A DNA stretch of 53,982 bases, taken from IMG/VR virus record IMGVR_UViG_3300044766_000063, positions 1-53,982 of that record. One strand, written 5' to 3'. Position numbers and translations under genes: made by a program. This stretch comes from a virus (lineage: Duplodnaviria > Caudoviricetes). The notes beneath the pieces are model-generated. The model did not search any database, was not told the origin of the DNA, and saw only the letters and a list, made by a program, of their open reading frames with translations. Below are positions 1 to 53,982 of the stretch, piece after piece (position 1 is the first letter of the stretch; each line of letters begins with the position of its first letter).

Positions 1-96
1 TGCATACGGCAGGCATGTTGTGATCAAGCTCTGACTGTTACGCAGGCACTTGGAATGCTCGATCTTGCGAAATACGATTTGATGAGAAATATGTAA
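1..96 (+). CDS. 3' end of a truncated hypothetical gene
   Basis: Frame 1 is open from base 1 to TAA at 94-96 and is followed by a terminator. Confidence 0.4.
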   Translation, partial: CIRQACCDQALTVTQALGMLDLAKYDLMRNM

Positions 97-110
97 CAGA
101 TAGTTTTTTG

Positions 111-134
111 AAGCCGCCTCCGGGCGGCTTTTTT
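111..134 (+). terminator. Rho-independent terminator
   Basis: AAGCCGCC-tccg-GGCGGCTT followed by a T tract. Confidence 0.75.
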
Positions 135-148
135 ATTGGGAGAAATAA

Positions 149-1120
149 ATGGAAGACGACAAGGAAATCCAAACAACAGAAGAGGGTGAAGTTGTAGGTA
201 CGGGCAATGATGCCCGCCTGAAATTCCTGGCACAGATCAACGACCAAAACGATGCCACTCTGGCAGAGAACGGTGATCTGGCCGATGTGAACGATGACGG
301 CACCACTACTGCGTTTGGTAAACCGGAAACTTTGTCGGATGAAGAAGTCACCCAAAAAGAACTGGATCGTGCTGCTGAAGAAGTAAATCAGGAAGAACAC
401 ACAGAAGAACAACCCAAACACAAGATCAAGGTCAACGGCAAAGAACTGGAACTGACGACCGAGGAACTTGTTCAGCGCGCTCAGAAAGTTGAGTCCGCAG
501 ACGAATATCTGAAAGAAGCCTCCCGCAAAATGCGCGAGGCCGATTTGGTGAAAGAAGCAAAGCCAACACTACCCTCTACCGAGGATGTTGCGGCAAAAGC
601 CATGGAAGACCGGCGTGCGCTTGTCCGCGCAATACAAATGGGCACTGAAGATGAAGCAATGGAAGCAATCGAAAAGTTGCAGAGCAGAAATGTTCCATCC
701 GTTAGCGCGGACGATGTTGCTCGAACTGTTGATGAGCGTCTTACCTTCAATGATGCGGTATCGAGGTTTCAGAAGGACTACAAGGATTTGGCGGAAGACC
801 CTGTACTTTTGAATATCGTCTTGCAACGCGACAAGGAATTGATCGCCCAAGGGGATAAACGAAGCTACCAGGAACGCTATGAGGACATCGGTAACAGTGT
901 ACGGACTTGGAAAGAGGCTTTGACCAAGACTGCCACTCCCGAACCTGAAAAACCTGTATCCGACAAACAAGCCCGTAAAGCATCCGCGCCAGCCGTACCT
1001 CAAGGTGCTGGAACAAAAGCTCCTGCGGCGGTGCAAGACGAAGACAAAGAGGAAACCTCTGCGGAGATTATTTCCAAAATGGCGAAAAGCCGTGGCGGGC
1101 CGCAGTGGCTTCGAGGTTAA
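149..1120 (+). CDS. Capsid scaffolding protein
   Basis: Acidic, coiled-coil-like 323 aa with KIKVNGKELELT segment; directly upstream of the capsid gene; GGAG RBS. Confidence 0.75.
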   Translation: MEDDKEIQTTEEGEVVGTGNDARLKFLAQINDQNDATLAENGDLADVNDDGTTTAFGKPETLSDEEVTQKELDRAAEEVNQEEHTEEQPKHKIKVNGKELELTTEELVQRAQKVESADEYLKEASRKMREADLVKEAKPTLPSTEDVAAKAMEDRRALVRAIQMGTEDEAMEAIEKLQSRNVPSVSADDVARTVDERLTFNDAVSRFQKDYKDLAEDPVLLNIVLQRDKELIAQGDKRSYQERYEDIGNSVRTWKEALTKTATPEPEKPVSDKQARKASAPAVPQGAGTKAPAAVQDEDKEETSAEIISKMAKSRGGPQWLRG

Positions 1121-1142
1121 TCAACTTTAAAGGAGAGCCATC

Positions 1143-2135
1143 ATGGCTGGTCAAGTCTGGGCAGTAAACAGTCTGGGCGGATATATGTATTCCCGCCAAC
1201 TGTCAAACGTCCTTCGCATGGCTGTGCAACCGCTCGTAAAATTCCGTCAGTTTTCGGATGTACGCGATGCTTCGCAGCAAGGTAAAAAGAAGGGCGACAT
1301 TTTCACATGGGACGTATTCTCTGATGTTGCCAATCCGGGCGGCGTGTTGACTGAAACCAACACCATGCCGGAAACAAACTTCACGATTGTTCAGGGTACT
1401 CTGACAATCACTGAAGCTGGCAACAGCGTTCCTTACTCGGGCAAGCTGGACAACCTGTCCAAGTTCCCGGTAATGGAATTGATCCAGAAGGTTCTGAAAA
1501 ACGATGCAGTCAAAACGTTCGACAGACTGGCATGGACGCAATTCAACCAAACGCTGCTGCGCGTAATTCCGACAGCAGGCACTGCAACTGATGCCGTCAC
1601 GCTGTACACCAATGGCACCGTCACAGGCACCAATACCATTGCGTATAACAACGCACACGCCAAAGCAATCGTGGACACAATGAAGGAACGTAACATCCCC
1701 GCTTATCTGGGTGATGACTACTATGCTCTTTCGTGGCCCACCACTCTGCGCGCGTTCAAAAACAATCTGGAAACGATCCACCAGTATTCGGATACGGGTT
1801 TCAAGTTGATCATGAACGGTGAAATTGGCCGTTACGAGAACGTGCGCTACGTTGAGCAAACCAACATTGCCAAAGGTATCGGTACGACCGGCATTGCAAC
1901 TGGCTCAACAGGTGGTGATATGACCGCATGGAGTCAAGGGAAGTCTGACTGGATTTTCTTCTTCGGCAACGACACGGTAGCAGAAGCTATCGCCGTGCCG
2001 GAAGAAATGAGAGGAAAAATTCCTTCTGATTACGGTCGTTCAAAGGGTGTCGCCTGGTACTACTTGGGCGGCTTCGGAATCGTTCACACGCTGGCTGCAA
2101 ACTGCCGGATTGTGAAATGGGACAGCCTCGTTTAA
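1143..2135 (+). CDS. Major capsid protein (N4-gp56-like, HK97 fold)
   Basis: 330 aa; KFRQF..GKKKGD, GEIGRYENVRYVE and DYGRSKGVAWY motifs; strong AAGGAG RBS. Confidence 0.85.
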   Translation: MAGQVWAVNSLGGYMYSRQLSNVLRMAVQPLVKFRQFSDVRDASQQGKKKGDIFTWDVFSDVANPGGVLTETNTMPETNFTIVQGTLTITEAGNSVPYSGKLDNLSKFPVMELIQKVLKNDAVKTFDRLAWTQFNQTLLRVIPTAGTATDAVTLYTNGTVTGTNTIAYNNAHAKAIVDTMKERNIPAYLGDDYYALSWPTTLRAFKNNLETIHQYSDTGFKLIMNGEIGRYENVRYVEQTNIAKGIGTTGIATGSTGGDMTAWSQGKSDWIFFFGNDTVAEAIAVPEEMRGKIPSDYGRSKGVAWYYLGGFGIVHTLAANCRIVKWDSLV

Positions 2136-2147
2136 AGGAGAATAAAA

Positions 2148-2618
2148 ATGTCTCAGAAAAGTATGATGTACGACCATCCCACCTATATCACTCGCGCCAG
2201 TGAAGCTTTTGGTGCAAATACAGCGGGTGCGTCAGCAGCAACATCCAAGTGGGTTGCATTTACCGCTTCGCATGTGTTTTCGATTGCCGCCACTTCTTTT
2301 GTGGTGGGCACTTCGACAACCACAGGCTGGAACGGGACTGCAACAGTAACGGCGACCGGCACTGGCGACCTGATCAGCGGTATTAAGGTATCCGGCACTT
2401 CGACCAGCACTTATGGCCCGTATGCATTGAATGCGGCGCAGGGCGGTTTCCAGCGCATTCAGATTTTCCAGACGGGCGTAGGTTCGGCAACATCGGACGG
2501 TGGCGTGGCATTTGCGGCAGGCGATACTTTCCACATGGTACGCGGCACGGACGCGACTGCGGTGCAGGTAACCTCAATCGAGTACGCCATTGATCCGCTG
2601 GCTTCGGTCAGCGCATAA
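2148..2618 (+). CDS. Putative capsid decoration or minor head protein
   Basis: Ala/Thr/Gly-rich, immediately after the capsid gene, AAGGAG RBS. Confidence 0.55.
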   Translation: MSQKSMMYDHPTYITRASEAFGANTAGASAATSKWVAFTASHVFSIAATSFVVGTSTTTGWNGTATVTATGTGDLISGIKVSGTSTSTYGPYALNAAQGGFQRIQIFQTGVGSATSDGGVAFAAGDTFHMVRGTDATAVQVTSIEYAIDPLASVSA

Positions 2619-2630
2619 AGGAGAACTATC

Positions 2631-3020
2631 ATGTCAGTACAACCAAAATTGCCCGGAGACACCAAGCCTGTATATAAGGGCGAGGTTGAGGCTCCTACCA
2701 AGGGCAACAAGTTCGCCAAGCCTTTCGAGGAAGTAGATGGGGGTATTGCGAATATGGGCGGTCTGTATAACGACATCGGAGAGAAATCGGGCTTCGAGGC
2801 CAGTACAGATGCATATATCGTCAAGAAAGGCACCCCTTACGGCGAAGCAGCAAAGTTCAACATTCTGCCTCCGGGTATGGATATAAACGATCAACCTGTC
2901 CGTGACATCCGCGATATGTCCCTGAAGAAAGTCATTTCAGAGTCGTATCCGGGCGATGGCTGGGAACCTGCACCAAGAGATTTGGCTGAAGGTTATCCAT
3001 CCAAGGGCAGCTTGGCGTAA
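2631..3020 (+). CDS. Hypothetical protein with KFNxxPPGMDINDQ motif
   Basis: AAGGAG RBS; motif shared with 3178-3600. Confidence 0.65.
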   Translation: MSVQPKLPGDTKPVYKGEVEAPTKGNKFAKPFEEVDGGIANMGGLYNDIGEKSGFEASTDAYIVKKGTPYGEAAKFNILPPGMDINDQPVRDIRDMSLKKVISESYPGDGWEPAPRDLAEGYPSKGSLA

Positions 3021-3039
3021 TTCATGTTGCACCCCTCTT

Positions 3040-3070
3040 GCACGGCCTCTAAGCGGGGCCGTGCTTTTTT
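3040..3070 (+). terminator. Rho-independent terminator of the capsid operon
   Basis: GCACGGCC...GGCCGTGC followed by T6. Confidence 0.75.
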
Positions 3071-3071
3071 C

Positions 3072-3151
3072 TGCATCAAGACGCATGAAGGTTTTTGGAT
3101 TGGATGCCGCACATCCATTACCTCGCGGGAACCTTCAGCCGTGTTGGTGTA
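3072..3151 (+). ncRNA. Long hairpin closed by a conserved CATCAAGACGCATG / CAGCCGTGTTGGTGTA helix
   Basis: Arms pair extensively; both arms recur exactly at 52856-52869 and 52960-52975. Confidence 0.55.
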
Positions 3152-3177
3152 CCGCAGTTTAATTTAAGGAGTAAATC

Positions 3178-3600
3178 ATGAGCGGACTTCAAGAAAAGTT
3201 TCAAGTCATTCTTCCGCCAGCACCAAATGAAGATGACGGTACGGAATGGAAAACATTCGAGTCGCAACGTCAGACAGGCGAGGCTGGACAGGCTCACGTA
3301 AACAATCAGTTTGCAGATGAAGAGGTGGACGGGAAATTCAATCTTCCACCTCCCGGTATGGATATTAATGATCAAGCCCGTTTTAATCCGAACAATTTGC
3401 CATTGTCGATGGCGGGCAGTTCGGATGCCTCAGCCGATACCAATCCGCAGGCTTTTGATCAAGGTTTCACTCGTCGTGCAATGAGTGGCACTGATGATCA
3501 ATACACAGGTGAACACGTTGATCATTTCTACGGTGAAGTGGTGGATGAGGATGGGAAAACGGGATTTGTTGAAAGAAATAATTATTTAGACCGACTTTAA
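3178..3600 (+). CDS. Hypothetical acidic protein with KFNxxPPGMDINDQ motif
   Basis: AAGGAG RBS; motif shared with 2631-3020. Confidence 0.65.
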   Translation: MSGLQEKFQVILPPAPNEDDGTEWKTFESQRQTGEAGQAHVNNQFADEEVDGKFNLPPPGMDINDQARFNPNNLPLSMAGSSDASADTNPQAFDQGFTRRAMSGTDDQYTGEHVDHFYGEVVDEDGKTGFVERNNYLDRL

Positions 3601-3614
3601 CGAAAGGAAAAATC

Positions 3615-3902
3615 ATGGCCGTTCGCACAGAAACAATCGTATGGGGTAATGCCCCCCCAGGTGCAATTGTTGATCACGCTGTATTGGTTGTAACCGGAGC
3701 ATTAGGCTCTGTTCAAACAATTGATATTCCCATGGGCGCAAACAGCGTTGACATCCTGCTTGTGCCGGATGTTTATACAGCAACGGTTCAAGCTGTTGAC
3801 GCCGCTCTTAACCCCATCGGCGCATCCGTTACGGATACGTTTGTAATTATGACTCCGGTAATTTTCAGTATTCCGGTGTCAATGTCGGGAACCACAGTCT
3901 GA
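3615..3902 (+). CDS. Hypothetical protein, possible Ig/FN3-like virion protein
   Basis: Beta-rich, YTATVQAVD motif, AAGGA RBS. Confidence 0.5.
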   Translation: MAVRTETIVWGNAPPGAIVDHAVLVVTGALGSVQTIDIPMGANSVDILLVPDVYTATVQAVDAALNPIGASVTDTFVIMTPVIFSIPVSMSGTTV

Positions 3903-3999
3903 TGTTGCGCTTGTTGCGGCGTTTTTTGTTTTGGCTTTTGTGGGTATTTTGCAAACATCATAAGCAACGTATCCCGATCAGCATGACCGGATATACCGA

Positions 4000-5013
4000 A
4001 TGAAATTGGTCTTTGCAATACCCACCTGGAATCGCGCACAACAATTATTTGATTGCGTTACCTCAATTGCAGAACAAAAGCCGGATGCGATTTTCATTTC
4101 CGATAATTATTCCAACGATCAAACACCTGAAGTTTGCAACATTCTAAAAGTTAAATATCCGTTTATCACTTTCATCCGATTGCCGGAACACGTTTTTGCC
4201 GAAGAAAATTTCAAGAAAGTCGTTTCTCTTGCAGAGGGCGACTACATCTGGACTTTTGGGGATGACGATATTTTATTGCCGGGTGCGCTGGATTTTGCAA
4301 GACGCCTGCTTGAACATGGATTGGATTTCTATCACGTAGCAGAAGAAAGCAGAAGCGGAAAGATTGGGGCAAAGAAAGGCACACTTCTTGAACTTTGTTG
4401 TAATTATGGGTTTTTGGATGTAACAGGTTTCATGACCGGCAATATTGTTCGTGCGGAAAAATTGAAAGTAGCCTGCGCAACTAAAAACTGGGGAGTTTAC
4501 GCACATAGCGCATTCGCTCATTCATTGGCGATGCTCGAAGTCCTCGCTCATTGTGAGGCAACGCTAATTGATATTCCGATGATCCGTGCCGCACAGGAAA
4601 GCCCTGAAACGATTGAACGCTGGAAACTCGAACAGACTACAGGACGTTATATCTTCATTGTCGAAGGTTTGATCGTATTGCGCGATGCCGGAATTATCCC
4701 GGACAAATTACCTGAAAAATTTTTTCGTTACCTGAATGGCACATTCATCAAAAGAATGATGAATGACTATCTGGCAAGAACCTTTAATCCAGAAATTCCG
4801 GTAACGGATCATGAATGGAAATGCTTTGAAGAAATAATCCGTTTTATTGACGAGCCTCGCGGTTCCATATTAATGGAGTGGTTCAAGCGGGTGGAAGCTG
4901 CATGTATTAGAGAATTGCCGATTATTCTTGATGCGCTTCAGTCGGTAAAGGATGTAAAGATCGAAGCCAATACGATTCAGTTGCCGGAATATCCATATAC
5001 CTATTTTGATTGA
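4000..5013 (+). CDS. Glycosyltransferase family 2
   Basis: IPTWNR, ISDNYSNDQT and GDYIWTFGDDD motifs of GT-A fold GT2 enzymes. Confidence 0.85.
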   Translation: MKLVFAIPTWNRAQQLFDCVTSIAEQKPDAIFISDNYSNDQTPEVCNILKVKYPFITFIRLPEHVFAEENFKKVVSLAEGDYIWTFGDDDILLPGALDFARRLLEHGLDFYHVAEESRSGKIGAKKGTLLELCCNYGFLDVTGFMTGNIVRAEKLKVACATKNWGVYAHSAFAHSLAMLEVLAHCEATLIDIPMIRAAQESPETIERWKLEQTTGRYIFIVEGLIVLRDAGIIPDKLPEKFFRYLNGTFIKRMMNDYLARTFNPEIPVTDHEWKCFEEIIRFIDEPRGSILMEWFKRVEAACIRELPIILDALQSVKDVKIEANTIQLPEYPYTYFD

Positions 5014-5023
5014 AAGGCGTTTT

Positions 5024-5416
5024 ATGAAACTTGATCTTAAAAAACCGCACGGCGTCATTACTGGTCATTCATGGGCACGCTATGAGCAGGACGGAATCTT
5101 GTACGACCAAATGGGGTATCCAGAAGATTATTTTTATAATAACGATGATGATACCAAGGATGCCAAGCCGAATTTCAAAGAAGACGACGCGGTTGCTTTA
5201 CCCGATCCGCCAGTCGAAAGAGATTTCGCGCTGGAACAGGCAAGCGATTTTCTGATAAATATTTTGGCTCAAGGCCCACTCGCAAGATCGGCCATTTTTA
5301 AGGAAGCCGCCCTCAATAACCAGAACTGGGACAAGATCAAAACAGCGTTTTCAAATTTAGGGGGAGAAGCTTTTCATAAAAGAAATGTGATTCATTGGAG
5401 ATTGAAGACAGCATGA
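5024..5416 (+). CDS. Hypothetical protein
   Basis: ORF in the operon; stop overlaps the next start (ATGA). Confidence 0.6.
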   Translation: MKLDLKKPHGVITGHSWARYEQDGILYDQMGYPEDYFYNNDDDTKDAKPNFKEDDAVALPDPPVERDFALEQASDFLINILAQGPLARSAIFKEAALNNQNWDKIKTAFSNLGGEAFHKRNVIHWRLKTA

Positions 5417-5940
5417 GCGCACCACAATCTGCGGTCGGCCAACACGTCATCTTTGAATTAGTAAAGACAGCAAGCGAATGTCCTCAAGGATGTTTTGTTG
5501 AAGTTGGTGTCCATAAAGGAGGTACAGCGTGGCATCTTGCCAAGTGTGCCGAAGAACAGGGGAGGGAAATTTACCTGTTCGATACTTTTACGGGCATTCC
5601 ATATAAAGGGGAATTCGACTCGCATGTGGTCGGGGATTTCAGTGATACCTCACTTGAGGAAGTACAGAAAATTATCCCTTACGCAAAAATTACTCAGGGT
5701 ATTTTTCCCCAAAGTGCGGAAGGTCTCGACTTACCAGATGTGGCTTTTGTCCATCTGGATTGCGACCAATACCAATCAGTAAAAGAAGCCGCGCTGTTTC
5801 TTTCACCCAAAATGGTGAAGGGCGGGATCATGTGGTTTGACGATTACGGATGCCTTGAAGGAGCCAATATGGCAGTCGATGAATTGTTTGCCGGTCGGAT
5901 TGAAGGCAGCGTTGTAGGGAAATCATTCGTCAGGTTCTGA
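5413..5940 (+). CDS. TylF/MycF-like SAM-dependent sugar O-methyltransferase
   Basis: FVEVGVHKGG, LFDTFTG, FVHLDCDQYQS and GGIMWFDDYG motifs. Confidence 0.85.
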   Translation: MSAPQSAVGQHVIFELVKTASECPQGCFVEVGVHKGGTAWHLAKCAEEQGREIYLFDTFTGIPYKGEFDSHVVGDFSDTSLEEVQKIIPYAKITQGIFPQSAEGLDLPDVAFVHLDCDQYQSVKEAALFLSPKMVKGGIMWFDDYGCLEGANMAVDELFAGRIEGSVVGKSFVRF

Positions 5941-5941
5941 T

Positions 5942-6487
5942 ATGCCAAACAAGATTCAAGACCTGTTCGGCCAGTGGATTCAATTCGACTGCCCGACAGA
6001 TGGTGCAACATTTTCAATCGCAGTAGCAAACAGGGTTTGGGATGTAGGGACACTTACCTGGGTAAGTCAGGTTCAATCCAGCGGCGGCGGTGGAGCGATA
6101 ACTGTTGCCAATGGCGCAGACGTTACAGAAGGTGCCACTACTGACGCCGCAGTGTACGGAGATACCGCAGGGACTATCTCTGCAAAGTTGCGCGGCATAG
6201 ACGCGCTCATGCAGGGTATCGGTACAGCGATTGCTCCTGCTTCAGCCTCGGTTATATCAACAGATTCTGTTGTGATTGCGGCCAACGCTTTACGAAAAAA
6301 AATGGTTGTGATCAATGTTGGCGCGGTCAATGTGTTTTTTGGCGATGGCTTCAGTTCAGCGATGAACAGCGGAATCATGCTGACTCCGAACGGAACGTGG
6401 GTGATGGACAGATACACGTTTACCACAAACGACATTCATGCGATCTGCGCATCTAATTCAACTCTATCTATTCAGGAGTACCAATAA
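5942..6487 (+). CDS. Putative virion structural protein
   Basis: Gly/Ala/Thr-rich with a C-terminal beta domain; lies in the structural operon. Confidence 0.55.
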   Translation: MPNKIQDLFGQWIQFDCPTDGATFSIAVANRVWDVGTLTWVSQVQSSGGGGAITVANGADVTEGATTDAAVYGDTAGTISAKLRGIDALMQGIGTAIAPASASVISTDSVVIAANALRKKMVVINVGAVNVFFGDGFSSAMNSGIMLTPNGTWVMDRYTFTTNDIHAICASNSTLSIQEYQ

Positions 6488-6966
6488 TGGCCGTAGGACA
6501 AACACACGTTTCAGCGAAATTCGTCAGCAACATGTCTCTTACCGGATTGTCGGCTTTGTGGGCAACGAATACAGTCAAGATGGGGATTGTCACCAATACT
6601 TCGCCCCCGGCGATTACAGACTCCGATCCTCGCTGGGGTGCGGGTGGATCGCAAAATTACGCGACGAACGAAGTAACGCCAGGTGGTAACTATTCTGCCG
6701 GTGGCGTCTCGCTTACCGGCACAACCTCCACTCTTTCGGGTGCGGTGACTTCTCTGAACGCGGTTTCCCCGATCACGATTGCCGCCAATGCATCAAATCC
6801 CACGGGCGCATTTTGGGCGGTCTTTTATGACTCGACCGATGCCAACAAGCATGTATTCGGTTACATGGATTTGGGTGGGCCTGTGTCGCTTGTTCCCGGT
6901 CTTCAGATCAACATTAACGGTATATCCAGCGGCACACAGCCACTGATGCAAGGCACGGCAACGTAA
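6487..6966 (+). CDS. Putative virion structural protein
   Basis: NEVTPGGNYSAGGVSL motif typical of phage appendage proteins; TAATG coupling. Confidence 0.6.
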   Translation: MAVGQTHVSAKFVSNMSLTGLSALWATNTVKMGIVTNTSPPAITDSDPRWGAGGSQNYATNEVTPGGNYSAGGVSLTGTTSTLSGAVTSLNAVSPITIAANASNPTGAFWAVFYDSTDANKHVFGYMDLGGPVSLVPGLQININGISSGTQPLMQGTAT

Positions 6967-7244
6967 TGGCAACCGGAACCGGAACTGCAACTATCGACTT
7001 CGGTGCAACGCCCGTCTCGGAAAAGCAGTTTACCGTTACTGATGCGCTGATCGCTGGGACAAATTATGTCGAAGCGTTTGTGATGGTCGATTCAACTGCC
7101 GACAACGATGTTGACGCGCACCGTCATGCTGCTGCCAGTTGGCAATTATCTTGTTTGGCCGGGACAGGAAGTTTTACGCTCGACGTTACATGCCTTGTGG
7201 ATTTGTGTACCGGCACTTTCAAGATCAGATACGCCTACGCATAA
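6966..7244 (+). CDS. Putative small virion protein
   Basis: TAATG coupling; GTATIDFG N-terminus. Confidence 0.55.
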   Translation: MATGTGTATIDFGATPVSEKQFTVTDALIAGTNYVEAFVMVDSTADNDVDAHRHAAASWQLSCLAGTGSFTLDVTCLVDLCTGTFKIRYAYA

Positions 7245-7264
7245 AGTTTTTTAACGCAAAGCAA

Positions 7265-7288
7265 AAGCTCGCCTCGGCGGGTTTTTTT
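7265..7288 (+). terminator. Rho-independent terminator
   Basis: GC stem GCTCGC/GCGGGT followed by a T tract. Confidence 0.6.
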
Positions 7289-7311
7289 GTTGCCCACAAT
7301 AAGGAGTTGTC

Positions 7312-8703
7312 ATGGGATGGTTCAATAAATTACTCGGCAGCACATCGGGGAATGTAGCTGAAGTAAATGCCTCACAAGCATTGCTGGTTGCCCAAACCGG
7401 AATAGCTTCAGTCAGTGTTGCCAACCGCGACCGAATGGTTGACAGCTTTGAACGTTTGAGAGTATCCGAACCGCGCATTGCATTTGAGTACAGCTATGCA
7501 ACATTACCGTCCGCTTCTCCGGCAATTTGGGAAAACACAGCCTTCGGTGCCGGGACGCAAACCCTGAATGCAAACTCATGGATGACCGATCTGAATACCA
7601 CAACCGCGATCAATACCGGCTACTGGATTCAGGCGTATTGCCATGTTCGATATGCGCCGGGTATTTCAACACTGATTCGCCGTACATTCTGTTTTAATGC
7701 CCTGCAATCCGGGCTGGTAATGAAGATTGGATTTTTTACCGATCAAGGAACATTTCCAAGCAACCAGGGTGACGGCATTTATGTTCAGGCAAGCGGCTCG
7801 ACCATATCTCTTGTGCGCAGAACATTTGTAAGTGGAGGCGCAGGCGCAGAAGCCATTGCGGCTCAAGGAACATGGTCTTTGGATAATCTGGACGGGTCAG
7901 GCCCGTCAGGGGTTAATCTGGACTGGACGCTTACGCAACACTTCGTAATTGAAATGCAATGGCTTGGGGTAGGCATTATTCGTATCGGCTTTAATACTCC
8001 ACTCGGTCTGGTATTTGCGCATGAATTTTACAATGTCAACTTGCTGTCTGTGCCGTGGTGTAGAACGGGCACGTTACCAATACGAACGGAATGCTACTCA
8101 ACCTCCGGGTTGGCTACACCCGGCAAACTTTCGCTGATCAACGATGTTGTGATTCAGGAAGGTGATGTAAAGGACAAACGCGGTTGGCGATATTTTGCGG
8201 CTACATCCGGCGCTACAGCAAAGACCATTGGTACGGCAGCTTCGCTTTACCCGATTATGGCTTTAAGAGCTTTATTGACCAACGACACAAGCAAAAGAGC
8301 GCGATTTATTCCGCAAACTCTGAATATCTCTATTCTTACGGTGGGTACAGGTACTACTTCGTTGCAATGGGCATTGCTTGCGGCACCCACCCCGATGACG
8401 GGAGCTACCTTTGCTGTTAGTGCAAGTTCGACAAGTGCCATTGCGGTGGACATCGCGGCGACTGCGACAACCGCTGTAACCGGCTCAACACTGTTTACCG
8501 GAGTATTGCCAAACGTGGTTGGAACTTATGCTTTGCCGCTTGACGGACTGGATGACAACATGATCGTGCCGGGTCAAAACGCGGCAGGCAGTTTGACTAT
8601 AACCGGGATGAATGTGCTTACCTTGGCTGTTGGAACATTGACCGGAACCACGACAGTTGCGCCAGTCATAGTCGGGTCTATTGGTTGGAAAGAAATAGTG
8701 TAA
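7312..8703 (+). CDS. Putative virion appendage or lectin-like protein
   Basis: DNLDGSGPSG..LD and IEMQWLGVGIIRIGF motifs seen in phage structural proteins; AAGGAG RBS. Confidence 0.6.
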   Translation: MGWFNKLLGSTSGNVAEVNASQALLVAQTGIASVSVANRDRMVDSFERLRVSEPRIAFEYSYATLPSASPAIWENTAFGAGTQTLNANSWMTDLNTTTAINTGYWIQAYCHVRYAPGISTLIRRTFCFNALQSGLVMKIGFFTDQGTFPSNQGDGIYVQASGSTISLVRRTFVSGGAGAEAIAAQGTWSLDNLDGSGPSGVNLDWTLTQHFVIEMQWLGVGIIRIGFNTPLGLVFAHEFYNVNLLSVPWCRTGTLPIRTECYSTSGLATPGKLSLINDVVIQEGDVKDKRGWRYFAATSGATAKTIGTAASLYPIMALRALLTNDTSKRARFIPQTLNISILTVGTGTTSLQWALLAAPTPMTGATFAVSASSTSAIAVDIAATATTAVTGSTLFTGVLPNVVGTYALPLDGLDDNMIVPGQNAAGSLTITGMNVLTLAVGTLTGTTTVAPVIVGSIGWKEIV

Positions 8704-8706
8704 GCC

Positions 8707-9231
8707 ATGTCACTACTACTCGCCCTGACGGGTGGTGGTGGTGGAGTTGTAACCGTAAATGCCACGATAGGGGCGTATGGTTGGGCAGGTACAACATCCG
8801 ACACCGTTCAACCTCTCAATGCAATTGTCGGGCAGATTACCTGGACAGGCATTACAGGAACAACCACACAGCTAATTAATGCTTCTCCTGGAACATTTAC
8901 CTGGTCTGGGACTACCGGCACAACCTCTCAGTTAATCAACGCAAGCGTTGGCAATTACAGTTGGTCGGCAACGACCTCTGCGGTTCCACTGCTTGTGGTT
9001 GAAACGGTTGGCGCATTTGCATGGGTCGGCACAACCGCAACTTTCGGCGGCAGTATTGTCACCATAAACGCCTCGGTTGGAACGTATAGCTGGGATGGTG
9101 TGGCAGCGGGAGTGACCCAGTTAATTGATGCTTCTTTTGGCAACTATATCTGGAACGCAACCACGGCAACGTTTGGCGGGATCGTTACTACACCAAAAGC
9201 AAACAGCATCCGTGGCGGCATTTGGAATTGA
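8707..9231 (+). CDS. Repeat-containing fibre-like protein
   Basis: Seven repeats of about 20 aa, NAxxGxxxWxGTT. Confidence 0.6.
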   Translation: MSLLLALTGGGGGVVTVNATIGAYGWAGTTSDTVQPLNAIVGQITWTGITGTTTQLINASPGTFTWSGTTGTTSQLINASVGNYSWSATTSAVPLLVVETVGAFAWVGTTATFGGSIVTINASVGTYSWDGVAAGVTQLIDASFGNYIWNATTATFGGIVTTPKANSIRGGIWN

Positions 9232-9239
9232 GGAAAAAA

Positions 9240-9503
9240 ATGGATACGAGCCAGATAAAACCCAAGGCAGTTTTTGTTGTTAAACGCATGTGGAACAACC
9301 CGGAAATCAGAGCGTATATCGACAAAAAAGAAGTCGGCGCGCAAATGCAGATAAATGATTTTTTGCGCGCACTGACAGAAGAGGTTTACGGAACTCGCAG
9401 CCGTTTTGTGTTGCTTTCAAAATCGGAATTTTTCGACAAGATTTCTCAAGCGGCAGATGGCGTGCAGAGCGCCATGAAAGAAACAACCGCGCATATTGTT
9501 TAA
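9240..9503 (+). CDS. Hypothetical protein
   Basis: GAGGA RBS before ATG at 9240. Confidence 0.55.
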   Translation: MDTSQIKPKAVFVVKRMWNNPEIRAYIDKKEVGAQMQINDFLRALTEEVYGTRSRFVLLSKSEFFDKISQAADGVQSAMKETTAHIV

Positions 9504-9515
9504 GAGGAAACAGTA

Positions 9516-10073
9516 ATGGCTATATACGCATTTAGTGATCTTGATGGAAAACGAATTACTACCGAGTTGGTGGATAATTATTCGGGTGAAATTGTTCACA
9601 TGGAACATGATCACCATGAAATCCATGATGGAACTACATTTAGATACGCTGATGCGGTAACGCTTGGCAGTGGTGCTTCCCAGGATTATCTCATTACAAC
9701 TCCCAACACAACCAAGTGGACGCACTTTACGTTTGAGGCAGACGGAACTGCGGTGACAACGTTTACTTTGTTTGAGGCGTCAGATAAAACCGGAACAACA
9801 CCCCAGTCGGTTTGGAATGCAAATCGAAATTCAACCACTACTGCTTCAACTACTGTTCATAAGGGAACCTCGGGCGGGACAACGGATGGTACTGCATTGA
9901 TGGTGTATTCATCCGGCGCTGCGGGAGCCGCAAGAAATGCTTCCAGCGTTTCCCATGATACGGAAATCATGCTCAAACAAAACACAAAATACATTTTTCG
10001 TGTCACAAGCGGCACGGCAGGCAATCTTTGTAATGTGTTCTTGAATTGGTATGAAGCAGTAAGTGCATTTTAA
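9516..10073 (+). CDS. Putative virion structural protein
   Basis: Thr-rich; EIMLKQNTKY...WYE C-terminal motif common in phage structural genes. Confidence 0.55.
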   Translation: MAIYAFSDLDGKRITTELVDNYSGEIVHMEHDHHEIHDGTTFRYADAVTLGSGASQDYLITTPNTTKWTHFTFEADGTAVTTFTLFEASDKTGTTPQSVWNANRNSTTTASTTVHKGTSGGTTDGTALMVYSSGAAGAARNASSVSHDTEIMLKQNTKYIFRVTSGTAGNLCNVFLNWYEAVSAF

Positions 10074-10091
10074 TTTACAGAGCGATAAAAC

Positions 10092-11684
10092 ATGACTTGG
10101 ACTAAAGACGCACCGTACAAAGCAGAATCAAAAAAAGTTGTTTGGGATGTTGCGCCTTATCTGAAAGGCAGAGGTCTGGATGTTGGTGCTGGCACATTCA
10201 AGGTGTTGCCGCATGTGATCAGCGTGGACAACTGCCAGGACTCTGACATGTTTGGTATTCCGATCATGCCGGATGTAAAGATCAAAACTGCCGACGATCT
10301 TGGAATATTCGCTTCACAGTCAATGGATTTTCTGTATAGCTCACATCTTCTCGAACACATGGTTGATCCCGAGAAGACCTTGAAAGAATGGTGGAGAGTC
10401 ATCAAGCCAAAGGGGTATTTGGTTCTTTATCTACCTCATGAAGACTTGTATCCGAAAGTGGGTGAAAAAGGAGCTAATCCTGATCATAAGCACAATCTGA
10501 ACGAAGAACAGGTCAGGCAATGGATGTACAAAATCGGATTCTGGGATTTGGAAGTCTGCGAAAAGCGAGATCAGGATGATGAGTATTCTTTCCTGATGGT
10601 CTTCCGCAAGCTGGATAGAGGCAGCAGACGAGAAAAGTACCCGGAAAGCTATCTTAACCCCAAGCCGGAGAAAACAGCCTGCGTGGTGCGATATGGAGCC
10701 TATGGTGACCTGATGATGGCTTCCAGCGTGTGGGCTGGCCTCAAAAAACAAGGTTACCACGTTACAGTCTTTGCTTCCCCTCCCGGATCGGATGTGATCA
10801 CTGAAGACCCGAATATCGACAAGCTGGTTCTATTCGATGTTGATCAAGTTCCAAATGGGAATCTGGGTGATTTCTGGGCAGTGCAGAAAAAGAAATACGA
10901 TAAATGGGTAAATCTCTGCGAGTCGGTGGAAATGACGTTTCTTGCATTGCCAAACCGTACACAACATTCCTGGCCTCCTGCGGTTCGGCACAAGATGTTG
11001 AACCACAATTATCTGCAACATCATCACGAACTGGCCGGAATTCCGCACGATCCGCAAATCAAGTTTTACCCGACCATCGAAGAAAGACGCTGGGCTGAAG
11101 ACATTCGCCACAAGATGAAAGCGGAGTTGGTTGTGATGTGGTCTCTGGCCGGAAGTAGTGTCCACAAAACATGGGCGGGGCTGGATCATATTATCGCCAG
11201 CATCATGCTTAACTTTCCAACAGCGCATGTAGTTCTTGTGGGCGGGGCAGATTGCGTAATTCTTGAAGCGGGCTGGGAAAAAGAACCCCGTGTTCATACA
11301 TTTTCCGGTAAATGGAAAATGCGGCAGACCATGGCGTTCATGGAGCAATGCGACCTCATTGTTGGCCCTGAAACTGGTGTTTTGAATGCCGCCTCGTGCA
11401 TGGATGTGAGCAAAGTTTGCATTCTCTCGCACAGTTCTTATGAAAATCTTACCCGTGACTGGAAAAACACCATCGCTATTGCCAGCGAGAACACGACTTG
11501 TCCTGGGCGTGGTGAAAACGAAGCTCCTGCCTGTCATTTACTACATTTCGGATGGGATCATTGTAAAAAAGATACGGAATCCGGTGTTGCCCAATGCCAG
11601 AAGGATATTGGTGTTGAAGAAGTCTGGAATCACGTTGATTGGTGCCTACAAGCCTTACAGGATCAAAAAAAGAAACGAGCGTGA
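10092..11684 (+). CDS. Fusion of class I SAM methyltransferase and GT9-like (heptosyltransferase-like) glycosyltransferase
   Basis: N-term GLDVGAG, SSHLLEH, EWWRVIKPKGYL; C-term VVRYGAYGD, HKTW, CDLIVGPETGVLNAA. Confidence 0.85.
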   Translation: MTWTKDAPYKAESKKVVWDVAPYLKGRGLDVGAGTFKVLPHVISVDNCQDSDMFGIPIMPDVKIKTADDLGIFASQSMDFLYSSHLLEHMVDPEKTLKEWWRVIKPKGYLVLYLPHEDLYPKVGEKGANPDHKHNLNEEQVRQWMYKIGFWDLEVCEKRDQDDEYSFLMVFRKLDRGSRREKYPESYLNPKPEKTACVVRYGAYGDLMMASSVWAGLKKQGYHVTVFASPPGSDVITEDPNIDKLVLFDVDQVPNGNLGDFWAVQKKKYDKWVNLCESVEMTFLALPNRTQHSWPPAVRHKMLNHNYLQHHHELAGIPHDPQIKFYPTIEERRWAEDIRHKMKAELVVMWSLAGSSVHKTWAGLDHIIASIMLNFPTAHVVLVGGADCVILEAGWEKEPRVHTFSGKWKMRQTMAFMEQCDLIVGPETGVLNAASCMDVSKVCILSHSSYENLTRDWKNTIAIASENTTCPGRGENEAPACHLLHFGWDHCKKDTESGVAQCQKDIGVEEVWNHVDWCLQALQDQKKKRA

Positions 11685-12067
11685 ACGAGTATATAAGAAT
11701 TTCAGGGCATCGAAAATATGCTACCTATGAGCATACAGTCATAGCAGAAAAAGTCCTCGGTAAAGAGCTTCCAAAAGAAGCAGAAGTGCATCATGTGGAT
11801 GGGGATAAAAGCAATAACGCACACCACAATCTAATTATTTGTCCAGATTCGGCATACCACAAATTACTGCACAGAAGACAGAAGGCGTTGGATGCCTGCG
11901 GTAATGCCGATTGGATCAAGTGCACTTATTGCAAGAAACATGATGATCCAAAAAATCTTACCGTAACTGTGCGCAGGGTATATGGATCACAGACGTACCT
12001 TGCATATCATAAATCTTGTAATACGGAAATTCACCGTAAATATCTCGAACGGACATTAGCATTATGA
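11681..12067 (+). CDS. Free-standing HNH endonuclease
   Basis: EHTVIAEKVLG...VHHVDGDKSNNAHHNL...YHKLLH; overlaps both neighbours. Confidence 0.85.
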   Translation: MNEYIRISGHRKYATYEHTVIAEKVLGKELPKEAEVHHVDGDKSNNAHHNLIICPDSAYHKLLHRRQKALDACGNADWIKCTYCKKHDDPKNLTVTVRRVYGSQTYLAYHKSCNTEIHRKYLERTLAL

Positions 12068-13020
12068 CTACATCCGGCGTTTTTTCATTCACTGTGAACA
12101 GAGATCAGGTCATCCGTGACGCCATGTTAAACATCGGCAAACTGGATGAAGTAGAAACTCCCTCCGCACAGGACATCACCGACTGCAATCTGAAACTGAA
12201 TATGCTCATCAAGCAATGGATGGGTGGATCAGACTTCGCGCCCAGTCTCAAGGTCTATAAACGGAAGTGGGGTTATCTGTTCCTGAATAACTCGACCAAC
12301 AAATACACGGTTGGCCCGAACGGAACGGGTTGGACAAACACCTTTGTTCGTCCCTTGACGACAGTAACAGCGGCAGCAGGCGCAGGTTCGATCACCGTTG
12401 CCAGTGCGACAGGTATTGTGACAGGTTATTACATCGGCATTGAACTCGCCTCCGGTGCTTTGTTCTGGACAACCGTTACGACTGTTGTTGGTCTGGTTGT
12501 GTCGTTGACCGCGACTCTGCCAAGCCAATCTGCCAGCGGGTCTCAAGTCTATTGTTATCAGACAGCAGCACAGCAACCACTCAACATCGAAACTGCGGTA
12601 TTGCGCGACAACAATAACGAAGACACGCCGCTGCGCTTCCTGAGAACTGTACAAGACTACGCCAATCTACCCAGCAAGACGGATTTGCTGAACATGTCCG
12701 ATCCTACGGCAATCTATTACGAGTTTCAGTTGACGAACAGCTTCCTCTATACAGATTGCGCCGCTGCACAGGATGTGACCAAGTACATCGTGGTTTCGTT
12801 CATGGAACCTGTACAAGATATGGTGAATCCTGCGGACAATTTCGACTATGCGCAGGAATGTTTCCTGGCAATCAGTTGGGGTCTCTCCAAACAGATCGCG
12901 CCCATGTACAACATGCCTTGGACGCAGAACATGGAAGCCAACTATAACTCTGCTGTAGCCATCGCAGGTCATAAAGACGCCGAAGTAACGACACTCTACT
13001 TCCAGCCCGGAGAAGAGTAA
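12064..13020 (+). CDS. Head-tail adaptor (P22 gp4-like position)
   Basis: N-term IRDAMLNIG..LNMLIKQW and C-term AISWGLSKQIAPMY; precedes the gp10-like gene. Confidence 0.65.
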   Translation: MTTSGVFSFTVNRDQVIRDAMLNIGKLDEVETPSAQDITDCNLKLNMLIKQWMGGSDFAPSLKVYKRKWGYLFLNNSTNKYTVGPNGTGWTNTFVRPLTTVTAAAGAGSITVASATGIVTGYYIGIELASGALFWTTVTTVVGLVVSLTATLPSQSASGSQVYCYQTAAQQPLNIETAVLRDNNNEDTPLRFLRTVQDYANLPSKTDLLNMSDPTAIYYEFQLTNSFLYTDCAAAQDVTKYIVVSFMEPVQDMVNPADNFDYAQECFLAISWGLSKQIAPMYNMPWTQNMEANYNSAVAIAGHKDAEVTTLYFQPGEE

Positions 13021-14534
13021 TGAAGCAGATTCAGCTTTTCGGGACAGGGTTGTTTGCCAACTCTGCGGTGATTAGCAGGCAACGCAGACTGAATTGTTTT
13101 TTTGAAATCAGAAAAGACGGCGACAAGGAAAAAATAGTAGTACGCGGAACCCCCGGCGTAACGACTTTATTGACATTGCCCACTGCGCCGATAAGAGGCT
13201 GGCGGGTAGTCAATAATGTTCTCTATGTTGTTGGCGGACTTACTTTGTACAAAGTATTAATAGATTTATCGTGGACTGCTGTAGGTGCTTTTGATGCAAA
13301 CTCAACCGGCTTTGTGAGTATCTCGGATAACAGTGTTCAGCTTCTGATTGTTGATGGATTTGCAGGTTATATCTATACGATAGTCACTGGGACATACGCA
13401 CAGACTGCGCTTAATACAGCCGGTTCTTTCGGAAAAATTACCGATGCAAATTTCCCCAATGGAACCGCCTCAGTCACTTTTCTGGATGGCAGACTGATCG
13501 CTGTAAAACCGAACACTCGCCAGTTTTATGTGAGTGAGTATTTTGACGGAACAGGTTGGACGAATTTTCAGGGTCTCCCGACTTATGCCACAAAAGACAA
13601 CAATTCCGACTTCCTGATCGCTGTCAGCGCAATGAATGGTGTGCTGACTTTATACGGCGAACAGTCGATTGAATTCTGGCAGAACGTCGGTAGTTCACCG
13701 TTACCCTTTGGAAGAATAGCCGGTGCTACACGTAATGTTGGACTGGCGGCGATATATTCCATTGCCTATATAGATGACATCCAGTTATTCCTCGGGCAGA
13801 ACTTGTACGGTGGATATTCCGAAGTAAACATATTGCAGGGTTTCAATTTGCAGCGTGTCAGCACGGACGATATTGAACACATCATCGGTAACTTGCCTGG
13901 ACACGTATGGCGCGATGCAATTGCATTCGGATACATGCTGGATGGGCACAAGATGTTCCAGATTACCTTCCCGGCAGCAAATAAATCTCTGCTTTACGAC
14001 ATTTCATCCGATCTGTGGAGTGAACTTCAGTCCGGTGTTGGTGTAACCGGAAGACACATTGCCAATCTTGGGATTACGTTCAATGCGCTGAACTTTGCAA
14101 GCGATGCCACAACCGGAAAAATCTATCAGTTGGATGATGAATTCACTACAGACAATGGAGCGCCAATCAAACGCCAACTGATCACCCGTCACATTGATAT
14201 GGGCGGGAATACTTTCTGTATTGATGAACTATATCTGGACATGGAAACCGGGGGAAATTCGGCTATTGGACATGCCGGTGGAGATTCTCAATACGGTGCA
14301 AATATTGATCCGCAAATAATGCTGCAAGTCTCGAAGGATAACGGCAGGACTTTCGGTATTGAACGTTGGAAATCCGTTGGGAAACTGGGTCAATACAGAA
14401 CTCCGCGTGTGATCTGGAACCGACTTGGTTCAGCACGGGATTTTGTTTTTCAGATCACCATGACTGATCCGATCTTGTTTGTTGTGATTGGCGGGGCGGT
14501 GAAGATAAGGCAGCAGGAAGGAAGAGAAGGATGA
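13020..14534 (+). CDS. P22 gp10-like tail hub / DNA stabilisation protein
   Basis: GEQSIEFWQNVG..PF, DGHKMFQITFP, DPQIMLQVSKDNGRTF and RVIWNRLGSARD motifs. Confidence 0.85.
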   Translation: MKQIQLFGTGLFANSAVISRQRRLNCFFEIRKDGDKEKIVVRGTPGVTTLLTLPTAPIRGWRVVNNVLYVVGGLTLYKVLIDLSWTAVGAFDANSTGFVSISDNSVQLLIVDGFAGYIYTIVTGTYAQTALNTAGSFGKITDANFPNGTASVTFLDGRLIAVKPNTRQFYVSEYFDGTGWTNFQGLPTYATKDNNSDFLIAVSAMNGVLTLYGEQSIEFWQNVGSSPLPFGRIAGATRNVGLAAIYSIAYIDDIQLFLGQNLYGGYSEVNILQGFNLQRVSTDDIEHIIGNLPGHVWRDAIAFGYMLDGHKMFQITFPAANKSLLYDISSDLWSELQSGVGVTGRHIANLGITFNALNFASDATTGKIYQLDDEFTTDNGAPIKRQLITRHIDMGGNTFCIDELYLDMETGGNSAIGHAGGDSQYGANIDPQIMLQVSKDNGRTFGIERWKSVGKLGQYRTPRVIWNRLGSARDFVFQITMTDPILFVVIGGAVKIRQQEGREG

Positions 14535-14977
14535 TCGCTTTTTCCAAAGAACCGTTTCAGGTTGTTGAAGATAATTTTTATCTGATCAAGGAACATTGGG
14601 ATGAGGTGGTTACAGACAGCAGGCCGCTCGATCCGTGGTGGGAATTATTCAGGGCGCAGGAAGCGGCAGGCGAATTAATTTGCTTTGTTGTACGCAAAGA
14701 AGAAACAGTAGTCGGCTATGCGGTATTTCAACTGCAACCGAACTTTCATAGTCGCAATTACAAAACAGCTTTCAACGATGCGGTGTTCTTGAGAAAAGAC
14801 TGTAGAAAAAACGGATTAGGAAAATCTTTTCTTGAATACTGCGACGAACAATTGGAAAAGACAGGCGTGAACATGATTATCTGGCATGTAAAACCTTCTG
14901 TAGATTTTTCAGGCGCATTGAAGTCCATTGGATATGAACATCATGCGACTACTTATGCAAGAACAATAGGAGGCTGA
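14531..14977 (+). CDS. GNAT-like acetyltransferase (morphogenesis module)
   Basis: DAVFLRKDCRKNGLGKSF acetyl-CoA motif; precedes ejection genes. Confidence 0.7.
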   Translation: MIAFSKEPFQVVEDNFYLIKEHWDEVVTDSRPLDPWWELFRAQEAAGELICFVVRKEETVVGYAVFQLQPNFHSRNYKTAFNDAVFLRKDCRKNGLGKSFLEYCDEQLEKTGVNMIIWHVKPSVDFSGALKSIGYEHHATTYARTIGG

Positions 14978-14978
14978 T

Positions 14979-15707
14979 ATGGGCGTTTCAGCGGTAGTCG
15001 GAATAGTTGGAGCGGTAGCGAGTGCAAGTTCTGCGCATGATGCGTCAGTTCAACAAGAAACAATGGGCAATAAAGCGATTGCGGCGCAACAACAAGCCCT
15101 GACTCAACAACAAGCTATACAGCAACCATACGTTACTGCCGGTCAGACAGCTTTGGATCGACTTGTACAAGGCACTGCGCCCGGTGGAGAGTTTGCCAAA
15201 CCATTTTCAATGGCAGATTCACCCGCACAACAATATGCCACTAAGAGTGCCTTGGCCGGAATGCAAAATCAGATGGCAGTCGGTGGACAAGGATTGTCTT
15301 CAAATGCGATTTCTGGCGCGGGCACCTTGGCTGCAAATATCGGCTCTCAATTTGAAAACCAAGCCTACAACCAGTGGCTGACTTCTCAACAGCAAGCCAT
15401 GGCACCTCTTCAGAATATAGCCTCCATGGGGCAGGCAAGTGCTTCAGGGCAAGCTGCCAATATTGGTCAATCGGCAAGCAATATTGGTAATTTGCAAACC
15501 GGGATTGGTAATGTTCAAGCTGCCGGGACAGTTGCTGGTGGCAATGCAATATCGGGAGCGGCAAACAACGCCAGTCAATATCTTATGTTGCAATCGTTGC
15601 TGGGCAAAGGCGGAACTACAGGAACGACTAACATTGGACAATTAACAAATCCGGGTCAAGCCCCTGCTGGTTATGACTGGGGAACAATGGGTCAGGCTTA
15701 TCAGTAA
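14979..15707 (+). CDS. DNA ejection / pilot protein (P22 gp7-like)
   Basis: Gln/Ala/Gly-rich, QPYVTAGQTAL motif, hydrophobic N-terminus. Confidence 0.75.
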   Translation: MGVSAVVGIVGAVASASSAHDASVQQETMGNKAIAAQQQALTQQQAIQQPYVTAGQTALDRLVQGTAPGGEFAKPFSMADSPAQQYATKSALAGMQNQMAVGGQGLSSNAISGAGTLAANIGSQFENQAYNQWLTSQQQAMAPLQNIASMGQASASGQAANIGQSASNIGNLQTGIGNVQAAGTVAGGNAISGAANNASQYLMLQSLLGKGGTTGTTNIGQLTNPGQAPAGYDWGTMGQAYQ

Positions 15708-15719
15708 CAGGAGAAAAAC

Positions 15720-17189
15720 ATGGCACTCGATCCTCAAATTCCGTTGTCTTCGACACAACAACCAAGTTTTACTCAAAACATGGGGCAAGCATTTCAATTA
15801 GCTGGTGCCTATGAAAAAAATCAGGAAATGCAGCAACAAAAACAAGATCAACAAACAATCCAGGGATACCTGAAAGAAGGTGGTAGCTTTGACACGCCAG
15901 ATGGTCTTGCTACTGCTGCTGAAAAATTAAAAGGTAAAGTTTCTCTTAATGCGTATCAAACAATCACGCAGGCGCATCAAGAATCGAAGCTGAATGAGAA
16001 AAAACAGATTGAAGCGTTAGCAAATGCTGATCTGGCAAAAATGGAAGTAGCCGGTAAAAAAAATGACTTATTGTTTCGTGCTGGCAAACCAGTTTTGGAT
16101 CAATATCAGGACGACTTGAAAAAGAATGCCGACAAAGGCAGTCAAGAAGCCCAAAGAATAGCCACTGAGAATTTTCAGAAAAATTGGCAGGGACAAGTTC
16201 AAGGGGTTGCGCCGACTGGTGTATTTCAACCACAAGAATTGCAAGATGCAGGTAGTTGGACTCCTGATGTGCTGAAGAAAAAAGTTGAGGGTTCTGAGTA
16301 TTTCCAAAAAATTAGCAAAGAAGCCGCTGAGTTGCGAAAGGTAAACGCACAAACAAGTAAAGAATTGGCACAGGCGGAATATTATCGAAAAGGTAAAGGT
16401 GCTGGTGCCGGTGCCATACCGGAAGAAATCACTCAGTCAACTTTGCACGGACAAGACTTTTTGGATTTACTCAAGCCCGGTGAGGCGGCAGATGTCTTGG
16501 CGGTAGCAGAAGGCCGGAAATCAATGAGCGACATTCCTGTAAAAGATGGTCGTAAGGCCCGCATAGGACAGTACGTTACTCAATTTGATCCTGGCTTTTC
16601 AAACATAAGAAATCCCGCCGACAAAGCAGCGGCTGTAGCGATTTCAAAAGACTTGTCAGCTATTCGTCCATACATTGATATGCTGGACAAGAACGCAGAA
16701 ATCGCCGTTGATCTATCGAAGAAAGTCATCGCAACAGACAGTCGGTTGCTCAACAAAAATATTAACTGGCTGAAGCAGAATATGGGCGACAACCCAGATG
16801 TTGCCGAATTCCTTGCTCAGACTACATTCGTTCAAACTGAGGCTGCCCGCGTCTTGAATAATCCGCGCTTGGTAGGCCAACTGACTGACACTGCACGACA
16901 AGAAATGGAACATGTCATTAGCGGTGATATGCCTTTAAAATCCTATGAGCGTGTGATTCGTCGTATCCAACAAGACGGTCAAAATCGTTTTCAGGCAATG
17001 GAAAATCAGCGCAATCGGTTGTTCGGCGGAAGCATTGGGCCAAAAGAAGTGCCGCAAAGTGAATTAAGGAATACAGGGAAATCCACGGAAGTTCCACGTG
17101 GAGCAGCGTCTGCCAAAGGTGAAGCGGCGTGGAGTGCTTCAGACGAAGCGAGACTGAAAGAACTGGAAGCTAAACATGGCGCTCAGTGA
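15720..17189 (+). CDS. Internal virion / ejection protein (gp20-like position)
   Basis: MALDPQIPL N-terminus; helical; synteny. Confidence 0.65.
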   Translation: MALDPQIPLSSTQQPSFTQNMGQAFQLAGAYEKNQEMQQQKQDQQTIQGYLKEGGSFDTPDGLATAAEKLKGKVSLNAYQTITQAHQESKLNEKKQIEALANADLAKMEVAGKKNDLLFRAGKPVLDQYQDDLKKNADKGSQEAQRIATENFQKNWQGQVQGVAPTGVFQPQELQDAGSWTPDVLKKKVEGSEYFQKISKEAAELRKVNAQTSKELAQAEYYRKGKGAGAGAIPEEITQSTLHGQDFLDLLKPGEAADVLAVAEGRKSMSDIPVKDGRKARIGQYVTQFDPGFSNIRNPADKAAAVAISKDLSAIRPYIDMLDKNAEIAVDLSKKVIATDSRLLNKNINWLKQNMGDNPDVAEFLAQTTFVQTEAARVLNNPRLVGQLTDTARQEMEHVISGDMPLKSYERVIRRIQQDGQNRFQAMENQRNRLFGGSIGPKEVPQSELRNTGKSTEVPRGAASAKGEAAWSASDEARLKELEAKHGAQ

Positions 17190-18642
17190 AATTGAAGAAC
17201 TGGAAATGCTTCGTCTTCGTAAGCAGAAGGCGATGGCTACTGCGGATACATCGCCGAAAGACGGCTATTCGTCTGAAGAATACGAAGCACCGAAGAAAAA
17301 GGATTACGTTAAAGCCGAAAAATCCCATGACTACTTGGGAAACGTAGTTCAGGCACTTTCGGAACCTGCTATTAAATTAGCCAGTGGAATGGTGGCTAAA
17401 CCAGTGTCGGAACTTGCAGGAATGGGTGCTGCGGCTTACGGATATGCAACAGGTAAGGATGTGGACGCACAAGGCATTCAAAAGAATGTACAGGAAAAGC
17501 TGACTTATGAGCCAAAAACAATGGCTGGCAAGTCTGCATACAATCCCCTGAATGCTATCCCTATGGCAATCGGAAAAGGTATTGAGGCAATTACACCAGA
17601 GAAGGCTGCGCCGGGTGAGGCAACCACTCTTACCGGCGCACTGAGAAATGTGGCAAGCGAAGCGATTCCTCAAGCAATTGGAATTGCTGGTGCGAAGTAT
17701 GCTCCTAAAGCTGCTGCGCCTGCGCAGAAAGCCGCAGAAGCATTGCGTTCCGGCGCTGAAAGTTTGATGAAAAGTGCATTAAAACCAACCGCCAAAGATT
17801 TAATGAATGGCAAAGCGGCAAAAGCTATAGATACCATGTTGGAGAAAAACATTCCTGCTACCCCCAAAGGCATTGAACAAATTCGTACCCAGATCGACGA
17901 ATTGAACGATCAGATCAAAGAAGCTATTGCTACTTCCCCGGAGCGAGTGGAAACAAGAAAATTGATGCGTCCTGTTGTCGAAAAACTAAAGGACTTCAAA
18001 AAACAGGTCAATCCTGACGCGGATATAAGTGCAATTAAAAAGTCATGGAATGAATTTAAGGATCATCCATTGTTGCAGCATGAAACGCCGCAACAGATTA
18101 TCCCCCGAAAAGTTGATCCCCAGACGGGCGCATCCACTCCTGAAAAAGTAATTCCCGCTTCAGGAAAAGAAGATATGTCTGTTCAAACTGCGCAGGAATT
18201 AAAGCAGGGAACCTATAAACAATTGGCAAAGAAATACGGACAACTTGGGTCGGCTGATGTGGAAGCCCAAAAAGCAATCGCGCGAGGATTGAAAGAACAG
18301 GTCGCTGAAAAAGTGCCAAAAGTGGCACCTTTGAATTTGGAAGAATCAAAGCTTCTTAATGTACTGTCCGTAGCTGAGAGACGCATTGTGATGGAGGCAA
18401 ACAAGAATCCAATGGGGTTGTCATTGCTTGCGAAAGACCCAAAATCGTGGGCCTTGTTTTTGGCAGATAGGTCGGCTGCTGCCAAATCTCTTTTGGCAAG
18501 AATAATGAATAGAACTTCACAAAAACTAACCGGCTCAAGTGCAGAAAAAGCGGCGAAAGGCGGATCGGTAATCGCTCCAACACAGGCTGATAAAGAAAAG
18601 AAGCAATATGAAATGAGTCAATCTCGGGAATTGGCACAATGA
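17176..18642 (+). CDS. Internal virion / ejection protein (gp16-like position)
   Basis: Ala/Lys-rich helical protein; third gene of the ejection module. Confidence 0.6.
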   Translation: MALSEIEELEMLRLRKQKAMATADTSPKDGYSSEEYEAPKKKDYVKAEKSHDYLGNVVQALSEPAIKLASGMVAKPVSELAGMGAAAYGYATGKDVDAQGIQKNVQEKLTYEPKTMAGKSAYNPLNAIPMAIGKGIEAITPEKAAPGEATTLTGALRNVASEAIPQAIGIAGAKYAPKAAAPAQKAAEALRSGAESLMKSALKPTAKDLMNGKAAKAIDTMLEKNIPATPKGIEQIRTQIDELNDQIKEAIATSPERVETRKLMRPVVEKLKDFKKQVNPDADISAIKKSWNEFKDHPLLQHETPQQIIPRKVDPQTGASTPEKVIPASGKEDMSVQTAQELKQGTYKQLAKKYGQLGSADVEAQKAIARGLKEQVAEKVPKVAPLNLEESKLLNVLSVAERRIVMEANKNPMGLSLLAKDPKSWALFLADRSAAAKSLLARIMNRTSQKLTGSSAEKAAKGGSVIAPTQADKEKKQYEMSQSRELAQ

Positions 18643-19961
18643 AACTCCTGATCATAGATGTTGAAAACGCAATGCTCTCCTGGGCATGGAGAGCCGCCCA
18701 AGCAGGTCATGAAGTCAGGTGGTTCGTTAAGCCTGAAGCTCTGGATCGGGAAGAAGTCGGTAACGGTTTCAAAGGTGTGGAGAAGATCGACAACTTTGTA
18801 CCCAGCCTGAAATGGGCAGACCTAATCTTGGTGAGTAGCAACAACAAATACATCGAACGCCTGACTGCTTTGAAGAAACAAGGCTTTCCAGTCTTTGGCC
18901 CGACGACCGAATCTGCCAAGCTGGAAATCTCCCGTAAAGCAGGTATGGAGTTGTTGAAGAAGGTTGGGATCGAGGTTGTGCCTTACGAGACTTTCAACAC
19001 CATGGAAGAAGCGGCCAAGCATGTGGAAAAGACCGGCCAGAGATTTGTGTTCAAGACCATGGGCGACAATGAAGATAAAGCTCTGACTTATGTTTCCAAG
19101 TCCGCTGCGGATATGCTGACGTGGATCGAGGGGAAGATCAAGCAGAACCAGAAACCGAAAGGCGAGGTGATGCTTCAGGAATTTGTTAAAGGCATTGAAA
19201 TGGGCGTGTCCCGTTTCATGGGAAGTAAAGGTTTTATCGGGCCTTGGAACGAGTCGTTCGAGTACAAGAAGATGATGCCCGGTAACTACGGCCCCAACAC
19301 GGGAGAAATGGGCACCATAGCCTATTTCACCAAAGATAGTGTCCTGGGTGCGGAGACTTTAGCCAAGGTAGAAAAAGAACTTGTCGCAATGGGCCACACA
19401 GGAGACGTTGCCATAGGCTTTATGATCCCCGAGGATGGTAAGCCTCGTCCAACTGAGTTTACGGTGCGCTGGGGCTGGCCTATTGCCAATATGATGCTGG
19501 CTTCGATTGAGGGCGATCCAATTACTTGGATGAAAGACGCTTTGGCTGGGAAAGACACAACTGCGTTCAAAGAAGACATTGGATGTTGTCTCGTACTTGC
19601 TCATGGTGACTTTCCGCACAACAAATTGCCTGTTGAAGATTTTCAGGGGCTTCCTATTTACGGCATCACCAAAGGTAACAAGAAATATCTTCATCCTCAG
19701 TCCGTGAAAATTGATGTCATGCCTGACATGGATGGAGAAAAGGTGGTAAGACGGCCTGTGTGGAATACCACTGAGCGTTATGCACTTGTCGTTACAGGTT
19801 TTGGTAAAGATGTGAAGCAAGCCAAGGATCGCGCCTATAAAACCATGGAACAGTTGCAGCTTGCTAATCCGGTAGTCCGTGATGATATAGGTGAAGACTT
19901 GAAAGAGAAGTTACCCAAGCTGCATGAAATGGGTTTCGCCACTCATGTCAACTATGATTGA
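18639..19961 (+). CDS. PurD (GAR synthetase)-like ATP-grasp ligase
   Basis: FGPT..AKLEISR, GPNTGEMG, EFTVRWGWP and VRDDIG resemble PurD motifs; the N-terminal GxGGREH motif is absent. Confidence 0.75.
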   Translation: MKLLIIDVENAMLSWAWRAAQAGHEVRWFVKPEALDREEVGNGFKGVEKIDNFVPSLKWADLILVSSNNKYIERLTALKKQGFPVFGPTTESAKLEISRKAGMELLKKVGIEVVPYETFNTMEEAAKHVEKTGQRFVFKTMGDNEDKALTYVSKSAADMLTWIEGKIKQNQKPKGEVMLQEFVKGIEMGVSRFMGSKGFIGPWNESFEYKKMMPGNYGPNTGEMGTIAYFTKDSVLGAETLAKVEKELVAMGHTGDVAIGFMIPEDGKPRPTEFTVRWGWPIANMMLASIEGDPITWMKDALAGKDTTAFKEDIGCCLVLAHGDFPHNKLPVEDFQGLPIYGITKGNKKYLHPQSVKIDVMPDMDGEKVVRRPVWNTTERYALVVTGFGKDVKQAKDRAYKTMEQLQLANPVVRDDIGEDLKEKLPKLHEMGFATHVNYD

Positions 19962-20319
19962 CATCACGATCACCACGGTTCCGCAGGAGCAACAAAGATA
20001 TAGCACTGCCGGTGATTACTTCACTGATGAACCGTTGCATGTGACGATCCGTGTTTCAGACCTTGGTAATCCGAGGTATGAATTCCTGATTGCGTTGCAT
20101 GAAATTGTGGAAATGTTCCTGTGTCATGACCGTGGTGTGGGTGAAGACATGGTGGATAAATTCGACCTCGCTTGGCAAGGCGAAGGTGAACCCGGCGATG
20201 ATCTTGAATCTCCTTATTTCAGAGAACACCAATTTGCCACAATCATTGAAAGACTGATGGCCTTTGAACTGGGTGTTGACTGGCAAACCTATAACAAACG
20301 TCTGGATGAAATAATCTGA
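19954..20319 (+). CDS. Hypothetical protein, possible metal-binding hydrolase
   Basis: LIALHEIVE...GEPGDD..PY..EHQFATIIE; overlaps the ATP-grasp stop. Confidence 0.6.
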   Translation: MIDITITTVPQEQQRYSTAGDYFTDEPLHVTIRVSDLGNPRYEFLIALHEIVEMFLCHDRGVGEDMVDKFDLAWQGEGEPGDDLESPYFREHQFATIIERLMAFELGVDWQTYNKRLDEII

Positions 20320-20339
20320 ACGTTCTCTTCGATTAAACA

Positions 20340-20362
20340 AAGCCGCCTAGTGCGGCTTTTTT
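20340..20362 (+). terminator. Rho-independent terminator
   Basis: AAGCCGC-ctagt-GCGGCTT followed by a T tract. Confidence 0.75.
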
Positions 20363-20384
20363 GTTGTCTGTAGAAAGGTAAATC

Positions 20385-22091
20385 ATGGCAGCTTTTCTCT
20401 CTCCGATCTTTGGTGCAGGGGCGCAGTTATTCAACAATCAGGGGATCGTTCTTTCTGGCGGGAAGATTTACACCTATCAGGCCGGTACGACAACTGCCCA
20501 AACAAGTTGGACTGACTCTACTCAGGTCGTGGCAAATGCCAATCCGATCATTCTGGATAGTGCGGGCCGTCCTACCTCTGAAATCTGGTTGTTGTCCGGT
20601 CAGCCTTATAAATTTATCCTGACTGACTCAAACAATAATACGCTGGGGACATGGGATAACGTCTCTGGTGTGAATGATGTGAGCTTTACTGCCGCGGTAT
20701 CCGAGTGGCAGGCTTCATCTTTAACGCCAACTTATGTCAGTGCAACTTCGTTTTCTGTACCTGGCAATAACGTTGCAATGTTTCAAACCAATCGCAGGGT
20801 TCAGATCACCGTCACTGCGGGTACGATTTATGGCTACATTGTTTCTTCAGTTTTCAGTACGGTAACGACGGTCGTTATTCAGCCGGATTCGACAAGTCTT
20901 GATTCGGGTATCTCTGTTGTTAATCTCGGTCTTCTAACGGTTACTCATCCCTCGGTGCCGCAAGAATATCCGGCATTTAATGCACCCGTAAACGTTTCTT
21001 CCGCCACTTCGCCTACGCCAATCGGTGCTGCATTGTCTGCGAACGTTACGATCACGGGGACAACGACTATTACGGCGTTTGATAACGTAATCGCCGGGAT
21101 TATCAGGTTTGCCAAATTTTCCGGCATTCTGACGCTGACATATAACGGCACAAGCTTGATTCTGCCGACTACCGCCAATATCACGACTGCGGCAAATGAT
21201 GAGGCGGTCTTTCGTTCACTTGGGTCTGGTAACTGGGAATGCATAAGTTATAACCGGGCTTCCGGCTATGCATTCTTTTCAGACTTTGCTGCTTCGATTC
21301 AAACAAACGCAACTGCCGTAACTCAGGCCGGTCAGGACAACAGCACAAAAATCGCCACGACTGCTTATGTTGATCAACAACATGACGCCCAGATATTTTC
21401 TGCGAACGGTACTTGGACAAAACCTGCATGGGTTATGCCTAATGCCACTGTCCGGGTTGAAATGTGGGGTGGTGGAGGTGGTGGTGGTGCAGGCTCTGGT
21501 GGAGGTGGTGGTGCTTATGCTTGTCGAACTTTTAAAGCTTCTGATTTAGCTGCTACGGAAGCTGTTGTTGTTGGTGCGGGTTCGGCTGCGAATAGCGGTC
21601 TTGCGGGTGGAAATACTTCGTTTAGTAGTGGAACAAAATTAATCACTGCTTATGGTGGTGGTGGTGGTGCTGCATCGAACTTTGGTGCGGGTGGTGGCGG
21701 CGGGGCTTATGGCGCAGGCACAAGCGGTTCTGGAACTACTGATGGTGTTGGTGGTGCCGGGTATTCTACCAGTGGCGTAGCTACGGCTGCTGGCGGGATT
21801 GGGGTTGGGGATGCAGGAGCAAGCGGTTTAGGTACTGGCGCTGCTGGCGCTGGCTTGCCTGCCTTTATGGGCGGCGGAAGTGGTGTACATGGAAATGTGG
21901 CAGCCGCAGGCGGGTTTTCCACTTATGGTGGAGCGGGTGGTGGTCAAACAAGTGCCGGTCTTTCATTATACGGTGGCAATGGCGGATCAAGCGGTGTTGC
22001 TGGCAGTATCCCTGGTGGCGGTGGCGGGACGAACGGTTCAAGTACTGGCACAAACGGTGCGCGTGGCGAAGTCCGTATCTATATCTTCTGA
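20385..22091 (+). CDS. Tail fibre / tailspike with glycine-rich C-terminal domain
   Basis: N-term GGKIYTYQAGTT...NPIILDSAGR anchor; DNSTKIATTAYV fibre motif; poly-Gly C-terminal domain. Confidence 0.85.
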   Translation: MAAFLSPIFGAGAQLFNNQGIVLSGGKIYTYQAGTTTAQTSWTDSTQVVANANPIILDSAGRPTSEIWLLSGQPYKFILTDSNNNTLGTWDNVSGVNDVSFTAAVSEWQASSLTPTYVSATSFSVPGNNVAMFQTNRRVQITVTAGTIYGYIVSSVFSTVTTVVIQPDSTSLDSGISVVNLGLLTVTHPSVPQEYPAFNAPVNVSSATSPTPIGAALSANVTITGTTTITAFDNVIAGIIRFAKFSGILTLTYNGTSLILPTTANITTAANDEAVFRSLGSGNWECISYNRASGYAFFSDFAASIQTNATAVTQAGQDNSTKIATTAYVDQQHDAQIFSANGTWTKPAWVMPNATVRVEMWGGGGGGGAGSGGGGGAYACRTFKASDLAATEAVVVGAGSAANSGLAGGNTSFSSGTKLITAYGGGGGAASNFGAGGGGGAYGAGTSGSGTTDGVGGAGYSTSGVATAAGGIGVGDAGASGLGTGAAGAGLPAFMGGGSGVHGNVAAAGGFSTYGGAGGGQTSAGLSLYGGNGGSSGVAGSIPGGGGGTNGSSTGTNGARGEVRIYIF

Positions 22092-22525
22092 TGAATTCCG
22101 CCCCAATCTCTTCCGGCTGGGGTGATGCTAAATCCGGCCCTGTTCAAATCTGGGCGTTATGGTTTCAAAATGTCTGGAACATTCTTAACGCTGCCGTTGT
22201 CGGTAACGATACCTACGTCACTACAACCAACATAACCCATGGCGGGACTTTAACCAAGTCCATGATGATCACAAAAGTCGGTCGTCAAGTTACGGTTGTT
22301 CTGGCTTATTCGGATACGGTCTCGACTTCCTCAACAATCGGCGTAACCACTTTTTCTCTTCCTTACGTTCCTCTTGCAATCTCTGTTGGTGCCGCGATCA
22401 ATGCGACTACCCATGCTTCTTTGGGAAGTGGTTATGTCGCTACCGATGGGAAGCTCTATCCACCAACTTCCACAACAGGTGCGGGACAATCTGTTGTGAT
22501 GACTGTGACTTATTTTTCTACTTAG
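22091..22525 (+). CDS. Putative tail-associated protein
   Basis: TGATG coupling to the fibre gene; WALWF N-terminal helix and beta-rich C-terminus. Confidence 0.5.
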   Translation: MNSAPISSGWGDAKSGPVQIWALWFQNVWNILNAAVVGNDTYVTTTNITHGGTLTKSMMITKVGRQVTVVLAYSDTVSTSSTIGVTTFSLPYVPLAISVGAAINATTHASLGSGYVATDGKLYPPTSTTGAGQSVVMTVTYFST

Positions 22526-22526
22526 T

Positions 22527-22943
22527 ATGGACGCTATCCTTACCCGTGTGCCCTCGACAGAGCAGGGTACGTTCGGTACGTTTGTCCTTGAAGATGGCAC
22601 AGCTTATCACTCGTTGGAATTGCCATGGCGATCCAATATGAATGGCGTGAGTTGTATTCCGCCAGGTGAATATATCTGTCACTGGATTTTTTCACCCAAG
22701 CACGGGGAGTGTTATCAGGTAATGAATGTGGCAGAAAGAGACATGATCGAAATCCACAGTGCAAACTTTGCCGGTGATGCAAGCAAGGGTTATCTTTCCC
22801 AGTTGATGGGCTGCATTGCTTTGGGAATGTCTGTGGGTGTTTTGAACGGACAGCTTGCTGTGTTGAACAGTAAGGGCGCAATCAGGGACTTTGAAGAGAG
22901 ACAAAACCAGCAGGATTTTAAACTGACGATCAGGGAGAAATGA
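22527..22943 (+). CDS. DUF5675-family protein, putative endolysin
   Basis: GTFG...SLELPW..N...SCIPPGEY, IEIHSAN and GCIALG; first gene of the lysis cassette. Confidence 0.75.
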   Translation: MDAILTRVPSTEQGTFGTFVLEDGTAYHSLELPWRSNMNGVSCIPPGEYICHWIFSPKHGECYQVMNVAERDMIEIHSANFAGDASKGYLSQLMGCIALGMSVGVLNGQLAVLNSKGAIRDFEERQNQQDFKLTIREK

Positions 22944-23251
22944 TGGACTCTTTTTTGGGCATGGACTTTGATGCTTTGATCGTTGGTCTCATGGCGGCTA
23001 CGTTTACGACATTCTGGCTTCAGACGGTTGATAATCTTCCCAAGGCGGCTTCTGCAATTCTTTTTTCTGCAATGCTGGCTAGTTTTGGCGGGCCTGTTGC
23101 TTCAGTTTATCTTATTTCTCAATTCGCAAGTCTTACTCAAGCATCCAGTACGTTGCCTTTGCTTGCCGCCGTGATTATCGGCGGATCGGTGACCTGGGCT
23201 TTCCCGGTTCTAATCAATTTTGTCCGTAACAAGTGGGGGAATAATGCATAG
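22940..23251 (+). CDS. Putative holin
   Basis: Three hydrophobic segments and a basic C-terminus, next to the endolysin. Confidence 0.65.
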   Translation: MMDSFLGMDFDALIVGLMAATFTTFWLQTVDNLPKAASAILFSAMLASFGGPVASVYLISQFASLTQASSTLPLLAAVIIGGSVTWAFPVLINFVRNKWGNNA

Positions 23252-23498
23252 TCCATTCATTATCGGCGTGGAAATCTTTTGTGCTGCCATTATCCTTTTT
23301 CGTTCAATCCAGATCGCTGCAAAGCTGGACTGGAAAAGCTGGAAAGGCCATCCACTTCAGTTTGTGGGTAACAGTATTTGCTATCCTTTTCTGGCCGGGG
23401 GAGCTTTGGGGGTTTTGCTGGATCGGACAGGTGGATTCGTTTTATTGTTGGTCGGGATCATGCTCATGATCCTGTCTGATAGACGGAGAGCAAGGTGA
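23244..23498 (+). CDS. Membrane protein (holin or antiholin candidate)
   Basis: Hydrophobic segments and DRRRAR C-terminus within the lysis cassette. Confidence 0.55.
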   Translation: MHSPFIIGVEIFCAAIILFRSIQIAAKLDWKSWKGHPLQFVGNSICYPFLAGGALGVLLDRTGGFVLLLVGIMLMILSDRRRAR

Positions 23499-23899
23499 TT
23501 CAAAAGATTGGCTTGTACCTGGCCGCTGTAGCGATTCTTTGTCTTGCTTTATGGTATGGCTATCACAAGATCGAACAGAAAGGCTATGACCGTGCCCAGA
23601 AAGAACTGCAAGTAGCAAATCTGGAACTGGCGATTGCCTATGCCAATCGTTTGACCAAAGCGGAAGGGGAGAGGGATGCAAACCAAACTGTTATTGATCG
23701 TCTTGCTGCTGAGTCTCACAGGGTGCAAATCCATATCCCCGTCTGTCCAAACGCCCAAAATTCAGACGGAACAGCCGGGTTACTTTCTAAGCGAGTGGAC
23801 GAAAGCTTTAGAAATCTTCAGGAACGAGGTACAGTTCTCTTCGAGCGATGCGAAGCATTGAATGCGGATGCGATCAAGGTTAATGCAGTGAGTCAATGA
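23495..23899 (+). CDS. Inner-membrane spanin (Rz-like)
   Basis: N-terminal TM followed by coiled coil; contains an embedded lipoprotein ORF. Confidence 0.75.
   Translation: MIQKIGLYLAAVAILCLALWYGYHKIEQKGYDRAQKELQVANLELAIAYANRLTKAEGERDANQTVIDRLAAESHRVQIHIPVCPNAQNSDGTAGLLSKRVDESFRNLQERGTVLFERCEALNADAIKVNAVSQ
23676..23861 (+). CDS. Outer-membrane spanin lipoprotein (Rz1-like), embedded in +1 frame
   Basis: Signal peptide MQTKLLLIVLLLSLTG-C with lipobox LTGC; purine-rich RBS. Confidence 0.75.
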   Translation: MQTKLLLIVLLLSLTGCKSISPSVQTPKIQTEQPGYFLSEWTKALEIFRNEVQFSSSDAKH

Positions 23900-24042
23900 G
23901 CTTCTTGAATTCGTTTAAGTGCCCACCAGCATAGGCCGCATGATATGGCGTTTATCAAACATAAAATTTCTTTTTCTGCGAAGGCATTTCCAAGCATAAG
24001 CCAGATATTGAACCATAATGCAAATCGTATTAAATTCTTCAT
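23893..24042 (-). CDS. Small membrane protein (49 aa)
   Basis: MKNLIRFALWFNIWLMLG...; start overlaps the upstream stop. Confidence 0.4.
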   Translation of the reverse strand: MKNLIRFALWFNIWLMLGNAFAEKEILCLINAISCGLCWWALKRIQEAH

Positions 24043-24455
24043 TAATGCCGTAACGCAATATTGACGGAATCTTCCTGTTGCTGACTCGCCGCTCTTACAT
24101 GCGCTTCGTAATTAGCAATCTGTTCCGGTGTCATGTCTTCGGGGCAGTATTCAAACATCAATGAGTCAATCATCGCTTGTTGCCTCTTAATTGTGACTGT
24201 CATTTCTTTTGTGAATGACAGCATTTCTTTCAATATTCTTGCTTGCTCATTCGCCACGTCAAACATTTTTTCCAAATAATCGCCATCTGTTTCTTTTGAT
24301 AATCTCATTGGCAGACTGCCAATGGAAGTACCAACCCACCAAGCGGAAATCGCCGGATAGACAAACATCATTACCTTATAAGGCAGCAGAAAGACCGCAA
24401 ATATCCAAACCAGAAGCAGTGAAGCCATCACGCCGAACGCATCAATTTTATTCAT
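24042..24455 (-). CDS. Membrane protein
   Basis: Two N-terminal TMs; AAGGAG RBS. Confidence 0.6.
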   Translation of the reverse strand: MNKIDAFGVMASLLLVWIFAVFLLPYKVMMFVYPAISAWWVGTSIGSLPMRLSKETDGDYLEKMFDVANEQARILKEMLSFTKEMTVTIKRQQAMIDSLMFEYCPEDMTPEQIANYEAHVRAASQQQEDSVNIALRH

Positions 24456-24465
24456 CCCGTTCTCC

Positions 24466-24600
24466 TTAACTATTTCTGAACCAATCCCTGAAGGCTGCTT
24501 CTTCCCTGCGTGATTGCCTGTAGCTATAGAACATCATAATCAAATTTGGAAAAAGCCACCCAACCAACACGCCAGCCATAAAAATAATCCAATTACTCAT
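24466..24600 (-). CDS. Small membrane protein (44 aa)
   Basis: MSNWIIFMAGVLVGWLF...; ATGA coupling, AAGGA RBS. Confidence 0.45.
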   Translation of the reverse strand: MSNWIIFMAGVLVGWLFPNLIMMFYSYRQSRREEAAFRDWFRNS

Positions 24601-24797
24601 AATTTTCCTTTCAAAATAAAGATCGCTTTAATGATCCGATAAAAATATTCAGTCGCAACAAGAAATAAAAGGAATCCAAGAAATCCGGTGATAGTATGGA
24701 AATCCTGAACCGAATAAGCCCAATAAATGAAATAGCAACTCCATGCCCGTAACTGGGCGAAGGCGAAATCTCTGGCGGTTGCCCGATCAAGCTTCAC
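24597..24797 (-). CDS. Small membrane protein
   Basis: Two hydrophobic segments; overlaps both neighbours. Confidence 0.5.
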   Translation of the reverse strand: MKLDRATARDFAFAQLRAWSCYFIYWAYSVQDFHTITGFLGFLLFLVATEYFYRIIKAIFILKGKL

Positions 24798-25354
24798 TCA
24801 AAAAATTCCCGAATATCACCAAACTTGCAGTTCGCCCCAATAAACAAAAATCCCTGAATCATATTCAGATCGCTCATATTAAAATATGGCACTTTTGCAC
24901 CCGGATTATTTTTGATGTCGCAAGGAATAGGATCATCTGCAACGCTGATGTGTGATCTGCAAATAAGCGGACGTACTTCATAGATGCTGCATTCCTTGTT
25001 TACAAGAAACGGGCAAACTTTGCCGGTATATTTTTTCACCATTTCTTCTCTGCTGTCTTCTTCGGGATTATATCCGTCAAAACTGGCAATCTTTTTGCCT
25101 GTCACCTTGGCTATCTGCGCTGCCTCCCATGAAGAAATAGCGATCATCTGATAACAACAATGGGAGCAACCTTTTTTGCATGGCGCAAGAGGTGTAACCA
25201 TTGCCGCAAGTTCATCGGTTATCTCCAACATGCGTTTTGCCCGCCAATCCAGATTTCTGGGTAAATCCAGAAGGCGCATTGCTTCCATCATTAATTGCTG
25301 AAATCGAGCGCCATGTTTTTCTTTAACGCTATCGGCTCTTTGTTCTGGTGTCAT
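24794..25354 (-). CDS. YkgJ-family cysteine-cluster (Fe-S or Zn) protein
   Basis: CKKGCSHCC...CPFL...CSIYEVRPLICR. Confidence 0.85.
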   Translation of the reverse strand: MTPEQRADSVKEKHGARFQQLMMEAMRLLDLPRNLDWRAKRMLEITDELAAMVTPLAPCKKGCSHCCYQMIAISSWEAAQIAKVTGKKIASFDGYNPEEDSREEMVKKYTGKVCPFLVNKECSIYEVRPLICRSHISVADDPIPCDIKNNPGAKVPYFNMSDLNMIQGFLFIGANCKFGDIREFFE

Positions 25355-25752
25355 TTCATCCCCTCAGCCAATCTTTTAGCATCCTTCGCACTCATCCCGG
25401 CATATCCCACAAAAATCGAATCAGGTCTTGGTAATTCAATCCCAATCGGCCTCCATAAATGCAGGCAGTACGGATGATTGTTCACGTAATTACTCTTTGG
25501 CGGATGGTACTGAACAACACAGTCTGTATCGTCCCAGAAGATGTCTTTCACCTGGCACATTTCTTCCCAAGTAGGACAGCGATCTACGCGGGAAACTGAG
25601 ACATGCTGCCAGCCCATTCCTTCAGATGCAATTACATTTAATTTTTGCCTGTGGCGGACAATACATATAAATGCGCCATTGTTCCCGTAACGCTCATCGG
25701 TTGCTGCCAAGCCCTTTCGGACACGGAATTTCTCAGGTACGTGAAAAGTCAT
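25351..25752 (-). CDS. Conserved phage protein
   Basis: WQHVSVS..RCPTWEEMCQVKDIFW...YVNNHPYCLHLW, a widespread phage family. Confidence 0.75.
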   Translation of the reverse strand: MTFHVPEKFRVRKGLAATDERYGNNGAFICIVRHRQKLNVIASEGMGWQHVSVSRVDRCPTWEEMCQVKDIFWDDTDCVVQYHPPKSNYVNNHPYCLHLWRPIGIELPRPDSIFVGYAGMSAKDAKRLAEGMK

Positions 25753-25839
25753 GCAATTTCCTTAAAATTGAGCTTGACGTAGGGTTATAAGATATTGCAT
25801 TCTATTGTATAGCGCAAGGCTAATTCTTTTGGAGCATCT

Positions 25840-26271
25840 ATGGTGAATTATTACAAACTGGATGGCAAAGAGATTGTTCAATGCCGGGACATGATGGAGT
25901 GGGCCAACTGGTATGAGACTGCTTGTACTACCGGGGTGCGGCATGTTGCGCTGGATTTTATTTGCGGGATCAGAGTTTCTACCGTTTTTCTCGGGTTGGA
26001 TCATAATTTTTCCATGAGCGGTAGGCCGGTCTTGTTTGAGACGATGACGTTTATTGGGCGTTACAATGAAGCACAGTACAGATATTGTACTTATGAAGAT
26101 GCCGAAGCTGGGCACAAAGAAATTATCAAAGACATAAAACGTCACCCTTGGAGCTTAATTGCGTTGCCTTGGTTGAGATATATCTGGATGAGAATTGTGC
26201 TGCCGCGATTGCAAGCTGTAATCAATAAAATATGGGAACTGCGTGACAAGATCAAATCGAGAATCCAATGA
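25840..26271 (+). CDS. Conserved phage protein
   Basis: VSTVFLGLDH...LFETM motif; GGAG RBS. Confidence 0.65.
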   Translation: MVNYYKLDGKEIVQCRDMMEWANWYETACTTGVRHVALDFICGIRVSTVFLGLDHNFSMSGRPVLFETMTFIGRYNEAQYRYCTYEDAEAGHKEIIKDIKRHPWSLIALPWLRYIWMRIVLPRLQAVINKIWELRDKIKSRIQ

Positions 26272-26492
26272 CTCTCCCAATATGGACGATTTACGATCAT
26301 CCAAGTGATTACCCAGATTACTTCATTGCCCGGAAATGGTTGGTCGGATCAAAAAAGAATGAGCCTGAAGCAACGGATGAGGTGATTGCCCGAGCTACAT
26401 TGGATGAGGTGCGCGACTCATTGCCGCCTGGTCTGTATTGTATTGGCCGGAAAGTGGGCGATGATCCGGTTATTGTTGAAGTGTGGCTTTGA
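26268..26492 (+). CDS. Conserved small phage protein
   Basis: WTIYDHPSDYP...DDPVIVEVWL; ATGA coupling. Confidence 0.65.
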   Translation: MTLPIWTIYDHPSDYPDYFIARKWLVGSKKNEPEATDEVIARATLDEVRDSLPPGLYCIGRKVGDDPVIVEVWL

Positions 26493-26700
26493 AAAAAGGT
26501 GTCTATGTGTAATGCAAATATTGCGATTTGGCTTTTGTTGGTATGTTCATTTGCCTTTATGGTTTTGAACGTTTATTTATTTTTTAAGCTACACAAGATA
26601 CACGCTGAAATGTTGGCGCTTTTGGATTCATGGAAAGAGAATTAATGCAAAAACAAGAACTGAAAGTCGGCATTGATCAGTTCGCACAGTACGTGGTCTT

Positions 26701-26943
26701 TCATAGTTGGCCCCATGGCGTTAATTTATAGCAGTCATCGCAAACGATCAGACATTCGGTTAAATCAAAACCATTCTGTTCTGCTTCAGCCCGAGCTTCT
26801 TCATCTTTCCAATCATCGGAAAAAGCGAAAATCCCGCCGCACATTGCGCAACGGTATTCTCCGTCTTGTACTTCAGCGTCCGGGTATTTCAATGCCGTCT
26901 TATATGCCAAAGCTTGTATGAAATCGTCAGGAATTTTAGTCAT
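26701..26943 (-). CDS. Zn-ribbon-like protein
   Basis: CAMC and CDDC pairs; ATGA coupling. Confidence 0.55.
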   Translation of the reverse strand: MTKIPDDFIQALAYKTALKYPDAEVQDGEYRCAMCGGIFAFSDDWKDEEARAEAEQNGFDLTECLIVCDDCYKLTPWGQL

Positions 26944-27161
26944 TCGTACATCCTCTTAAACGTATCACTCCGCACCCATCGCTTTGAGACATTGTTCAGC
27001 ACCATATTGCCAGGTGCCAGTTGGTTGTATAGCTGAAAGTCTCGCGTTACCGTAGCTCCACCGATCCCAAAGTAATCTTCCAGTTCAGCACGGCCTACAG
27101 CGCCATAGTGAGCAAGCAGGAAGTCGATCATTCTGAGGCGTTGTTCGAGGGCGTAGTTCAT
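26940..27161 (-). CDS. Stand-alone BrxR/CapW-like winged HTH protein
   Basis: RLRMIDFLL...GRAELEDYFG...TRDFQLYNQLAPGN...F; no WYL domain follows. Confidence 0.7.
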   Translation of the reverse strand: MNYALEQRLRMIDFLLAHYGAVGRAELEDYFGIGGATVTRDFQLYNQLAPGNMVLNNVSKRWVRSDTFKRMYE

Positions 27162-27403
27162 TTGATCCGCTCTACGCAAATCAAATAACGAATATCTCCT
27201 GACGTGGCAGCACTTACGGCTGTAAAAAGCTCTGTCTTGAATTTGCGCTTCTTCAGTGTTGCAGGACGACGACTGATCGGCGCATTCATGGTTCGCATAT
27301 CATTTGGATATTGTTCAAGGCCGGTTTCCTCGTAACGTCTTTCGCCAAGCTCAAAGGATTCAAGCCAGCCATTCCAGCTATTCTTTCTTGCAACTTTACC
27401 CAT
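27158..27403 (-). CDS. Hypothetical protein
   Basis: Coupled to both neighbours. Confidence 0.55.
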   Translation of the reverse strand: MGKVARKNSWNGWLESFELGERRYEETGLEQYPNDMRTMNAPISRRPATLKKRKFKTELFTAVSAATSGDIRYLICVERIK

Positions 27404-28218
27404 TATATTTCCCTTCTTAACTCCATCGCCCTTACCTGAGAGCATCCAAGAAACTCACGGATGCCCCTGACTGACTTTTGGCACTCCCCAGCAGTAACAG
27501 CACCCCGTAACATCGTAACAATATCCGTTACTGGTTGAGTAACGCAAGTAGTACCGTTACTTAACGGTGTAATAACGGTAGACTCGCGGCGCATTGCCTC
27601 ATACCAGAGCAGGGCACCAATAAGCTCAAGCAGGACAGAGAACGTCAGGCCGATGGCTACAGCTACCTGAGACTCGTTCCAGCCCGTTACTGCGGCCAAA
27701 CGGGCTGTTACTGGATCAGTAACGGGGATATTGGCGACAGTAACAACGGCTGAAAGCCTTGCCAGATCGTCGAGCAGCACTTGAGCGCGTTTGCCTTCAG
27801 CGATTTCAGCCCTCAAAGCAGCTCTTTCCCGGCGATCCTCAGACAAGGCCAGTTCAGCCGTCACAGTAGCGATAGGGCGTGCCGCAATACGGCTCAGAGC
27901 GTCTTTGGCCGTGTCGATCTGTCTCTGGGTGCCCACGGCCAAGGCTGACTGCTGGGCACGGTTATCTGCGGCACGCTGGGCTGAATTGGTGAAAAACGTT
28001 AGATGGCCGTAAATCGCTCCCACAAGACATCCCATCCAGACCAGCCAAGTAACAGGACGGCGCGACATGGCTGGGAGTAGGTGGACGGCGACCACGATGA
28101 CGACTGACATGGCGACTAGGACGGCTTTATCGGCGAAAGTCCCACCCCGATCCCAAGCAGCGATTGCGGTCATGGTGACGGCGGTAGAAGTAACGAAAAT
28201 GGCGATGGGTTTGATCAT
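27403..28218 (-). CDS. Multi-TM coiled-coil protein with C-terminal HTH-like segment
   Basis: About four TMs and SVRGIREFLGCSQVRA; GGAGG RBS. Confidence 0.6.
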   Translation of the reverse strand: MIKPIAIFVTSTAVTMTAIAAWDRGGTFADKAVLVAMSVVIVVAVHLLPAMSRRPVTWLVWMGCLVGAIYGHLTFFTNSAQRAADNRAQQSALAVGTQRQIDTAKDALSRIAARPIATVTAELALSEDRRERAALRAEIAEGKRAQVLLDDLARLSAVVTVANIPVTDPVTARLAAVTGWNESQVAVAIGLTFSVLLELIGALLWYEAMRRESTVITPLSNGTTCVTQPVTDIVTMLRGAVTAGECQKSVRGIREFLGCSQVRAMELRREI

Positions 28219-28358
28219 ATTTCCTCCAGGTTTAATCTGTTCGTAGGGTATGTGATTATTTATTTCCCTTGCCAAACACTTTGGCGTCACCTACTATGCG
28301 CGCCGTTGTGACTTGGTGGTTTGGCAAAAAATATTTTATAGGTGTTGAAAATATTGTT

Positions 28359-29975
28359 TCATTTCAACGCTATATAAAGGCTCTGTGGTTGAAGATAATG
28401 TGCGCATCCTGCCCCCGCAACCAAATTAATCTTCAGGGCAATATGTAGCCCTGAACTCGGGACTTCTGCGGTCAAAAAGCCGTCTGTTGGCCGCAGAACC
28501 ACTTCCCCTACCAGTTGGCGTAGAGCTTCCCTAGCAATCTCAATATGTTCAGTATTCCCTAGTGAAGACACCAAATCTTCATACATTTCACGGGCACGCG
28601 GGATCAATTCGGTTGGCTGGTAACGCTCAAACTCCTTTAGTTCGCCTTGGACATCCTTTAGCTTTTGTTCGCTATCTCGCAATGCAGCTTTTACCGATGG
28701 AGAGTCAATCCCGCCCATGATTGCTTTAATCAGGTTATCTATTTCCTTTTGGGTGTCGGCAATTTTCTTTTTGATAAGCGATGCATCAGGTGCGCCAGAC
28801 TTTAAAGAGGCGCGCACATTCTTTTCAAAATCAAGGTATGCTTCTTCAGATAGAAGTTCTCTTTTAATGCCTGTCAGCAATTCTCCTTCGACTGTTGATC
28901 GTTTGATCTGTAGGTTGTTACTGCAAACACTATTACCGCGATCTTTATGAAACGCGCACCCATATTTTGTCTTGTTTACCATGGTGTAATTTGCGCCACA
29001 TACGCCGCACTTTAAAAGCCCGCTGAATAAGTATTTGGACGGCGCACTACTGCTGCATCCCTTTCCATTTGCAGAGCCTTTACCGTTTTTTCTATTCTCA
29101 TCTGCGATGGCTTTTTTTGCCCGGATACGTTTGTCACATTTAATCCATGTCTCATCGTCAATAATGCGCAGTTCCGGCAAATTAACTGTTTTCCATTCCT
29201 CCTTTGGTCGCATGGTACGTAAACGTTTCCCGGTAGTCGGGTCTTTGACCCACTTTGTTTTATCGAACATCGGACTACCGATATAAGTTGAATTGCACAA
29301 CATGCCAACTTCTTTGGCGCTGGGATGAATTGAAGAGGGAGACCACGTACCGCCTGCTGGGCCTTTTACGCCTTTTTCATTTAATTCGGTAGCGATCTGG
29401 CGTGCTGCCGCGCCTTCTGAATAACGCTTGAAAATATACCGTATCCACTGAGCCTGTTCATTATTGATAGCAAGTTTAGAACCGTTGCCATCAGGAATTA
29501 AGTTATAACCATACGGTTTAGCGCCAGCGGAATATCCTTTTAAAAATTGCCCTTCAAGACCGCGATGTGTTTTTTTGGCGAGGTCATCCAGATATAATTC
29601 ACCCATCAAGCCACGAAGACTTGTTTCGATTTTAGAGTTATCTCTTGCGGTATCAATTCCATCTGAAACACCAATTATTCTGATACCAAGAAACTTAAAT
29701 TGTCGGATGGTAGTTAGGTTTCCTATATTGTCGCGTGACAAACGATCCAAGTCATCTACCAGTAAAATATCAAATGACTTAGCATTGGCGGCAGCTAACA
29801 TTTCCAGATACCCAGGACGATCATTGCGCGATCCGCTGATAGCCTGATCTTTATAAGCGATAGGCATTGGGAGATTATTGCGAGTGCAATAATTTTGAAT
29901 ATTGCGCAACTGGTCTTCAATTGAAGCCTCGCGCTGCATATCAGATGAGTAACGAAGGTAACAAGCGGTTCTCAT
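28359..29975 (-). CDS. Large serine integrase
   Basis: YLRYSS catalytic motif, DDLDRLSRD, recombinase domain, Zn ribbon LLKCGVCG..YGC..C and coiled coil. Confidence 0.95.
   Translation of the reverse strand: MRTACYLRYSSDMQREASIEDQLRNIQNYCTRNNLPMPIAYKDQAISGSRNDRPGYLEMLAAANAKSFDILLVDDLDRLSRDNIGNLTTIRQFKFLGIRIIGVSDGIDTARDNSKIETSLRGLMGELYLDDLAKKTHRGLEGQFLKGYSAGAKPYGYNLIPDGNGSKLAINNEQAQWIRYIFKRYSEGAAARQIATELNEKGVKGPAGGTWSPSSIHPSAKEVGMLCNSTYIGSPMFDKTKWVKDPTTGKRLRTMRPKEEWKTVNLPELRIIDDETWIKCDKRIRAKKAIADENRKNGKGSANGKGCSSSAPSKYLFSGLLKCGVCGANYTMVNKTKYGCAFHKDRGNSVCSNNLQIKRSTVEGELLTGIKRELLSEEAYLDFEKNVRASLKSGAPDASLIKKKIADTQKEIDNLIKAIMGGIDSPSVKAALRDSEQKLKDVQGELKEFERYQPTELIPRAREMYEDLVSSLGNTEHIEIAREALRQLVGEVVLRPTDGFLTAEVPSSGLHIALKINLVAGAGCAHYLQPQSLYIALK
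28406..28423 (+). other. Putative attP core: 3' end of initiator tRNA-Met
   Basis: ATCCTGCCCCCGCAACCA matches the T-arm and acceptor 3' strand with CCA of tRNA-fMet; lies inside the integrase 3' end. Confidence 0.65.
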
Positions 29976-30139
29976 TTTTTTATCTTTCCTAAAATTGTGC
30001 GCGCCTCTTTAATAAGTTCGGGCCGCCTTGATTTGGGGGTTGAATAATACAGATTGATCGCATCTGGATATTTCAAATAATTTTTTGCGGCTTGATCTGC
30101 AAGAAGACGAACCAGCGTTTGAATGTGTGGATTTAACAT
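29972..30139 (-). CDS. 55-aa protein coupled to the integrase (directionality factor candidate)
   Basis: AAGGAGG RBS; MLNPHIQTLVRLLADQAA...; ATGA overlap with the integrase start; not in the ORF track. Confidence 0.55.
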   Translation of the reverse strand: MLNPHIQTLVRLLADQAAKNYLKYPDAINLYYSTPKSRRPELIKEARTILGKIKK

Positions 30140-30148
30140 ATAACCTCC

Positions 30149-30358
30149 TTAATGCAATGCATGGCCGGGTTTCATTGCCCATTCTGTGTAACCCTGCATA
30201 TTTATAAGGAAATCTGAATCGCCGTCCCATACCCAAACTTCTCCTTCAGCCCACATGCCAGAATCAATCCTTTGCTGAATTTCTTCTACGGTGTATCCGG
30301 TTAATTCCGCAGCTTTGCGAACCGTAACGAACTGCGCCCTACCCAATATGGCATTCAT
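30149..30358 (-). CDS. Excisionase-like protein
   Basis: VTVRKAAELTGYT...IDSGMWAEGEVW pattern; near the integrase. Confidence 0.65.
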   Translation of the reverse strand: MNAILGRAQFVTVRKAAELTGYTVEEIQQRIDSGMWAEGEVWVWDGDSDFLINMQGYTEWAMKPGHALH

Positions 30359-30368
30359 ATCGTTCTCC

Positions 30369-30557
30369 TTACTTTTTCTTCGGTTTAATTTCCGGTGGCT
30401 CTACGCCGTGCATTTCAGATAAAGCCTCTTCGATCATTGCGGCTTGGCTTGTGCCTTCCTGTTCCGAATACTCGCGCATCCAGGTAACCAGCCATTGCGG
30501 CAGTCTGTAACTCACAGGTACTTTGATAATATTTTTATCTTTGAAAGGCGCTGCCAT
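30369..30557 (-). CDS. Ribbon-helix-helix DNA-binding protein
   Basis: VPVSYRLPQWLV...SQAAMIEEAL. Confidence 0.6.
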   Translation of the reverse strand: MAAPFKDKNIIKVPVSYRLPQWLVTWMREYSEQEGTSQAAMIEEALSEMHGVEPPEIKPKKK

Positions 30558-30654
30558 TTCTCTCTCCTTGTCGGATCAGGCCAGTCCTTCACCGTGATTA
30601 CAGTCTATACATTAATTAAATTAAAGTAAAGACATTTATTTCCTTAGCCTGTTC

Positions 30655-30882
30655 TTACAAATCAGACAGGCGGCAAAGCGCCTGAGTTAATTCCGGGTAT
30701 TTTTCATGGAATTCTTTTGATGCGTTTTCGTTAAGACATTTCACTCCATGCTCAAGGTCTGATTGAAGCGCATCACTGAACATATCCTGGATAGTGGCAA
30801 GTTGAGTTTCAAGCTTATTTAAGCGATCCGCCATTTCCAGTGGATTGAGCGTGCATAGACGTTTCAATTCAGACTTATTCAT
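30655..30882 (-). CDS. Hypothetical protein
   Basis: ORF directly after ssb. Confidence 0.55.
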   Translation of the reverse strand: MNKSELKRLCTLNPLEMADRLNKLETQLATIQDMFSDALQSDLEHGVKCLNENASKEFHEKYPELTQALCRLSDL

Positions 30883-30884
30883 AC

Positions 30885-31325
30885 TTAAAACGGAATATCT
30901 GAATCGAAGTTATCATCAAATTTCTTTGCCGGTTCCGCCGAATCACTGCTTGTATGTGTTGCGGCTTGAGGTGTTTTTTCCAGATCGGTTGTACCCTTAC
31001 TCCCCAGCATCTTCATTTCGTTCACGATGATTTCAGTCGTGTAACGATCCGCGCCGGATTCCTTGTCCTGCCATTTACGTGTCTGGATTTTTCCTTCCAC
31101 GTAAATCTGCGCACCCTTTTTCAAATATTCTCCGGCGATTTCAGCGAGGCGGCGATAGAAGACCAAGTGATGCCATTCCGTCTTTTCCTTTTTTTGGCCG
31201 TCTTTATCCTTCCAGTTTTCGGAAGTCGCAAGCGACACATTGGCTACCGCTTCGCCAGTGGTCATGTAACGAATTTCCGGGTCTTTACCCAAATGGCCCA
31301 CAAGAATCACTTTGTTGACTGACAT
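30885..31325 (-). CDS. ssb: Single-stranded DNA-binding protein
   Basis: [28 protein letters not shown] and C-terminal DIPF. Confidence 0.97.
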
Positions 31326-31436
31326 ATCGTTCCTTTATTTTTTAGGTTGCCTATATCAAACAGGGAAAATACAAATCAATTACTTACTTAAAAATTATCC
31401 GAATTGGGCGGTATTAGATTGTGCTAATGTTGTTTT

Positions 31437-31667
31437 CTATATCTCGTTAGGCATCGTCAAATTCCATGCTGCTTTCCACGCTTCCCATGCGCAAATGGCT
31501 GGCCTGAACACAGGCTCTCCTTCGTGCATACCGCAAGTGTCAAGTGTTGTTGTTCTTGCCCATATCATAAATCTACCTTTGCATTCACCATGCCTATCAA
31601 GCAAGAACTTTTCGTGCCTTTCGTCCGGCTTACATCTGCTTTTCTTTAGTGATTTAGTATGCATCAT
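31437..31667 (-). CDS. Hypothetical protein carried in a putative gene cassette
   Basis: GGAG RBS; AWEAWKAAW; ends in MPNEI across a GTTAGGC core site. Confidence 0.55.
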   Translation of the reverse strand: MMHTKSLKKSRCKPDERHEKFLLDRHGECKGRFMIWARTTTLDTCGMHEGEPVFRPAICAWEAWKAAWNLTMPNEI

Positions 31668-31687
31668 TTACTCTCCGTAGTTAGAAT

Positions 31688-31745
31688 GCCTAACACGGCA
31701 TTCAAGGCGGACTGCTTCGCAGCCGCTTAATTTGAATCGTTAGGC
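31688..31745 (+). mobile_element. Integron attC-like recombination site
   Basis: R'' GCCTAAC, L'' ATTCAAG, central hairpin, L' GCTTAAT, R' GTTAGGC; 58 bp. Confidence 0.75.
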
Positions 31746-31755
31746 ACCACGAACT

Positions 31756-33669
31756 TCATTGCTCCGCCCTAAGTTTCGTAACCTTTTCCTGAAGCAAATT
31801 TTCCAGCGCCGTACTATTGCCGTTACAGAACGTAAAGCCCAGATGATCCCTCATCGCTGCTTGTGTTGGATGTGAAACAAAGCGCGTCATGAGAATACCT
31901 ATATCTCCGTGCTTTATGCTCTCTCTGATCTGTTGGTTGGGCACGTTCGATCCGATAAATTTAAAGTCGAATATGTGACCGAATCGTTTCTGAATGTCAT
32001 TCGTTTGCACGGGAAGCAATCCAACGACGATAACTTTTTTCTTCTGCGGCTTTTCTTCCTTTTCTGGTTGTGGCGTGTTGACAGCGGGCATACTCATACC
32101 TCCTGCCGCCAATTGCTCTCGAACGACCTTTTCAAATGCGGCCATCATCATTGCCTGCATGTCCATTATTGGTGCCTGGACAGGGGCGACTATTTCTGGA
32201 AGCTTTACCGGCTCTGGTTCACGCACTTCCGGTGGACGCCTGCCTATCTCATCCAGCAGGGGAAGAAGCCATGGAATTGGGCTGGGTGTAGGCGGCATGT
32301 TTGCACGTTGTTTATGCGCAGGCATTTCACTATTCGCCTCATTTAAAATCTTTTGCCAGCCCCAGCCCGGATTTACTTTGCGAAGCTGGTAAGTAATTTC
32401 GGCAAAAAATTGTTTATCCTCGTCGCTTAAAAATAGTTTAGCGCCGTGTTGTTTGGATTGTTTTCTCTCTTTAACTTCCGGTGCCCGATCTTCAGCTTTT
32501 GGAAGCGTTCCGCGATGATCAATCACGACTTTGCTCTTGTCAGCCTCTTCCAGTTTGGCAAGGGCACGTTGTAGCCATGGCACGCTGCTTGGATTAATGA
32601 CGCTATCGGCGATCTTATGCCCCTCTGGCATAAAAGCATTAGCTTCCTTCATGCAACGAGTCCATGTGGCTCCACCTTTTCTTAAACCGTAAACAATTTC
32701 GGCAAACTTTTCTTTATCCTTGTCCGTCAGTACGCATTCCCATTTTGACTTAACCTTGGGCGGATTTTCAAGTTGCTCAAGCAAAGGAATGATCCATGTA
32801 ATTTGTTTCACACTATCTATACCCGCGCCGACTTTACGATCATCTGGAAGAAGAGAGTTTGCATGACGAATGGCATGTAGATTACCGGCTTCGGGATTAG
32901 ACTTTTTGAATTCAAAAAAGGCTGTGGCAAAAGCCAGTCTTTCATCGGTACTCAGCGGCTGTCTTTTTAATGGCTTTTCGAGTTGTTCGAGCATAGGCTT
33001 TATCCAGGGTATTTGGTTAATACTATCCAGCGAATCATGTAGTCGCCGATTTTCAGGTAATGCTTTATTGGCTTCACGAAGACAGGCAAGGGGTCTATTG
33101 TCTGAATTATTTTTCTGCGCGGCGTGGAAAGCCTTCGCAAAAATCCACCTCTCTTCTTTGGTTAGGTCAATTCGTTTTAATTCTCCCGGCGCAGATTGTC
33201 TTCTTGATTGAGGCTTTTTGGGTTCGGCTTGAATTTGCTCGATCAGGTCTTTTAGCCATCTAAGATGATTCAAAGCAGAAATACGTTCACCCACTCTTCG
33301 ATCCGCTGGCATTTGATCGTTTGCATAACGAATGGCATTCGCATAACCGCCTTTGGGATTGCTTTGTATGGCAGATAAAACATTTTCTGCAAAAATACGT
33401 TTTTCAACATCCCGCAACATTAAGTTCTTTGGTTGTGATGAATCAACATTGCCGCCCATTTTTTCAAGTAGAGGCTCTAACCACGTCACTTTGCTTGGAT
33501 GGTCGATTTTCTCACTTAGTCGTCTTTTAGTTGGTAGAGCGGCACGCGCCTGCGCAAAAACAGTTTTCCAGGGCAAATCTGGATTGGCTTTTTTGGCTTT
33601 ATAAATTGCCGTGGCAAATATCATTCTTTCCTCATCATTAAGAACGGTTGGTGCAGATTTCGTTGCCAT
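31756..33669 (-). CDS. Protein with six tandem helical repeats and a DUF2325-like C-terminal domain
   Basis: Repeat LxxxE/DxxxFA...AxxxL/MP...WL/I six times; C-term KVIVVGL...ILMTRFVSH. Confidence 0.7.
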   Translation of the reverse strand: MATKSAPTVLNDEERMIFATAIYKAKKANPDLPWKTVFAQARAALPTKRRLSEKIDHPSKVTWLEPLLEKMGGNVDSSQPKNLMLRDVEKRIFAENVLSAIQSNPKGGYANAIRYANDQMPADRRVGERISALNHLRWLKDLIEQIQAEPKKPQSRRQSAPGELKRIDLTKEERWIFAKAFHAAQKNNSDNRPLACLREANKALPENRRLHDSLDSINQIPWIKPMLEQLEKPLKRQPLSTDERLAFATAFFEFKKSNPEAGNLHAIRHANSLLPDDRKVGAGIDSVKQITWIIPLLEQLENPPKVKSKWECVLTDKDKEKFAEIVYGLRKGGATWTRCMKEANAFMPEGHKIADSVINPSSVPWLQRALAKLEEADKSKVVIDHRGTLPKAEDRAPEVKERKQSKQHGAKLFLSDEDKQFFAEITYQLRKVNPGWGWQKILNEANSEMPAHKQRANMPPTPSPIPWLLPLLDEIGRRPPEVREPEPVKLPEIVAPVQAPIMDMQAMMMAAFEKVVREQLAAGGMSMPAVNTPQPEKEEKPQKKKVIVVGLLPVQTNDIQKRFGHIFDFKFIGSNVPNQQIRESIKHGDIGILMTRFVSHPTQAAMRDHLGFTFCNGNSTALENLLQEKVTKLRAEQ

Positions 33670-33756
33670 TTCATTACTCCTAAGTAGATAACTTGATTAA
33701 AGTTGCCCGAATGTAAAATTAGCATTCCGCTATACATTCTAATCAAATTACCCTAC

Positions 33757-34371
33757 TTAGCCAATAGACTTTAAAATCTCCTGTACCAACTCTAAAAACT
33801 CCTGTCTGCGCTCGTTTAGCCTTATAATCTCGTTCTTCACCTGATCCTTGTAGACCCTGTAGGTGATCAATTGTTTGTGGGCAGGGAAGTCTGAACAGTA
33901 ACTTGCAAAGTCCACCCAGTCCCTTCCTGTGCAGTCCAAATGCCCAACGAGTTGCCACTTATAAACCGGATCAAAACTTCCCCGGCGCAGGGTTGCGTAG
34001 TGTGTTTTGGCGATGACTGATTTGACCTCCAAAACGCCTTCATCGCCAACCAGCCCGTCCGGTGAGTCGCCATAATCGTTCCAGTCAAAAAATCCGCCAT
34101 TGGTTACTGTTGCAAAGTGTTCTTCTTCGTACAACATCCTGGCAACAGGCTCTTGTTCGTGGCCTCGCTCGGTGTGTTCGTTGCTGAAGCTGAATTCAGC
34201 CCTCTTACCTGTTGCCAGTTCCAGCGCAAGTTGCAGCGCATAGTCTTTTGCTGGATCGCCAAAAGCTTTTCCATCGTTTGCCATGAAGCAACCAAATCTT
34301 GAGGCTGTAGCTTTACCCAGTCGCAGGTCAAACCAACCCTCGGAATTTTGTTCGACATCATGGAATTTCAC
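33757..34371 (-). CDS. YqaJ / lambda-exonuclease family protein
   Basis: QNSEGWFDLRLGKATAS, RGHEQEP, SPDGLV..LEVK and YKWQ motifs. Confidence 0.9.
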   Translation of the reverse strand: MKFHDVEQNSEGWFDLRLGKATASRFGCFMANDGKAFGDPAKDYALQLALELATGKRAEFSFSNEHTERGHEQEPVARMLYEEEHFATVTNGGFFDWNDYGDSPDGLVGDEGVLEVKSVIAKTHYATLRRGSFDPVYKWQLVGHLDCTGRDWVDFASYCSDFPAHKQLITYRVYKDQVKNEIIRLNERRQEFLELVQEILKSIG

Positions 34372-34879
34372 TCGTAACCTCTTTGCATTGTTCGATCAAC
34401 AGCATTTGATGCTCGTCGGACATCAAGACACGTTCCAGCACTGTTTTGAGATTACCGTCACGCCTGAAAGCTGCCTTGGCACCTTCCCAGAGTTTTTCAT
34501 TGCCGGGTGTGAGAAATATTTTCTTGGATTCATGCGCCCGGATACGCAAGCCGTCCATCGTCTCTTTGCCAAAACGAACGTTGTGATCCACATAGACCAT
34601 CACTTGTATGTTGTTCCAGTCATTGATATAGGGTGAGTCGGCCAAAGTCTTCATGGTCTTGCTGTTACCGGCATTCAGGATCATGGGTTTCAACTTTTCA
34701 CCTGGACGGATTTCTTTTTCAACAAAATGCGCTGTGTTGAAAACGTCCTTGGTTTTCTTTGTCCGATCCGGCTCAAGCGTGACATGATCTATTGTCAGCA
34801 CAACAGGCTCAACGATGTCTGCGCTGGACAGGTAAGGGGAGTCAAAAGCTTTTCTGTAATGTGTTTTCGTTTCAGCCAT
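34358..34879 (-). CDS. Putative recombination (ssDNA annealing or binding) protein
   Basis: THYRKAFDSPYL..D, KPMILN and GLRIR; paired with the exonuclease; likely start MAETK. Confidence 0.55.
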   Translation of the reverse strand: MAETKTHYRKAFDSPYLSSADIVEPVVLTIDHVTLEPDRTKKTKDVFNTAHFVEKEIRPGEKLKPMILNAGNSKTMKTLADSPYINDWNNIQVMVYVDHNVRFGKETMDGLRIRAHESKKIFLTPGNEKLWEGAKAAFRRDGNLKTVLERVLMSDEHQMLLIEQCKEVTSEIP

Positions 34880-35228
34880 TTTTCTTAGCCTCATGTTTTG
34901 CACAACCAAGCCAATACTTCTCCACCAGTTGCTGAATGGCAGTAAGCGCCAAGTGATTGGCATATTGATTATTGAGTTGCAGATCAACAGCGGAAGCAAC
35001 TGAAGCAAACACAGCAATACGATCACCATTGGGCGCGTTGCCAATAGCCTCTTCAAAGTGTTCAAACGTCCACGGGTGAAATTCTTGGCCGACCTCAACC
35101 AAATACAAGGCTTCTTCCTCGATCAGTTGATTCTGGCGCTCTTTGGCAGCTTCGGCATCAAGGTAGCGGCTCAGATCGCTCCTGAACGCTTTCCTTTCAA
35201 TATCCGCTGTATTGGTTCCAAACATCAT
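34872..35228 (-). CDS. Hypothetical protein, first gene of the leftward early operon
   Basis: Downstream of PL; overlaps the next start. Confidence 0.6.
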   Translation of the reverse strand: MMFGTNTADIERKAFRSDLSRYLDAEAAKERQNQLIEEEALYLVEVGQEFHPWTFEHFEEAIGNAPNGDRIAVFASVASAVDLQLNNQYANHLALTAIQQLVEKYWLGCAKHEAKKNG

Positions 35229-35257
35229 TGCCCCTTTGGTAGCATTGTGTTGGAGAG

Positions 35258-35307
35258 AGAATATTAGCGTGACGCATACTTGTCAAGTTTATTTTGCGTC
35301 ACGCATA
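35258..35307 (-). promoter_or_regulatory. PL promoter with two operators
   Basis: Minus strand TTGACA-17-TATTCT; operators TTAGCGTGACGCATA (35264-35278) and TTTGCGTCACGCATA (35293-35307). Confidence 0.75.
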
Positions 35308-35318
35308 TTATTGGCAAT

Positions 35319-35344
35319 AAAAAACCAGCCGAAGCTGGTTTCTT
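35319..35344. terminator. Terminator, possibly bidirectional, ending the cI transcript
   Basis: AAAAAACCAGC-cgaa-GCTGGTTT. Confidence 0.65.
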
Positions 35345-35360
35345 ATAATGTGCAAGCTGG

Positions 35361-35483
35361 TTAGTCAGTTGCTTGTTCCAATTGCTCTTTTATTAATTTC
35401 TGTGCAGTTTCCATTAATTGCTGCTTTTGCTCATCTGTCATCCCTCTGTACAGAGCCAGCAGTTCGTCAAGTTCAGCTTGCAT
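35361..35483 (-). CDS. 40-aa protein resembling the repressor C-terminal helix pair
   Basis: GAGGGG RBS; MQAELDELLALYRGMTDEQKQQLMETAQKLIKEQLEQATD; not in the ORF track. Confidence 0.55.
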   Translation of the reverse strand: MQAELDELLALYRGMTDEQKQQLMETAQKLIKEQLEQATD

Positions 35484-35659
35484 AAAGCCCCCTCGCGTAT
35501 CGAACCCTAAACCCTCCTACACTCTCCCAATAACATGAACTTATTATTACCAGCCGAAATTGTTCATGTAATTTTTATCGGGAGAGGGATTCTACATAGC
35601 CGATGAAAAAAAACAAGGGGAAATTATTGACTTTTACTTGGATACGTAGTTATACGTAT

Positions 35660-36052
35660 TCACTTCTTTTTCCCGATCTGGGAAATTAAACGCGCTTGAG
35701 CCACAAGAGTAGCTTTCCCGGATTCATCCATAGCTGCATAAAGAAGGCGTAATTCATTTTCTGCCGAATCAACATCGTCATGTCTGACATCCATCCAGCC
35801 AACAGGCTTCTTTGCTCCTTTTTCCAGTTTCCTGGCAAGCTCAGTACCGACTTCCCGAATGTTGCCGCTGGGATTGCGAAAGCGAATAAGGATTTGACTC
35901 AGATAAGAAGCTGAAGTCTTGCTCATGGCAGCAAGGGCGGCAGCGGTGCCTGCGCGGTAAGTCTTCTTGCCCATAGTAGCAGCTTCGCACTCTTCAATGA
36001 GTAGCCGTAGATTGGCTAACCTGATTTCTTCAACTGTGTTTTTGGTTTTCAT
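35660..36052 (-). CDS. CI-like repressor without a peptidase domain
   Basis: IRLANLRLLI...SYLSQI...VGTELARKLE..GWMD HTH; divergent from the cro-like gene. Confidence 0.8.
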   Translation of the reverse strand: MKTKNTVEEIRLANLRLLIEECEAATMGKKTYRAGTAAALAAMSKTSASYLSQILIRFRNPSGNIREVGTELARKLEKGAKKPVGWMDVRHDDVDSAENELRLLYAAMDESGKATLVAQARLISQIGKKK

Positions 36053-36106
36053 GATGCGGCTATTATTTAGCTGTGCGCTACATTTTGCAAGTATTTTCTG
36101 TGTCGC

Positions 36107-36136
36107 TTGACAAACGTTAGCGTCACGCACAATAAT
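36107..36136 (+). promoter_or_regulatory. PR promoter with operator in the spacer
   Basis: TTGACA at 36107, AATAAT at 36131; operator TTAGCGTCACGCACA (36117-36131). Confidence 0.7.
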
Positions 36137-36143
36137 ATGCGTC

Positions 36144-36377
36144 ATGGATAACCAAGTCGAAATTCTCGATCTTTCTGTGGATGAACGGCACACCCTGGCC
36201 CGCAAGGCCGGTATCAAGCCGATTTATCTGTGGCAGTGCGGTGCAGGGATCAGAACGCCGCGTTTACGCATCGCCGAAAAACTCATGAAGCACGAACCAC
36301 GGTTGACCGTCACCAGTTTGATGGCTCCCTACCATCGCCTTCTGGCAAAGCAGGCAAAACTGAAAAAAACAAAGTAA
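36144..36377 (+). CDS. Cro-like HTH regulator
   Basis: LARKAGIKPIYLWQCGAGIRTP HTH. Confidence 0.8.
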   Translation: MDNQVEILDLSVDERHTLARKAGIKPIYLWQCGAGIRTPRLRIAEKLMKHEPRLTVTSLMAPYHRLLAKQAKLKKTK

Positions 36378-36415
36378 GTCTGAAGTCACACCTTTCAAGG
36401 AAAGGGCGTACCGGA

Positions 36416-36994
36416 ATGACCGACACACAAAATCTTGCTCCCAATGTTCAGGCGTTCCTGGATATTGCTTCCAAACAGTACGGCAAAATTAAAGCTGCCG
36501 ATTTCAAACAGGATATGTATTGCCAAGTGATTGAAGGGCAAATGCAGTCGCCCATCGAACACTTGTTTCTCATTGCCTGTCATGCAATGTGTGCTTTGCA
36601 ATGTGTAGAAATCAATCCTGATCCGCTTATTAATGATGATTATGAACTCGATAGCGCAAAGGGTTTTTATATCCATCAACAGGCAATGATCAGTAAATAT
36701 CGCGTTGATTTTTTAATTTTCCAAATCGGATGGGCACCATCCAAAATGTTTACGCCGGTAATTGTGGAGCTTGATGGTCATGCATTTCATGACAAAAACA
36801 AAGAACAGCGCGCATACGAAAAAGCCAGAGATAGAGCGTTGGTAAGGGATGGTTACAAAGTCTTGCATTTTACTGGCAGTGAAGTAAATGCCGATCCATT
36901 CAAGGTTGCTTTTGAAGCACTTTCGCTGGCGGGTTTGTTCGTTGGTGCTGACAACGAAGAATACGATCCGAAAAATCCATTGGGAGTCGAATAA
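36416..36994 (+). CDS. DUF559 / Vsr-like PD-(D/E)XK endonuclease-domain protein
   Basis: SPIE, YRVDF, IVELDGHAFH, RDRAL..GYKVLHFTGSE. Confidence 0.8.
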   Translation: MTDTQNLAPNVQAFLDIASKQYGKIKAADFKQDMYCQVIEGQMQSPIEHLFLIACHAMCALQCVEINPDPLINDDYELDSAKGFYIHQQAMISKYRVDFLIFQIGWAPSKMFTPVIVELDGHAFHDKNKEQRAYEKARDRALVRDGYKVLHFTGSEVNADPFKVAFEALSLAGLFVGADNEEYDPKNPLGVE

Positions 36995-37806
36995 TGGCGC
37001 GAGCGCGAAACATTAAACCGAGTTTTTTCACAAACGAAATACTTGGTGAGCTTGATCCTTTGATCTGTTTGTTGTTCATCAATCTCTGGATGCTGGCCGA
37101 CCGTGAAGGCAGGCTGGAAGATCGCCCAAAACGCATTCTGGGTGAAACATTTCGCCATCGTCGTGAAATTGCGGACGTTAACGGTTATTTAACGGTGCTT
37201 GTCCAACACGGATTTATCGAACGCTACAAAGTGGGCGATTTATCCATAATTCAGATCGTCAATTTCAGAAAACATCAATCGCCACATAACACGGAAAAAC
37301 CATCCGTACTTCCCGAGAAGCCAATAGATTCGCCGATAACCGTTAAACAATCGTTACCAGACGAAAAAGTGGTAGAAGCGAAACGCCCTGATTCACTGAT
37401 TCCTGATTCTCCGAATCCTGATTCACTGATTCCTGATTTACCGATTCCTGATCCCGTATCGGATGCTAACGCATCCTCGTCACTTCCGACAGAAAAACCG
37501 CCGAAAGCTGACCCGATTCCGTATAAAAAAATTATCGACCTTTACCACGAACATCTTCCGATGTGTCCGCGTGTTCAAAGGCTGGATGAAACACGAAAAG
37601 GACAAATCGCTGCGCGCTGGAAGGGAGGAGAAATGCCCGATCTGGAAACTTGGAAATGCTATTTTATTTTTGTTGGACAATCAAAGTATCTCACGGGCCG
37701 TGTTGACCCGACGCCTGGAAAAAGACGCTTTGTTGCAGACCTGCAATGGATAACAAAAAGTAATAACTTCACCAAAATTTGGGAAAAGAAATATCACGGG
37801 GATTAA
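36994..37806 (+). CDS. Phage replication initiator (O-like)
   Basis: MARARNIKPSFF...ADREGRLEDRP N-terminus; C-term ADLQWI..NFTKI. Confidence 0.85.
   Translation: MARARNIKPSFFTNEILGELDPLICLLFINLWMLADREGRLEDRPKRILGETFRHRREIADVNGYLTVLVQHGFIERYKVGDLSIIQIVNFRKHQSPHNTEKPSVLPEKPIDSPITVKQSLPDEKVVEAKRPDSLIPDSPNPDSLIPDLPIPDPVSDANASSSLPTEKPPKADPIPYKKIIDLYHEHLPMCPRVQRLDETRKGQIAARWKGGEMPDLETWKCYFIFVGQSKYLTGRVDPTPGKRRFVADLQWITKSNNFTKIWEKKYHGD
37178..37452 (+). repeat. Putative replication origin repeats inside the initiator gene
   Basis: TAACGR-N5-TAACGG units at 37178-37197 and, inverted, at 37335-37358; CTGATTC-type tandem repeats at 37389-37452. Confidence 0.5.
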
Positions 37807-37811
37807 ATATC

Positions 37812-38195
37812 ATGGCGAAGTTTGAATACAAACCGAATGATCCTCAAGACAGTCCTGCGCAGACTAGTCGCGGCCATTGCGCCGTGTACGGTTGCCCCCG
37901 CAAAGGTCAAATTTACACAACCGTCTGGAATTGCCGTTATCACGCAGGCAAAGGCGGATCGTCCCTGGCGCACGTCACCCTGACATTGCGCAACCATGCG
38001 CAAGAGTTTAACTGGTACGAACACGTACTGGCCGCAACGCCTGTTGATTTTCTAGTTGGTGATATTGCGAAAAAAGCGCCGGATGATTTACGTGTTTTGC
38101 CGAACGAAGATTTTAAAACTTACGCTGAACGGGTGAAGCGCCATATCGACATTTTGCTGATCCCGAAAAGTCGCTTGCAGGAAGTTACGCAGTGA
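37812..38195 (+). CDS. Hypothetical Cys/His protein following the initiator
   Basis: CAVYGCP...CRYH. Confidence 0.6.
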   Translation: MAKFEYKPNDPQDSPAQTSRGHCAVYGCPRKGQIYTTVWNCRYHAGKGGSSLAHVTLTLRNHAQEFNWYEHVLAATPVDFLVGDIAKKAPDDLRVLPNEDFKTYAERVKRHIDILLIPKSRLQEVTQ

Positions 38196-38377
38196 AACAT
38201 TGCTTTCTCTGCCGGTGGTCGTTCGGTGCCACGGAATATTCCGGTGATGACGAATCGCCTCTGACCCCGACTTTGAAATGCCATCCGAACGGTGATGTGG
38301 TGAAATTTAAAAAGGCGGACAAGCTGTGCAAGTTTTACGACCCTGAAGATACGACAGGAGAGGGCTATGAGCAATAA
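38192..38377 (+). CDS. Small Cys-containing protein
   Basis: GTGA coupling; CFLC motif. Confidence 0.5.
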   Translation: MKHCFLCRWSFGATEYSGDDESPLTPTLKCHPNGDVVKFKKADKLCKFYDPEDTTGEGYEQ

Positions 38378-38831
38378 GCGCGTGTTTATTTTTTCTAACG
38401 CTACTGCAAGGCAGTATGCAAAAGCGCAATGTGATCTGGCACCTGAAGGCTGTATGGCTACGTTCGATTACGAGCCAAAAAAATCTCGTCTTCAGGAAGA
38501 AAAATATCACAGCATGATTGGTGATATTGCCAAGTCCTGCAAGTTCATGGGGCAATCTTGGGGTGCGGAAGAATGGAAGCGTTTGCTGATTGACGCATTT
38601 GTTCGTGTGATGCGTGAAGAAGCAAAACAGAAAAACGAACCCGATTCGTTTTATGAACAAGGCCAAGTTGTGCCCGCTCTGGATGGAAAAGGATTTGTTC
38701 AGCTTGGTATTCAGTCGCGCAATTTTTCCAAAAAAATGGCCGCGCAGTTTATTGAATATCTCTATGCGTGGGGAACATGGAACAACGCTGTATGGAGCAA
38801 TGAGTGGGCTGAAAAGGTAGAGGCGAATTGA
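38367..38831 (+). CDS. ninB: NinB-like recombination protein
   Basis: KYHSMIGDIA, EEWKRL and QFIEYLYAWG. Confidence 0.75.
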   Translation: MSNKRVFIFSNATARQYAKAQCDLAPEGCMATFDYEPKKSRLQEEKYHSMIGDIAKSCKFMGQSWGAEEWKRLLIDAFVRVMREEAKQKNEPDSFYEQGQVVPALDGKGFVQLGIQSRNFSKKMAAQFIEYLYAWGTWNNAVWSNEWAEKVEAN

Positions 38832-38862
38832 ATGAGTTGGCTCTTTTCTCAAAGGTTTTTAA

Positions 38863-39276
38863 ATGAACACTTGTCCTATTTGCTTTCAAGAATTCAAACC
38901 GAAGCGGAAAGAGCAGCGGTTTTGCTCAATGAAATGCGGCCACAAGAACAACGGTCATGGGCGGCTTGGTCAGAAAACAGGAGTGCAGTCGAAGCATTAC
39001 AAAACTCGAATAACGAAGGATGGCTACTTGCGGATGTATTCGGGAAAACATCCATACGCCAATGGGCGAAAGGAAATTGCTGTCCATATTATGGTAATGG
39101 AAATGCACATCGGCAGGGCGATAAACACGGACGAGTGTGTTCATCACATCAACGGAATCAAGATGGACAACCGACTGGAGAATTTGGAATTGATGTTGCA
39201 CAGTCAACACTCACGAGAACACAACATCAAATTGGCGACAACGAGGGGGCGAGATGCATGGGGCAGGTTTGCGTGA
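38863..39276 (+). CDS. HNH homing endonuclease inserted at the methyltransferase 5' end
   Basis: CPIC..FCSMKC, HIMVME..IGR and VHHINGIKMDNRLENL. Confidence 0.85.
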   Translation: MNTCPICFQEFKPKRKEQRFCSMKCGHKNNGHGRLGQKTGVQSKHYKTRITKDGYLRMYSGKHPYANGRKEIAVHIMVMEMHIGRAINTDECVHHINGIKMDNRLENLELMLHSQHSREHNIKLATTRGRDAWGRFA

Positions 39277-39997
39277 GCTTGCGCTGTTTGCAGGCGCTGG
39301 TGGTGGATTGCTTGCAAGCAAAATGCTTGGCTGGCGAACCGTTTGCGCAGTTGAACGTGATGCCTACTGCGCACAAGTTTTGGCACAAAGACAAAACGAT
39401 GGATCACTTGAACCTTTCCCAATTTGGTCTGACGTTGAAAGTTTTGACGGAAGACCGTGGCGCGGAATTGTTGATGTCATATCTGGCGGGTTTCCCTGTC
39501 AGGACATTAGTGCCCAAGGGGGGGGAGTTGGACTCAGTGGAGAGCGTTCAGGATTGTGGGCACAAATGGCCCGAATCATTGGCGAAGTACGACCGCGCTA
39601 CGCATTTGTGGAAAACAGCCCCTTGCTCTCCCGCAGAGGACTCGGGATCGTCCTTAGTGATCTGGCCGAAATGGGGTTCGATGCGGAGTGGGGTGTGTTA
39701 TCAGCAGCAGATGTTGGTGCGCCGCACCAAAGAAAACGTATCTGGATTGTTGCCTACTCCCATGGCGTCAGACTGGAAAGGCGGAACAGTGTCGATCAGA
39801 AGAGATACGGGAAAACAGAGATTGGATCAGTTTCGGGATTGGTGCAAATGTATGCATGGCCTGACGTATCCAATCCCGGATCATTCGGAAGTTGTCATGG
39901 GGTGGCCTATCGGATGGAGCGACTTAAAGCCATTGGAAACGGGCAAGTTCCAGTTTGTGCAGCAACCGCTTTCAGACTTTTGCACGAAAGAATCTGA
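39254..39997 (+). CDS. DNA cytosine-5 methyltransferase, large polypeptide
   Basis: Motif I LFAGAGG, IV GFPCQD, VI ENS, VIII QRKRIW, X RLKAIGN; motif IX not in this frame; start may be TTG at 39269. Confidence 0.9.
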   Translation: MHGAGLRELALFAGAGGGLLASKMLGWRTVCAVERDAYCAQVLAQRQNDGSLEPFPIWSDVESFDGRPWRGIVDVISGGFPCQDISAQGGGVGLSGERSGLWAQMARIIGEVRPRYAFVENSPLLSRRGLGIVLSDLAEMGFDAEWGVLSAADVGAPHQRKRIWIVAYSHGVRLERRNSVDQKRYGKTEIGSVSGLVQMYAWPDVSNPGSFGSCHGVAYRMERLKAIGNGQVPVCAATAFRLLHERI

Positions 39998-40037
39998 ACA
40001 TGTAAAGGAAATGGGTCAAAGTAGTTTTTGCTTCTGA
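39273..40037 (+). CDS. Overlapping-frame polypeptide carrying C5-MTase motif IX
   Basis: +1 frame fully open; LPTPMASDWKG and EVVMGWPIGWSD; GTG overlaps the HNH stop. Confidence 0.6.
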   Translation: MSLRCLQALVVDCLQAKCLAGEPFAQLNVMPTAHKFWHKDKTMDHLNLSQFGLTLKVLTEDRGAELLMSYLAGFPVRTLVPKGGELDSVESVQDCGHKWPESLAKYDRATHLWKTAPCSPAEDSGSSLVIWPKWGSMRSGVCYQQQMLVRRTKENVSGLLPTPMASDWKGGTVSIRRDTGKQRLDQFRDWCKCMHGLTYPIPDHSEVVMGWPIGWSDLKPLETGKFQFVQQPLSDFCTKESEHVKEMGQSSFCF

Positions 40038-40178
40038 CTGCGACGAAGATTGGAATTGTCCGGTGTGCGGAATTGATTACGCGGAATGTGATTGTCCCGG
40101 CCCAACCATGGAAGATGAATATGAGTACAAGGAAGACAAAGACGGTGAATTGTGGGCACGCAGAAAAAAGGATGTGAA

Positions 40179-40481
40179 GTGAGCAAAATAACTGAAAGCG
40201 CCCGTGGTGAAGATTGCCAAGTACGCATTCCCTACGTGTGCAACTTCAATCCTGAAACGACCGTCTGGGCGCACGCCAATGGGTTGGCGGCAGGAAAAGC
40301 AAGGGGATTGAAATCGCCCGATCCGCTGGGTGCGTATGCTTGTTCAAAATGTCATGACGTTATTGATGGTCGTGTTCGTGTTCCTGGTTTGAGTTATGGC
40401 GAAGTGCAATTGGCATTCCATGAGGGGCATCAAAGATCGTTTATCAAGCTGGTTGAAAAAGGATTGGTGAATTGGAAATGA
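40179..40481 (+). CDS. DUF1364 (YbcO-like) protein
   Basis: ARGEDCQVRIP.VCN.NPETTV.AH and AYACSKCHD.IDGR. Confidence 0.85.
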   Translation: MSKITESARGEDCQVRIPYVCNFNPETTVWAHANGLAAGKARGLKSPDPLGAYACSKCHDVIDGRVRVPGLSYGEVQLAFHEGHQRSFIKLVEKGLVNWK

Positions 40482-40885
40482 ATGTTCATTTTTCAAGCCA
40501 AACAGATTTGTGGGCAACACCACAAGATTTCTTTAATAAGTTGAATGAAGAATTCAATTTTCAACTGGATGTATGAGCACGACATGAAAATGCAAAATGC
40601 AAAAAATATTTCACCAAAGAACAGGATGGATTGTCGCAGGAATGGAAAGGTGTTTGCTGGATGAATCCGCCCTATGGGCGCGAGATTGGTAAATGGATGC
40701 AGAAAGCTTATGAAGCGGCTCAGGGGGGGGCAACAGTCGTTTGTCTTGTTCCTGCAAGAACCGATACGCGGTGGTGGCATGAGTACGCAATCAAACATGA
40801 GGTCAGATTTATTCGGGGCCGTTTGAAATTTAATGAGGGAAAAGGAAATGCACCGTTTCCTTCCGCTGTTGTGGTGATGAAATGA
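40478..40885 (+). pseudogene. Phage N6-adenine methyltransferase (Dam-like) with in-frame TGA at codon 33
   Basis: MNVHFSS..DLWATPQDFF...LDV*A...WMNPPYG...LVPARTDT..RLKF; TGA at 40574-40576. Confidence 0.8.
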
Positions 40886-41092
40886 ATGTCCGACTGCAAA
40901 CAATGCCGACACAGGAAATGGAAGCCGACAAAAGCAACTGGCGGCAAATGGGCGGTCTGTATTTGTGAGGCGCGCAATTTATGTTTTGGCACAGAACGGG
41001 ATGTATGGATGAACAAGGGCGACAAGAAGTTTGGGATAGTGGCGCAACCGACAACGTGCGGGCAGTTTGAAAGGAGAGGTCAAAATGTATAA
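40886..41092 (+). CDS. Small Cys-rich protein
   Basis: CKQCRH motif; in the operon. Confidence 0.5.
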   Translation: MSDCKQCRHRKWKPTKATGGKWAVCICEARNLCFGTERDVWMNKGDKKFGIVAQPTTCGQFERRGQNV

Positions 41093-41333
41093 ATGCAAAT
41101 TGTGCGGCAAAGTATTTTCGACTCGCTTTGTTATTGAGCAGCATCATTGTCCAAGGCGAATTGCAACTCAAGAAACACAAACAAATAACGATCCTTTGTT
41201 CCTGGCAGAAATGGCCGCGATTGATTTGATGTGTTACGAGCCTGCCTCTGATAGTTCATCCAGTTCGTCCAGCGATTCTTTTTCTGGTGGAGGCGGTGAT
41301 TCTGGTGGCGGTGGTGCCAGTTCGGATTTTTGA
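41085..41333 (+). CDS. Small protein with Zn-finger-like N-terminus and Ser/Gly tail
   Basis: CKLC..HHC; FSGGGGDSGGGGASSDF; AGGAG RBS. Confidence 0.6.
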   Translation: MYKCKLCGKVFSTRFVIEQHHCPRRIATQETQTNNDPLFLAEMAAIDLMCYEPASDSSSSSSSDSFSGGGGDSGGGGASSDF

Positions 41334-41665
41334 TGAGTAACGCTGAAGAACTTCTTGCGTTTCACATCAAAGCCACAAAACTCTGGGAGCCAGTGCGTGA
41401 ATACAGATTCGATTCTGTACGCAAGTGGAGATTTGATTTTGCATGGCCGAATATTTTGCTTGCAGCAGAAGTTGAAGGTGGCATTTGGACTGGTGGGCGA
41501 CATACGCGAGGTAAAGGTTTTTTGGATGATTGTGAAAAATACAATCAAGCCGTAATGGCGGGATGGAAAGTTTTACGCTTCCCAGTTGAAGTAATTGAAT
41601 CAGGCGAAGCTTTGCAGGTTATCGAAAAAGCCTTAAAACAAAATGAGGTAAAACATGGGCCATGA
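41330..41665 (+). CDS. PD-(D/E)XK endonuclease (DUF559-like)
   Basis: EYRF..RKWRFDFAWP...EVEGG..GRHTRG...EKYN..GWKVLRF. Confidence 0.8.
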   Translation: MMSNAEELLAFHIKATKLWEPVREYRFDSVRKWRFDFAWPNILLAAEVEGGIWTGGRHTRGKGFLDDCEKYNQAVMAGWKVLRFPVEVIESGEALQVIEKALKQNEVKHGP

Positions 41666-42152
41666 ACGTTTGATCAGATGCATTCCCGCGCGTTCTTTGG
41701 GATGGGATGAAACTCAGGAAGTTTCGATTGATCGAATAACCGCTATCGGGTTTGCATCTAGGTACAACGAAATAGGCGAGGCCATGTTGCGGGTGGATGC
41801 CCTCGATGTCAGTGCATTACATAAAGTCATTTTGCTGGTGATCCGGCGACTGAATCATCATCACAAAATTGACCGTGGCTTTGCCAGGAAGATCGCTTTT
41901 GCTACGTTGCATGAGTATATGCGGCCCAACTGCATTTATTGCGGCGGCAAAGGTGAGGAACACAGAAAAGGCCGGGTTGTTACGGTCTGTTCGTATTGTG
42001 AAGGCTCCGGCCTGCACAGGTATAGTGATAAGGATCGCAAGGCGCTCGTTGGGGGTGGTTTTAACACTCGGGCCTATGAAGATACCCTGACCTATGTTCG
42101 GGACGCTGTACGGGCCATTGTGGTCAATTCTGACAGGCGTTTGGGTGGTTGA
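41655..42152 (+). CDS. Antiterminator Q-like protein
   Basis: CIYCGGKG and CSYCEGSG Zn motifs; at the end of the nin-like region. Confidence 0.6.
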   Translation: MGHERLIRCIPARSLGWDETQEVSIDRITAIGFASRYNEIGEAMLRVDALDVSALHKVILLVIRRLNHHHKIDRGFARKIAFATLHEYMRPNCIYCGGKGEEHRKGRVVTVCSYCEGSGLHRYSDKDRKALVGGGFNTRAYEDTLTYVRDAVRAIVVNSDRRLGG

Positions 42153-42176
42153 CTTTCGTATGCGTCATGCTAAACT
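42149..42176 (+). promoter_or_regulatory. Promoter containing a remote repressor operator
   Basis: TTGACT-16-TAAACT with extended -10 TG; TATGCGTCATGCTAA at 42159-42173. Confidence 0.6.
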
Positions 42177-42401
42177 TTGGGTATGTACTGCTTACCTGTA
42201 GATGATCTATGTCACCTTGAATTTGATCATAAAGTCATGATCGAGGAAAAGGCGCGTGATAATTATATTTATGACAATGCTTTTGAACTGGGTACGTTCA
42301 ATGGCCGCAGATACGTTTACACCTGGTTTGACAAGCAACCTGTGATCCTGATCGATAACACAGGCCAGCTATCTGAAACGCCGGATATATTGGGAGAGTA
42401 A
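42177..42401 (+). CDS. Hypothetical protein
   Basis: ORF right after the promoter; start uncertain. Confidence 0.45.
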   Translation: MGMYCLPVDDLCHLEFDHKVMIEEKARDNYIYDNAFELGTFNGRRYVYTWFDKQPVILIDNTGQLSETPDILGE

Positions 42402-42403
42402 TT

Positions 42404-42640
42404 ATGACAACTCCAGAACAAAAAGCACTTAATGAGAAGTTGAGGAAAGAAGCGATGGACGCGAAATTTGCCCGCGAGACAAAGCAAACTCCCAACGGGA
42501 AAGAGCAAACCGAGTATCACCCAAAAGAACACAAAGTAATCACCCAACCTGACGATACAACTACCATTTCCAAAGAATTCGGCGGTCTGTTGGGAAAGGC
42601 CGCAGAAGCATTGAGAAATCGCAGGCGTGAACCTGATTAA
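42404..42640 (+). CDS. Hypothetical protein
   Basis: GGAG RBS. Confidence 0.55.
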   Translation: MTTPEQKALNEKLRKEAMDAKFARETKQTPNGKEQTEYHPKEHKVITQPDDTTTISKEFGGLLGKAAEALRNRRREPD

Positions 42641-43125
42641 TGCGTCATCCCTTCGCGCGGCAGGAAGGTGCTGAAACGGCCTTCCAGTTCTTTCGTCAGT
42701 TCAAACTGTAGATCGTCAAACCCGCGCGCATTGTCTCCCAAAGATTTGATCCGGCTATAACCAAACCAGAGTCCTTCCCGCGTTTCCAGCGTGAGAAATA
42801 CCGCGTCAATCCGGTCTGGATGATCGGAGAGTCCTGTGTACGACTTTAAATATTCATCGTTTTCTACTCTGGATTCTTTGCGCTCAACCATCCAAGCCTC
42901 GGAAATCATCATGACGTAATCCGGCCTTGTAATTTTGCAGATTGCTTTAACCATTGCTGCCGCCCGATCCTTGTCTCCCATGTGTACGGGAATAGGAACA
43001 ACGCCTTCCCCGAACTTCCCCAGAAAAGCCATTGCCTGAAGATCGCCTCCTTCAGATAAAAATCCGCGCGCCGCAGAAACGATCATTTCAATGTGAGCGT
43101 GATACTTCTCCGGGATCATCTTCAT
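42637..43125 (-). CDS. Conserved hypothetical protein
   Basis: SEAWM...HPDRIDAV; AAGGAG RBS; ATGA coupling. Confidence 0.6.
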   Translation of the reverse strand: MKMIPEKYHAHIEMIVSAARGFLSEGGDLQAMAFLGKFGEGVVPIPVHMGDKDRAAAMVKAICKITRPDYVMMISEAWMVERKESRVENDEYLKSYTGLSDHPDRIDAVFLTLETREGLWFGYSRIKSLGDNARGFDDLQFELTKELEGRFSTFLPREGMTH

Positions 43126-43358
43126 TCGCCCAACTCCTTGACCTTGATTTTGAACAACTCCCAAAACGCCGGATGCATACGCCTGTGATTGACCGTATCC
43201 TCTTCCGCTTCCCATTGCTGCCACTTCCCGCAGGTGGTGTGTACCAGTTCGGCGGCGGCAGTTTGGGATAGACCTGCATCCAGGCGCAGGGCAATGACTT
43301 CTTGCGGTTTGGGATTACGCGAAGAACCCCGACCGCTTCGATTGGGGTGATTTGCCAT
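43122..43358 (-). CDS. XRE-family HTH protein
   Basis: MANHPNRS...RLDAGLSQTAAAELV...WQQWE...RMHPAFWELF. Confidence 0.75.
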   Translation of the reverse strand: MANHPNRSGRGSSRNPKPQEVIALRLDAGLSQTAAAELVHTTCGKWQQWEAEEDTVNHRRMHPAFWELFKIKVKELGE

Positions 43359-43561
43359 TAGTAAACCTCAACCGAAGACGGGCAGTTGCCGACGAATGCG
43401 CGCCAGAATCTGTTGCCCGCATACATGTATTCACAGTTTGCCACGTATTGGCCGGTAACAGATTGACCGTAACGCACCTGTCCTGTCCAGAATGCAGTTG
43501 CAGCAGACGCTGTACCAGAAATAGCCATGCCAACTACCAGTGCCAAGATAAGCTTTTTCAT
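43358..43561 (-). CDS. Small secreted protein
   Basis: Signal peptide MKKLILALVVGMAISGTASA; two Cys in the mature part. Confidence 0.65.
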   Translation of the reverse strand: MKKLILALVVGMAISGTASAATAFWTGQVRYGQSVTGQYVANCEYMYAGNRFWRAFVGNCPSSVEVY

Positions 43562-43809
43562 TTCATTTCTCCTTTCAAAATTTCATTTACTACATCATGA
43601 ATTGCATCCTTTGGATGCTTACCTAACAAAATGCTTGCGCGGATCGCTTCTTTAATTTCTTCATCTGCGACTACTGTTAGACTTAGCTTTCGCGCGACTG
43701 ACCAACTCATTCTTTTCGCGCGATTACGTGCTACAGCGATTCTTCGAGCGGCTATTCCTGCGAATTCTTCTAGGCTGGTATCATCCAGCACACCACTAAA
43801 TTCAATCAT
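43558..43809 (-). CDS. Hypothetical protein
   Basis: AAGGAG RBS preceded by the repeated leader motif. Confidence 0.55.
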   Translation of the reverse strand: MIEFSGVLDDTSLEEFAGIAARRIAVARNRAKRMSWSVARKLSLTVVADEEIKEAIRASILLGKHPKDAIHDVVNEILKGEMK

Positions 43810-43873
43810 TTCTTACTCCTTGTGGCCCACTGAAACCCAGAGGCGCGGTTGCCTGTAAATCAGGCGGAAACTA

Positions 43874-44296
43874 TTAACCTTCTAGTGCATCCGAATAGGC
43901 TCGTGCTACTTCTTCCAGCGCAAACCAGGCGAGAGCGTTTGCAATCTGGCTATCCTCTTTTGATTTGGGGCCGTACAGGGTTTGAGCAACTTCGTCTGTT
44001 GAATAGTTATTATCCAAACAGCGAAATTTTTTGATCATTTCGATGACGCCCATTCCGGCATCTTCTGCCATAGTGGTCGCGTATTGGCGGATCAAGTCGC
44101 GGTGGCTGGTGAAAAACTTCACCGTATCGACGTAATAGATAAAGCCTGAATTACAGCCGGTATCGGCACCATGATTTACAACATCAAGGGCGGATTCTTT
44201 GAATTGCTCCCAGTCGCCCGATTGACGTACTACTGCGCGTATAAGACCTTCTGGGATATTGGACTTGCTGATTAGCTCTTTGATGGTTTTCATCAT
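43874..44296 (-). CDS. Conserved phage protein
   Basis: HG..G..SGFIYY.DT..FF and NALAWFALEEVA. Confidence 0.7.
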   Translation of the reverse strand: MMKTIKELISKSNIPEGLIRAVVRQSGDWEQFKESALDVVNHGADTGCNSGFIYYVDTVKFFTSHRDLIRQYATTMAEDAGMGVIEMIKKFRCLDNNYSTDEVAQTLYGPKSKEDSQIANALAWFALEEVARAYSDALEG

Positions 44297-44352
44297 ATTC
44301 CTTCGGCCCCCAAGACCCGAGGCGTGGTGCCAGCAACATGCCGACAATTGGA

Positions 44353-44430
44353 AGTTTACTACGTTGTTTGTTTATGTCAATACTTTATCTAAAAAATATG
44401 CTTGACGCGATATATTCGTTTTGATATAAA
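44353..44430. promoter_or_regulatory. Divergent sigma70 promoter pair
   Basis: Minus strand TTGACA-16-TAAACT; plus strand TTGACG-17-TATAAA. Confidence 0.6.
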
Positions 44431-44459
44431 GTCGTATCGACCAATTAAAGTCTTACCGC

Positions 44460-44756
44460 ATGGTGAGACGCATAACGATAAGGCCGCCCATGATTGAACG
44501 GGCGGCTTTTTCTTTTTTTCTGGAGAATCCCATGAGATACCCGCGCGGAGTGCCTTCACATGGCAGGCTCGGTTGCTGCCCCGATGACTGGGACAAAATC
44601 CCCGACATTACCGGATCGTATGAGCTTGACGCTGTGATCAAGCAAAGCAAGAACAAAGACGTACCGGCCAGGTTGCAGGTCTATTGCCAGCGGGTGAACT
44701 CTTACGGCCCCTTGACCGCGTATGACGGCTACAACGGCTATTCTGGCGATAATTAG
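44460..44756 (+). CDS. Hypothetical protein
   Basis: Downstream of the rightward promoter; internal GGAG-ATG start near 44532 is likely. Confidence 0.4.
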   Translation: MVRRITIRPPMIERAAFSFFLENPMRYPRGVPSHGRLGCCPDDWDKIPDITGSYELDAVIKQSKNKDVPARLQVYCQRVNSYGPLTAYDGYNGYSGDN

Positions 44757-44950
44757 ACGCCTTCTTTTTGGCGCGCGTGTGCGTCGATACGTTGACGGGC
44801 GCGAAGTCCCGAATTTCAGGAGTGACACCATGGCAAAGCCAAAAGAAAAAGTACCAATGGGCAAAGGTAAGGGCAAGGGCAAAGGGCCGTTTGGCCCGAA
44901 GTGCTGAACACTACGCGCGTATCCAGCATACGCGCGTATAGGAGATAACG

Positions 44951-45145
44951 ATGCCCTGGTCACTTTCAAGCGGGATAAAGCACACGAAGAAGGCCGACAC
45001 TTCGGCCAAAAAGAAACAATGGGCCAGCACGGCCAATGCTGTACTTGAAAAATCCGGCGACGAAGGCAAGGCCGTTCGGGTAGCAAATGCCGCAGTTAAA
45101 AAACATCCCAGCAAAAAGAAAAAATTACCCCAGTCGCGCGTATAG
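44951..45145 (+). CDS. ChaB-like basic protein
   Basis: MPW...QWASTANAVL..GDEGKAVRVANAAV; AGGAG RBS. Confidence 0.6.
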   Translation: MPWSLSSGIKHTKKADTSAKKKQWASTANAVLEKSGDEGKAVRVANAAVKKHPSKKKKLPQSRV

Positions 45146-45372
45146 GCCGTCCTCGCGCGTATAGGGGTAGGGATTGCCATATTTAAATCGGGTAGCACAT
45201 GCCGCTATTAAATGAAAACCGCGCCCCTGATTGAAGGCAAACTCTCCAAGCCTGCCGCGCGCCTGTGCAAGTCCTGTCCGCCAGTTGACTGGATCAAGTG
45301 TTACCAGACTAACGGCAAGTGGAAGCAGTGCGACAAGCAAGCCGCAAAACAGCCTTAGTCGCGCGTATAGGG

Positions 45373-45579
45373 CTATTCAGCCGCTATGCTGGCAACAAAA
45401 AAACAAATACCGGCAAGGATCAAAAAACCCATAGCCCCCAGTATCTGGAAACTGATAATGCTGGCAAGCATGGCAAAGACTGAAGCAATACCCCCAAGCC
45501 ATCCGGCAAGAATCCAGAACCAACGCTGAAAGGCTAGATAAGCGGCAACGATTAAAGTAATTACAATTGTTATTTCCAT
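45373..45579 (-). CDS. Small membrane protein
   Basis: Three hydrophobic segments; AAGGA RBS. Confidence 0.6.
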   Translation of the reverse strand: MEITIVITLIVAAYLAFQRWFWILAGWLGGIASVFAMLASIISFQILGAMGFLILAGICFFVASIAAE

Positions 45580-45670
45580 GATGATCCTTTAGCCCTTCAG
45601 TAACGCCGGGGCGCGCGTATAAACCGGCAAAATTGCCACAATGCGCCCTTAGTATCAAAGGCGCATAATG

Positions 45671-46069
45671 TCAGGCTTGCACGGCCTTGGCGATTGCGGC
45701 GCGGGCAGCTTCAAGCCTTTGCGCTTGCGTCTTCCCGAGTGTGGTTGTATAGCTGAATGCCTCAAGAATGCGAGTTACACCTTGCAAGGCTTCCAGCAAT
45801 TCAGGTGCGGCGGCAATTAAGCGCGCGTTAGCCTCAAGGTTTGAATGGCCTGTTGAATTTATTAGCGCCCCCATATCAAAAATATGGGTTCCGTCAGTTT
45901 CAATAATATTCATAAAGCTGGAATTCTCGCGCGAATAGAGCCACGGTCCAGGCGTATGTTTGGTGTTCACGTTGGTAATTCCGGCAATCGCCACCGCCTC
46001 ACCGCGCACAATTGCGCCGGTTACGTGATGACGTAATGCGTTCAATGGTGCGTTGTTTTTCGTGTTCAT
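45671..46069 (-). CDS. Conserved phage protein
   Basis: HTPGPW...ANARLIAAAPELLEAL. Confidence 0.75.
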   Translation of the reverse strand: MNTKNNAPLNALRHHVTGAIVRGEAVAIAGITNVNTKHTPGPWLYSRENSSFMNIIETDGTHIFDMGALINSTGHSNLEANARLIAAAPELLEALQGVTRILEAFSYTTTLGKTQAQRLEAARAAIAKAVQA

Positions 46070-46102
46070 GGTTTTATCCTTTCGTATGCGCGTATAGGCG
46101 CT

Positions 46103-46384
46103 TTAGTTATTGCGCAAGCGTGCATGAATGGCTAAAGCCTCATCCCCGTATTTGGCGCAGTATTGCGTATAGTGCGCAATCAATGCTTGGCACGCTGTAC
46201 GCTCATCGTCAGACGATGCAGGGCGGGTTTTTTCGCGGTAATAGCTAACGCACCCTTCGGAATGCTGTTCTTCGCGCGTATAGACACTTAGCGCATAGCC
46301 GTTATACTTAACTGGGTTGCGGTAAAATATTGCAGGCTTGCCGGTTAGCTTTTCGATCCTGATAACTGCATGTAAAGTTTTCAT
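46103..46384 (-). CDS. Hypothetical protein
   Basis: ATGA coupling; QHSE...YY..TRPA motif. Confidence 0.6.
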   Translation of the reverse strand: MKTLHAVIRIEKLTGKPAIFYRNPVKYNGYALSVYTREEQHSEGCVSYYREKTRPASSDDERTACQALIAHYTQYCAKYGDEALAIHARLRNN

Positions 46385-46512
46385 GCTTGCGCCCCTTTCA
46401 TTGCATTAAGCCATAACGTAACCTGCGCCGGACTAACCCCGTACTCCTCAGCCTTAGCGACTGCAAAAATAACGGACTCTTTCGCTGTTTCAATAAATTC
46501 CTTTTGAGACAT
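46381..46512 (-). CDS. Small hypothetical protein (43 aa)
   Basis: MSQKEFIETAKE...; preceded by the leader motif and AAGGGG. Confidence 0.5.
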   Translation of the reverse strand: MSQKEFIETAKESVIFAVAKAEEYGVSPAQVTLWLNAMKGAQA

Positions 46513-46602
46513 AGCAACCCCTTAGCCCCTGTTTACCCGAGGCGCGGTTAGAGTGTTTAGCCACTCCCTGCGCCCCCTTATGGGAAGAGGCGCAAGGCGG
46601 GA

Positions 46603-47148
46603 CTAAACGCCGCAAGCCATAGCATCCTGGAAACGATGTTCTACGGCATACGCGCGGTAGGCTTGCTCTGTTAGGTCTTGCGCGGTCTCTTCGATGTAGT
46701 CGTCATCTTCGGAACCGATACCCCAAAGCGCGAAGGTGTAGTCAATAGGCGCGTCTTCGTTGTCGGTTATGTCGGTAACGACTACGCCGCACCAATGCCA
46801 ATTATCATTAGCCCATCCGCTTAAATATTCAAAATCATGGCGGACTGACTCGGCGGTAATTTCACCCTTTGTTGGGGTGCGGCCTAGTTTGGCGGTAAGT
46901 GTGGCGAGACGATCCGCACCTAACCCCCAGCCTTCAGCCTTTGCCTTTTTCATAGTTGCGGCATGATCATAAAAACGTTTGGAATGACGGTCTGAGCTTA
47001 ACAACCATTCTCCCGCGTGTTTGTCGCGTGTAACCCAGTCGCTTACTATGCCGTGTCCGTCATGTTCATTCCATGGTGCGCCCATGTCTTGATCGTCTGA
47101 CGTGTCAATGCGGTAAGTACGGCTATTTAGTTCAATAGTGTTTTGCAT
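46603..47148 (-). CDS. Conserved acidic phage protein
   Basis: PWNEHDGHG.VSDW and W.WCGVVVT...LWGI; AAGGA RBS. Confidence 0.7.
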   Translation of the reverse strand: MQNTIELNSRTYRIDTSDDQDMGAPWNEHDGHGIVSDWVTRDKHAGEWLLSSDRHSKRFYDHAATMKKAKAEGWGLGADRLATLTAKLGRTPTKGEITAESVRHDFEYLSGWANDNWHWCGVVVTDITDNEDAPIDYTFALWGIGSEDDDYIEETAQDLTEQAYRAYAVEHRFQDAMACGV

Positions 47149-47176
47149 GGTAATCCTTTCGTTATTTAACGGTTGT

Positions 47177-47392
47177 TTAACGGTCTTCTAACGTGTATTC
47201 GTCCGGTACAGTCTCGGGGCTTGTGAATGGCTCTAGGCAATCATCCACACAACCTACGCCGCTATCAGTAAAATCATCGGGGGCTTCTGCTGCAAGCTCT
47301 GAAGCCGTCAAACACTCGGGGCAATCGGTAGGCAGTGCGAAGACCTGCAAGGCCAAAACCAGGCACACGGCAAGGGAGAGGGCGCGGATCAT
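47177..47392 (-). CDS. Small secreted acidic protein
   Basis: Signal-like N-terminus; CPEC and CVDDC. Confidence 0.5.
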   Translation of the reverse strand: MIRALSLAVCLVLALQVFALPTDCPECLTASELAAEAPDDFTDSGVGCVDDCLEPFTSPETVPDEYTLEDR

Positions 47393-47739
47393 GACTGCAC
47401 CTTCTCACGCTTCAAAACAAGGCGAAACGGTGCGGACTCATTCGCGCGGTATTCTTTCAGCCGTTCGCGCGCTTCTTTGCGGGTCTCTTCGGCTGTTACA
47501 CATTCCCAGCCGTGCTCATATTGGCCTTGAACCTCCCAACTATCAACAGTGGAGCGGATCAAGGCATACGTGGTGCCCGCTGGCATACGCGATACAGGCG
47601 GCAAACCATCATGGGCGCGGCATGAGTTATAGTCCTGCAAAGCGCAAGCCCTGAAGGTTTGGCCGTATCCATCGGCGGCTATAGTTGAATAGCTCCCCTG
47701 TTCAGCCGTAGGGGGTACGGTTACGTTATAGCGGGCCAT
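47389..47739 (-). CDS. Hypothetical protein
   Basis: VQGQY..GWE..T.EET..EA..LKEYR.NE; GGAG RBS. Confidence 0.6.
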   Translation of the reverse strand: MARYNVTVPPTAEQGSYSTIAADGYGQTFRACALQDYNSCRAHDGLPPVSRMPAGTTYALIRSTVDSWEVQGQYEHGWECVTAEETRKEARERLKEYRANESAPFRLVLKREKVQS

Positions 47740-47740
47740 T

Positions 47741-48142
47741 TTAGTTAATCTCCGCAAGTTGGTTAAGTTCATCCACATTGAACAGACGCGCAAGCCCTGC
47801 ATTCTGGCGCTTTAATTCGCGGGCTATCTTTTCCAGCTTGCGCACGTCTTCCATGCTGTGGACTTCGTAGCCGTAAGAGTTGATTAAATCGTCTACGGTC
47901 TCGGGTTCGTTAGAATCAAGACAAGCCAAAATATCATAGGCGGAAGGCTCCACCCCAGCGTTAGCGATTGACTGCCCAAACTTGGCAGTATAGGACTTGC
48001 CATTGCGCGACAAGGTAAAGCGGTAAATATCGCGGCAATCCTTGTCATCGGCAAAATAGAAGTCATGCTCTACAAAGACAATGGTTAATTTTGTGCCTGT
48101 TGACTTCAGGAAGTCTTGAGCCTGTTTAATATATTCGTTCAT
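47741..48142 (-). CDS. Conserved phage protein
   Basis: EYIKQAQDFL...FGQSI...PSAYDILACL; AAGGAG RBS. Confidence 0.7.
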   Translation of the reverse strand: MNEYIKQAQDFLKSTGTKLTIVFVEHDFYFADDKDCRDIYRFTLSRNGKSYTAKFGQSIANAGVEPSAYDILACLDSNEPETVDDLINSYGYEVHSMEDVRKLEKIARELKRQNAGLARLFNVDELNQLAEIN

Positions 48143-48186
48143 GTTTCTATACTCCTTTGGTAGTAGCCCTTATCCGAAAGGCGCGG

Positions 48187-48369
48187 TTATTCTATTTCGA
48201 TCAAGTCCGATGCCAGGTAAACGGCAGTCGGGACAAACCCAGCACTAAAGCCTGAGTTTTGAGCCTGAACCAATACGCGAGGCCCGCGCAATTCCATCAC
48301 GGTGAAACATTCCCCTGCTTCGTTCTCTGTTAGCGGGTGCTTAAACTTCACTGTTTGGCCTTGTTTCAT
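48187..48369 (-). CDS. Small SH3-like protein
   Basis: MKQGQTVKF...; AAGGGG RBS. Confidence 0.5.
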   Translation of the reverse strand: MKQGQTVKFKHPLTENEAGECFTVMELRGPRVLVQAQNSGFSAGFVPTAVYLASDLIEIE

Positions 48370-48379
48370 GGTTGCCCCC

Positions 48380-48499
48380 TTATACCGGATCATGCGAAGC
48401 CATTTCAACCAATGCCGCAAGCTCTGCCGCTTCAATGGTCAGGAATTGCTCAATAGTGACTTCTTGCTTGTTGCCGTTGTTGTCATAGATAGTGATCAT
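48380..48499 (-). CDS. Small hypothetical protein (39 aa)
   Basis: MITIYDNNGNKQEV...; preceded by the leader motif and AAGGA. Confidence 0.45.
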   Translation of the reverse strand: MITIYDNNGNKQEVTIEQFLTIEAAELAALVEMASHDPV

Positions 48500-48635
48500 G
48501 ATATTTTCCTTTAGCCCGAAAGTATCGCCTAGGCGCGCGGTTAACGATTGTTAACGGGTAGAACGTAAAGAAGCGATTGCATGAGCCAATAGGCTAGGCT
48601 CTTTTGTTTGTTTGGTCTTATCAAACCCACAGCGG

Positions 48636-48827
48636 CTATTTGCGGCTTAAGTTATGGATTGCTTCTGTTAAGTCTTCAAGTGCCAGCATGTAACCCTGAT
48701 TCTTTACAATCATTCCCGCAACTTGAGGATTGAGCTTTAATGGCATTAATTCATTAATCCGTTTTTCTGCCTCATGCCATAGTTTATCGGCTTGGGTAAG
48801 TACTGCTTTATGAGTCTTATTTAACAT
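48636..48827 (-). CDS. Hypothetical protein
   Basis: GGAG RBS. Confidence 0.55.
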   Translation of the reverse strand: MLNKTHKAVLTQADKLWHEAEKRINELMPLKLNPQVAGMIVKNQGYMLALEDLTEAIHNLSRK

Positions 48828-49004
48828 GGCTTGCTTCTCCCTGGTAATGATTAAGTAACAACCTACAACCCAAACTCTACAGAACTCATTGGTAAATGTC
48901 TATACATTTATGCAAATAAACGTTAGTACCCGATTCGGATAAAGTGGGAATATTATGTCAAATGCCAAGCGCCAATGAATACAAACACTTGATAATTTTT
49001 GATT

Positions 49005-49361
49005 ATGAAAGTTAGCGAAAAACCGCCAGCCGCCTACAGTGTCCGCGCTTCGGTGGAGAAGTCAGGCCTTCCTACCCGTGCCAGGAATAAGATTTATCAG
49101 CAGGCCGAAGTAAAGCCGCTTAACGTGATGATGCAAGCCCTTGCAGAGCGTTACAAGCTGGCAGACGCCATCCAGGACGATCCAGAAGCCCGCGCTAAGG
49201 CCATGAGTGAGGCTGTAGCCGTAGCGGAGAAGGTAGCGCCATATCTTCACCCCAAGCTTCAGGCTACAACGATTAAGGGGGATGCGGATAACCCCCTAGC
49301 CTTCTCTGTAAGCCTGCCTGATAGCCTGCTACTTATGGCGGCTATACGTGGTAAGCGGTAA
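49005..49361 (+). CDS. Putative terminase small subunit
   Basis: AEKVAPYLHPKL motif and GDADNPL tail; upstream of TerL. Confidence 0.6.
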   Translation: MKVSEKPPAAYSVRASVEKSGLPTRARNKIYQQAEVKPLNVMMQALAERYKLADAIQDDPEARAKAMSEAVAVAEKVAPYLHPKLQATTIKGDADNPLAFSVSLPDSLLLMAAIRGKR

Positions 49362-49502
49362 ATGGTGTACGTATCGGGTGCCCGCTTTGTACATCATCTT
49401 GCCCGTACACTTGCCAATGCATAGGCGCTCTTACGTAAGTGCTTGATTATCTCGAAGAAGTGGAGACAAGGGCACAGGTTGTTAGCCTGTACCCCATAAC
49501 CC

Positions 49503-52409
49503 ATGAGACCTGAAGACATAGCGCGACTGATTAGAGAGGAGGCGAGGCGAGGCGCACAGCCTAAAGACCTGGGCATTGAAGGCGAAAAAGGGCAGCTACA
49601 ATCCAGCCCTTCAAAACCGGAAAAGCAAAATGAAATTGCTGATGCTGAGATTCCCCCCCCCTCAGCATCTCCCCATCCGCAACCTGAAATTTTTTCCGCC
49701 CAAAATTTTTCAGATCGTAAAGATTCGTCTCCTTACGCTGACACTCCAAAATTTTTCCGCCAATTTTTGGAGCCAGATAACGGTAGTCTAACCAAAGCCG
49801 TACCGTTACTTAACGCAACTCTGTGCCAGCAGTACGACTCATGCCTTGATGTGCCTTTCCTGGACATCTTCAAGTGGTGGGAAGAGAAGACCGACCGGTA
49901 CAAGAACCTGCCTCTCGTCAGAGCGTTGTGCATGTACGACAGGTTCTTCTTGCTCGTTCAGATGTTCGGTCGTCAGGACATGCTTCATGAATGGCTTTAT
50001 GAGCGTTGTAGGGAAGTGGAGAGAGAGCCGGATAACTGTCTCGATCTGTGGAGTCGATTTCACTATAAAGCGGTGGACTTGCGTGAAGTTGTTCCGACTC
50101 CTTCTGGATGGAAGCGTCATGGAGATTTAGAGCCGGAAGATTATGTTTTTGGCCCGGACGGAAAACCGAAGAAAGTTCTTGCTCGGACAGAAGTGTTTAC
50201 GGATGCTGATTGTTGGGTTGTGAAGTTTGATAAAGGGTATGAAGTTGTCGTTTCAGCCGAACATCTTTGGACGGTGGACATCGCTTCAAAGGTAAGAGTT
50301 GGTGATGGTCGTGAAGGCAGGAAGACTGTAACGATCAACACCAGAGAACTTGCTGCTGAAGTCGCTCATTCCAAAGCAGTTGAGAGCAGAGTCTTACCTT
50401 CCGTTCCGGTAGCGAAAGCACTTGAGTATTCCGCATCAAGTCTTCCTGTCCCTCCCTATGTGTTGGGTGTGTGGTTGGGGGATGGAAATAAGGCTGACGG
50501 ACGTATCTCGAAAGATTTTCAGGATGAAATCATCTTGGAGAAAATCCGCGCCTGTGGTTTTGCAGTTGAACGTAAAGCTGGATTGAGCGTACAAATCTTC
50601 GGCCTTCTGCCGAAGTTGAAGACGTTGGGAGTCTGGAATGATAAGCACGTTCCAGTGAGTTATCTCACTGCCTCAATTGCGGATCGCTGGGAGCTTTTGA
50701 GTGGTTTGATGGATACAGATGGTCACTGTGATATTCGCGGTACAGCGACTTTCGTAAACAAGAGCGCAGCTCTCGCTGGGAATGTTTTTGAACTGGCCGT
50801 ATCGTTAGGTTTAAAACCTTCGCTACGGCATGTGGATGGAACTTACAACGACCAACCTTATCCGTATTATCAGGTCTCTCTTCAGTCCAGACATGATAAG
50901 CAAGTCTTCAGTCTTCCCAGAAAACAGGAACGCTCTACCGATGGGAAGGTGACTCGCTCTGGTCGTCATGCAATAGTCTCTGTAGAACCGGCTGATACGA
51001 TTCCTGTGTCTTGTATTCAAGTGGAAGGTGGAGAGTACCTGATCGGGGAACACTGCATCCCGACTCACAACTCCACCATCATTACTTACGCTGGGGTAAT
51101 TCAGGAGATTTTGAAAGACCCGGAGCTGACGGTTGGAATCTTTAGCCATGTGAAACCCATCGCTAAAGGTTTCTTGAGCCAGATCAAGCGGGAGCTTGAG
51201 TCTAATGAGCAGTTGAAGAAGCTGTTCCCTGATGTTCTATACGACAATCCTGAACGTCAGAGTCCGTCATGGTCGGTGGATAACGGGCTGATCGTGAAGA
51301 GACGGGGTAACCCGAAAGAACCTACGATTTCGGCCTGGGGTCTTGTTGACGGTCAACCTGTCTCAGCTCACTACAGACTGAGAGTCTATGATGACGTGGT
51401 GACTCAGGCATCTGTCTCGACTCCCGAGCAGGTCTCGAAAACGACTGAGGCGTTTGAACAATCCGCGAACTTGGGAACTGAGGACGGTCGGCGTTGGATG
51501 GTGGGTACGCGGTGGTCTTATGCGGATACTTACGCCGAGATCATGAAGAAGAAGATGGTGAAAGTCCGTCTTTATCCTGCCACGGACGATGGGACGTTTA
51601 CCGGGAACCCGGTATTGTGGTCGCCCGAGTTTAACGAGCAGATGAAACTTGAACAGGGAGAGGCGACTTATGCAACGCAATGTCTTCAGAACCCACTTGC
51701 AGGCAACCAGAAGATGTTCGATGTGGCCGATCTTCAGACTTACGAAGTCAGACCTGAAACGCTTGCAGTTTACATCCTCATTGACCCGGCGAGATCGAAA
51801 AAGACGGATTCTGACAACACGGCTATGGTTGTTGTGGGTCTGGACTACGCAGCGAACAAATACATCCTTGATGGGTTTAACCACAAGATGGACTTGCAAG
51901 AACGCTGGCAAAATACAGCCCGTCTCTATGAACGATGGAAACGAGCTACAGGGGTACAAGCTTTATATGTCGGATACGAAAGTTTCGCTGCGCAAGCCGA
52001 CTTGGACTATTTCCACGAACAGCAGAACCTGACGAAGATTCACTTCAACATAGTTGAGTTGGCTTGGCCCCGAGAAGGAGGTGGTTCAAAGATGGATCGT
52101 GTACAAAGACTTGGCCCGGATATGCGAAGTCACAAAATCTTCCTGCCTTATCCAACCGACGAAAAAAACCTGACTGCGGGTCAGAGAAAAATGACCCAGG
52201 GTTATGACTACCGTATTGCTCACAAGATCAAACGGAAAGATGAGAACAATGAGGCTTACGATTTGGCAGAACAACTCAAAGAACAGATATTTTATTTTCC
52301 ATTTGGAGGGAAGAAGGATTTGGTGGATGCGCTCTCCCGGATTTATGACATGGAACCCAGGGCACCAAGTTATCGTGAGCAGCGTTATTCAGAACCGGAG
52401 TTTGTATGA
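49503..52409 (+). CDS. Terminase large subunit (intein-containing)
   Basis: Walker A SRFHYK|ST, Walker B VYDDVV, VGTRW, nuclease ILIDPA and KDLVDALS; true start uncertain. Confidence 0.9.
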   Translation: MRPEDIARLIREEARRGAQPKDLGIEGEKGQLQSSPSKPEKQNEIADAEIPPPSASPHPQPEIFSAQNFSDRKDSSPYADTPKFFRQFLEPDNGSLTKAVPLLNATLCQQYDSCLDVPFLDIFKWWEEKTDRYKNLPLVRALCMYDRFFLLVQMFGRQDMLHEWLYERCREVEREPDNCLDLWSRFHYKAVDLREVVPTPSGWKRHGDLEPEDYVFGPDGKPKKVLARTEVFTDADCWVVKFDKGYEVVVSAEHLWTVDIASKVRVGDGREGRKTVTINTRELAAEVAHSKAVESRVLPSVPVAKALEYSASSLPVPPYVLGVWLGDGNKADGRISKDFQDEIILEKIRACGFAVERKAGLSVQIFGLLPKLKTLGVWNDKHVPVSYLTASIADRWELLSGLMDTDGHCDIRGTATFVNKSAALAGNVFELAVSLGLKPSLRHVDGTYNDQPYPYYQVSLQSRHDKQVFSLPRKQERSTDGKVTRSGRHAIVSVEPADTIPVSCIQVEGGEYLIGEHCIPTHNSTIITYAGVIQEILKDPELTVGIFSHVKPIAKGFLSQIKRELESNEQLKKLFPDVLYDNPERQSPSWSVDNGLIVKRRGNPKEPTISAWGLVDGQPVSAHYRLRVYDDVVTQASVSTPEQVSKTTEAFEQSANLGTEDGRRWMVGTRWSYADTYAEIMKKKMVKVRLYPATDDGTFTGNPVLWSPEFNEQMKLEQGEATYATQCLQNPLAGNQKMFDVADLQTYEVRPETLAVYILIDPARSKKTDSDNTAMVVVGLDYAANKYILDGFNHKMDLQERWQNTARLYERWKRATGVQALYVGYESFAAQADLDYFHEQQNLTKIHFNIVELAWPREGGGSKMDRVQRLGPDMRSHKIFLPYPTDEKNLTAGQRKMTQGYDYRIAHKIKRKDENNEAYDLAEQLKEQIFYFPFGGKKDLVDALSRIYDMEPRAPSYREQRYSEPEFV
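50070..51071 (+). mobile_element. Class 3 intein with LAGLIDADG endonuclease (334 aa)
   Basis: Ala1 start, EHLW, VSCIQV, PTHN|S; LGVWLGDG and LSGLMDTDG. Confidence 0.9.
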
Positions 52410-52514
52410 AGATCGGTGTAATCATTAAATTGAGTAGTGGCATGAAAATCGAACTTACCGAAGCGGAAATTTTGGAACTACGAAATCATCTGAATGTGAT
52501 ATACGGCACAACTA

Positions 52515-52805
52515 ATGTGCGGTCTTATCAGACATCACTTCAAATTGGGCCTGTCCCATTATATTACGGGGCGGGTTGTTGATATGAACGTAATCCTGCA
52601 CGGTGAAGGCAAGGAAATCAGAATGCACCGCACAGATATAGACCAGGTTCAGCACAAGCTCGTTGTCCCAACCAAGGTCTTCTCAAGAAAAAACAAGTGG
52701 GCTGATCCGGTCGGTGTTGATCGGAACTTAACTTATAAGTTCGCTTGCCAGATCGGTGATTATTACCACTATCAATTGAGCCACGTCACAAGCAAACAAT
52801 CATAG
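52515..52805 (+). CDS. Hypothetical protein
   Basis: ORF after TerL; start uncertain. Confidence 0.4.
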   Translation: MCGLIRHHFKLGLSHYITGRVVDMNVILHGEGKEIRMHRTDIDQVQHKLVVPTKVFSRKNKWADPVGVDRNLTYKFACQIGDYYHYQLSHVTSKQS

Positions 52806-52854
52806 GGTACTTTCGGACTACTCTCGTTCACTGGACGTGGCAATAAATAGTAAC

Positions 52855-53260
52855 ACATCAAGACGCATGGCGATTAGCCGCAAGGCCAAACAGTAGGGCG
52901 GATACAACCCGGATGGTTTCGGCCATGGTGCGGGTGTCCTCGGAAAGCCGCTTAGTCGCCAGCCGTGTTGGTGTAAATGGGCAGTAATGCGTATGCGCAG
53001 GCTGTTGCGCGCCGGGGGATTAAAGTTCCAGAAAAGTTTGCCAGACCCGGAAGCCAAAAATCAAAACTGGATTGGAGAGATCAGCACTTCACACCAACAA
53101 CATAATCGTAAGTTGTACCAAGACGTATATCAGTTAGCTTTAGGGTAATACCACGCGCCGGTTAATATCCGGGGAGGTTAGCTGATATATCGTGTTGGTG
53201 TAATGCGTAGGCTGAAAATAACATTTCGCAAACTTCTGAGATCAGCACAGAAACACCAAC
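52855..53260 (+). ncRNA. Array of structured non-coding elements
   Basis: Alternating AAGACG/CGTGTTGGTG-closed hairpins and GTTGGTGT...AGATCAGCA...ACACCAAC units with compensatory changes. Confidence 0.6.
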
Positions 53261-53328
53261 TTCAATTCGCAGGTGCAACTTAACACAAAGCCTGTAACCG
53301 CCCGCAAGGGTCTTTATAGGAGAGCAGC

Positions 53329-53571
53329 ATGAACGCAGTCGTTGCAAAGATGAATTGCCATTACATCCAGACGCAGGATTTTGGATACAACGCCCAGTAC
53401 CACAAAGTAATGTTGGGTGCCGTGTACGGCCAAGAAGGCGAGAACAAGGACTTTGCTGATGCAACGCCTTCCGGCGAGTGCTGGATGAATATTAATACAG
53501 GCCGTCCAGCGTTGGGATTTTTCAAGCCGAACAAAAAGTATTACGTCACTTTCACGGAGGCACCTGATTGA
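53329..53571 (+). CDS. Conserved phage protein
   Basis: EN..FADATPSG..M.I...YYVTFTEA; AGGAG RBS. Confidence 0.75.
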   Translation: MNAVVAKMNCHYIQTQDFGYNAQYHKVMLGAVYGQEGENKDFADATPSGECWMNINTGRPALGFFKPNKKYYVTFTEAPD

Positions 53572-53753
53572 AACGACTCTGGATCACCCAGAAGATAGCC
53601 CACTTGTTGGGCTATTTTTTTTGCCCGATGTGCGAAAAGTTTACCCGGAATAAATCAAAGTATCTGATTGGTGGTCATCATCTTTGCAATATATGTACCA
53701 GTGAAGTAATCAGCCAGAATATCAAGAGCTGGTACGGTGATTACAAATCTTGA
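53568..53753 (+). CDS. Small Zn-finger-like protein
   Basis: CPMC and CNIC; TTGA overlap. Confidence 0.4.
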   Translation: MKRLWITQKIAHLLGYFFCPMCEKFTRNKSKYLIGGHHLCNICTSEVISQNIKSWYGDYKS

Positions 53754-53947
53754 ACTACGCCAGATCAACAAAAGCCGGAATGACATTTTCTTCCAATATC
53801 TGCGAGGTCTGCGGCAAGAGCCGGAATTTACCTGTCCACAAAGAATGTTCAAAACTGAAACAGAAAGTTTATGCAGCACAACGAGCTAAGACTTATCAAT
53901 CTTTACATCTCGCTGAAGGTGGCGAAAGCCAAAGCGAATCTGTTTAA
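53750..53947 (+). CDS. Small Zn-finger-like protein
   Basis: CEVCGK...HKECS; overlapping start. Confidence 0.45.
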   Translation: MNYARSTKAGMTFSSNICEVCGKSRNLPVHKECSKLKQKVYAAQRAKTYQSLHLAEGGESQSESV

Positions 53948-53982
53948 AGATAAGGAAATCGAAATACCCAATTCATTGATGG

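Follow-up and report, generated by a model that had tools for sequence, protein, structure and literature searches.

Three hairpins on the + strand of the window, that is, of the whole 53,982-base record analysed here, which is rated a complete virus, have a closing helix in common and differ in their interiors. With confidence only a little above even, we regard this helix as the conserved base, or stalk, of an RNA hairpin module that stands between the units of multi-RNA transcripts, and the stalk is best read as a punctuation or processing hairpin that would be excised from phage small-RNA arrays. Its arms are tRNA-end sequences, and the 3' arm doubles in a second, mutually exclusive helix that closes a tRNA-like RNA downstream, which was overlooked in a preliminary description of this DNA. 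The features are as follows (P1 and P2 are the outer and inner helices, the tip lies beyond P2, and R1 is a covariance model built from 7 copies):

3040..3070, + strand: intrinsic terminator 3' of ORF 2631-3020, stem GCACGGCC/GGCCGTGC and a T-run, read from the sequence; abuts stalk 1.
3072..3151, + strand: stalk 1, stand-alone, without a tRNA-like body downstream; P1 3072-3079 with 3144-3151, G-G mismatch 3080/3143, ACG/CGU 3081-3083 with 3140-3142, then the CA/GC mismatch loop, P2 and tip; R1 66.5 bits.
3166..3180, + strand: AAGGAG ribosome-binding site and ATG of ORF 3178-3600, 15 nt 3' of stalk 1.
52855..52975, + strand: stalk 2; P1 52855-52861 with 52968-52974, G-G mismatch 52862/52967, ACG/CGU, P2 UGGCGAUUAG/CUUAGUCGCCA, branched tip; R1 112.7 bits.
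52967..53099, + strand: body A, a class-1 tRNA-like RNA; GUUGGUG 52967-52973, common with stalk 2, pairs with CACCAAC 53092-53098; hairpin 1 at 52994-53011 with loop AGGCUGU; hairpin 2 at 53073-53091, UGGAG-AGAUCAGCA-CUUCA, abutting CACCAAC.
53112..53204, + strand: stalk 3; extended P1 53112-53121 with 53195-53204, G-G mismatch 53122/53194, ACG/CGU, long inner stem and a tip of its own, ACCA in the 5' arm; R1 63.3 bits.
53194..53261, + strand: body B, a short class-1 tRNA-like RNA; GUUGGUG 53194-53200 pairs with CACCAAC 53254-53260; loop 1 GGCUGA at 53210-53215; hairpin 2 at 53234-53252, UUCUG-AGAUCAGCA-CAGAA.

The arms CATCAAGACGCATG...CAGCCGTGTTGGTGTA occur exactly at 3074/3136 and 52856/52960, and the variant arms TACCAAGACG...CGTGTTGGTGTA at 53116/53191. 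Taken singly, the 5' word YAYCAAGACG matches exactly at 3074, 52856, and 53116, and the 3' word CGTGTTGGTGTA at 3140, 52964, and 53191. As a two-armed pattern they are found three times in forward direction in the 53,982-base record, compared to zero times in reverse and zero times in the backward-read control. P1, the G-G mismatch, ACG/CGU, and an inner stem particular to each copy are predicted to pair in all three hairpins. The folding energies of the + and - strands are -35.9 kcal/mol (z -4.18) and -23.8 kcal/mol (z -0.46) for copy 1, -52.3 kcal/mol (z -3.14) and -39.8 kcal/mol (z -0.90) for copy 2, and -40.6 kcal/mol (z -5.61) and -23.9 kcal/mol (z -3.45) for copy 3. The preliminary description had proposed three copies of one closing helix around stems that are paired but different in sequence; the exact words together with the folds bear out the former, and the folds of all three copies the latter. 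It had also called the loci distant, which they are not. The order on the + strand, read across the ends of the record, is the 968-aa ORF 49503-52409, stalk 2, stalk 3, small ORFs, a scaffold-like ORF (149-1120), the major head protein (1143-2135, a phrog_1357 match), ORFs 2148-2618 and 2631-3020, the terminator, stalk 1, and ORF 3178-3600. Because in 13 relatives the homologue of ORF 49503-52409 shares contig and strand with the scaffold and capsid genes, which it precedes by 3-4.5 kb, the complete record must have been cut at an arbitrary point. All three copies therefore fall into a stretch of about 4.3 kb that surrounds the head genes. A simple promoter and terminator scan of 52300-53982 yielded 0 sites.

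Stalk 1 could be followed through close relatives. From 584 related stretches found by a capsid search the best 80 were used, and among these R1 finds the module in five loci (L004, L005, L006, L008, and L020). A 40-nt stalk remnant in L007 was seen by eye only. There are 43 distinct spacers between the genes flanking the copy-1 site, of which five contain a stalk or a remnant. Empty sites, proposed earlier as a check, are common, because 33 of the 43 spacers comprise 21-85 nt and hold only a terminator and a ribosome-binding site; of the others, two are longer than 400 nt, two have 188 and 266 nt, and in one case the flanking genes overlap. The stalk is therefore an addition limited to one sub-lineage. 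The order of terminator and stalk is the same in L005, L006, L007, and L008, and the stalk is found 3-12 nt before the ribosome-binding site in L004-L008. In this sub-lineage the arms are exact despite only 50-67% identity of the flanking proteins, which argues for selection on the arms and not for an unusually fast-changing interior. The likeliest role of stalk 1, which follows the head-gene terminator and precedes the next ribosome-binding site, is that of an mRNA punctuation or stabilising hairpin. The terminator and ribosome-binding site had already been recognized at this place, but the terminator had been assigned to the capsid gene, and it follows ORF 2631-3020 instead.

The stalk is widespread. 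A scan of the viral collection that required both arms, 45-75 nt apart, returned at least 118 stretches, and the search of phage genomes with a covariance model, suggested at the outset, gave at least 123 non-overlapping R1 matches in 90 of the 118 loci among the stretches listed. The remaining 28 loci look like chance matches to the pattern. One copy is present in 62 of the 90 loci, two in 25, three in one, and four in two, so that tandem stalks are found in 28 loci. The consensus of 115 unique stalks is (C)AYCAA-[G/C]-ACG-CA-UGRGGAUUG...tip...CAGUCCYCA-GY-CGU-G-UUGGUG, although the conservation of the arms is partly due to ascertainment, as the scan pattern demanded both of them. It describes an imperfect stalk of about 22 bp with conserved mismatches. 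P1 comprises 7 bp ((C)AYCAA with UUGGUG(U)) and is followed by a single position, which is G/G in 54 and C/G in another 54 of the 115 stalks, and by ACG/CGU. Next comes a tandem C-C/A-G mismatch, CA opposite GC or GU (5' loop CA in 106 of the 115; 3' loop GC in 79 and GU in 25), and then P2 of about 9 bp (at least 8-9) with a conserved U-G wobble, beyond which the tip is hypervariable. Inside P2 the tips have a median length of 45 nt (range 22-111). At the sequence level the inserts are indeed unrelated, as claimed, and this extends far beyond three copies: 122 tips fall into 100 sequence clusters with 84 singletons. Tip 1 of the window resembles only that of L202, and tips 2 and 3 match none at the clustering threshold. 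By eye, tip 2 and the copy-1-site tip of L006 are alike, and two small hairpins in them show compensatory changes; the clustering did not link the two. No motif common to all tips was found, and AWUACCWCGCG is limited to tips 1 and 3 of the window and L202. The word CGGAAAGACG(A) recurs just upstream of the stalk, often in a small hairpin, in L129, L137, L150, L153, L156, L207, and L212.

Selection on pairing is best seen in P2. Over 18 modelled pairs in the 115 stalks there are 1718 Watson-Crick pairs, 209 G-U pairs, and 143 other cells, of which just 15 are A-C. The excess of G-U over A-C shows that the stalk is strand-specific. In alignment A3, 94.7% of the cells are paired compared to 88.5% after shuffling and 32-43% with slid partners. 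Double-change cells number 108 against 27.3 expected, a value that 0 of 500 shuffles reached, counted on the 109 distinct rows of A3, an alignment fitted to the model and still including reverse-strand echoes. These echoes are matches of the model at the same places on the reverse strand caused by the near-palindromic arms, and they were dropped elsewhere (22 of 118 rows in A3 and 7 of 34 in A4). The reusable helix of the preliminary description is thus an RNA helix that is specific to one strand and under selection. Compensatory changes cluster in P2. In P1 hardly any change is seen outside the 5' side, and with a 3' arm that scarcely varies there is next to no two-sided covariation; the reality of P1 rests on one-sided C-to-U changes and on the solitary copies. 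Pairing in trans of the 3' half of stalk 2 with the 5' half of stalk 3 was also considered and rejected, since the P2 sequences are not complementary.

The relation of the arms to tRNA ends is seen where canonical tRNAs are adjacent. The tRNA-Glu of L137, called by ARAGORN at 8317-8396, begins within the 3' arm of stalk 8222-8326, and the tRNA-Tyr of L113 and the tRNA-Thr of L148 have their ACCA ends inside the 5' arms of their stalks. More generally, the ACCA tail of a preceding tRNA or tRNA-like RNA often stands at the start of the 5' arm or is imitated there. However, canonical tRNAs are a minority (13 of 118 loci, within 1 kb of 20 of the 123 stalks, always on the same strand), and the term tRNA operon spacer is therefore too narrow. 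ARAGORN does not call any tRNA in the window. More common is an exact CACCAAC, the complement of GUUGGUG, which is found 30-200 nt downstream of 71 of 120 stalks, compared to two of 120 for the reversed motif and a background of 4% per random 170-nt window. The box in three downstream regions was aligned by eye, the MAFFT alignment being uninformative. The median length of the enclosed bodies is 89 nt. In 28 of 69, body A of the window among them, a 5-bp stem directly abuts CACCAAC (3.6% at shifted positions), and its loop is T-loop-like or AGAUCAGYA; body B has a 1-nt spacer. It is thus the bodies, and not the stalk, that have the tRNA-like arrangement of a 7-bp acceptor helix stacked on a 5-bp T-like stem. 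CACCAAC is usually followed by AAC, and the bodies end with A-ACC or A-ACU instead of A-CCA. In 14 cases position 7 of the arm is not a G; in ten of these it pairs with the downstream strand, seven times as A-U, and in ten the 5' arm retains the C at that place. The acceptor-like helix must therefore be selected too, and the 3' arm takes part in two helices that exclude each other.

Nineteen non-redundant bodies including A and B of the window form class 1, in which GUUGGUG is followed by a hairpin (loop GCUGA), a middle part that varies, a covarying 5-bp stem bearing the loop AGAUCAGYA, and CACCAAC. The two loops are complementary and covary. GCUGA/UCAGC was found in 11 bodies, ACUGA/UCAGU in three, GCUGA/UCAGU in four, and GCUGU/UCAGC in one (body A), and the combination ACUGA/UCAGC, which would result in an A-C pair, in none. 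This complementarity resembles the D-loop/T-loop elbow. Some bodies are scored by the Rfam tRNA model (for example L109 606-713 and L189 2791-2888). The bodies of L109:606-713, L183, and L143 have normal D and T arms and the common acceptor stem, with about 60 nt replacing the anticodon arm; ARAGORN misses all three, and the Rfam tRNA model scores that of L109. The search of Rfam 15 with 25 array loci revealed only tRNA and one abiF RNA, and nothing on a class-1 body or stalk. The latter match (RF03085, 54.1 bits with a gathering score of 37) is the hairpin L167:2788-2824, which ends a two-stalk array and also looks like its terminator. The abiF motif goes together with an abortive-infection toxin, and the phage copy might be an antidote mimic.

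If the stalk is an excised hairpin between RNA units, its removal could be imagined as follows. In the precursor the stalk would fold first and bring the 3' tail of one unit (n) up against the 5' end of the next (n+1); as a spacer it would afterwards be excised. Both stalks are present in the minimum-energy fold of 52850-53275, so that by this prediction the precursor lacks the acceptor helices of the bodies. The body's G+1 is the G-G position of the stalk, and A76 of an upstream tRNA falls inside P1. On the 3' side RNase P might cut between the invariant U of CGU and G+1, the mismatch position; bacterial RNase P prefers a U at the place before G+1. On the 5' side, the cut would be made when the upstream 3' end matures. 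RNase III might cleave the 22-bp stem as a first cut, and the released body would refold into the 7/5 acceptor-T stack. In the window, stalks 2 and 3 would head the two bodies in the leader of the head-gene block. The enzymes named for stalk removal are guesses. The sequencing runs listed for this DNA comprise 19 of DNA and none of RNA. Several points speak against such a module, the near lack of two-sided covariation in P1 and the arms demanded by the scan pattern among them. The conservation across very different phages exceeds what host RNase P or RNase III would need, the bodies end with A-ACC or A-ACU, and stalk 1 is without a tRNA-like neighbour.

The stalk could also be nothing but an RNase III site, at which the host enzyme would cut the imperfect 22-bp stem to separate cistrons or small RNAs and leave protective stems. 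Its double-stranded stem of about 20-22 bp with internal mismatches fits, as do the polycistronic arrays and the place of stalk 1 between a terminator and a ribosome-binding site. Imperfect stems of about two turns between polycistronic units are likewise known from the T7 early mRNA and rRNA operons, where mismatches could steer cleavage. In contrast to those stems, the arms of the stalk are tRNA ends, the helix competes with a second one, and unrelated phages hardly differ in the arms, ACG/CGU, and the CA loop. Host RNase III is not known to need a fixed sequence. In addition, the tRNA ends expected in the stalk are staggered in the wrong way. Cuts at the usual ends of the neighbouring tRNAs would leave 2-nt 5' overhangs, but RNase III leaves 2-nt 3' overhangs, so that this is not RNase III geometry. 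On this analysis a pure RNase III site seems rather unlikely.

Conservation at the level of sequence, mismatches included, would be expected if the stalk were bound by a dedicated protein, following a Cas6-like logic, or by RNA polymerase, as an antitermination RNA of the HK022 put type at the head of a late operon. The genomic context is partly in agreement. Most common neighbours are the Sf6-type small terminase (15 of 90 loci) and three clusters of large terminases (14, 8, and 6 loci), all of them on the strand of the stalk (TerS 15/15, TerL 14/14, 8/8, and 6/6) and most within 0.1-2 kb, with the array located just before the small terminase gene or between both terminase genes. Orientation was determined from protein-family neighbours only, because the ORF-based count is unreliable with 59 of the 123 stalks inside spurious long ORFs. 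However, the small terminase is already the largest neighbour cluster, and a widely co-occurring protein family was not found, none being present in more than 15 of the 90 loci. Furthermore, stalk 1 is located after its terminator and not before, and the alternation with tRNA-like bodies would be left without explanation. We therefore consider a protein or polymerase site unlikely. A large terminase and a helicase encoded beside stalk arrays (L093:2303-4549 and L141:10010-12361, respectively) each have a match to an intein-splicing domain, the terminase match being below and the helicase match just above the Pfam cutoff.

The stalks are also places of recombination. There are 24 pairs of stalks in which one flank has an identity of 85% or more over 120 nt or more, and in 13 of these the tips are less than 0.6 identical. 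In the pairs L109/L183 and L195/L197 an identity of 98-100% starts at the 3' strand of the stalk, and in L135/L136 an identity of 97% runs through the 5' strand and ends at the tip. Judging from such joints, recombination between arrays takes place within the conserved stalk strands, and the many G-U pairs of P2 would be consistent with a hybrid origin. Breakpoints are found inside stalks and one array ends in an abiF-type RNA, and it is conceivable that the stalk serves as a universal linker in phage RNA cassette arrays, comparable to an integron but made up of RNA genes. Its conserved strands would let unrelated phages exchange small-RNA cassettes by recombination, and excision of the folded stalk would release a changing set of tRNA-like and other small RNAs, which could be decoys or antidotes where a host defence is directed at tRNA or RNA. 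We regard this as improbable, too.

Still less do we expect a primary role at the DNA level, in which the stalk would be a recombination linker or cassette boundary, attC-like or a hot spot of homologous recombination, for swapping small-RNA cassettes. The mosaic breakpoints inside the stalk, where the three pairs mentioned drop from 97-100% identity to none, would fit, and CACCAAC/GTTGGTG contains the AAC/GTT core of the attC R boxes. Like the stalks, attC sites are imperfect inverted repeats with conserved ends and variable centres, located between cassettes and read as a folded single strand with unpaired bases. Their R-box consensus is RYYYAAC / GTTRRRY, and by inspection against this consensus CACCAAC/GTTGGTG fits five of seven positions per side. 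However, the P2 covariation and the G-U bias mean selection on a folded single strand, and the positions of the breakpoints vary, as ordinary homologous recombination at any conserved stretch would produce. The Pfam search of the 86 ORFs of the window did not reveal a tyrosine recombinase or a transposase (25 families listed of 26), and the only recombinase found is a large serine recombinase at 28359-29975. An integron attC site itself was rejected on three features: an integron integrase is missing, the cassettes are RNA genes, and the breakpoints have no fixed position. The ends of a REP/MITE-like mobile element, as had been proposed initially, or packaging-signal repeats bound by the small terminase are very improbable, and the former are rejected, since the imperfect inverted repeats, the lack of a stalk at the copy-1 site in most relatives, and the nearby terminase genes are outweighed by interiors that differ in nearly every copy, the lack of a target duplication and of a transposase among the 25 Pfam families listed for the window, wobble pairs specific to one strand where a MITE or REP should be strand-neutral, and compensatory changes that are unexpected for a protein site in duplex DNA.

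Turning back to the stalk as a hairpin between RNA units, one of the closest known parallels is the tRNA cluster of T4 with rnaC and rnaD, where phage tRNAs and tRNA-like stable RNAs are likewise derived from one precursor. By its annotation and sequence, T4 rnaC has a T-arm-like GGGUUCGAAUCCC near its 3' end. However, the T4 tRNA region has no stalk (best R1 score 5.1 bits, E 0.73), and its units nearly abut, while those described here have one acceptor stem in common and are separated by conserved hairpins of 70-150 nt. Y RNAs of the YrlA type combine a conserved stem with a tRNA-like module, are in some cases cut by RNase P, and are found in phages (Chen et al. 2014, PMC4201824); their stem motif is given there as GNCGAAN0-1G. 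The stalk is not a Y RNA. This motif is present in none of the three window stalks and in four of the 115 family members, and there is no TROVE/Ro60 among the Pfam matches of the window (25 listed of 26 families). In addition, Y RNAs have the stem and the tRNA-like part in one RNA, while these are successive units here. RNase III, RtcB, RNA ligase, and reverse transcriptase are also absent from these matches of the 86 ORFs.

Concerning novelty, Rfam 15 gave 0 matches for the whole window at the gathering threshold and nothing on a stalk when the three sites were searched at E up to 10, so that no family accounts for the helix. A blastn search of 52600-53400 and 2600-3700 against 50,697 phage records found no match. 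The literature search did not yield a description of the module, and the arm sequence gave unrelated primer matches only. A 2023 survey of IMG/VR contains 8,495 unnamed candidate structured RNAs, 14 of which are located upstream of a large-terminase family and some of which are tRNA-like (PMC10690425). Neither a stalk nor an array is described in the portion of that survey considered here, and the family may already be among its unnamed candidates. The stalk is thus an undescribed hairpin without a match in Rfam 15, possibly catalogued before under one of these entries.

The small-RNA genes of phages are almost unannotated, and the covariance model of the stalk offers a searchable module. It marks hundreds of unannotated RNA arrays beside the packaging genes of freshwater and soil phages, probably of Burkholderiales. 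It reveals a class of tRNA-like RNAs using one acceptor stem, one strand that is common to two competing helices, and recombination joints inside an RNA hairpin. Versions of the module in cultured organisms make direct experiments on processing and function feasible. The cultured Iodobacter phage PhiPLPE (L207) carries an unannotated variant stalk and a class-1 body followed by a terminator at about 46.5-47.0 kb, near the right end of its record; this stalk, CACCAAC...GUUGGUG, has a different inner helix, is not scored by R1, and was read by eye. The 3' half of the stalk is also found in six stretches of the bacterial collection (three Burkholderiales MAG contigs, a Polynucleobacter isolate, an Acidobacteriota MAG, and a Flavobacterium MAG contig), and R1 confirms five of the six. 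In the Polynucleobacter isolate, a contig of 1.18 Mb, the region L212:380-1200 on the - strand contains the end of a class-1 body, a stalk, a body, and a tRNA-Gly(UCC). This array is probably part of a prophage and, if so, suggests Burkholderiales as hosts of the stalk family.

Some further observations concern the proteins of the window. ORF 49503-52409 has PHROG matches to several families labelled large terminase and a weak one to a primase family; it has no Pfam match and is unusually long for a terminase. The ORFs on either side of stalk 1, 2631-3020 and 3178-3600, are apparent paralogues without a Pfam or PHROG match, and have a repeat of 42 nt in common that is 81% identical (2853-2894 and 3334-3375, family D10). 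Finally, ORF 36994-37806 contains four overlapping tandem repeats with a period of 15 nt (CCTGATTC...) at 37387-37461.

Follow-up and report, generated by a model that had tools for sequence, protein, structure and literature searches.

[quoted passage not shown] It lies in a stretch of 53,982 bases (the window, by which we mean the whole of the DNA analysed) that is a complete IMG/VR virus record. BrxR and CapW are themselves wHTH-WYL-WCX repressors of BREX, CBASS and other defence operons, and the phage protein can be regarded as a phage-borne, sensor-less derivative of such a host immune regulator, with a possible and testable role in counter-defence. Among the functions weighed below, the silencing of host defence is ranked first as a plausible reading, and the regulation of phage genes is nearly as likely.

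The gene, its domain and its place in the phage genome

Direct translation of the minus strand over 26940-27161 gives 73 residues followed by TGA (Table 1). The start codon (ATG, 27161-27159) shares bases with the TGA that ends the upstream ORF (27160-27158), and the stop codon (TGA, 26942-26940) does so with the ATG that opens the downstream 80-aa ORF (26943-26941), each junction having the form ATGA; the original prediction of an intact 73-aa ORF, coupled on both sides, is thus borne out by the sequence itself. The motif on which that prediction was built is likewise found with all of its elements in the translation, namely R8-L9, I12-D13-F14, L16, G20, R24, L27 and F31, followed by T39-R40-D41-F42, Y45, L48-A49-P50, N52 and F68. 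The further claim that the reading frame stops where the WYL domain would begin holds only in part: there is no WYL domain, but the stop marks the end of the wHTH domain and falls some 35-45 residues before the point at which WYL would start. In full-length relatives the Pfam WYL domain begins at residues 110-123, and the linker helices between wHTH and WYL occupy, according to the structural reports, residues 84-94 in BrxR_Efer and 71-119 in BrxR_Acin; an ORF that ends this far short of WYL therefore lacks the linker helices as well. The 73-aa ORF is without WYL, WCX and linker helices, and the Pfam WYL model matches nothing in all 53,982 bases of the record (controls were positive in 7 of 14 genomes).

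Table 1. Coordinates of the wHTH gene and of the genes around it in the window.
Feature	Position	Strand	Basis
Stand-alone BrxR/CapW-type wHTH gene, 73 aa	26940..27161 (including stop codon)	-	Translation; PDB and structure matches
Upstream ORF, 95 aa from first ATG	27158..27445	-	ORF table; TGA overlaps wHTH start (ATGA)
Downstream 80-aa ORF, two CxxC pairs (zinc-ribbon-like)	26701..26943	-	ATG overlaps wHTH stop
295-aa ORF, head of the coupled chain, 68 bp downstream of the integrase gene	27403..28290	-	ORF table
Large serine integrase, 1.2 kb upstream of the wHTH gene	28359..29975	-	phrog_95 E 5.3e-82; Pfam Resolvase, Recombinase, Zn_ribbon_recom

The assignment to the BrxR/CapW family had initially been made on the motif, and sequence, profile and fold all agree with it. 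With phmmer, the 73-aa protein matches the PDB chains 7qfz (BrxR, E 4e-7), 7tb6 (CapW, 5.8e-5) and 7tb5 (CapW, 1e-4), in every case on N-terminal residues ~12-91 of the BrxR/CapW chain. A profile of the 32 short homologs described in the following section matches 7tb5 (E 1.8e-13), 7tb6 (1.7e-12) and 7qfz (2.2e-12) and, more weakly, 9c5g (6e-6) and 7t8k (1.1e-5), and the next PDB match after BrxR/CapW is the Trp repressor at E 0.9. An AlphaFold2 model built on the alignment of the same 32 homologs (pLDDT 96.2) has three helices (residues 3-19, 24-31 and 35-48, the last being the recognition helix) and a two-stranded wing (residues 53-56 and 61-64). The comparison with solved BrxR and CapW structures that had been suggested as a check gave a clear answer, as Foldseek superposes the model on BrxR 7qfz and CapW 7tb6 at TM 0.96-0.97 across all 73 residues; against BrxR and CapW chains together, TMq was 0.94-0.97 with an rmsd of 0.6-0.8 Å over 70-73 columns, and the runner-up fold family, IclR, reached TMq ~0.6 at E 2e-2.

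All 32 short homologs bear the precomputed Pfam tag PF26109, named WHD_BrxR in the Atlas, and the nearest ~70-aa Atlas clusters are called 'BrxR transcriptional regulator wHTH domain-containing' and carry PF26109 on 96-99% of their members; PF26109 membership is used here as a domain label, drawn from the precomputed tag and the Atlas cluster names rather than from scoring of the protein. A Pfam scan of the 73-aa protein, using a library copy without the PF26109 model, returned nothing at E<=1, and a PHROGs scan returned nothing at E<=0.1. NCBIfam gave TIGR02293 alone (E 0.097), and PADLOC gave a CRISPR-associated WYL model (E 0.0075) over the first 53 positions of that model.

The gene forms part of a minus-strand block, running from ~36.2 to 24.0 kb, that comprises a repressor-like gene, an exonuclease, SSB, the serine integrase and a chain of small ORFs; after the wHTH-bearing chain come DUF7694 and CxxCxxCC-domain ORFs on the same strand. 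Replication and methyltransferase genes run rightward, and TerL is found at 49.5 kb. The block constitutes the leftward early operon of this temperate phage, whose wHTH gene is placed in the accessory part nearest to int. For the upstream ORF the 15th codon is the probable start, and is the one used in its Atlas record (81 aa, 27158-27403); counted from there, the ORF overlaps the stop of the 295-aa ORF; together with the ATGA overlaps, this makes the four ORFs one coupled chain that begins 68 bp below the integrase gene. Family matches of the upstream ORF are weak (DUF7228 at E 0.09, phrog_3389 at E 0.039, and an Atlas lead to DUF7609 with a score of 0.86-0.89), those of the downstream 80-aa ORF are confined to weak Pfam matches (E 0.084-0.14) with none in PADLOC, and the 295-aa ORF matches no family at significant E in Pfam, PHROGs or PADLOC. 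PADLOC found no defence family at E<=0.01 among ten neighbouring ORFs, no tRNAs were found in the window, and the integrase has no relative in the genome contigs searched. A promoter scan of 23500-36500 gave 20 sites where 21.1 were expected, a number at which the scan says nothing about the start of the operon, and the 25 terminator-like sites in the same interval (14.9 expected) include none that is informative for the wHTH locus.

Metagenome run X3 contains a 2303-base contig (depth 52) in which 26959-27434 is replaced by 50 other letters and both flanks are kept, such that 26958 is joined to 27435. The missing stretch corresponds to the wHTH gene together with its upstream neighbour, and the retained piece 26493-26958 keeps the downstream 80-aa ORF; the integrase region is without cover in this run, and three joints with sides of only 27-30 letters (26671-27401, 26699-27157 and 26876-27401) were left out of the evidence. 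The wHTH gene and its upstream ORF behave as a dispensable cassette.

A conserved stand-alone family

A word-indexed search returned 32 proteins of 40-128 aa at 47-100% identity, all of them at E<=1e-3 and 26 of them with a length of 72-73 aa. When longer relatives were sought in the same manner, 78 candidates were obtained and none reached E<=1e-3, a null that reflects the limit of the index, because an exhaustive search did find full-length relatives. The latter search, conducted on representatives at 50% identity, gave 326 proteins at E<=1e-3; among the best 150 of the 326, 82 end no more than 12 residues past the domain, 37 run on for at least 150 residues and 31 fall between, and Pfam WYL is present in all five tested proteins of 272-295 aa.

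A survey of phages for homologs consisting of the wHTH alone, which had been called for at the outset, did find them: 31 of 36 related loci are viral (31 loci came from a scan of IMG/VR and five from a scan of one genome per species). In all 36 loci the reading frame stops at the domain end, and by a profile count over these loci and the window the stop lies within two residues of that end in 44 of 47 copies, the exceptions being the second copy of locus L017 and the copies of L030 and L031. Two wHTH copies, mostly side by side, are found in 10 of the 36 related loci, and the window has one. A WYL-WCX profile built from 35 full-length relatives gave no hit up to E 10 when the 36 loci and the window were read in all six frames, and as positive controls two host full-length genes were recovered at 2.7e-86 and 1.2e-41. 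Furthermore, pN was smaller than pS in each of the 153 pairs formed by 18 gene copies, with dN/dS of 0.06-0.19 in those pairs with unsaturated dS.

A quick maximum likelihood tree of 150 domains over 73 columns is weakly resolved, with 8 of 147 inner branches reaching a support of 95, and its 150 rows are those nearest the query, a choice that favours the short-form clade. In this tree a single clade of 79 rows (SH-aLRT 86) holds 74 short and five mid-length proteins and no full-length one, such that 74 of the 82 short representatives sit in a clade free of full-length forms; the label 'short' undergoes 13 changes on the tree, against 49.4 in shuffles. What we observe is a conserved stand-alone family, under purifying selection and mostly on viral contigs, rather than a set of homologs made up only of degraded WYL remnants.

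In the Atlas, viruses account for 50-81% of those members of the ~70-aa WHD_BrxR clusters that have a record. In bacterial genomes the ~300-aa form is nearly the sole one, as judged from an even sample of 401 genomes from one class, that of the Dechloromonas host: 45 of the 401 have a match, and of 48 matches in all, 46 fall in open frames 272-428 aa long and two in short ones, namely the known prophage copy and a frame of 92 aa. On plasmids, 421 records have a match, all below 60% identity, and 26 of 30 among the matches listed are annotated as WYL domain-containing. Of the named phages, only Stenotrophomonas phage Sonora matches by tblastn, through CPT_Sonora_088 (75 aa, 54% identical), whose gene is one in an extended series of small hypothetical genes packed closely together; in BFVD, a 97-aa protein of Pantoea phage vB_PagM_LIET2 matches by structure at TMq 0.89. 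With megablast, 24000-30000 matched neither phages nor E. coli genomes. A full-length homolog is present in two of five host genomes with such prophages versus 44 of 401 in the background, numbers too few for the difference to be significant; the presence of a full-length homolog in only two of five lysogens is an observation that speaks against defence silencing.

Immediately around the wHTH gene little is shared between loci. The window ORFs of at least 45 aa in 22000-36000 that recur in the related loci are the wHTH (36 loci), the DUF7694 ORF (eight) and two further ORFs (one locus each), and neither of the coupled neighbours has a homolog in the 36 related loci. In kind, the wider surroundings in the related loci resemble those in the window: PHROGs identifies RecT-like genes in L023 and L027, a ParB-like gene in L032, and tyrosine integrases in four loci (L003, L005, L013 and L021).

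Predicted DNA binding and candidate functions

The positions that are at least 80% identical in both the 82 short and the 37 long domains are R8, L9, I12, G20, R24 and F31 and, further along, D41, Y45, P50, N52, Y/W62 and F68; no position is conserved in the short set alone. In an ungapped HMMER alignment R24 corresponds to R32 of Sm CapW, and G34, T37 and T39 correspond to S42, Q45 and S47. The CapW literature reports that DNA binding is abolished both by R32A and by the S42/Q45/S47 triple mutation. The recognition-helix positions 34-37, 43, 46 and 47 vary in the short and long sets alike, as would be expected for positions that determine specificity. From these residues we infer that the wHTH protein may still bind double-stranded DNA through its recognition helix and wing in the manner of the full-length repressors. 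A side observation, which runs against defence silencing, comes from a Dechloromonas lysogen (G001), where the prophage protein and the only full-length homolog of the host differ at two of three base-contact positions (those equivalent to CapW S42/Q45/S47, read by eye), the third being T versus S.

The protein is also predicted to pair with itself. Complex prediction with two copies gave a median score of 0.45, versus 0.01 for the best of three controls, although the prediction was run on an alignment made for this analysis and may reproduce the way in which the wHTH domains lie next to each other in solved BrxR/CapW dimers; of the proteins solved as one-chain pairs 20 of 30 reached the dimer mark, as did one of 23 solved as single chains. 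The runs agreed on 100% of contacts, with partner pLDDT of at least 92, and the predicted interface comprises residues 14-15, 17-19, 25-26, 29-30 and 73 and leaves the recognition helix (helix 3) and wing free. The protein thus probably forms a symmetric homodimer through helices 1 and 2, and such a predicted dimer would support DNA binding. Every element that holds the domain-swapped BrxR/CapW dimer together (linker helices, WYL and WCX) is absent from the wHTH protein, and this absence is to be counted on the side opposed to silencing.

As described in PMC11662680, single-stranded DNA on the WYL domain misaligns the wHTH domains, and CapW leaves its DNA; with non-inducible WYL mutants of CapW the reporter stayed uninduced, and CBASS protection versus lambda prophage induction was strongly compromised. 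In Vibrio cholerae, WYL-mediated derepression is reported to prime BREX against a phage inhibitor. Since the phage wHTH has no sensor, the ssDNA signal that releases BrxR/CapW would be unable to release it. We tentatively propose, as one possibility, that a wHTH captured by the phage from BrxR/CapW holds WYL-controlled defence islands at basal expression as a constitutive operator mimic; the retained DNA-contact residues, the predicted dimer and the early-left accessory site of the gene are in keeping with this. The phage would make the wHTH from its leftward early operon at infection or prophage induction, and the protein would sit on BrxR/CapW-type operators at host or mobile-element defence promoters, such that CBASS, BREX and similar operons would be held basal just when the host regulator would come off; in those phages that have tandem paralogs, these might serve more than one operator type. 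An early, sensor-less wHTH would in this way imitate the CapW WYL mutants, provided that the same operators are recognised. A repressor cannot remove defence proteins that have already been made, and the benefit would therefore be limited to the blocking of induction.

It is nearly as likely that the protein regulates genes of the phage or of a mobile element, for instance as an Aca-like autorepressor or a minor early regulator, in which case the BrxR-type wHTH would merely be a handy DNA-binding module and the cassette would consist of the 81/95-aa ORF and the wHTH gene. With a small HTH gene placed behind a small gene of unknown function, the arrangement is reminiscent of an acr-aca pair, and both genes are missing in the close relative represented by the X3 contig. 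The conservation of the wHTH while its neighbours vary is in keeping with such a role, as is an inverted repeat in L021 (12-bp arms, 5-bp spacer) that lies 90 nt upstream and has the format of a BrxR operator. However, the gene in the window is coupled to the preceding ORF and has no upstream intergenic region, and the window contains no repeated family of operator-like palindromes and none near the gene. Across loci, upstream inverted repeats (arm of at least 9 with no more than one mismatch, spacer of 3-8, up to 220 nt from the gene) were present in 8 of 30 and are not enriched: 230-nt control stretches drawn at random in these loci had a mean of 6.1, and a count of 8 was reached in 50 of 200 draws. 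Nor are the upstream neighbours, which range from 53 to 306 aa in the related loci, uniformly Acr-like.

The original prediction had also allowed for interference with the host regulator, and in the form of protein contact this idea finds no support, the dimerisation elements of the full-length proteins being all absent. One version of it, in which the free wHTH docks on the WYL domain of host BrxR/CapW and disturbs sensing or DNA binding, we consider improbable. According to the structural reports, the WYL domain of each protomer in a full-length dimer makes its main contacts with the partner's wHTH, and a surface that fits a wHTH therefore exists; displacement of the host wHTH would, however, be expected to derepress defence and so to harm the phage, and what is conserved in the short family is the DNA-binding and scaffold set of the long forms.

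Excisionases are small winged-helix proteins of similar size, and the wHTH gene lies on the same strand as the serine integrase and within the distance given in Table 1; in five of the 36 related loci a tyrosine integrase is found within 6 kb by a home-made profile, four of these being confirmed by PHROGs. Even so, we regard it as highly improbable that the protein is a recombination directionality factor, that is, an excisionase-like architectural protein for the phage integrase. The gene is never directly beside an integrase (two ORFs intervene in the window, and in L003 and L005 other small ORFs adjoin the integrase), no relative of the serine integrase of the window occurs within 6 kb in any of the 36 related loci, and the integrases differ in type, serine or tyrosine, while the wHTH is conserved. 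The presence of two copies in some loci, the position of the Sonora homolog in a long, early-type run of small genes and the absence of any excisionase among the best 50 Foldseek PDB matches listed also argue against this role. Last, although eight of the 82 short and 26 of the 31 mid-length proteins are scattered among full-length clades and are possibly fragments or truncations, the view that the window gene is without function, being what is left of the 5' end of a decayed brxR/capW gene, is excluded by the conserved stop position, the lack of any WYL/WCX trace downstream, the selection seen in every pair and the tree, and is further opposed by translational coupling at both ends and by the confidence of the structure model.

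Significance and comparison with known systems

WYL repressors control many defence islands, and the studies mentioned above indicate that their derepression matters at prophage induction and in priming against inhibitor-carrying phages. A conserved, phage-borne and sensor-less copy of exactly this DNA-binding domain is an obvious candidate for a viral answer at this level of control. To our knowledge, the counter-defence proteins known so far mostly act on defence proteins or their signals and not on promoters. If defence silencing were true, the protein would represent counter-defence by regulator mimicry at the level of transcription, and the family would mark accessory cassettes with further unknown counter-defence genes. 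The idea is testable now with existing CapW/BrxR reporter systems, and among cultured phages Sonora has a homolog and infects a species whose CapW has been characterised. Should the protein turn out to act on phage DNA, the family would still illustrate neatly how a domain is captured from a regulator of host immunity.

The literature searched, as far as the excerpts extend, holds no description of a WYL-less or phage-encoded BrxR/CapW homolog, and the supplements of PMC9122601 and PMC9122589 may list short forms. The Pfam label WHD_BrxR (PF26109) covers the domain only, and is silent on the stand-alone phage clade or its role. Aca-type regulators are likewise small phage HTH proteins that lie in a variable accessory cassette with small neighbours of unknown function; they belong, however, to another HTH family, and at the window wHTH no upstream operator or promoter was found. 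The closest functional parallel to defence silencing would be the CapW mutants S158E and R200A, which, as described in PMC11662680, are CapW-type DNA binders (as is predicted of the phage protein) blind to ssDNA, but which keep the full dimer architecture and the specificity for the cognate operator.

With BrxR and CapW themselves (PDB 7qfz, 7t8k/7t8l, 7tb5, 7tb6 and 9c5g), the phage protein shares a wHTH at 23-30% identity and TM 0.86-0.97, and identity rises to as much as 53% with P0048, a full-length relative of 295 aa from a metagenome; short and full-length forms agree in their conserved residues, among them the arginine equivalent to CapW R32. In contrast to those regulators the phage protein has no linker helices, no central WYL domain (an Sm-like SH3 fold that binds the ligand) and no C-terminal WCX, and with them are missing any known route of ligand control and any known dimerisation element. 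Furthermore, the wHTH of the window is phage-encoded and lies inside the early-left operon, whereas the host regulators head defence operons, and the short forms make up a clade of their own. By architecture, the phage protein is thus not a BrxR/CapW regulator: it has the wHTH of one, and differs from it in WYL, in WCX and in genomic position.

Presence and absence of the wHTH gene and its neighbours

The gene for the stand-alone BrxR/CapW-type winged helix-turn-helix (wHTH) protein and the upstream ORF to which it is coupled are together missing from a close relative of the phage. In a sediment-metagenome run (X3), we observe a contig of 2303 bases, at a depth of 52, which retains both flanks of window 26959-27434 and carries 50 different letters in place of that interval, which corresponds to these two genes. 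Contig and window, as close relatives, differ cleanly by the presence or absence of two genes.

Of the other genes in the window, only the one for a DUF7694 protein is found again close to the wHTH gene at other loci, in 8 of the 36 related loci that carry wHTH homologs, at 48-55% identity. In those eight loci it lies upstream of the wHTH gene, at about 1.3 kb, and in the window it lies downstream, at 1.4 kb; this proximity may be synteny that arose by chance in a single phage lineage, or it may reflect a functional link. A family of ORFs of about 79 aa is also found, in nine loci and at two distances from the wHTH start (see table).

Elsewhere in the window, the ORF of the large terminase, at 968 aa, is of unusual length. 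Its main terminase match (phrog_38) spans residues 524-961, other terminase models begin at 178-189, and none among the matches listed covers the N-terminal ~180 residues. A second long ORF, of 637 aa, has no family in Pfam, PHROGs or PADLOC.

Features of the window and of related loci (L numbers; G001 and G005 are bacterial genomes with a prophage-type short copy)
Feature	Location	Strand	Remarks
DUF7694 protein, 133 aa	window 25351-25752	-	Pfam E 8.8e-32
637-aa ORF	window 31756-33669	-	early-left operon, between exonuclease and SSB genes
Large terminase ORF, 968 aa	window 49503-52409	+	phrog_38
~79-aa ORF	L007, L012; +218..+448 from wHTH start		directly after wHTH gene, overlapping its end
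~79-aa ORF	L010, L011, L014-L016, L022, L025; about +1500 from wHTH start		
Second wHTH copy	L010, L011, L014-L016, L022, L025		~300 nt downstream
wHTH copy pair	L009 6001-6434		copies overlap by a few bases
One of two wHTH copies	L008 4837-5055		
One of two wHTH copies	L017 2584-2790	opposite	
Full-length homolog, open frame 314 aa	L044 (G001 contig 12)		short copy in same genome
Full-length homolog, open frame 310 aa	L043 (G005 contig 15)		short copy in same genome

Paired copies and full-length homologs

Two diverged stand-alone wHTH copies are present in 10 of the 36 related loci, in tandem in most, and such pairs could serve as heterodimer partners or could recognize two different target sites. 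Two of the five bacterial genomes with a prophage-type short copy also encode, elsewhere, one full-length wHTH-WYL-WCX homolog of ~300 aa.

An inverted repeat upstream of one wHTH gene

Among 30 loci, a single standout inverted repeat was observed, in the related locus L021 (~5911-5939), where 12-bp arms with one mismatch flank a 5-bp spacer inside the 139-nt gap preceding the wHTH gene, ~90 nt before its start. This repeat has the same format as the published BrxR operators.

Follow-up and report, generated by a model that had tools for sequence, protein, structure and literature searches.

Can a phage operon hold an integron-type gene cassette, and in which direction is the gene of such a cassette read? 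This question is raised by a short segment of the window (the whole stretch of 53,982 bases analysed here), in which the initial annotation had described a 58-bp attC-like site at 31688-31745 and a second core site 293 bp upstream, with TCGTTAGGCA repeated at 31444 and 31737. Both copies of the repeat are exactly there (31444-31453 and 31737-31746), and the window harbours no further exact copy. The heptamer GTTAGGC/GCCTAAC was found three times, at 31446-52 (+), 31688-94 (−) and 31739-45 (+), with a spacing of 293 bp between the two copies on the + strand. The upstream GTTAGGC is complementary to the R″ box GCCTAAC at 31688-94, as had been described. Shuffled sequences gave an expected count of 4.2 per whole window, and what is unusual about the heptamer is that all three copies lie within 300 bp, not how many there are.

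The initial annotation had proposed to examine the site with an attC covariance model. The model used for this, R1, was made in this analysis and is not the attC model of IntegronFinder. Its sources were 80 bacterial loci encoding IntI1 or chromosomal relatives with 73-77% identity, in which hairpins beside intI were chosen that have complementary R boxes and a bulged L box. In total, we found 55 distinct hairpin sites beside IntI1-like genes, of which 47, on the strand directed away from intI, had top polarity; the remaining eight were one ambiguous site and seven with bottom polarity, most of which lay far from intI and were not convincing. The R1 alignment contains 32 of the 47 top-polarity sites, after removal of 14 sites longer than 92 nt and one doubtful site at ~5 kb from intI, and the model has 16 base pairs. 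Polarity was fixed by the aadA1 attC of plasmid R100, where the gene is annotated and the extra C of the L box is located in the 5′ arm on the coding strand. Searched against the 54-kb window with filters off, R1 gave 31688-31745 on the + strand as its single significant match (38.9 bits, E 8.7e-9); on the − strand the same site scored 13.8 bits, and the next unrelated match in the window had an E-value of 2.8.

The site has all the parts of an attC. The R″ box (31688-94) is perfectly complementary to the R′ box GTTAGGC (31739-45). In the R1 alignment a first spacer of five unpaired nucleotides (31695-99) is followed by L″ (ATT[C]AAG, 31700-06), which pairs with L′ (CTTAAT, 31726-31); the stem between them (CGG/CCG and CTGC/GCAG, with a TTC loop) occupies 31708-25, and the second spacer 31732-38. 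On the + strand, C31703, G31707 and A31711 are without partner, and these correspond to the unpaired G16, C20 and T24 of the bottom strand when it is numbered from the R″ end. The extrahelical bases reported for VCR2 (G16/T20/T24) and attC-oxa2 (G16/A20/T24) in the part of Nivina 2016 used here are located at the same positions 16, 20 and 24. When compared to the aadA1 attC (Tn21/R100; one of the integron 59-base elements), the phage site aligns position by position and arm for arm. It has in common with class-1-type attC sites the RYYYAAC/GTTRRRY boxes, the 5-nt unpaired spacer, the short terminal stem-loop, the extra base after the third pair of the L box and further extrahelical bases. Folded as DNA, the 58 nt of the + strand form an imperfect hairpin of −17.4 kcal/mol (z −4.6), and none of 200 shuffles was equally stable. 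The free-energy fold favours a shifted register (ATTCAA/TTGAAT) over the model pairing, and a hairpin is formed either way. A search of 31300-31900 against Rfam returned no family at E≤10, and a terminator and promoter scan found no consensus and no T-run at the site. The R1 score, the strand preference and the extrahelical bases at 16, 20 and 24 identify 31688-31745 as a genuine integron-type attC with its top strand on the + strand.

Two G|TT crossover points, 31446|31447 and 31739|31740, delimit a cassette-like unit of 293 bp (31447-31739, +) with one conserved ORF and one attC between them, which is the content expected of a cassette. In a canonical cassette, the attC top strand is also the coding strand of the gene, and the attC comes last; here, the + strand is the attC top strand and the − strand encodes the gene. 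The left core repeat (31444-31453, +; G|TT at 31446|31447) is an R′-type box. It was ruled out as a full but weak attC, since to the left of 31444-53 there is no hairpin and no R1 match at E≤10. Read on the coding strand it is GCCTAA|CGAG..TAG, from which the gene takes its final codons and stop; in the full attC sites of the related arrays described below, GCCTAAC-GAGTAG stands at the equivalent position. Because it has 10 nt in common with the R′ box, and CGAG..TAG like the spacers of these arrays, 31444-53 is probably the stump of a lost second attC. The initial annotation had invoked a random secondary site of the GTT type, and this reading gives way to the stump. As the left site is now without a hairpin, classic attC x attC excision is impossible in the present state.

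The absence of intI, already stated by the initial annotation, holds for the whole 53,982-bp record, in which neither TIGR02249 (integron integrase) nor PF00589 (tyrosine recombinase) had a match. The window therefore does not harbour a complete integron, i.e. intI, attI and promoter beside cassettes. It also does not harbour a CALIN, which has at least two attC sites without integrase, as there is one R1 match and the left site is a bare R′ box. With a single attC beside one gene, and neither an integrase nor a further att site in the vicinity, it corresponds to a SALIN as defined in the available part of the preprint by Loot (10.1101/2022.09.11.507474). In contrast to class-1-type integrons, the phage site has no intI, attI or Pc nearby, is solitary, lies in a phage and has its gene on the bottom strand.

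The gene itself (31437-31667, −; attC bottom strand) encodes a protein of 76 aa. We take it to be a real gene because 13 relatives were found at E≤1e-3 in a representative library, in which the W/P/R/A core is invariant (alignment A1). They make up a conserved family of small phage proteins with the pattern W..LD..G..EP.FRPAICAWEAWKAAW. As had been noted, the ORF is inverted relative to attC and its stop lies just past the core site: the stop codon (31437-39) is 7 nt beyond the left core site, the last codons (M-P-N-E-I) span this site, and the last codons and the stop fall outside the 293-bp unit. No Pfam family matched the protein, and its AlphaFold model (pLDDT 74.4) had no PDB match at E≤0.001, with three matches all at E>7. 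In genome_contigs no relative of the gene was found. Between attC and the start codon lies a leader (31668-31687, −) with the ribosome-binding motif GGAGAG at 31676-31671.

On the other side of attC, the gene for a 637-aa protein (31756-33669, −) has its stop 10 nt before the site. This protein contains six internal repeats of ~85 aa with the motif ..F A..........NP.......ANA.LP..R.......S...WL.PLLE.., and ends in a distinct C-terminal domain. Neither Pfam nor PHROG gave a match for it, and in viral_contigs no relative was found. The downstream neighbour of the cassette encodes SSB (30885-31325, −; PF00436, E 2e-39). Together with a YqaJ-like exonuclease (33757-34371) and a serine integrase (large serine recombinase), these genes form one leftward operon in the order YqaJ exonuclease, 637-aa protein, cassette, SSB and serine integrase. 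The virion and terminase genes of the window are located elsewhere. The cassette is in the early recombination/replication operon of a probably temperate phage. A host search was uninformative, as the terminase of the window had only a 25% match, in a Dehalococcoidales MAG. In a phage collection the relatives matched only the ssb part, with at most 20% of the query, and none of 243 records covered 80%.

Homologues of the 76-aa gene were found at 12 loci, in one metagenome scan and two viral-contig scans. Five of these (L003, L010, L012, L016 and L019) are free of hairpins and, as negative loci, gave no R1 attC, and there the gene is part of ordinary, often overlapping, strings of phage genes. 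At the other seven (L009, L011, L013, L014, L015, L017 and L018), 24 R1 sites flank the homologues, 23 of them on the strand opposite to the gene. In these reversed arrays a gene begins a few bases past an attC, with its own Shine-Dalgarno motif, and ends in the R′ box and spacer of the next attC, so that the crossover point falls within its last codons. Several array products (L009 1-2706; L011, L013-L015) have a C-terminal P-N-E from GCC TAA|C GAG TAG; unrelated array proteins share this ending because their 3′ ends are translated through the R′ box and spacer. One reversed-array cassette (L013 1587-2027, +) encodes a phage-type Dam methyltransferase (PF05869, E 8e-30).

Gene and attC were also compared separately. 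The DNA of the window resembles that of L009, L010 and L011 between the start codon and 31439-31445, a little past the left core site. The L009 homologue is 82% identical to the window gene at the DNA level and has different attC sites on both sides, and a 57-nt, 100% identical copy of the window attC is found in L009 at ~1.5 kb from this homologue, beside another gene. In L004 the window attC, the leader and ATGATG recur with 88.5% identity over 96 nt. A near-identical copy of the attC is part of an array in G001 (IMGVR_UViG_3300022208_000278, 58.5 kb; L005-L007), where only 96 nt are similar to the window. The attC subtype pattern of the window had no match in genome_contigs. G001 gave 32 R1 matches at E<1e-3 and 44 at E≤1. 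They form blocks at 221-5909, 40396-47315, 51323-52363 and 54062-56218, in two opposite orientations around the replication genes, and roughly a quarter of the record is cassette array. Judged by its genes, which encode a terminase, a head-tail adaptor, DnaB, a replication initiator and a methyltransferase, G001 is a phage. No tyrosine recombinase or IntI was found in it.

Furthermore, we looked at the boundaries of the cassette in other metagenomes. A sequencing-run index listed one probable source run and 17 runs with part of the window DNA, and the contigs of four of the latter (X2-X5; three from sediment and one from freshwater) were compared to the window at 85% likeness, a comparison that shows presence only. 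In X2, the likeness of record 3 to the window is ~89% over 31005-31450, beyond which its sequence is unrelated. In X3, record 11 aligns over 31738-31840, and the 3′ arm of another attC stands before this match. These two boundary alleles break at most 2-4 nt from G|TT; related DNA thus differs in content at either G|TT point. Alleles with an alternative cassette, which the initial annotation had asked for, are thus present at both boundaries. For one record in X3 and X4, only 31686-31746 is in common with the window, and record 10 of X3 matches 31608-31758 with four differences. Similarity also ends at the R″ end of attC (31686/31687) and just after the start codon (31655), neither of which is a normal cutting place of IntI. 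The excision joint 31446-31740 was not found in the X2-X5 contigs, and contigs drop rare variants.

Through strand selectivity, integrons take up all cassette genes in the orientation that lets the integron promoter transcribe them. We compared the polarity of cassette genes in viral and bacterial arrays by taking the longest ORF per strand between neighbouring attC sites, which is a crude measure. In control arrays beside IntI1-like genes, 36 of 42 intervals had the longest ORF on the top strand and six on the bottom strand, with Shine-Dalgarno motifs in eight (top) and four (bottom) cases. In G001 and the loci of the gene family, the top strand was found in nine and the bottom strand in 34 of 43 intervals (Shine-Dalgarno motifs 1 top and 17 bottom; Fisher test against the control, p 1e-9). 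The viral sample was wider. It was drawn with a narrow attC pattern that gave 98 stretches of viral_contigs, of which 80 were examined, and 'viral' refers to the IMG/VR label. At E≤0.001, R1 found 351 sites in these 80 loci. The best 150 R1 matches gave 69 unique intervals, with 28 top, 40 bottom and one tie (Shine-Dalgarno motifs 6 top and 30 bottom; p 3e-6 against the control). A cruder site finder, applied to all 80 viral loci, gave 143 intervals, 46 top and 97 bottom. The viral attC sites score as high on R1 as the sites beside IntI1-like genes, and a polarity call from the L box agreed with the R1 strand at all 143 callable sites (seven were not callable). The shift in polarity is large despite the crude ORF measure and the pattern-chosen sample. 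Reversed cassette polarity is apparently a wider, undescribed trait of phage-borne arrays.

Two observations on single arrays were made in the course of this comparison. In L167 (IMGVR_UViG_2834908352_000001, 385-7989), unlike most of the sample, all 10 intervals have the canonical top-strand polarity, and this array may belong to a chromosomal integron of a bacterium that was included in a provirus call. In L081 (Rhodocyclaceae MAG), one well-formed attC of 55 nt, at 3005-3060 from intI, is inverted in an otherwise canonical bacterial array.

Phage attC clusters (Qi 2023) and integrase-less single attC sites (Loot 2023) have been published already, and the new aspect is the orientation of the gene. 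According to the available part of Qi 2023 (PMC9892861), 10,705 phage genomes were screened and integron components were found in 21 phages, with 17 CALINs among these, and five of six phage attC sites tested recombined with IntI1. At least two attC sites were required in that screen, and for this reason a single site like that of the window would not be listed. The phage CALINs resemble the present arrays in that attC sites and cassettes occur without integrase and methyltransferases are among the cassettes (here Dam in L013). The part of that article used here makes no mention of gene polarity relative to attC, a point on which its supplementary tables may bear, and among the partial texts covered by our literature search no paper on backward cassettes in phages was found. 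The available part of the Loot preprint describes, for bacterial genomes, that IntI inserts and excises cassettes at non-att GWT sites. In both the SALINs and the window, one gene accompanies a single attC, an integrase is lacking, the junction is a GTT and a neighbouring promoter drives expression. In contrast to SALINs at such attG sites, the left junction of the window has 10 nt of the R′ box and not only GWT, a match that suggests a decayed attC rather than an attG site.

The identity and polarity of the attC, the boundaries of the cassette and the different content at these boundaries in related DNA are established. The gene family and the same attC also recur in multi-cassette arrays of other phage and metagenome contigs, with the same reversed polarity. 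The attC and the R′-box stump delimit a one-gene cassette of a reversed kind: on the coding strand the attC precedes the gene, the coding strand is the one that is folded and cut by integron integrases, and the end of the gene crosses the crossover point, so that its last codons and stop come from the recipient site. We consider it fairly probable that an integron integrase which the host provides in trans delivered this cassette and can also exchange it. Such an integrase would act on the bottom strand in its folded form, here the coding strand, with the cut at GCCTAA|C. The left attC would later have lost its hairpin, so that a single attC remains, and the gene would be expressed by read-through of the phage operon with its own ribosome-binding site. 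Tentatively, one may go further and propose that phages hold a pool of backward cassettes of their own, with attC first, a bottom-strand gene and a translated R′ box and spacer, set apart from bacterial integrons by polarity; the cassette of the window would then be a member of this pool that stayed behind in a recombination operon.

Several observations count against a role of host IntI: neither the window nor G001 encodes IntI or another tyrosine recombinase, the X2-X5 contigs show no excision, some breakpoints lie at the R″ end and past the start codon, attC and gene do not co-vary between relatives, the left core site has no hairpin, and the orientation is the one avoided by bacterial integrons. 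Mosaic phages have short conserved linker sequences at junctions where neighbouring genes differ between relatives. The main rival explanation, and a live one although we regard it as rather unlikely, is that the attC is an attC by descent that now serves as a mere linker, and that homologous or microhomology recombination of the phage swaps the flanking genes across the conserved attC ends without any integron integrase. The breakpoints away from G|TT and the missing co-variation of gene and attC fit exchange by the phage's own recombination system. Contig similarity is lost at either side of the hairpin (31686/31687 and 31746/31747) and not only at G|TT, identical attC sites are found beside unrelated genes and related genes beside unrelated attC sites, and the cassette lies within the recombination module, between the genes for the YqaJ-like exonuclease and SSB. 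However, the junction differs from the linkers of mosaic phages in that it is an attC with structure and strand asymmetry, to which an integron model gives a score. The strand features that matter to an integrase, namely the extra L″ base and the unpaired spacers, have been kept, and the L-box polarity agrees with R1 at every callable viral site. Moreover, compensatory changes were seen in six of the nine pairs of the L-box helix among 135 distinct viral sites, in an alignment that was fitted to the model, and the two boundary alleles that break next to G|TT also argue against a mere linker.

That the hairpins are substrates of a recombinase other than IntI, acting in trans with opposite polarity, would explain the backward genes and agrees with reversed polarity being the rule in these arrays. 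We hold it to be improbable, as no tyrosine recombinase of any kind was found in the window or G001, the sites score like IntI1-linked sites on a model trained only on those, and published phage attC sites work with IntI1 (Qi 2023, PMC9892861, as far as that text was available). An ordinary intergenic hairpin that resembles attC by chance, such as a terminator, an RNA-stability element or a processing site, could be suspected from the position between two genes of one operon and from the statement, in the same part of Qi 2023, that attC sites are weak terminators. The R1 score with its strand asymmetry, the empty terminator scan without a T-run, the lack of an Rfam family and the identical copies inside multi-attC arrays bring this explanation close to refuted. 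Delivery and exchange as a reversed cassette by a host integrase is the reading that we prefer over all three.

If many cassettes of opposite polarity are indeed carried in phage operons that are transcribed from the other side, phages would use attC exchange on their own terms, and the cassette pools of phages and bacteria would be partly insulated from each other. The 76-aa family, an operon gene at five loci and an attC-bounded cassette at seven, suggests that phage operons may make new cassettes, and the same small gene with and without attC is material on the open question of cassette origin. Taken alone, the window is a modest gain: a clear single-attC example in a temperate soil phage, from a class that is published but rare.

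Some minor observations concern other genes of the window. Within ssb, 158 nt are missing from contigs of X3 and X4, in which 31129 is followed by 31288; this points to relatives with a shorter SSB gene or a diverged middle part. A gene at 36230-36994 (+) encodes a DUF559 / restriction-endonuclease-like domain (E 4e-9), and a methyltransferase-like gene is located nearby at 38832-40037.

Follow-up and report, generated by a model that had tools for sequence, protein, structure and literature searches.

Individual mRNA leaders in which a pseudoknot affects translation have been described (those of tisB, rpsO and T4 gene 32), and phage genomes contain repeated start-associated motifs (SAS/ESAS) for which no evidence of RNA pairing is known. 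The element described here unites both features, since its many dispersed leader copies show compensatory changes and are tied to ribosome sites and to mosaic breakpoints. Among the individual cases, the +42 tisB mRNA carries a standby pseudoknot that is, like the present element, a small H-type fold in an mRNA leader, and it reportedly assists the 30S subunit via protein S1, which is reported to bind H-type pseudoknots (PMC7708055). However, that pseudoknot is described there as a single-copy, 5'-terminal element separated by about 100 nt from a ribosome site that is sequestered, whereas the present element occurs in many dispersed copies that abut an apparently open SD. The operator of E. 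coli rpsO (S15) is likewise a leader pseudoknot at a ribosome-binding site, balanced with hairpin forms and serving as operator for a protein; unlike the present candidate leader, it is an autoregulatory single copy whose pseudoknot includes the ribosome site (PMC3985624).

Among the repeated phage motifs, the SAS/ESAS of Cluster K mycobacteriophages share with the present element their multiple copies, single orientation and confinement to one phage cluster, as well as their location, a few bases ahead of the start codons of non-structural genes from various families, and they have been suspected of acting in translation (PMC3203893). Nevertheless, the SAS is a 13-bp sequence containing the SD, which lies outside the present element, and the inverted repeats of the ESAS have, in that paper, no support as RNA pairing, whereas the pairing considered here covaries; the SAS consensus given there has 0 matches in the window with up to 2 mismatches. 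The PeSL cassettes of T4-type phages also place conserved short regulatory motifs between small variable genes, where they mediate modular shuffling, but they consist of an early promoter plus a terminator-like stem-loop (PMC2839356, PMC4122927), whereas the present element has a sigma-70-like promoter just upstream at only 1/6 copies in the window and its conserved part is the putative pseudoknot beside the SD.

Distribution and position of the element

The window, i.e., the whole stretch of DNA analysed, is the 53,982-bp record of a soil phage, and the element occurs in it as six copies within a cluster of small genes, on the minus strand, which is the gene-sense strand (Table 1). The six strings that a sequence-only reading had picked out there are present exactly as written. 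A loose pattern (CGCCY-N4-19-GGGC-N0-10-ARGGR) has 8 matches in the window vs 0.36 expected, a count that none of 100 shuffles reaches; all of them fall within 43.8-48.5 kb of the minus strand, and besides the six copies they comprise an overlapping duplicate and a related hairpin (46565-46599). The covariance model R1 recovers exactly the same six (E <= 0.013), the next match in the window having E = 6.4.

Table 1. Copies of the element in the window and the starts behind them; cores begin with the predicted 5' arm of stem 1 and end with the 3' arm of stem 2
Feature	Position	Strand	Details
w1, predicted pseudoknot	43825..43850	-	stem 1 AACC/GGUU, linker GC, stem 2 GCCU/GGGC; R1 25.1 bits
SD and start behind w1	43807..43821	-	SD AAGGAG (43821-43816), ATG (43809), 83-aa gene
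w2, predicted pseudoknot	44306..44328	-	stem 1 ACC/GGU, linker AC, stem 2 GCCUC/GGGGC; R1 25.6 bits
SD and start behind w2	44291..44303	-	SD AAGGAA, ATGATG (44296/44293), DUF7222 gene
sigma-70-like promoter before w2	44353..44380	-	TTGACA-16-TAAACT, 10/12 positions match
w3, predicted pseudoknot	45592..45618	-	stem 1 ACGC/GCGU, linker GC, stem 2 GCCC/GGGC; R1 24.2 bits
SD and start behind w3	45577..45590	-	SD AAAGGA, ATG (45579), 68-aa hydrophobic protein
w4, predicted pseudoknot	46525..46548	-	stem 1 ACC/GGU, linker GC, stem 2 GCCUC/GGGGC; R1 32.3 bits
SD and start behind w4	46510..46523	-	SD AAGGGG, ATG (46512), 43-aa gene
w5, predicted pseudoknot	48166..48186	-	stem 1 CCG/CGG, stem 2 GCCUU(U)/(A)AGGGC; R1 25.5 bits
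SD and start behind w5	48140..48158	-	SD AAAGGAG, ATG (48142), 133-aa gene
w6, predicted pseudoknot	48514..48539	-	stem 1 CGC/GCG, linker GC, stem 2 GCCU/GGGC; R1 25.3 bits
SD and start behind w6	48497..48512	-	SD AAAGGAA, ATG (48499), 39-aa gene

Covariance models located 18 further copies in eight related metagenomic contigs (L145, L146, L169, L170, L171, L172, L182 and L184), one of them, in L145, with a core identical to w6. The resulting 24 copies all lie on the gene-sense strand; they are kin by descent, and the models that found them were built from the motif itself. In relatives whose 968-aa protein is 37-62% identical, the covariance search did not find the fold family. As for described families, Rfam 15, its preQ1, SAM-II/V, fluoride and phage-associated motifs among them, gives 0 matches at gathering thresholds over the whole window and, at E <= 10 over 43500-48900, six weak matches, none at gathering; one of these, to snoU36a (43784-43868), spans w1 with 21.8 bits vs a gathering threshold of 45 (E 0.76), and the other five copies match no Rfam family at E <= 10, in line with the earlier suspicion that the family was undescribed. 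The motif is new, restricted to a narrow clade and thermodynamically marginal.

The preQ1-I riboswitch aptamer has a similar size and H-type topology and also sits next to the SD, and a small H-type pseudoknot of marginal stability beside an SD might suggest a small-molecule riboswitch of that size class. This is extremely improbable, since the loops vary in length and sequence rather than keeping unpaired bases for a ligand pocket, the SD belongs to no stem, the genes downstream of the copies are unrelated to one another, with no sign of a common pathway, and the riboswitch models of Rfam have no match even at E <= 10.

The position of the copies follows the ribosome site. In the window, an SD-like purine run begins 1-7 nt downstream of all six cores; across the whole set, the gap from fold to SD is 1-11 nt in 22/24 copies, with the gap to the upstream stop ranging over 0-95 nt, and the SD plus start codon come 9-26 nt after the fold in 22/24 (the starts of w4 and of one L171 copy, L171a, being assigned by eye). 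The exceptions are 2/24 copies and two metagenome copies that lie at least 23 nt from the SD. A CTATACGCGCG element of about 20 nt stands between fold and SD in 2/24 copies and in the two extra metagenome copies, so that the description of the motif as lying directly upstream of ribosome-binding sites holds for its strand specificity and its general adjacency to the SD, but not for these four. The CTATACGCGCG motif is itself a DNA-type site, partly palindromic, and found in either orientation relative to genes. Between 43.5 and 48.9 kb, the fold is present at 6 of the 8 minus-strand genes preceded by a gap of more than 20 nt, and absent before genes with overlapping stop and start codons. Regarding the local context of single copies, the 5' part of w3 overlaps a TTATACGCGCG site and w5 directly adjoins the stop codon (48189-48187) of the gene before it. 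The phage encodes a serine integrase and none of the genes of the cluster has an assigned function, which leaves their earlier designation as probable host-takeover genes unsupported.

Covariation of stem 1 and conservation of stem 2

Evidence for pairing comes from stem 1, which is short (3-4 bp) and takes, among 23 distinct sequences, the forms ACC/GGU (10), CCC/GGG (5), GCC/GGC (3), CGC/GCG (3), GCC/GGU (1) and CCG/CGG (1), with no mismatched combination among them. In fixed register, the loop of each copy holds the Watson-Crick partner of its own 5' arm in 22/24 cases, a count that falls to 2-10 of 24 when the 5' arm is slid by -3 to +2, while non-cognate arm-loop pairs match in 87/320 (27%) and none of 20,000 permutations attains the observed 20/22 unique copies. 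As a chance control, random database matches to the pattern of stem 1 arm plus stem 2 have GGT in the loop in only 13/118. An alignment that is partly mis-registered gives the same direction, with 85.7% of cells paired vs 79.5% when shuffled and a covariation score of 0.187 vs 0.091, neither value being reached in 500 shuffles. The compensatory switching of stem 1, noticed first in the six copies of the window, is thus borne out and becomes much stronger with the copies of the relatives added. The fifth copy, ambiguous in the sequence-only reading, does form stem 1, but for this the register has to move by one base, leaving a one-base linker.

The changes can also be followed at equivalent sites. 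Before the 39-43-aa gene family, stem 1 is CGC/GCG in the window, CCC/GGG in L184, L182 and L171, GCC/GGC in L169 and GCC/GGU in L172 (where the gene is cut by the contig end), and the leaders of the DUF7222 gene have either ACC/GGU (window, L171) or CCC/GGG (L170). Two extra copies read by eye at the w4 site of sediment metagenome contigs add to this, one copy from this source having a very different matched stem 1 (AAGCU/AGCUU, also by eye). Since stem 1 covaries, pairing in the single strand, i.e., in RNA, is under selection.

Stem 2 behaves differently. Its core, GCC/GGC with U·G, hardly varies: pairs 1-3 are fixed in 23/23 distinct sequences, pair 4 is U·G in 19/23 and C-G in 4, and pair 5 is paired in 16/23 (C-G, U-A or U·G). 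Because three pairs never vary, the support for stem 2 is mostly conservation plus one-sided changes from U·G to C-G, to which extension pairs that covary in a subset (AU/AU, UA/UA, AA/UU) can be added; in one metagenome contig, w3 has G>A at 45593, in the 3' arm of its stem 2, with no compensating change among the matches listed. The linker is GC in 16/23 distinct sequences, and the loops are variable in length and sequence (2-nt linker, junction of 0-3 nt, third loop of 2-9 nt).

Might the hairpin of stem 2 form alone, stem 1 being a mutually exclusive alternative pairing or a coincidence? Folding energies leave some room for it. When nested structures are computed for the six leaders, the z-scores lie between -1.43 and +1.38, none significant, and a crude pseudoknot energy model averages -5.7 kcal/mol where the best nested structure for these stretches has -7.2, so that nested folds equal or beat the pseudoknot estimate; for w2 and w4, the optimal nested structure is paired differently, with bases of the SD region among the partners. 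Nonetheless, a fold without pseudoknot is very improbable given that stem 1 covaries and that its arms do not overlap stem 2: in 24/24 copies the 3' arm of stem 1 lies within the loop of stem 2, the H-type topology, and the loop lengths are those usual for H-type pseudoknots. We infer that both stems would be formed at once.

Mosaic junctions at the element borders

The similarity of relatives to the window ends at 46522, 46527, 46547, 48507 and 48517, and the borders of the fold coincide with 7/24 loose ends and 4/12 joints among those listed; in L145, for instance, a leader of the w6 type is joined to a homologue of the gene that follows w4. Mosaic breakpoints cluster at the borders of the element, which are the edges of shuffled gene modules, as the earlier remark on recombination points had anticipated. 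Because the sequence of stem 2 and linker is common to all copies, the element may be a crossover point for the accessory-gene cassettes of related phages.

This concentration of junctions, together with the clearly DNA-type character of the adjacent CTATACGCGCG motif, would suit a function at the DNA level only, as a junction repeat for recombination or a protein-binding site, with an incidental hairpin and no role for the RNA fold. Such an explanation is nevertheless clearly improbable: matched changes in both arms of stem 1 are unexpected for a site in duplex DNA, the copies keep one orientation relative to genes, the conserved U·G of stem 2 (position 4) would be a C·A mismatch if the other strand were used, and the orthologous pairs w1/L171e and w2/L171d retain their stems while their loops differ.

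A putative initiation leader and competing roles

Our preferred reading, held tentatively and at somewhat less than even confidence, is that the fold would be a portable, self-folding translation-initiation leader that doubles as a point of cassette exchange. In it, an H-type pseudoknot of about 25 nt would form in the mRNA leader when the G+C-rich hairpin of stem 2, GCCY(C)/(G)GGGC, exposes 3-4 loop bases that pair with bases two positions 5' of the hairpin, creating stem 1. Placed directly before an SD and a start codon that are both unpaired, it would constitute a self-contained initiation module serving genes without translational coupling to the preceding one. By tying up upstream RNA, the fold might keep the ribosome site free whatever the upstream context, and it may offer a docking surface to the 30S subunit or protein S1. 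The SD regions look unpaired in nested folds, however, so a need for an insulator is not demonstrable from them. A more specific version, in which the element would be the phage counterpart of a minimal ribosome-entry module, with the 30S docked by the SD (S1/platform), context-independent translation and a recombination joint in one, must be considered unlikely on present grounds.

Two other roles at the RNA level have to be weighed. One is that of a translational operator, the regulon of the earlier reading, in which a single phage or host protein or RNase would read stem 2, its U·G and the GC linker and switch the gene set jointly. Stem 2 and linker are conserved far beyond what pairing needs while stem 1 varies freely, the marginal stability would suit a fold stabilised by a ligand or protein, and there are reportedly precedents in S15 (rpsO pseudoknot), gp32 (its own leader pseudoknot) and Mu Com (mom leader). 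However, common descent and recombination through stem 2 would lead one to expect its conservation just as well, an SD distance from 1 to 23 nt is loose for occluding a ribosome site, and the search among the proteins of the cluster gave neither an RNA-binding domain nor any other candidate. An operator is therefore a possibility on the unlikely side.

The other is a processing or stability element that marks or blocks RNase cleavage or protects a 5' end, giving each cassette its own mRNA half-life. The copies lie in untranslated gaps between modules, with w1, w3 and w4 behind further hairpins, and w2 would lie about 17 nt from the 5' end of its transcript if this starts where the sigma-70-like promoter predicts, a promoter-like hexamer pair (by eye) putting the L145a fold similarly close. 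The region holds 9 promoter-like sites vs 8.6 expected, the sigma-70-like site standing just upstream of w2 only (1/6). A protective 5' structure normally needs to be within a few bases of the end, and the element keeps its distance to the SD rather than to the upstream stop, which makes this role rather improbable.

Were the fold to set or insulate translation, as the preferred reading of a portable initiation leader proposes, it would account for shuffled phage genes remaining expressible after a change of context, and synthetic constructs could borrow it as a compact natural part when expression has to be independent of context. It would also offer a testable case in which regulatory RNA structure and modular recombination co-evolve.

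Predicted pseudoknot leaders in a cluster of small genes

The whole window, 53,982 bp with 47% G+C, is one complete virus record. Its plus strand carries the virion genes, among them one with a head-closure-like product and one for a virion structural protein. The small genes of the cluster discussed here, of unknown function, lie on the minus strand from ~48.9 to 42.6 kb, are transcribed away from the gene for the 968-aa protein, and are split by a plus-strand insert of four ORFs at 44.5-45.4 kb. The six strings that the sequence-only reading had described as H-type pseudoknots were all found in this cluster exactly as written (w1-w6 in the table). They combine a short stem 1, a linker that is usually GC, and a stem 2 of the form GCCY/GGGC that holds the 3' arm of stem 1 in its loop, and each core is followed 1-7 nt downstream by a Shine-Dalgarno-like run (SD) and then by ATG. 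A loose pattern of stem 2 plus SD matches eight times in the window, versus 0.36 expected (0/100 shuffles reach eight), with all eight matches on the minus strand within the cluster, the eighth being a related plain hairpin (46565-46599). The fold begins 0 to 95 nt after the stop codon of the preceding gene, and the genes whose start overlaps the preceding stop all lack it.

Rfam returned zero matches in the window at gathering thresholds, and at E <= 10 the sole match touching any copy is a sub-threshold snoU36a over w1. In full-text searching of main articles, no description of the motif was found. Among the papers retrieved, the closest concepts are SAS/ESAS (PMC3203893), PeSLs, and the tisB and rpsO pseudoknots.

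Some further features of the region deserve mention on their own. The 968-aa protein has composite PHROG matches, to terminase-large-subunit families over residues 178-564 and 524-961 and, weakly, to a DNA primase, and the annotation of its Vibrio phage homologues varies between terminase, Hint-domain protein and DarB-like antirestriction. Within the insert, a 48-aa ORF encodes four cysteines in CxxC...C...C spacing and has no Pfam match; to call it a candidate small zinc-ribbon-like nucleic-acid binder is pure speculation. A G+C-rich 9-bp hairpin between an A-run and a T-run sits between the sigma-70-like promoter of w2 and the plus-strand ORFs; read on the plus strand it resembles a terminator, yet the plus-strand genes lie downstream of it.

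Features of the window and their positions
Feature	Position	Strand	Source
Serine integrase	28359-29975	minus	domain scan
w1 core	43850-43825	minus	
w2 core	44328-44306	minus	
9-bp hairpin	44483-44506		
CTATACGCGCG region	44922-46283	minus	
CTATACGCGCG site ends	44941, 45145, 45164, 45370, 45622, 45938, 46097, 46283	minus	
48-aa ORF	45212-45358	plus	
w3 core	45618-45592	minus	
Plain hairpin before w3	45666-45641	minus	
w4 core	46548-46525	minus	
Plain hairpin before w4	46594-46569	minus	
CGTTAA / AACCGTTAA repeats	47171-47182, 48546-48556	minus	
w5 core	48186-48166	minus	
w6 core	48539-48514	minus	
968-aa protein, terminase-large-subunit matches	49503-52409	plus	PHROG

Relatives of the fold and the pairing of its stems

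By blastn, the region matches nothing in 50,697 phage records. Relatives were located via the 968-aa protein, which led to three close contigs in IMG/VR and further ones in metagenomes (L119, L142-145 and L173 are one contig, as are L146 and L175); a search of genome contigs with it gave one match only, a distant one. Two covariance models with 22 seed copies, whose seed pattern demanded only stem 2, SD and start codon, recover an identical set of 24 copies, two of them absent from the seed set: six each in the window and L171, four in L170, two each in L145 and L182, and one each in L146, L169, L172 and L184. Every copy runs on the opposite strand to the 968-aa gene, and in 22 the start codon follows 9-26 nt past the fold with the SD in between. 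Two copies (L170, L171) and two metagenome copies carry a ~20-nt CTATACGCGCG element between fold and start, and for w4 and L171a the likely start is an ATG lying 12 nt past the fold, rather than TTG.

The models find zero copies in the close-relative fragments L147, L183 and L185-187, and in relatives with 37-62% protein identity (loci plus five whole records) no copy, only weak matches of at most 17.4 bits; the fold is likewise absent from eight loci with distant DUF7222 homologues (44-49% identity), DUF7222 being the family of the gene behind w2. Because of these absences, the fold is regarded as a narrow-clade family. Two pattern scans were set aside: a loose one of the collection gave at least 118 single matches that behave as chance, none in a relative among the matches listed, and a second gave 23, with L119 the only true relative. 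The 181-aa protein of the cluster has no relative in viral contigs and distant homologues in Pseudomonas, Achromobacter and Xylella phages.

The covariation of stem 1 claimed from the sequence alone holds up in this larger set. With the 5' arm defined as the three bases two positions before stem 2, a Watson-Crick partner lies within the copy's own loop in 22/24 copies (20/22 unique), or in 23/24 (21/22 unique) with G·U allowed; the exception, w5, pairs once shifted by one base. Pairing survives in only 2-10 of the 24 copies when the arm is slid by -3 to +2, arms match the loops of copies with a different arm in 87/320 cases (27%), and the observed count was never attained in 20,000 permutations. 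As an outside control, GGT is found in the loop of 13 of the 118 chance database matches listed for ACC, GC and stem 2. The fixed-register test provides the unbiased figure, because the in-register alignment, made by a custom script, was chosen to pair; in it, the 23 distinct sequences divide into ACC/GGU (10), CCC/GGG (5), GCC/GGC (3), CGC/GCG (3), GCC/GGU (1) and CCG/CGG (1), with no mixed type. A covariance model with stem 1 as structure leaves the longer-junction copies out of register, and on the model alignment, where stem 1 is mis-registered in about one third of the copies and the 3' arm of stem 2 in six, pairing reaches 85.7% versus 79.5% shuffled and the covariation score 0.187 versus 0.091 (0/500 shuffles reach the observed value in either case).

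As the copies are kin, independent events outweigh such cell counts. Leaders of the 39-43-aa gene family (that of w6) carry CGC/GCG, CCC/GGG and GCC/GGC, to which the L172 copy, at a contig end with its gene cut off, adds GCC/GGU; DUF7222 genes have ACC/GGU or CCC/GGG, and the w4 gene family ACC/GGU, CGC/GCG and CCC/GGG. Sediment metagenome contigs contribute two more copies at the w4 site, one of them with wholly different matched arms, AAGCU/AGCUU, as read by eye.

In stem 2, pairs 1-3 (G-C, C-G, C-G) are invariant, pair 4 occurs as U·G (19 sequences) or C-G (4), and pair 5 is C-G (13), U-A (2), U·G (1) or unpaired (7); copies with a two-base junction lengthen the stem by AU/AU, UA/UA or AA/UU pairs. 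In one contig of sequencing run X3, a G>A change falls in the 3' stem-2 arm of w3, and none of the rows listed holds a compensating one. A stem-2 U·G becomes a C·A mismatch on the opposite strand, and this, together with the single orientation, indicates the mRNA strand; a DNA-only role of the fold is ranked behind a role in processing or stability.

The stems are short, and nested folding of the six leaders gave nothing significant. A crude energy model of the pseudoknot sums stacking energies, 9 kcal/mol and 0.3 kcal/mol for every base in a loop; it comes to -5.7 kcal/mol on average, versus -7.2 for the best nested fold, and on this model the fold alone would be marginally stable at best. 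A hairpin without the knot ranks below the DNA-only role. Two plain hairpins with GCGCCUY...RGGGCGC arms, as in stem 2 plus linker bases, lie just past stop codons, 20-45 nt upstream of w4 and w3; both are without a U-tract, and the one before w4 is kept in L170 and L171.

Mosaic junctions and neighbouring repeats

Patches of the cluster are common to relatives, in differing order. The suggestion that the copies might serve as recombination points finds a counterpart in mosaic junctions at fold borders: similarity to relatives stops at 46522, 46527, 46547, 48507 and 48517, all in or right at the 3' part of w4 or w6, L145 joins a w6-type leader to a homologue of the w4 gene, and in L184 the w6 gene, with identical SD and spacer, sits behind a CCC/GGG copy. 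Of the breaks listed for four sediment metagenomes, 7 of 24 loose ends and 4 of 12 joints fall at a fold border, an enrichment that is descriptive only, because intergenic DNA is generally a likely place for junctions. Past a shared AGGTTGTTAC (window 48860-48827; L170 ~3977; L172 ~50), L170 and L172 have the fold before the cluster's first gene and the window has none, a presence/absence polymorphism at the fold's 5' border.

Other repeats accompany the fold. CTATACGCGCG matches nine times with at most one mismatch (0.40 expected), is partly palindromic at 44922-44941, takes either orientation relative to neighbouring genes, lies between fold and SD in relatives, and coincides with contig breakpoints at 45622/45623; it resembles an operator or a junction site in the DNA. 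Short CGTTAA / AACCGTTAA repeats occur in the leaders of the 181-aa gene and of w6. The leader UAACUAGAUA(A)GGGG, which comprises stops in three frames and then an SD, is found on the minus strand of L170 (~3927-3950) and L182 (~658-682), and in L197 and L201 immediately before DUF7222 homologues; it precedes unrelated genes, and in two loci it follows directly behind the fold.

A proposed leader for translation initiation and its rivals

The selected pairing, the sense strand and the adjacency to the SD argue that the element works as RNA, on the cistron that follows it. The main rival to a direct effect on initiation is a common trans-acting binder that recognises the fold, because stem 2 and linker are conserved in sequence, beyond pairing alone; Pfam and PHROG scans gave no RNA-binding candidate among 28 different proteins. 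A processing or stability role comes next. Antitermination sites of the nut/boxB kind, which have a pentaloop, were rejected, there being too many copies per operon here and loops of 8-13 nt. Also rejected was a switch based on pairing of the SD with the 5' arm of either stem, as generally only 3 bp are possible and the nested optimum involves SD-region bases in w2 and w4 only. A riboswitch is ranked last.

The favoured reading is that of a constitutive, portable translation-initiation leader. The fold would shield the ribosome site from its upstream context, as an insulator, and possibly dock the 30S or S1, a protein reported as a binder of H-type pseudoknots (PMC7708055). Recombination via the shared sequence would then be a by-product, exploited by the phage.
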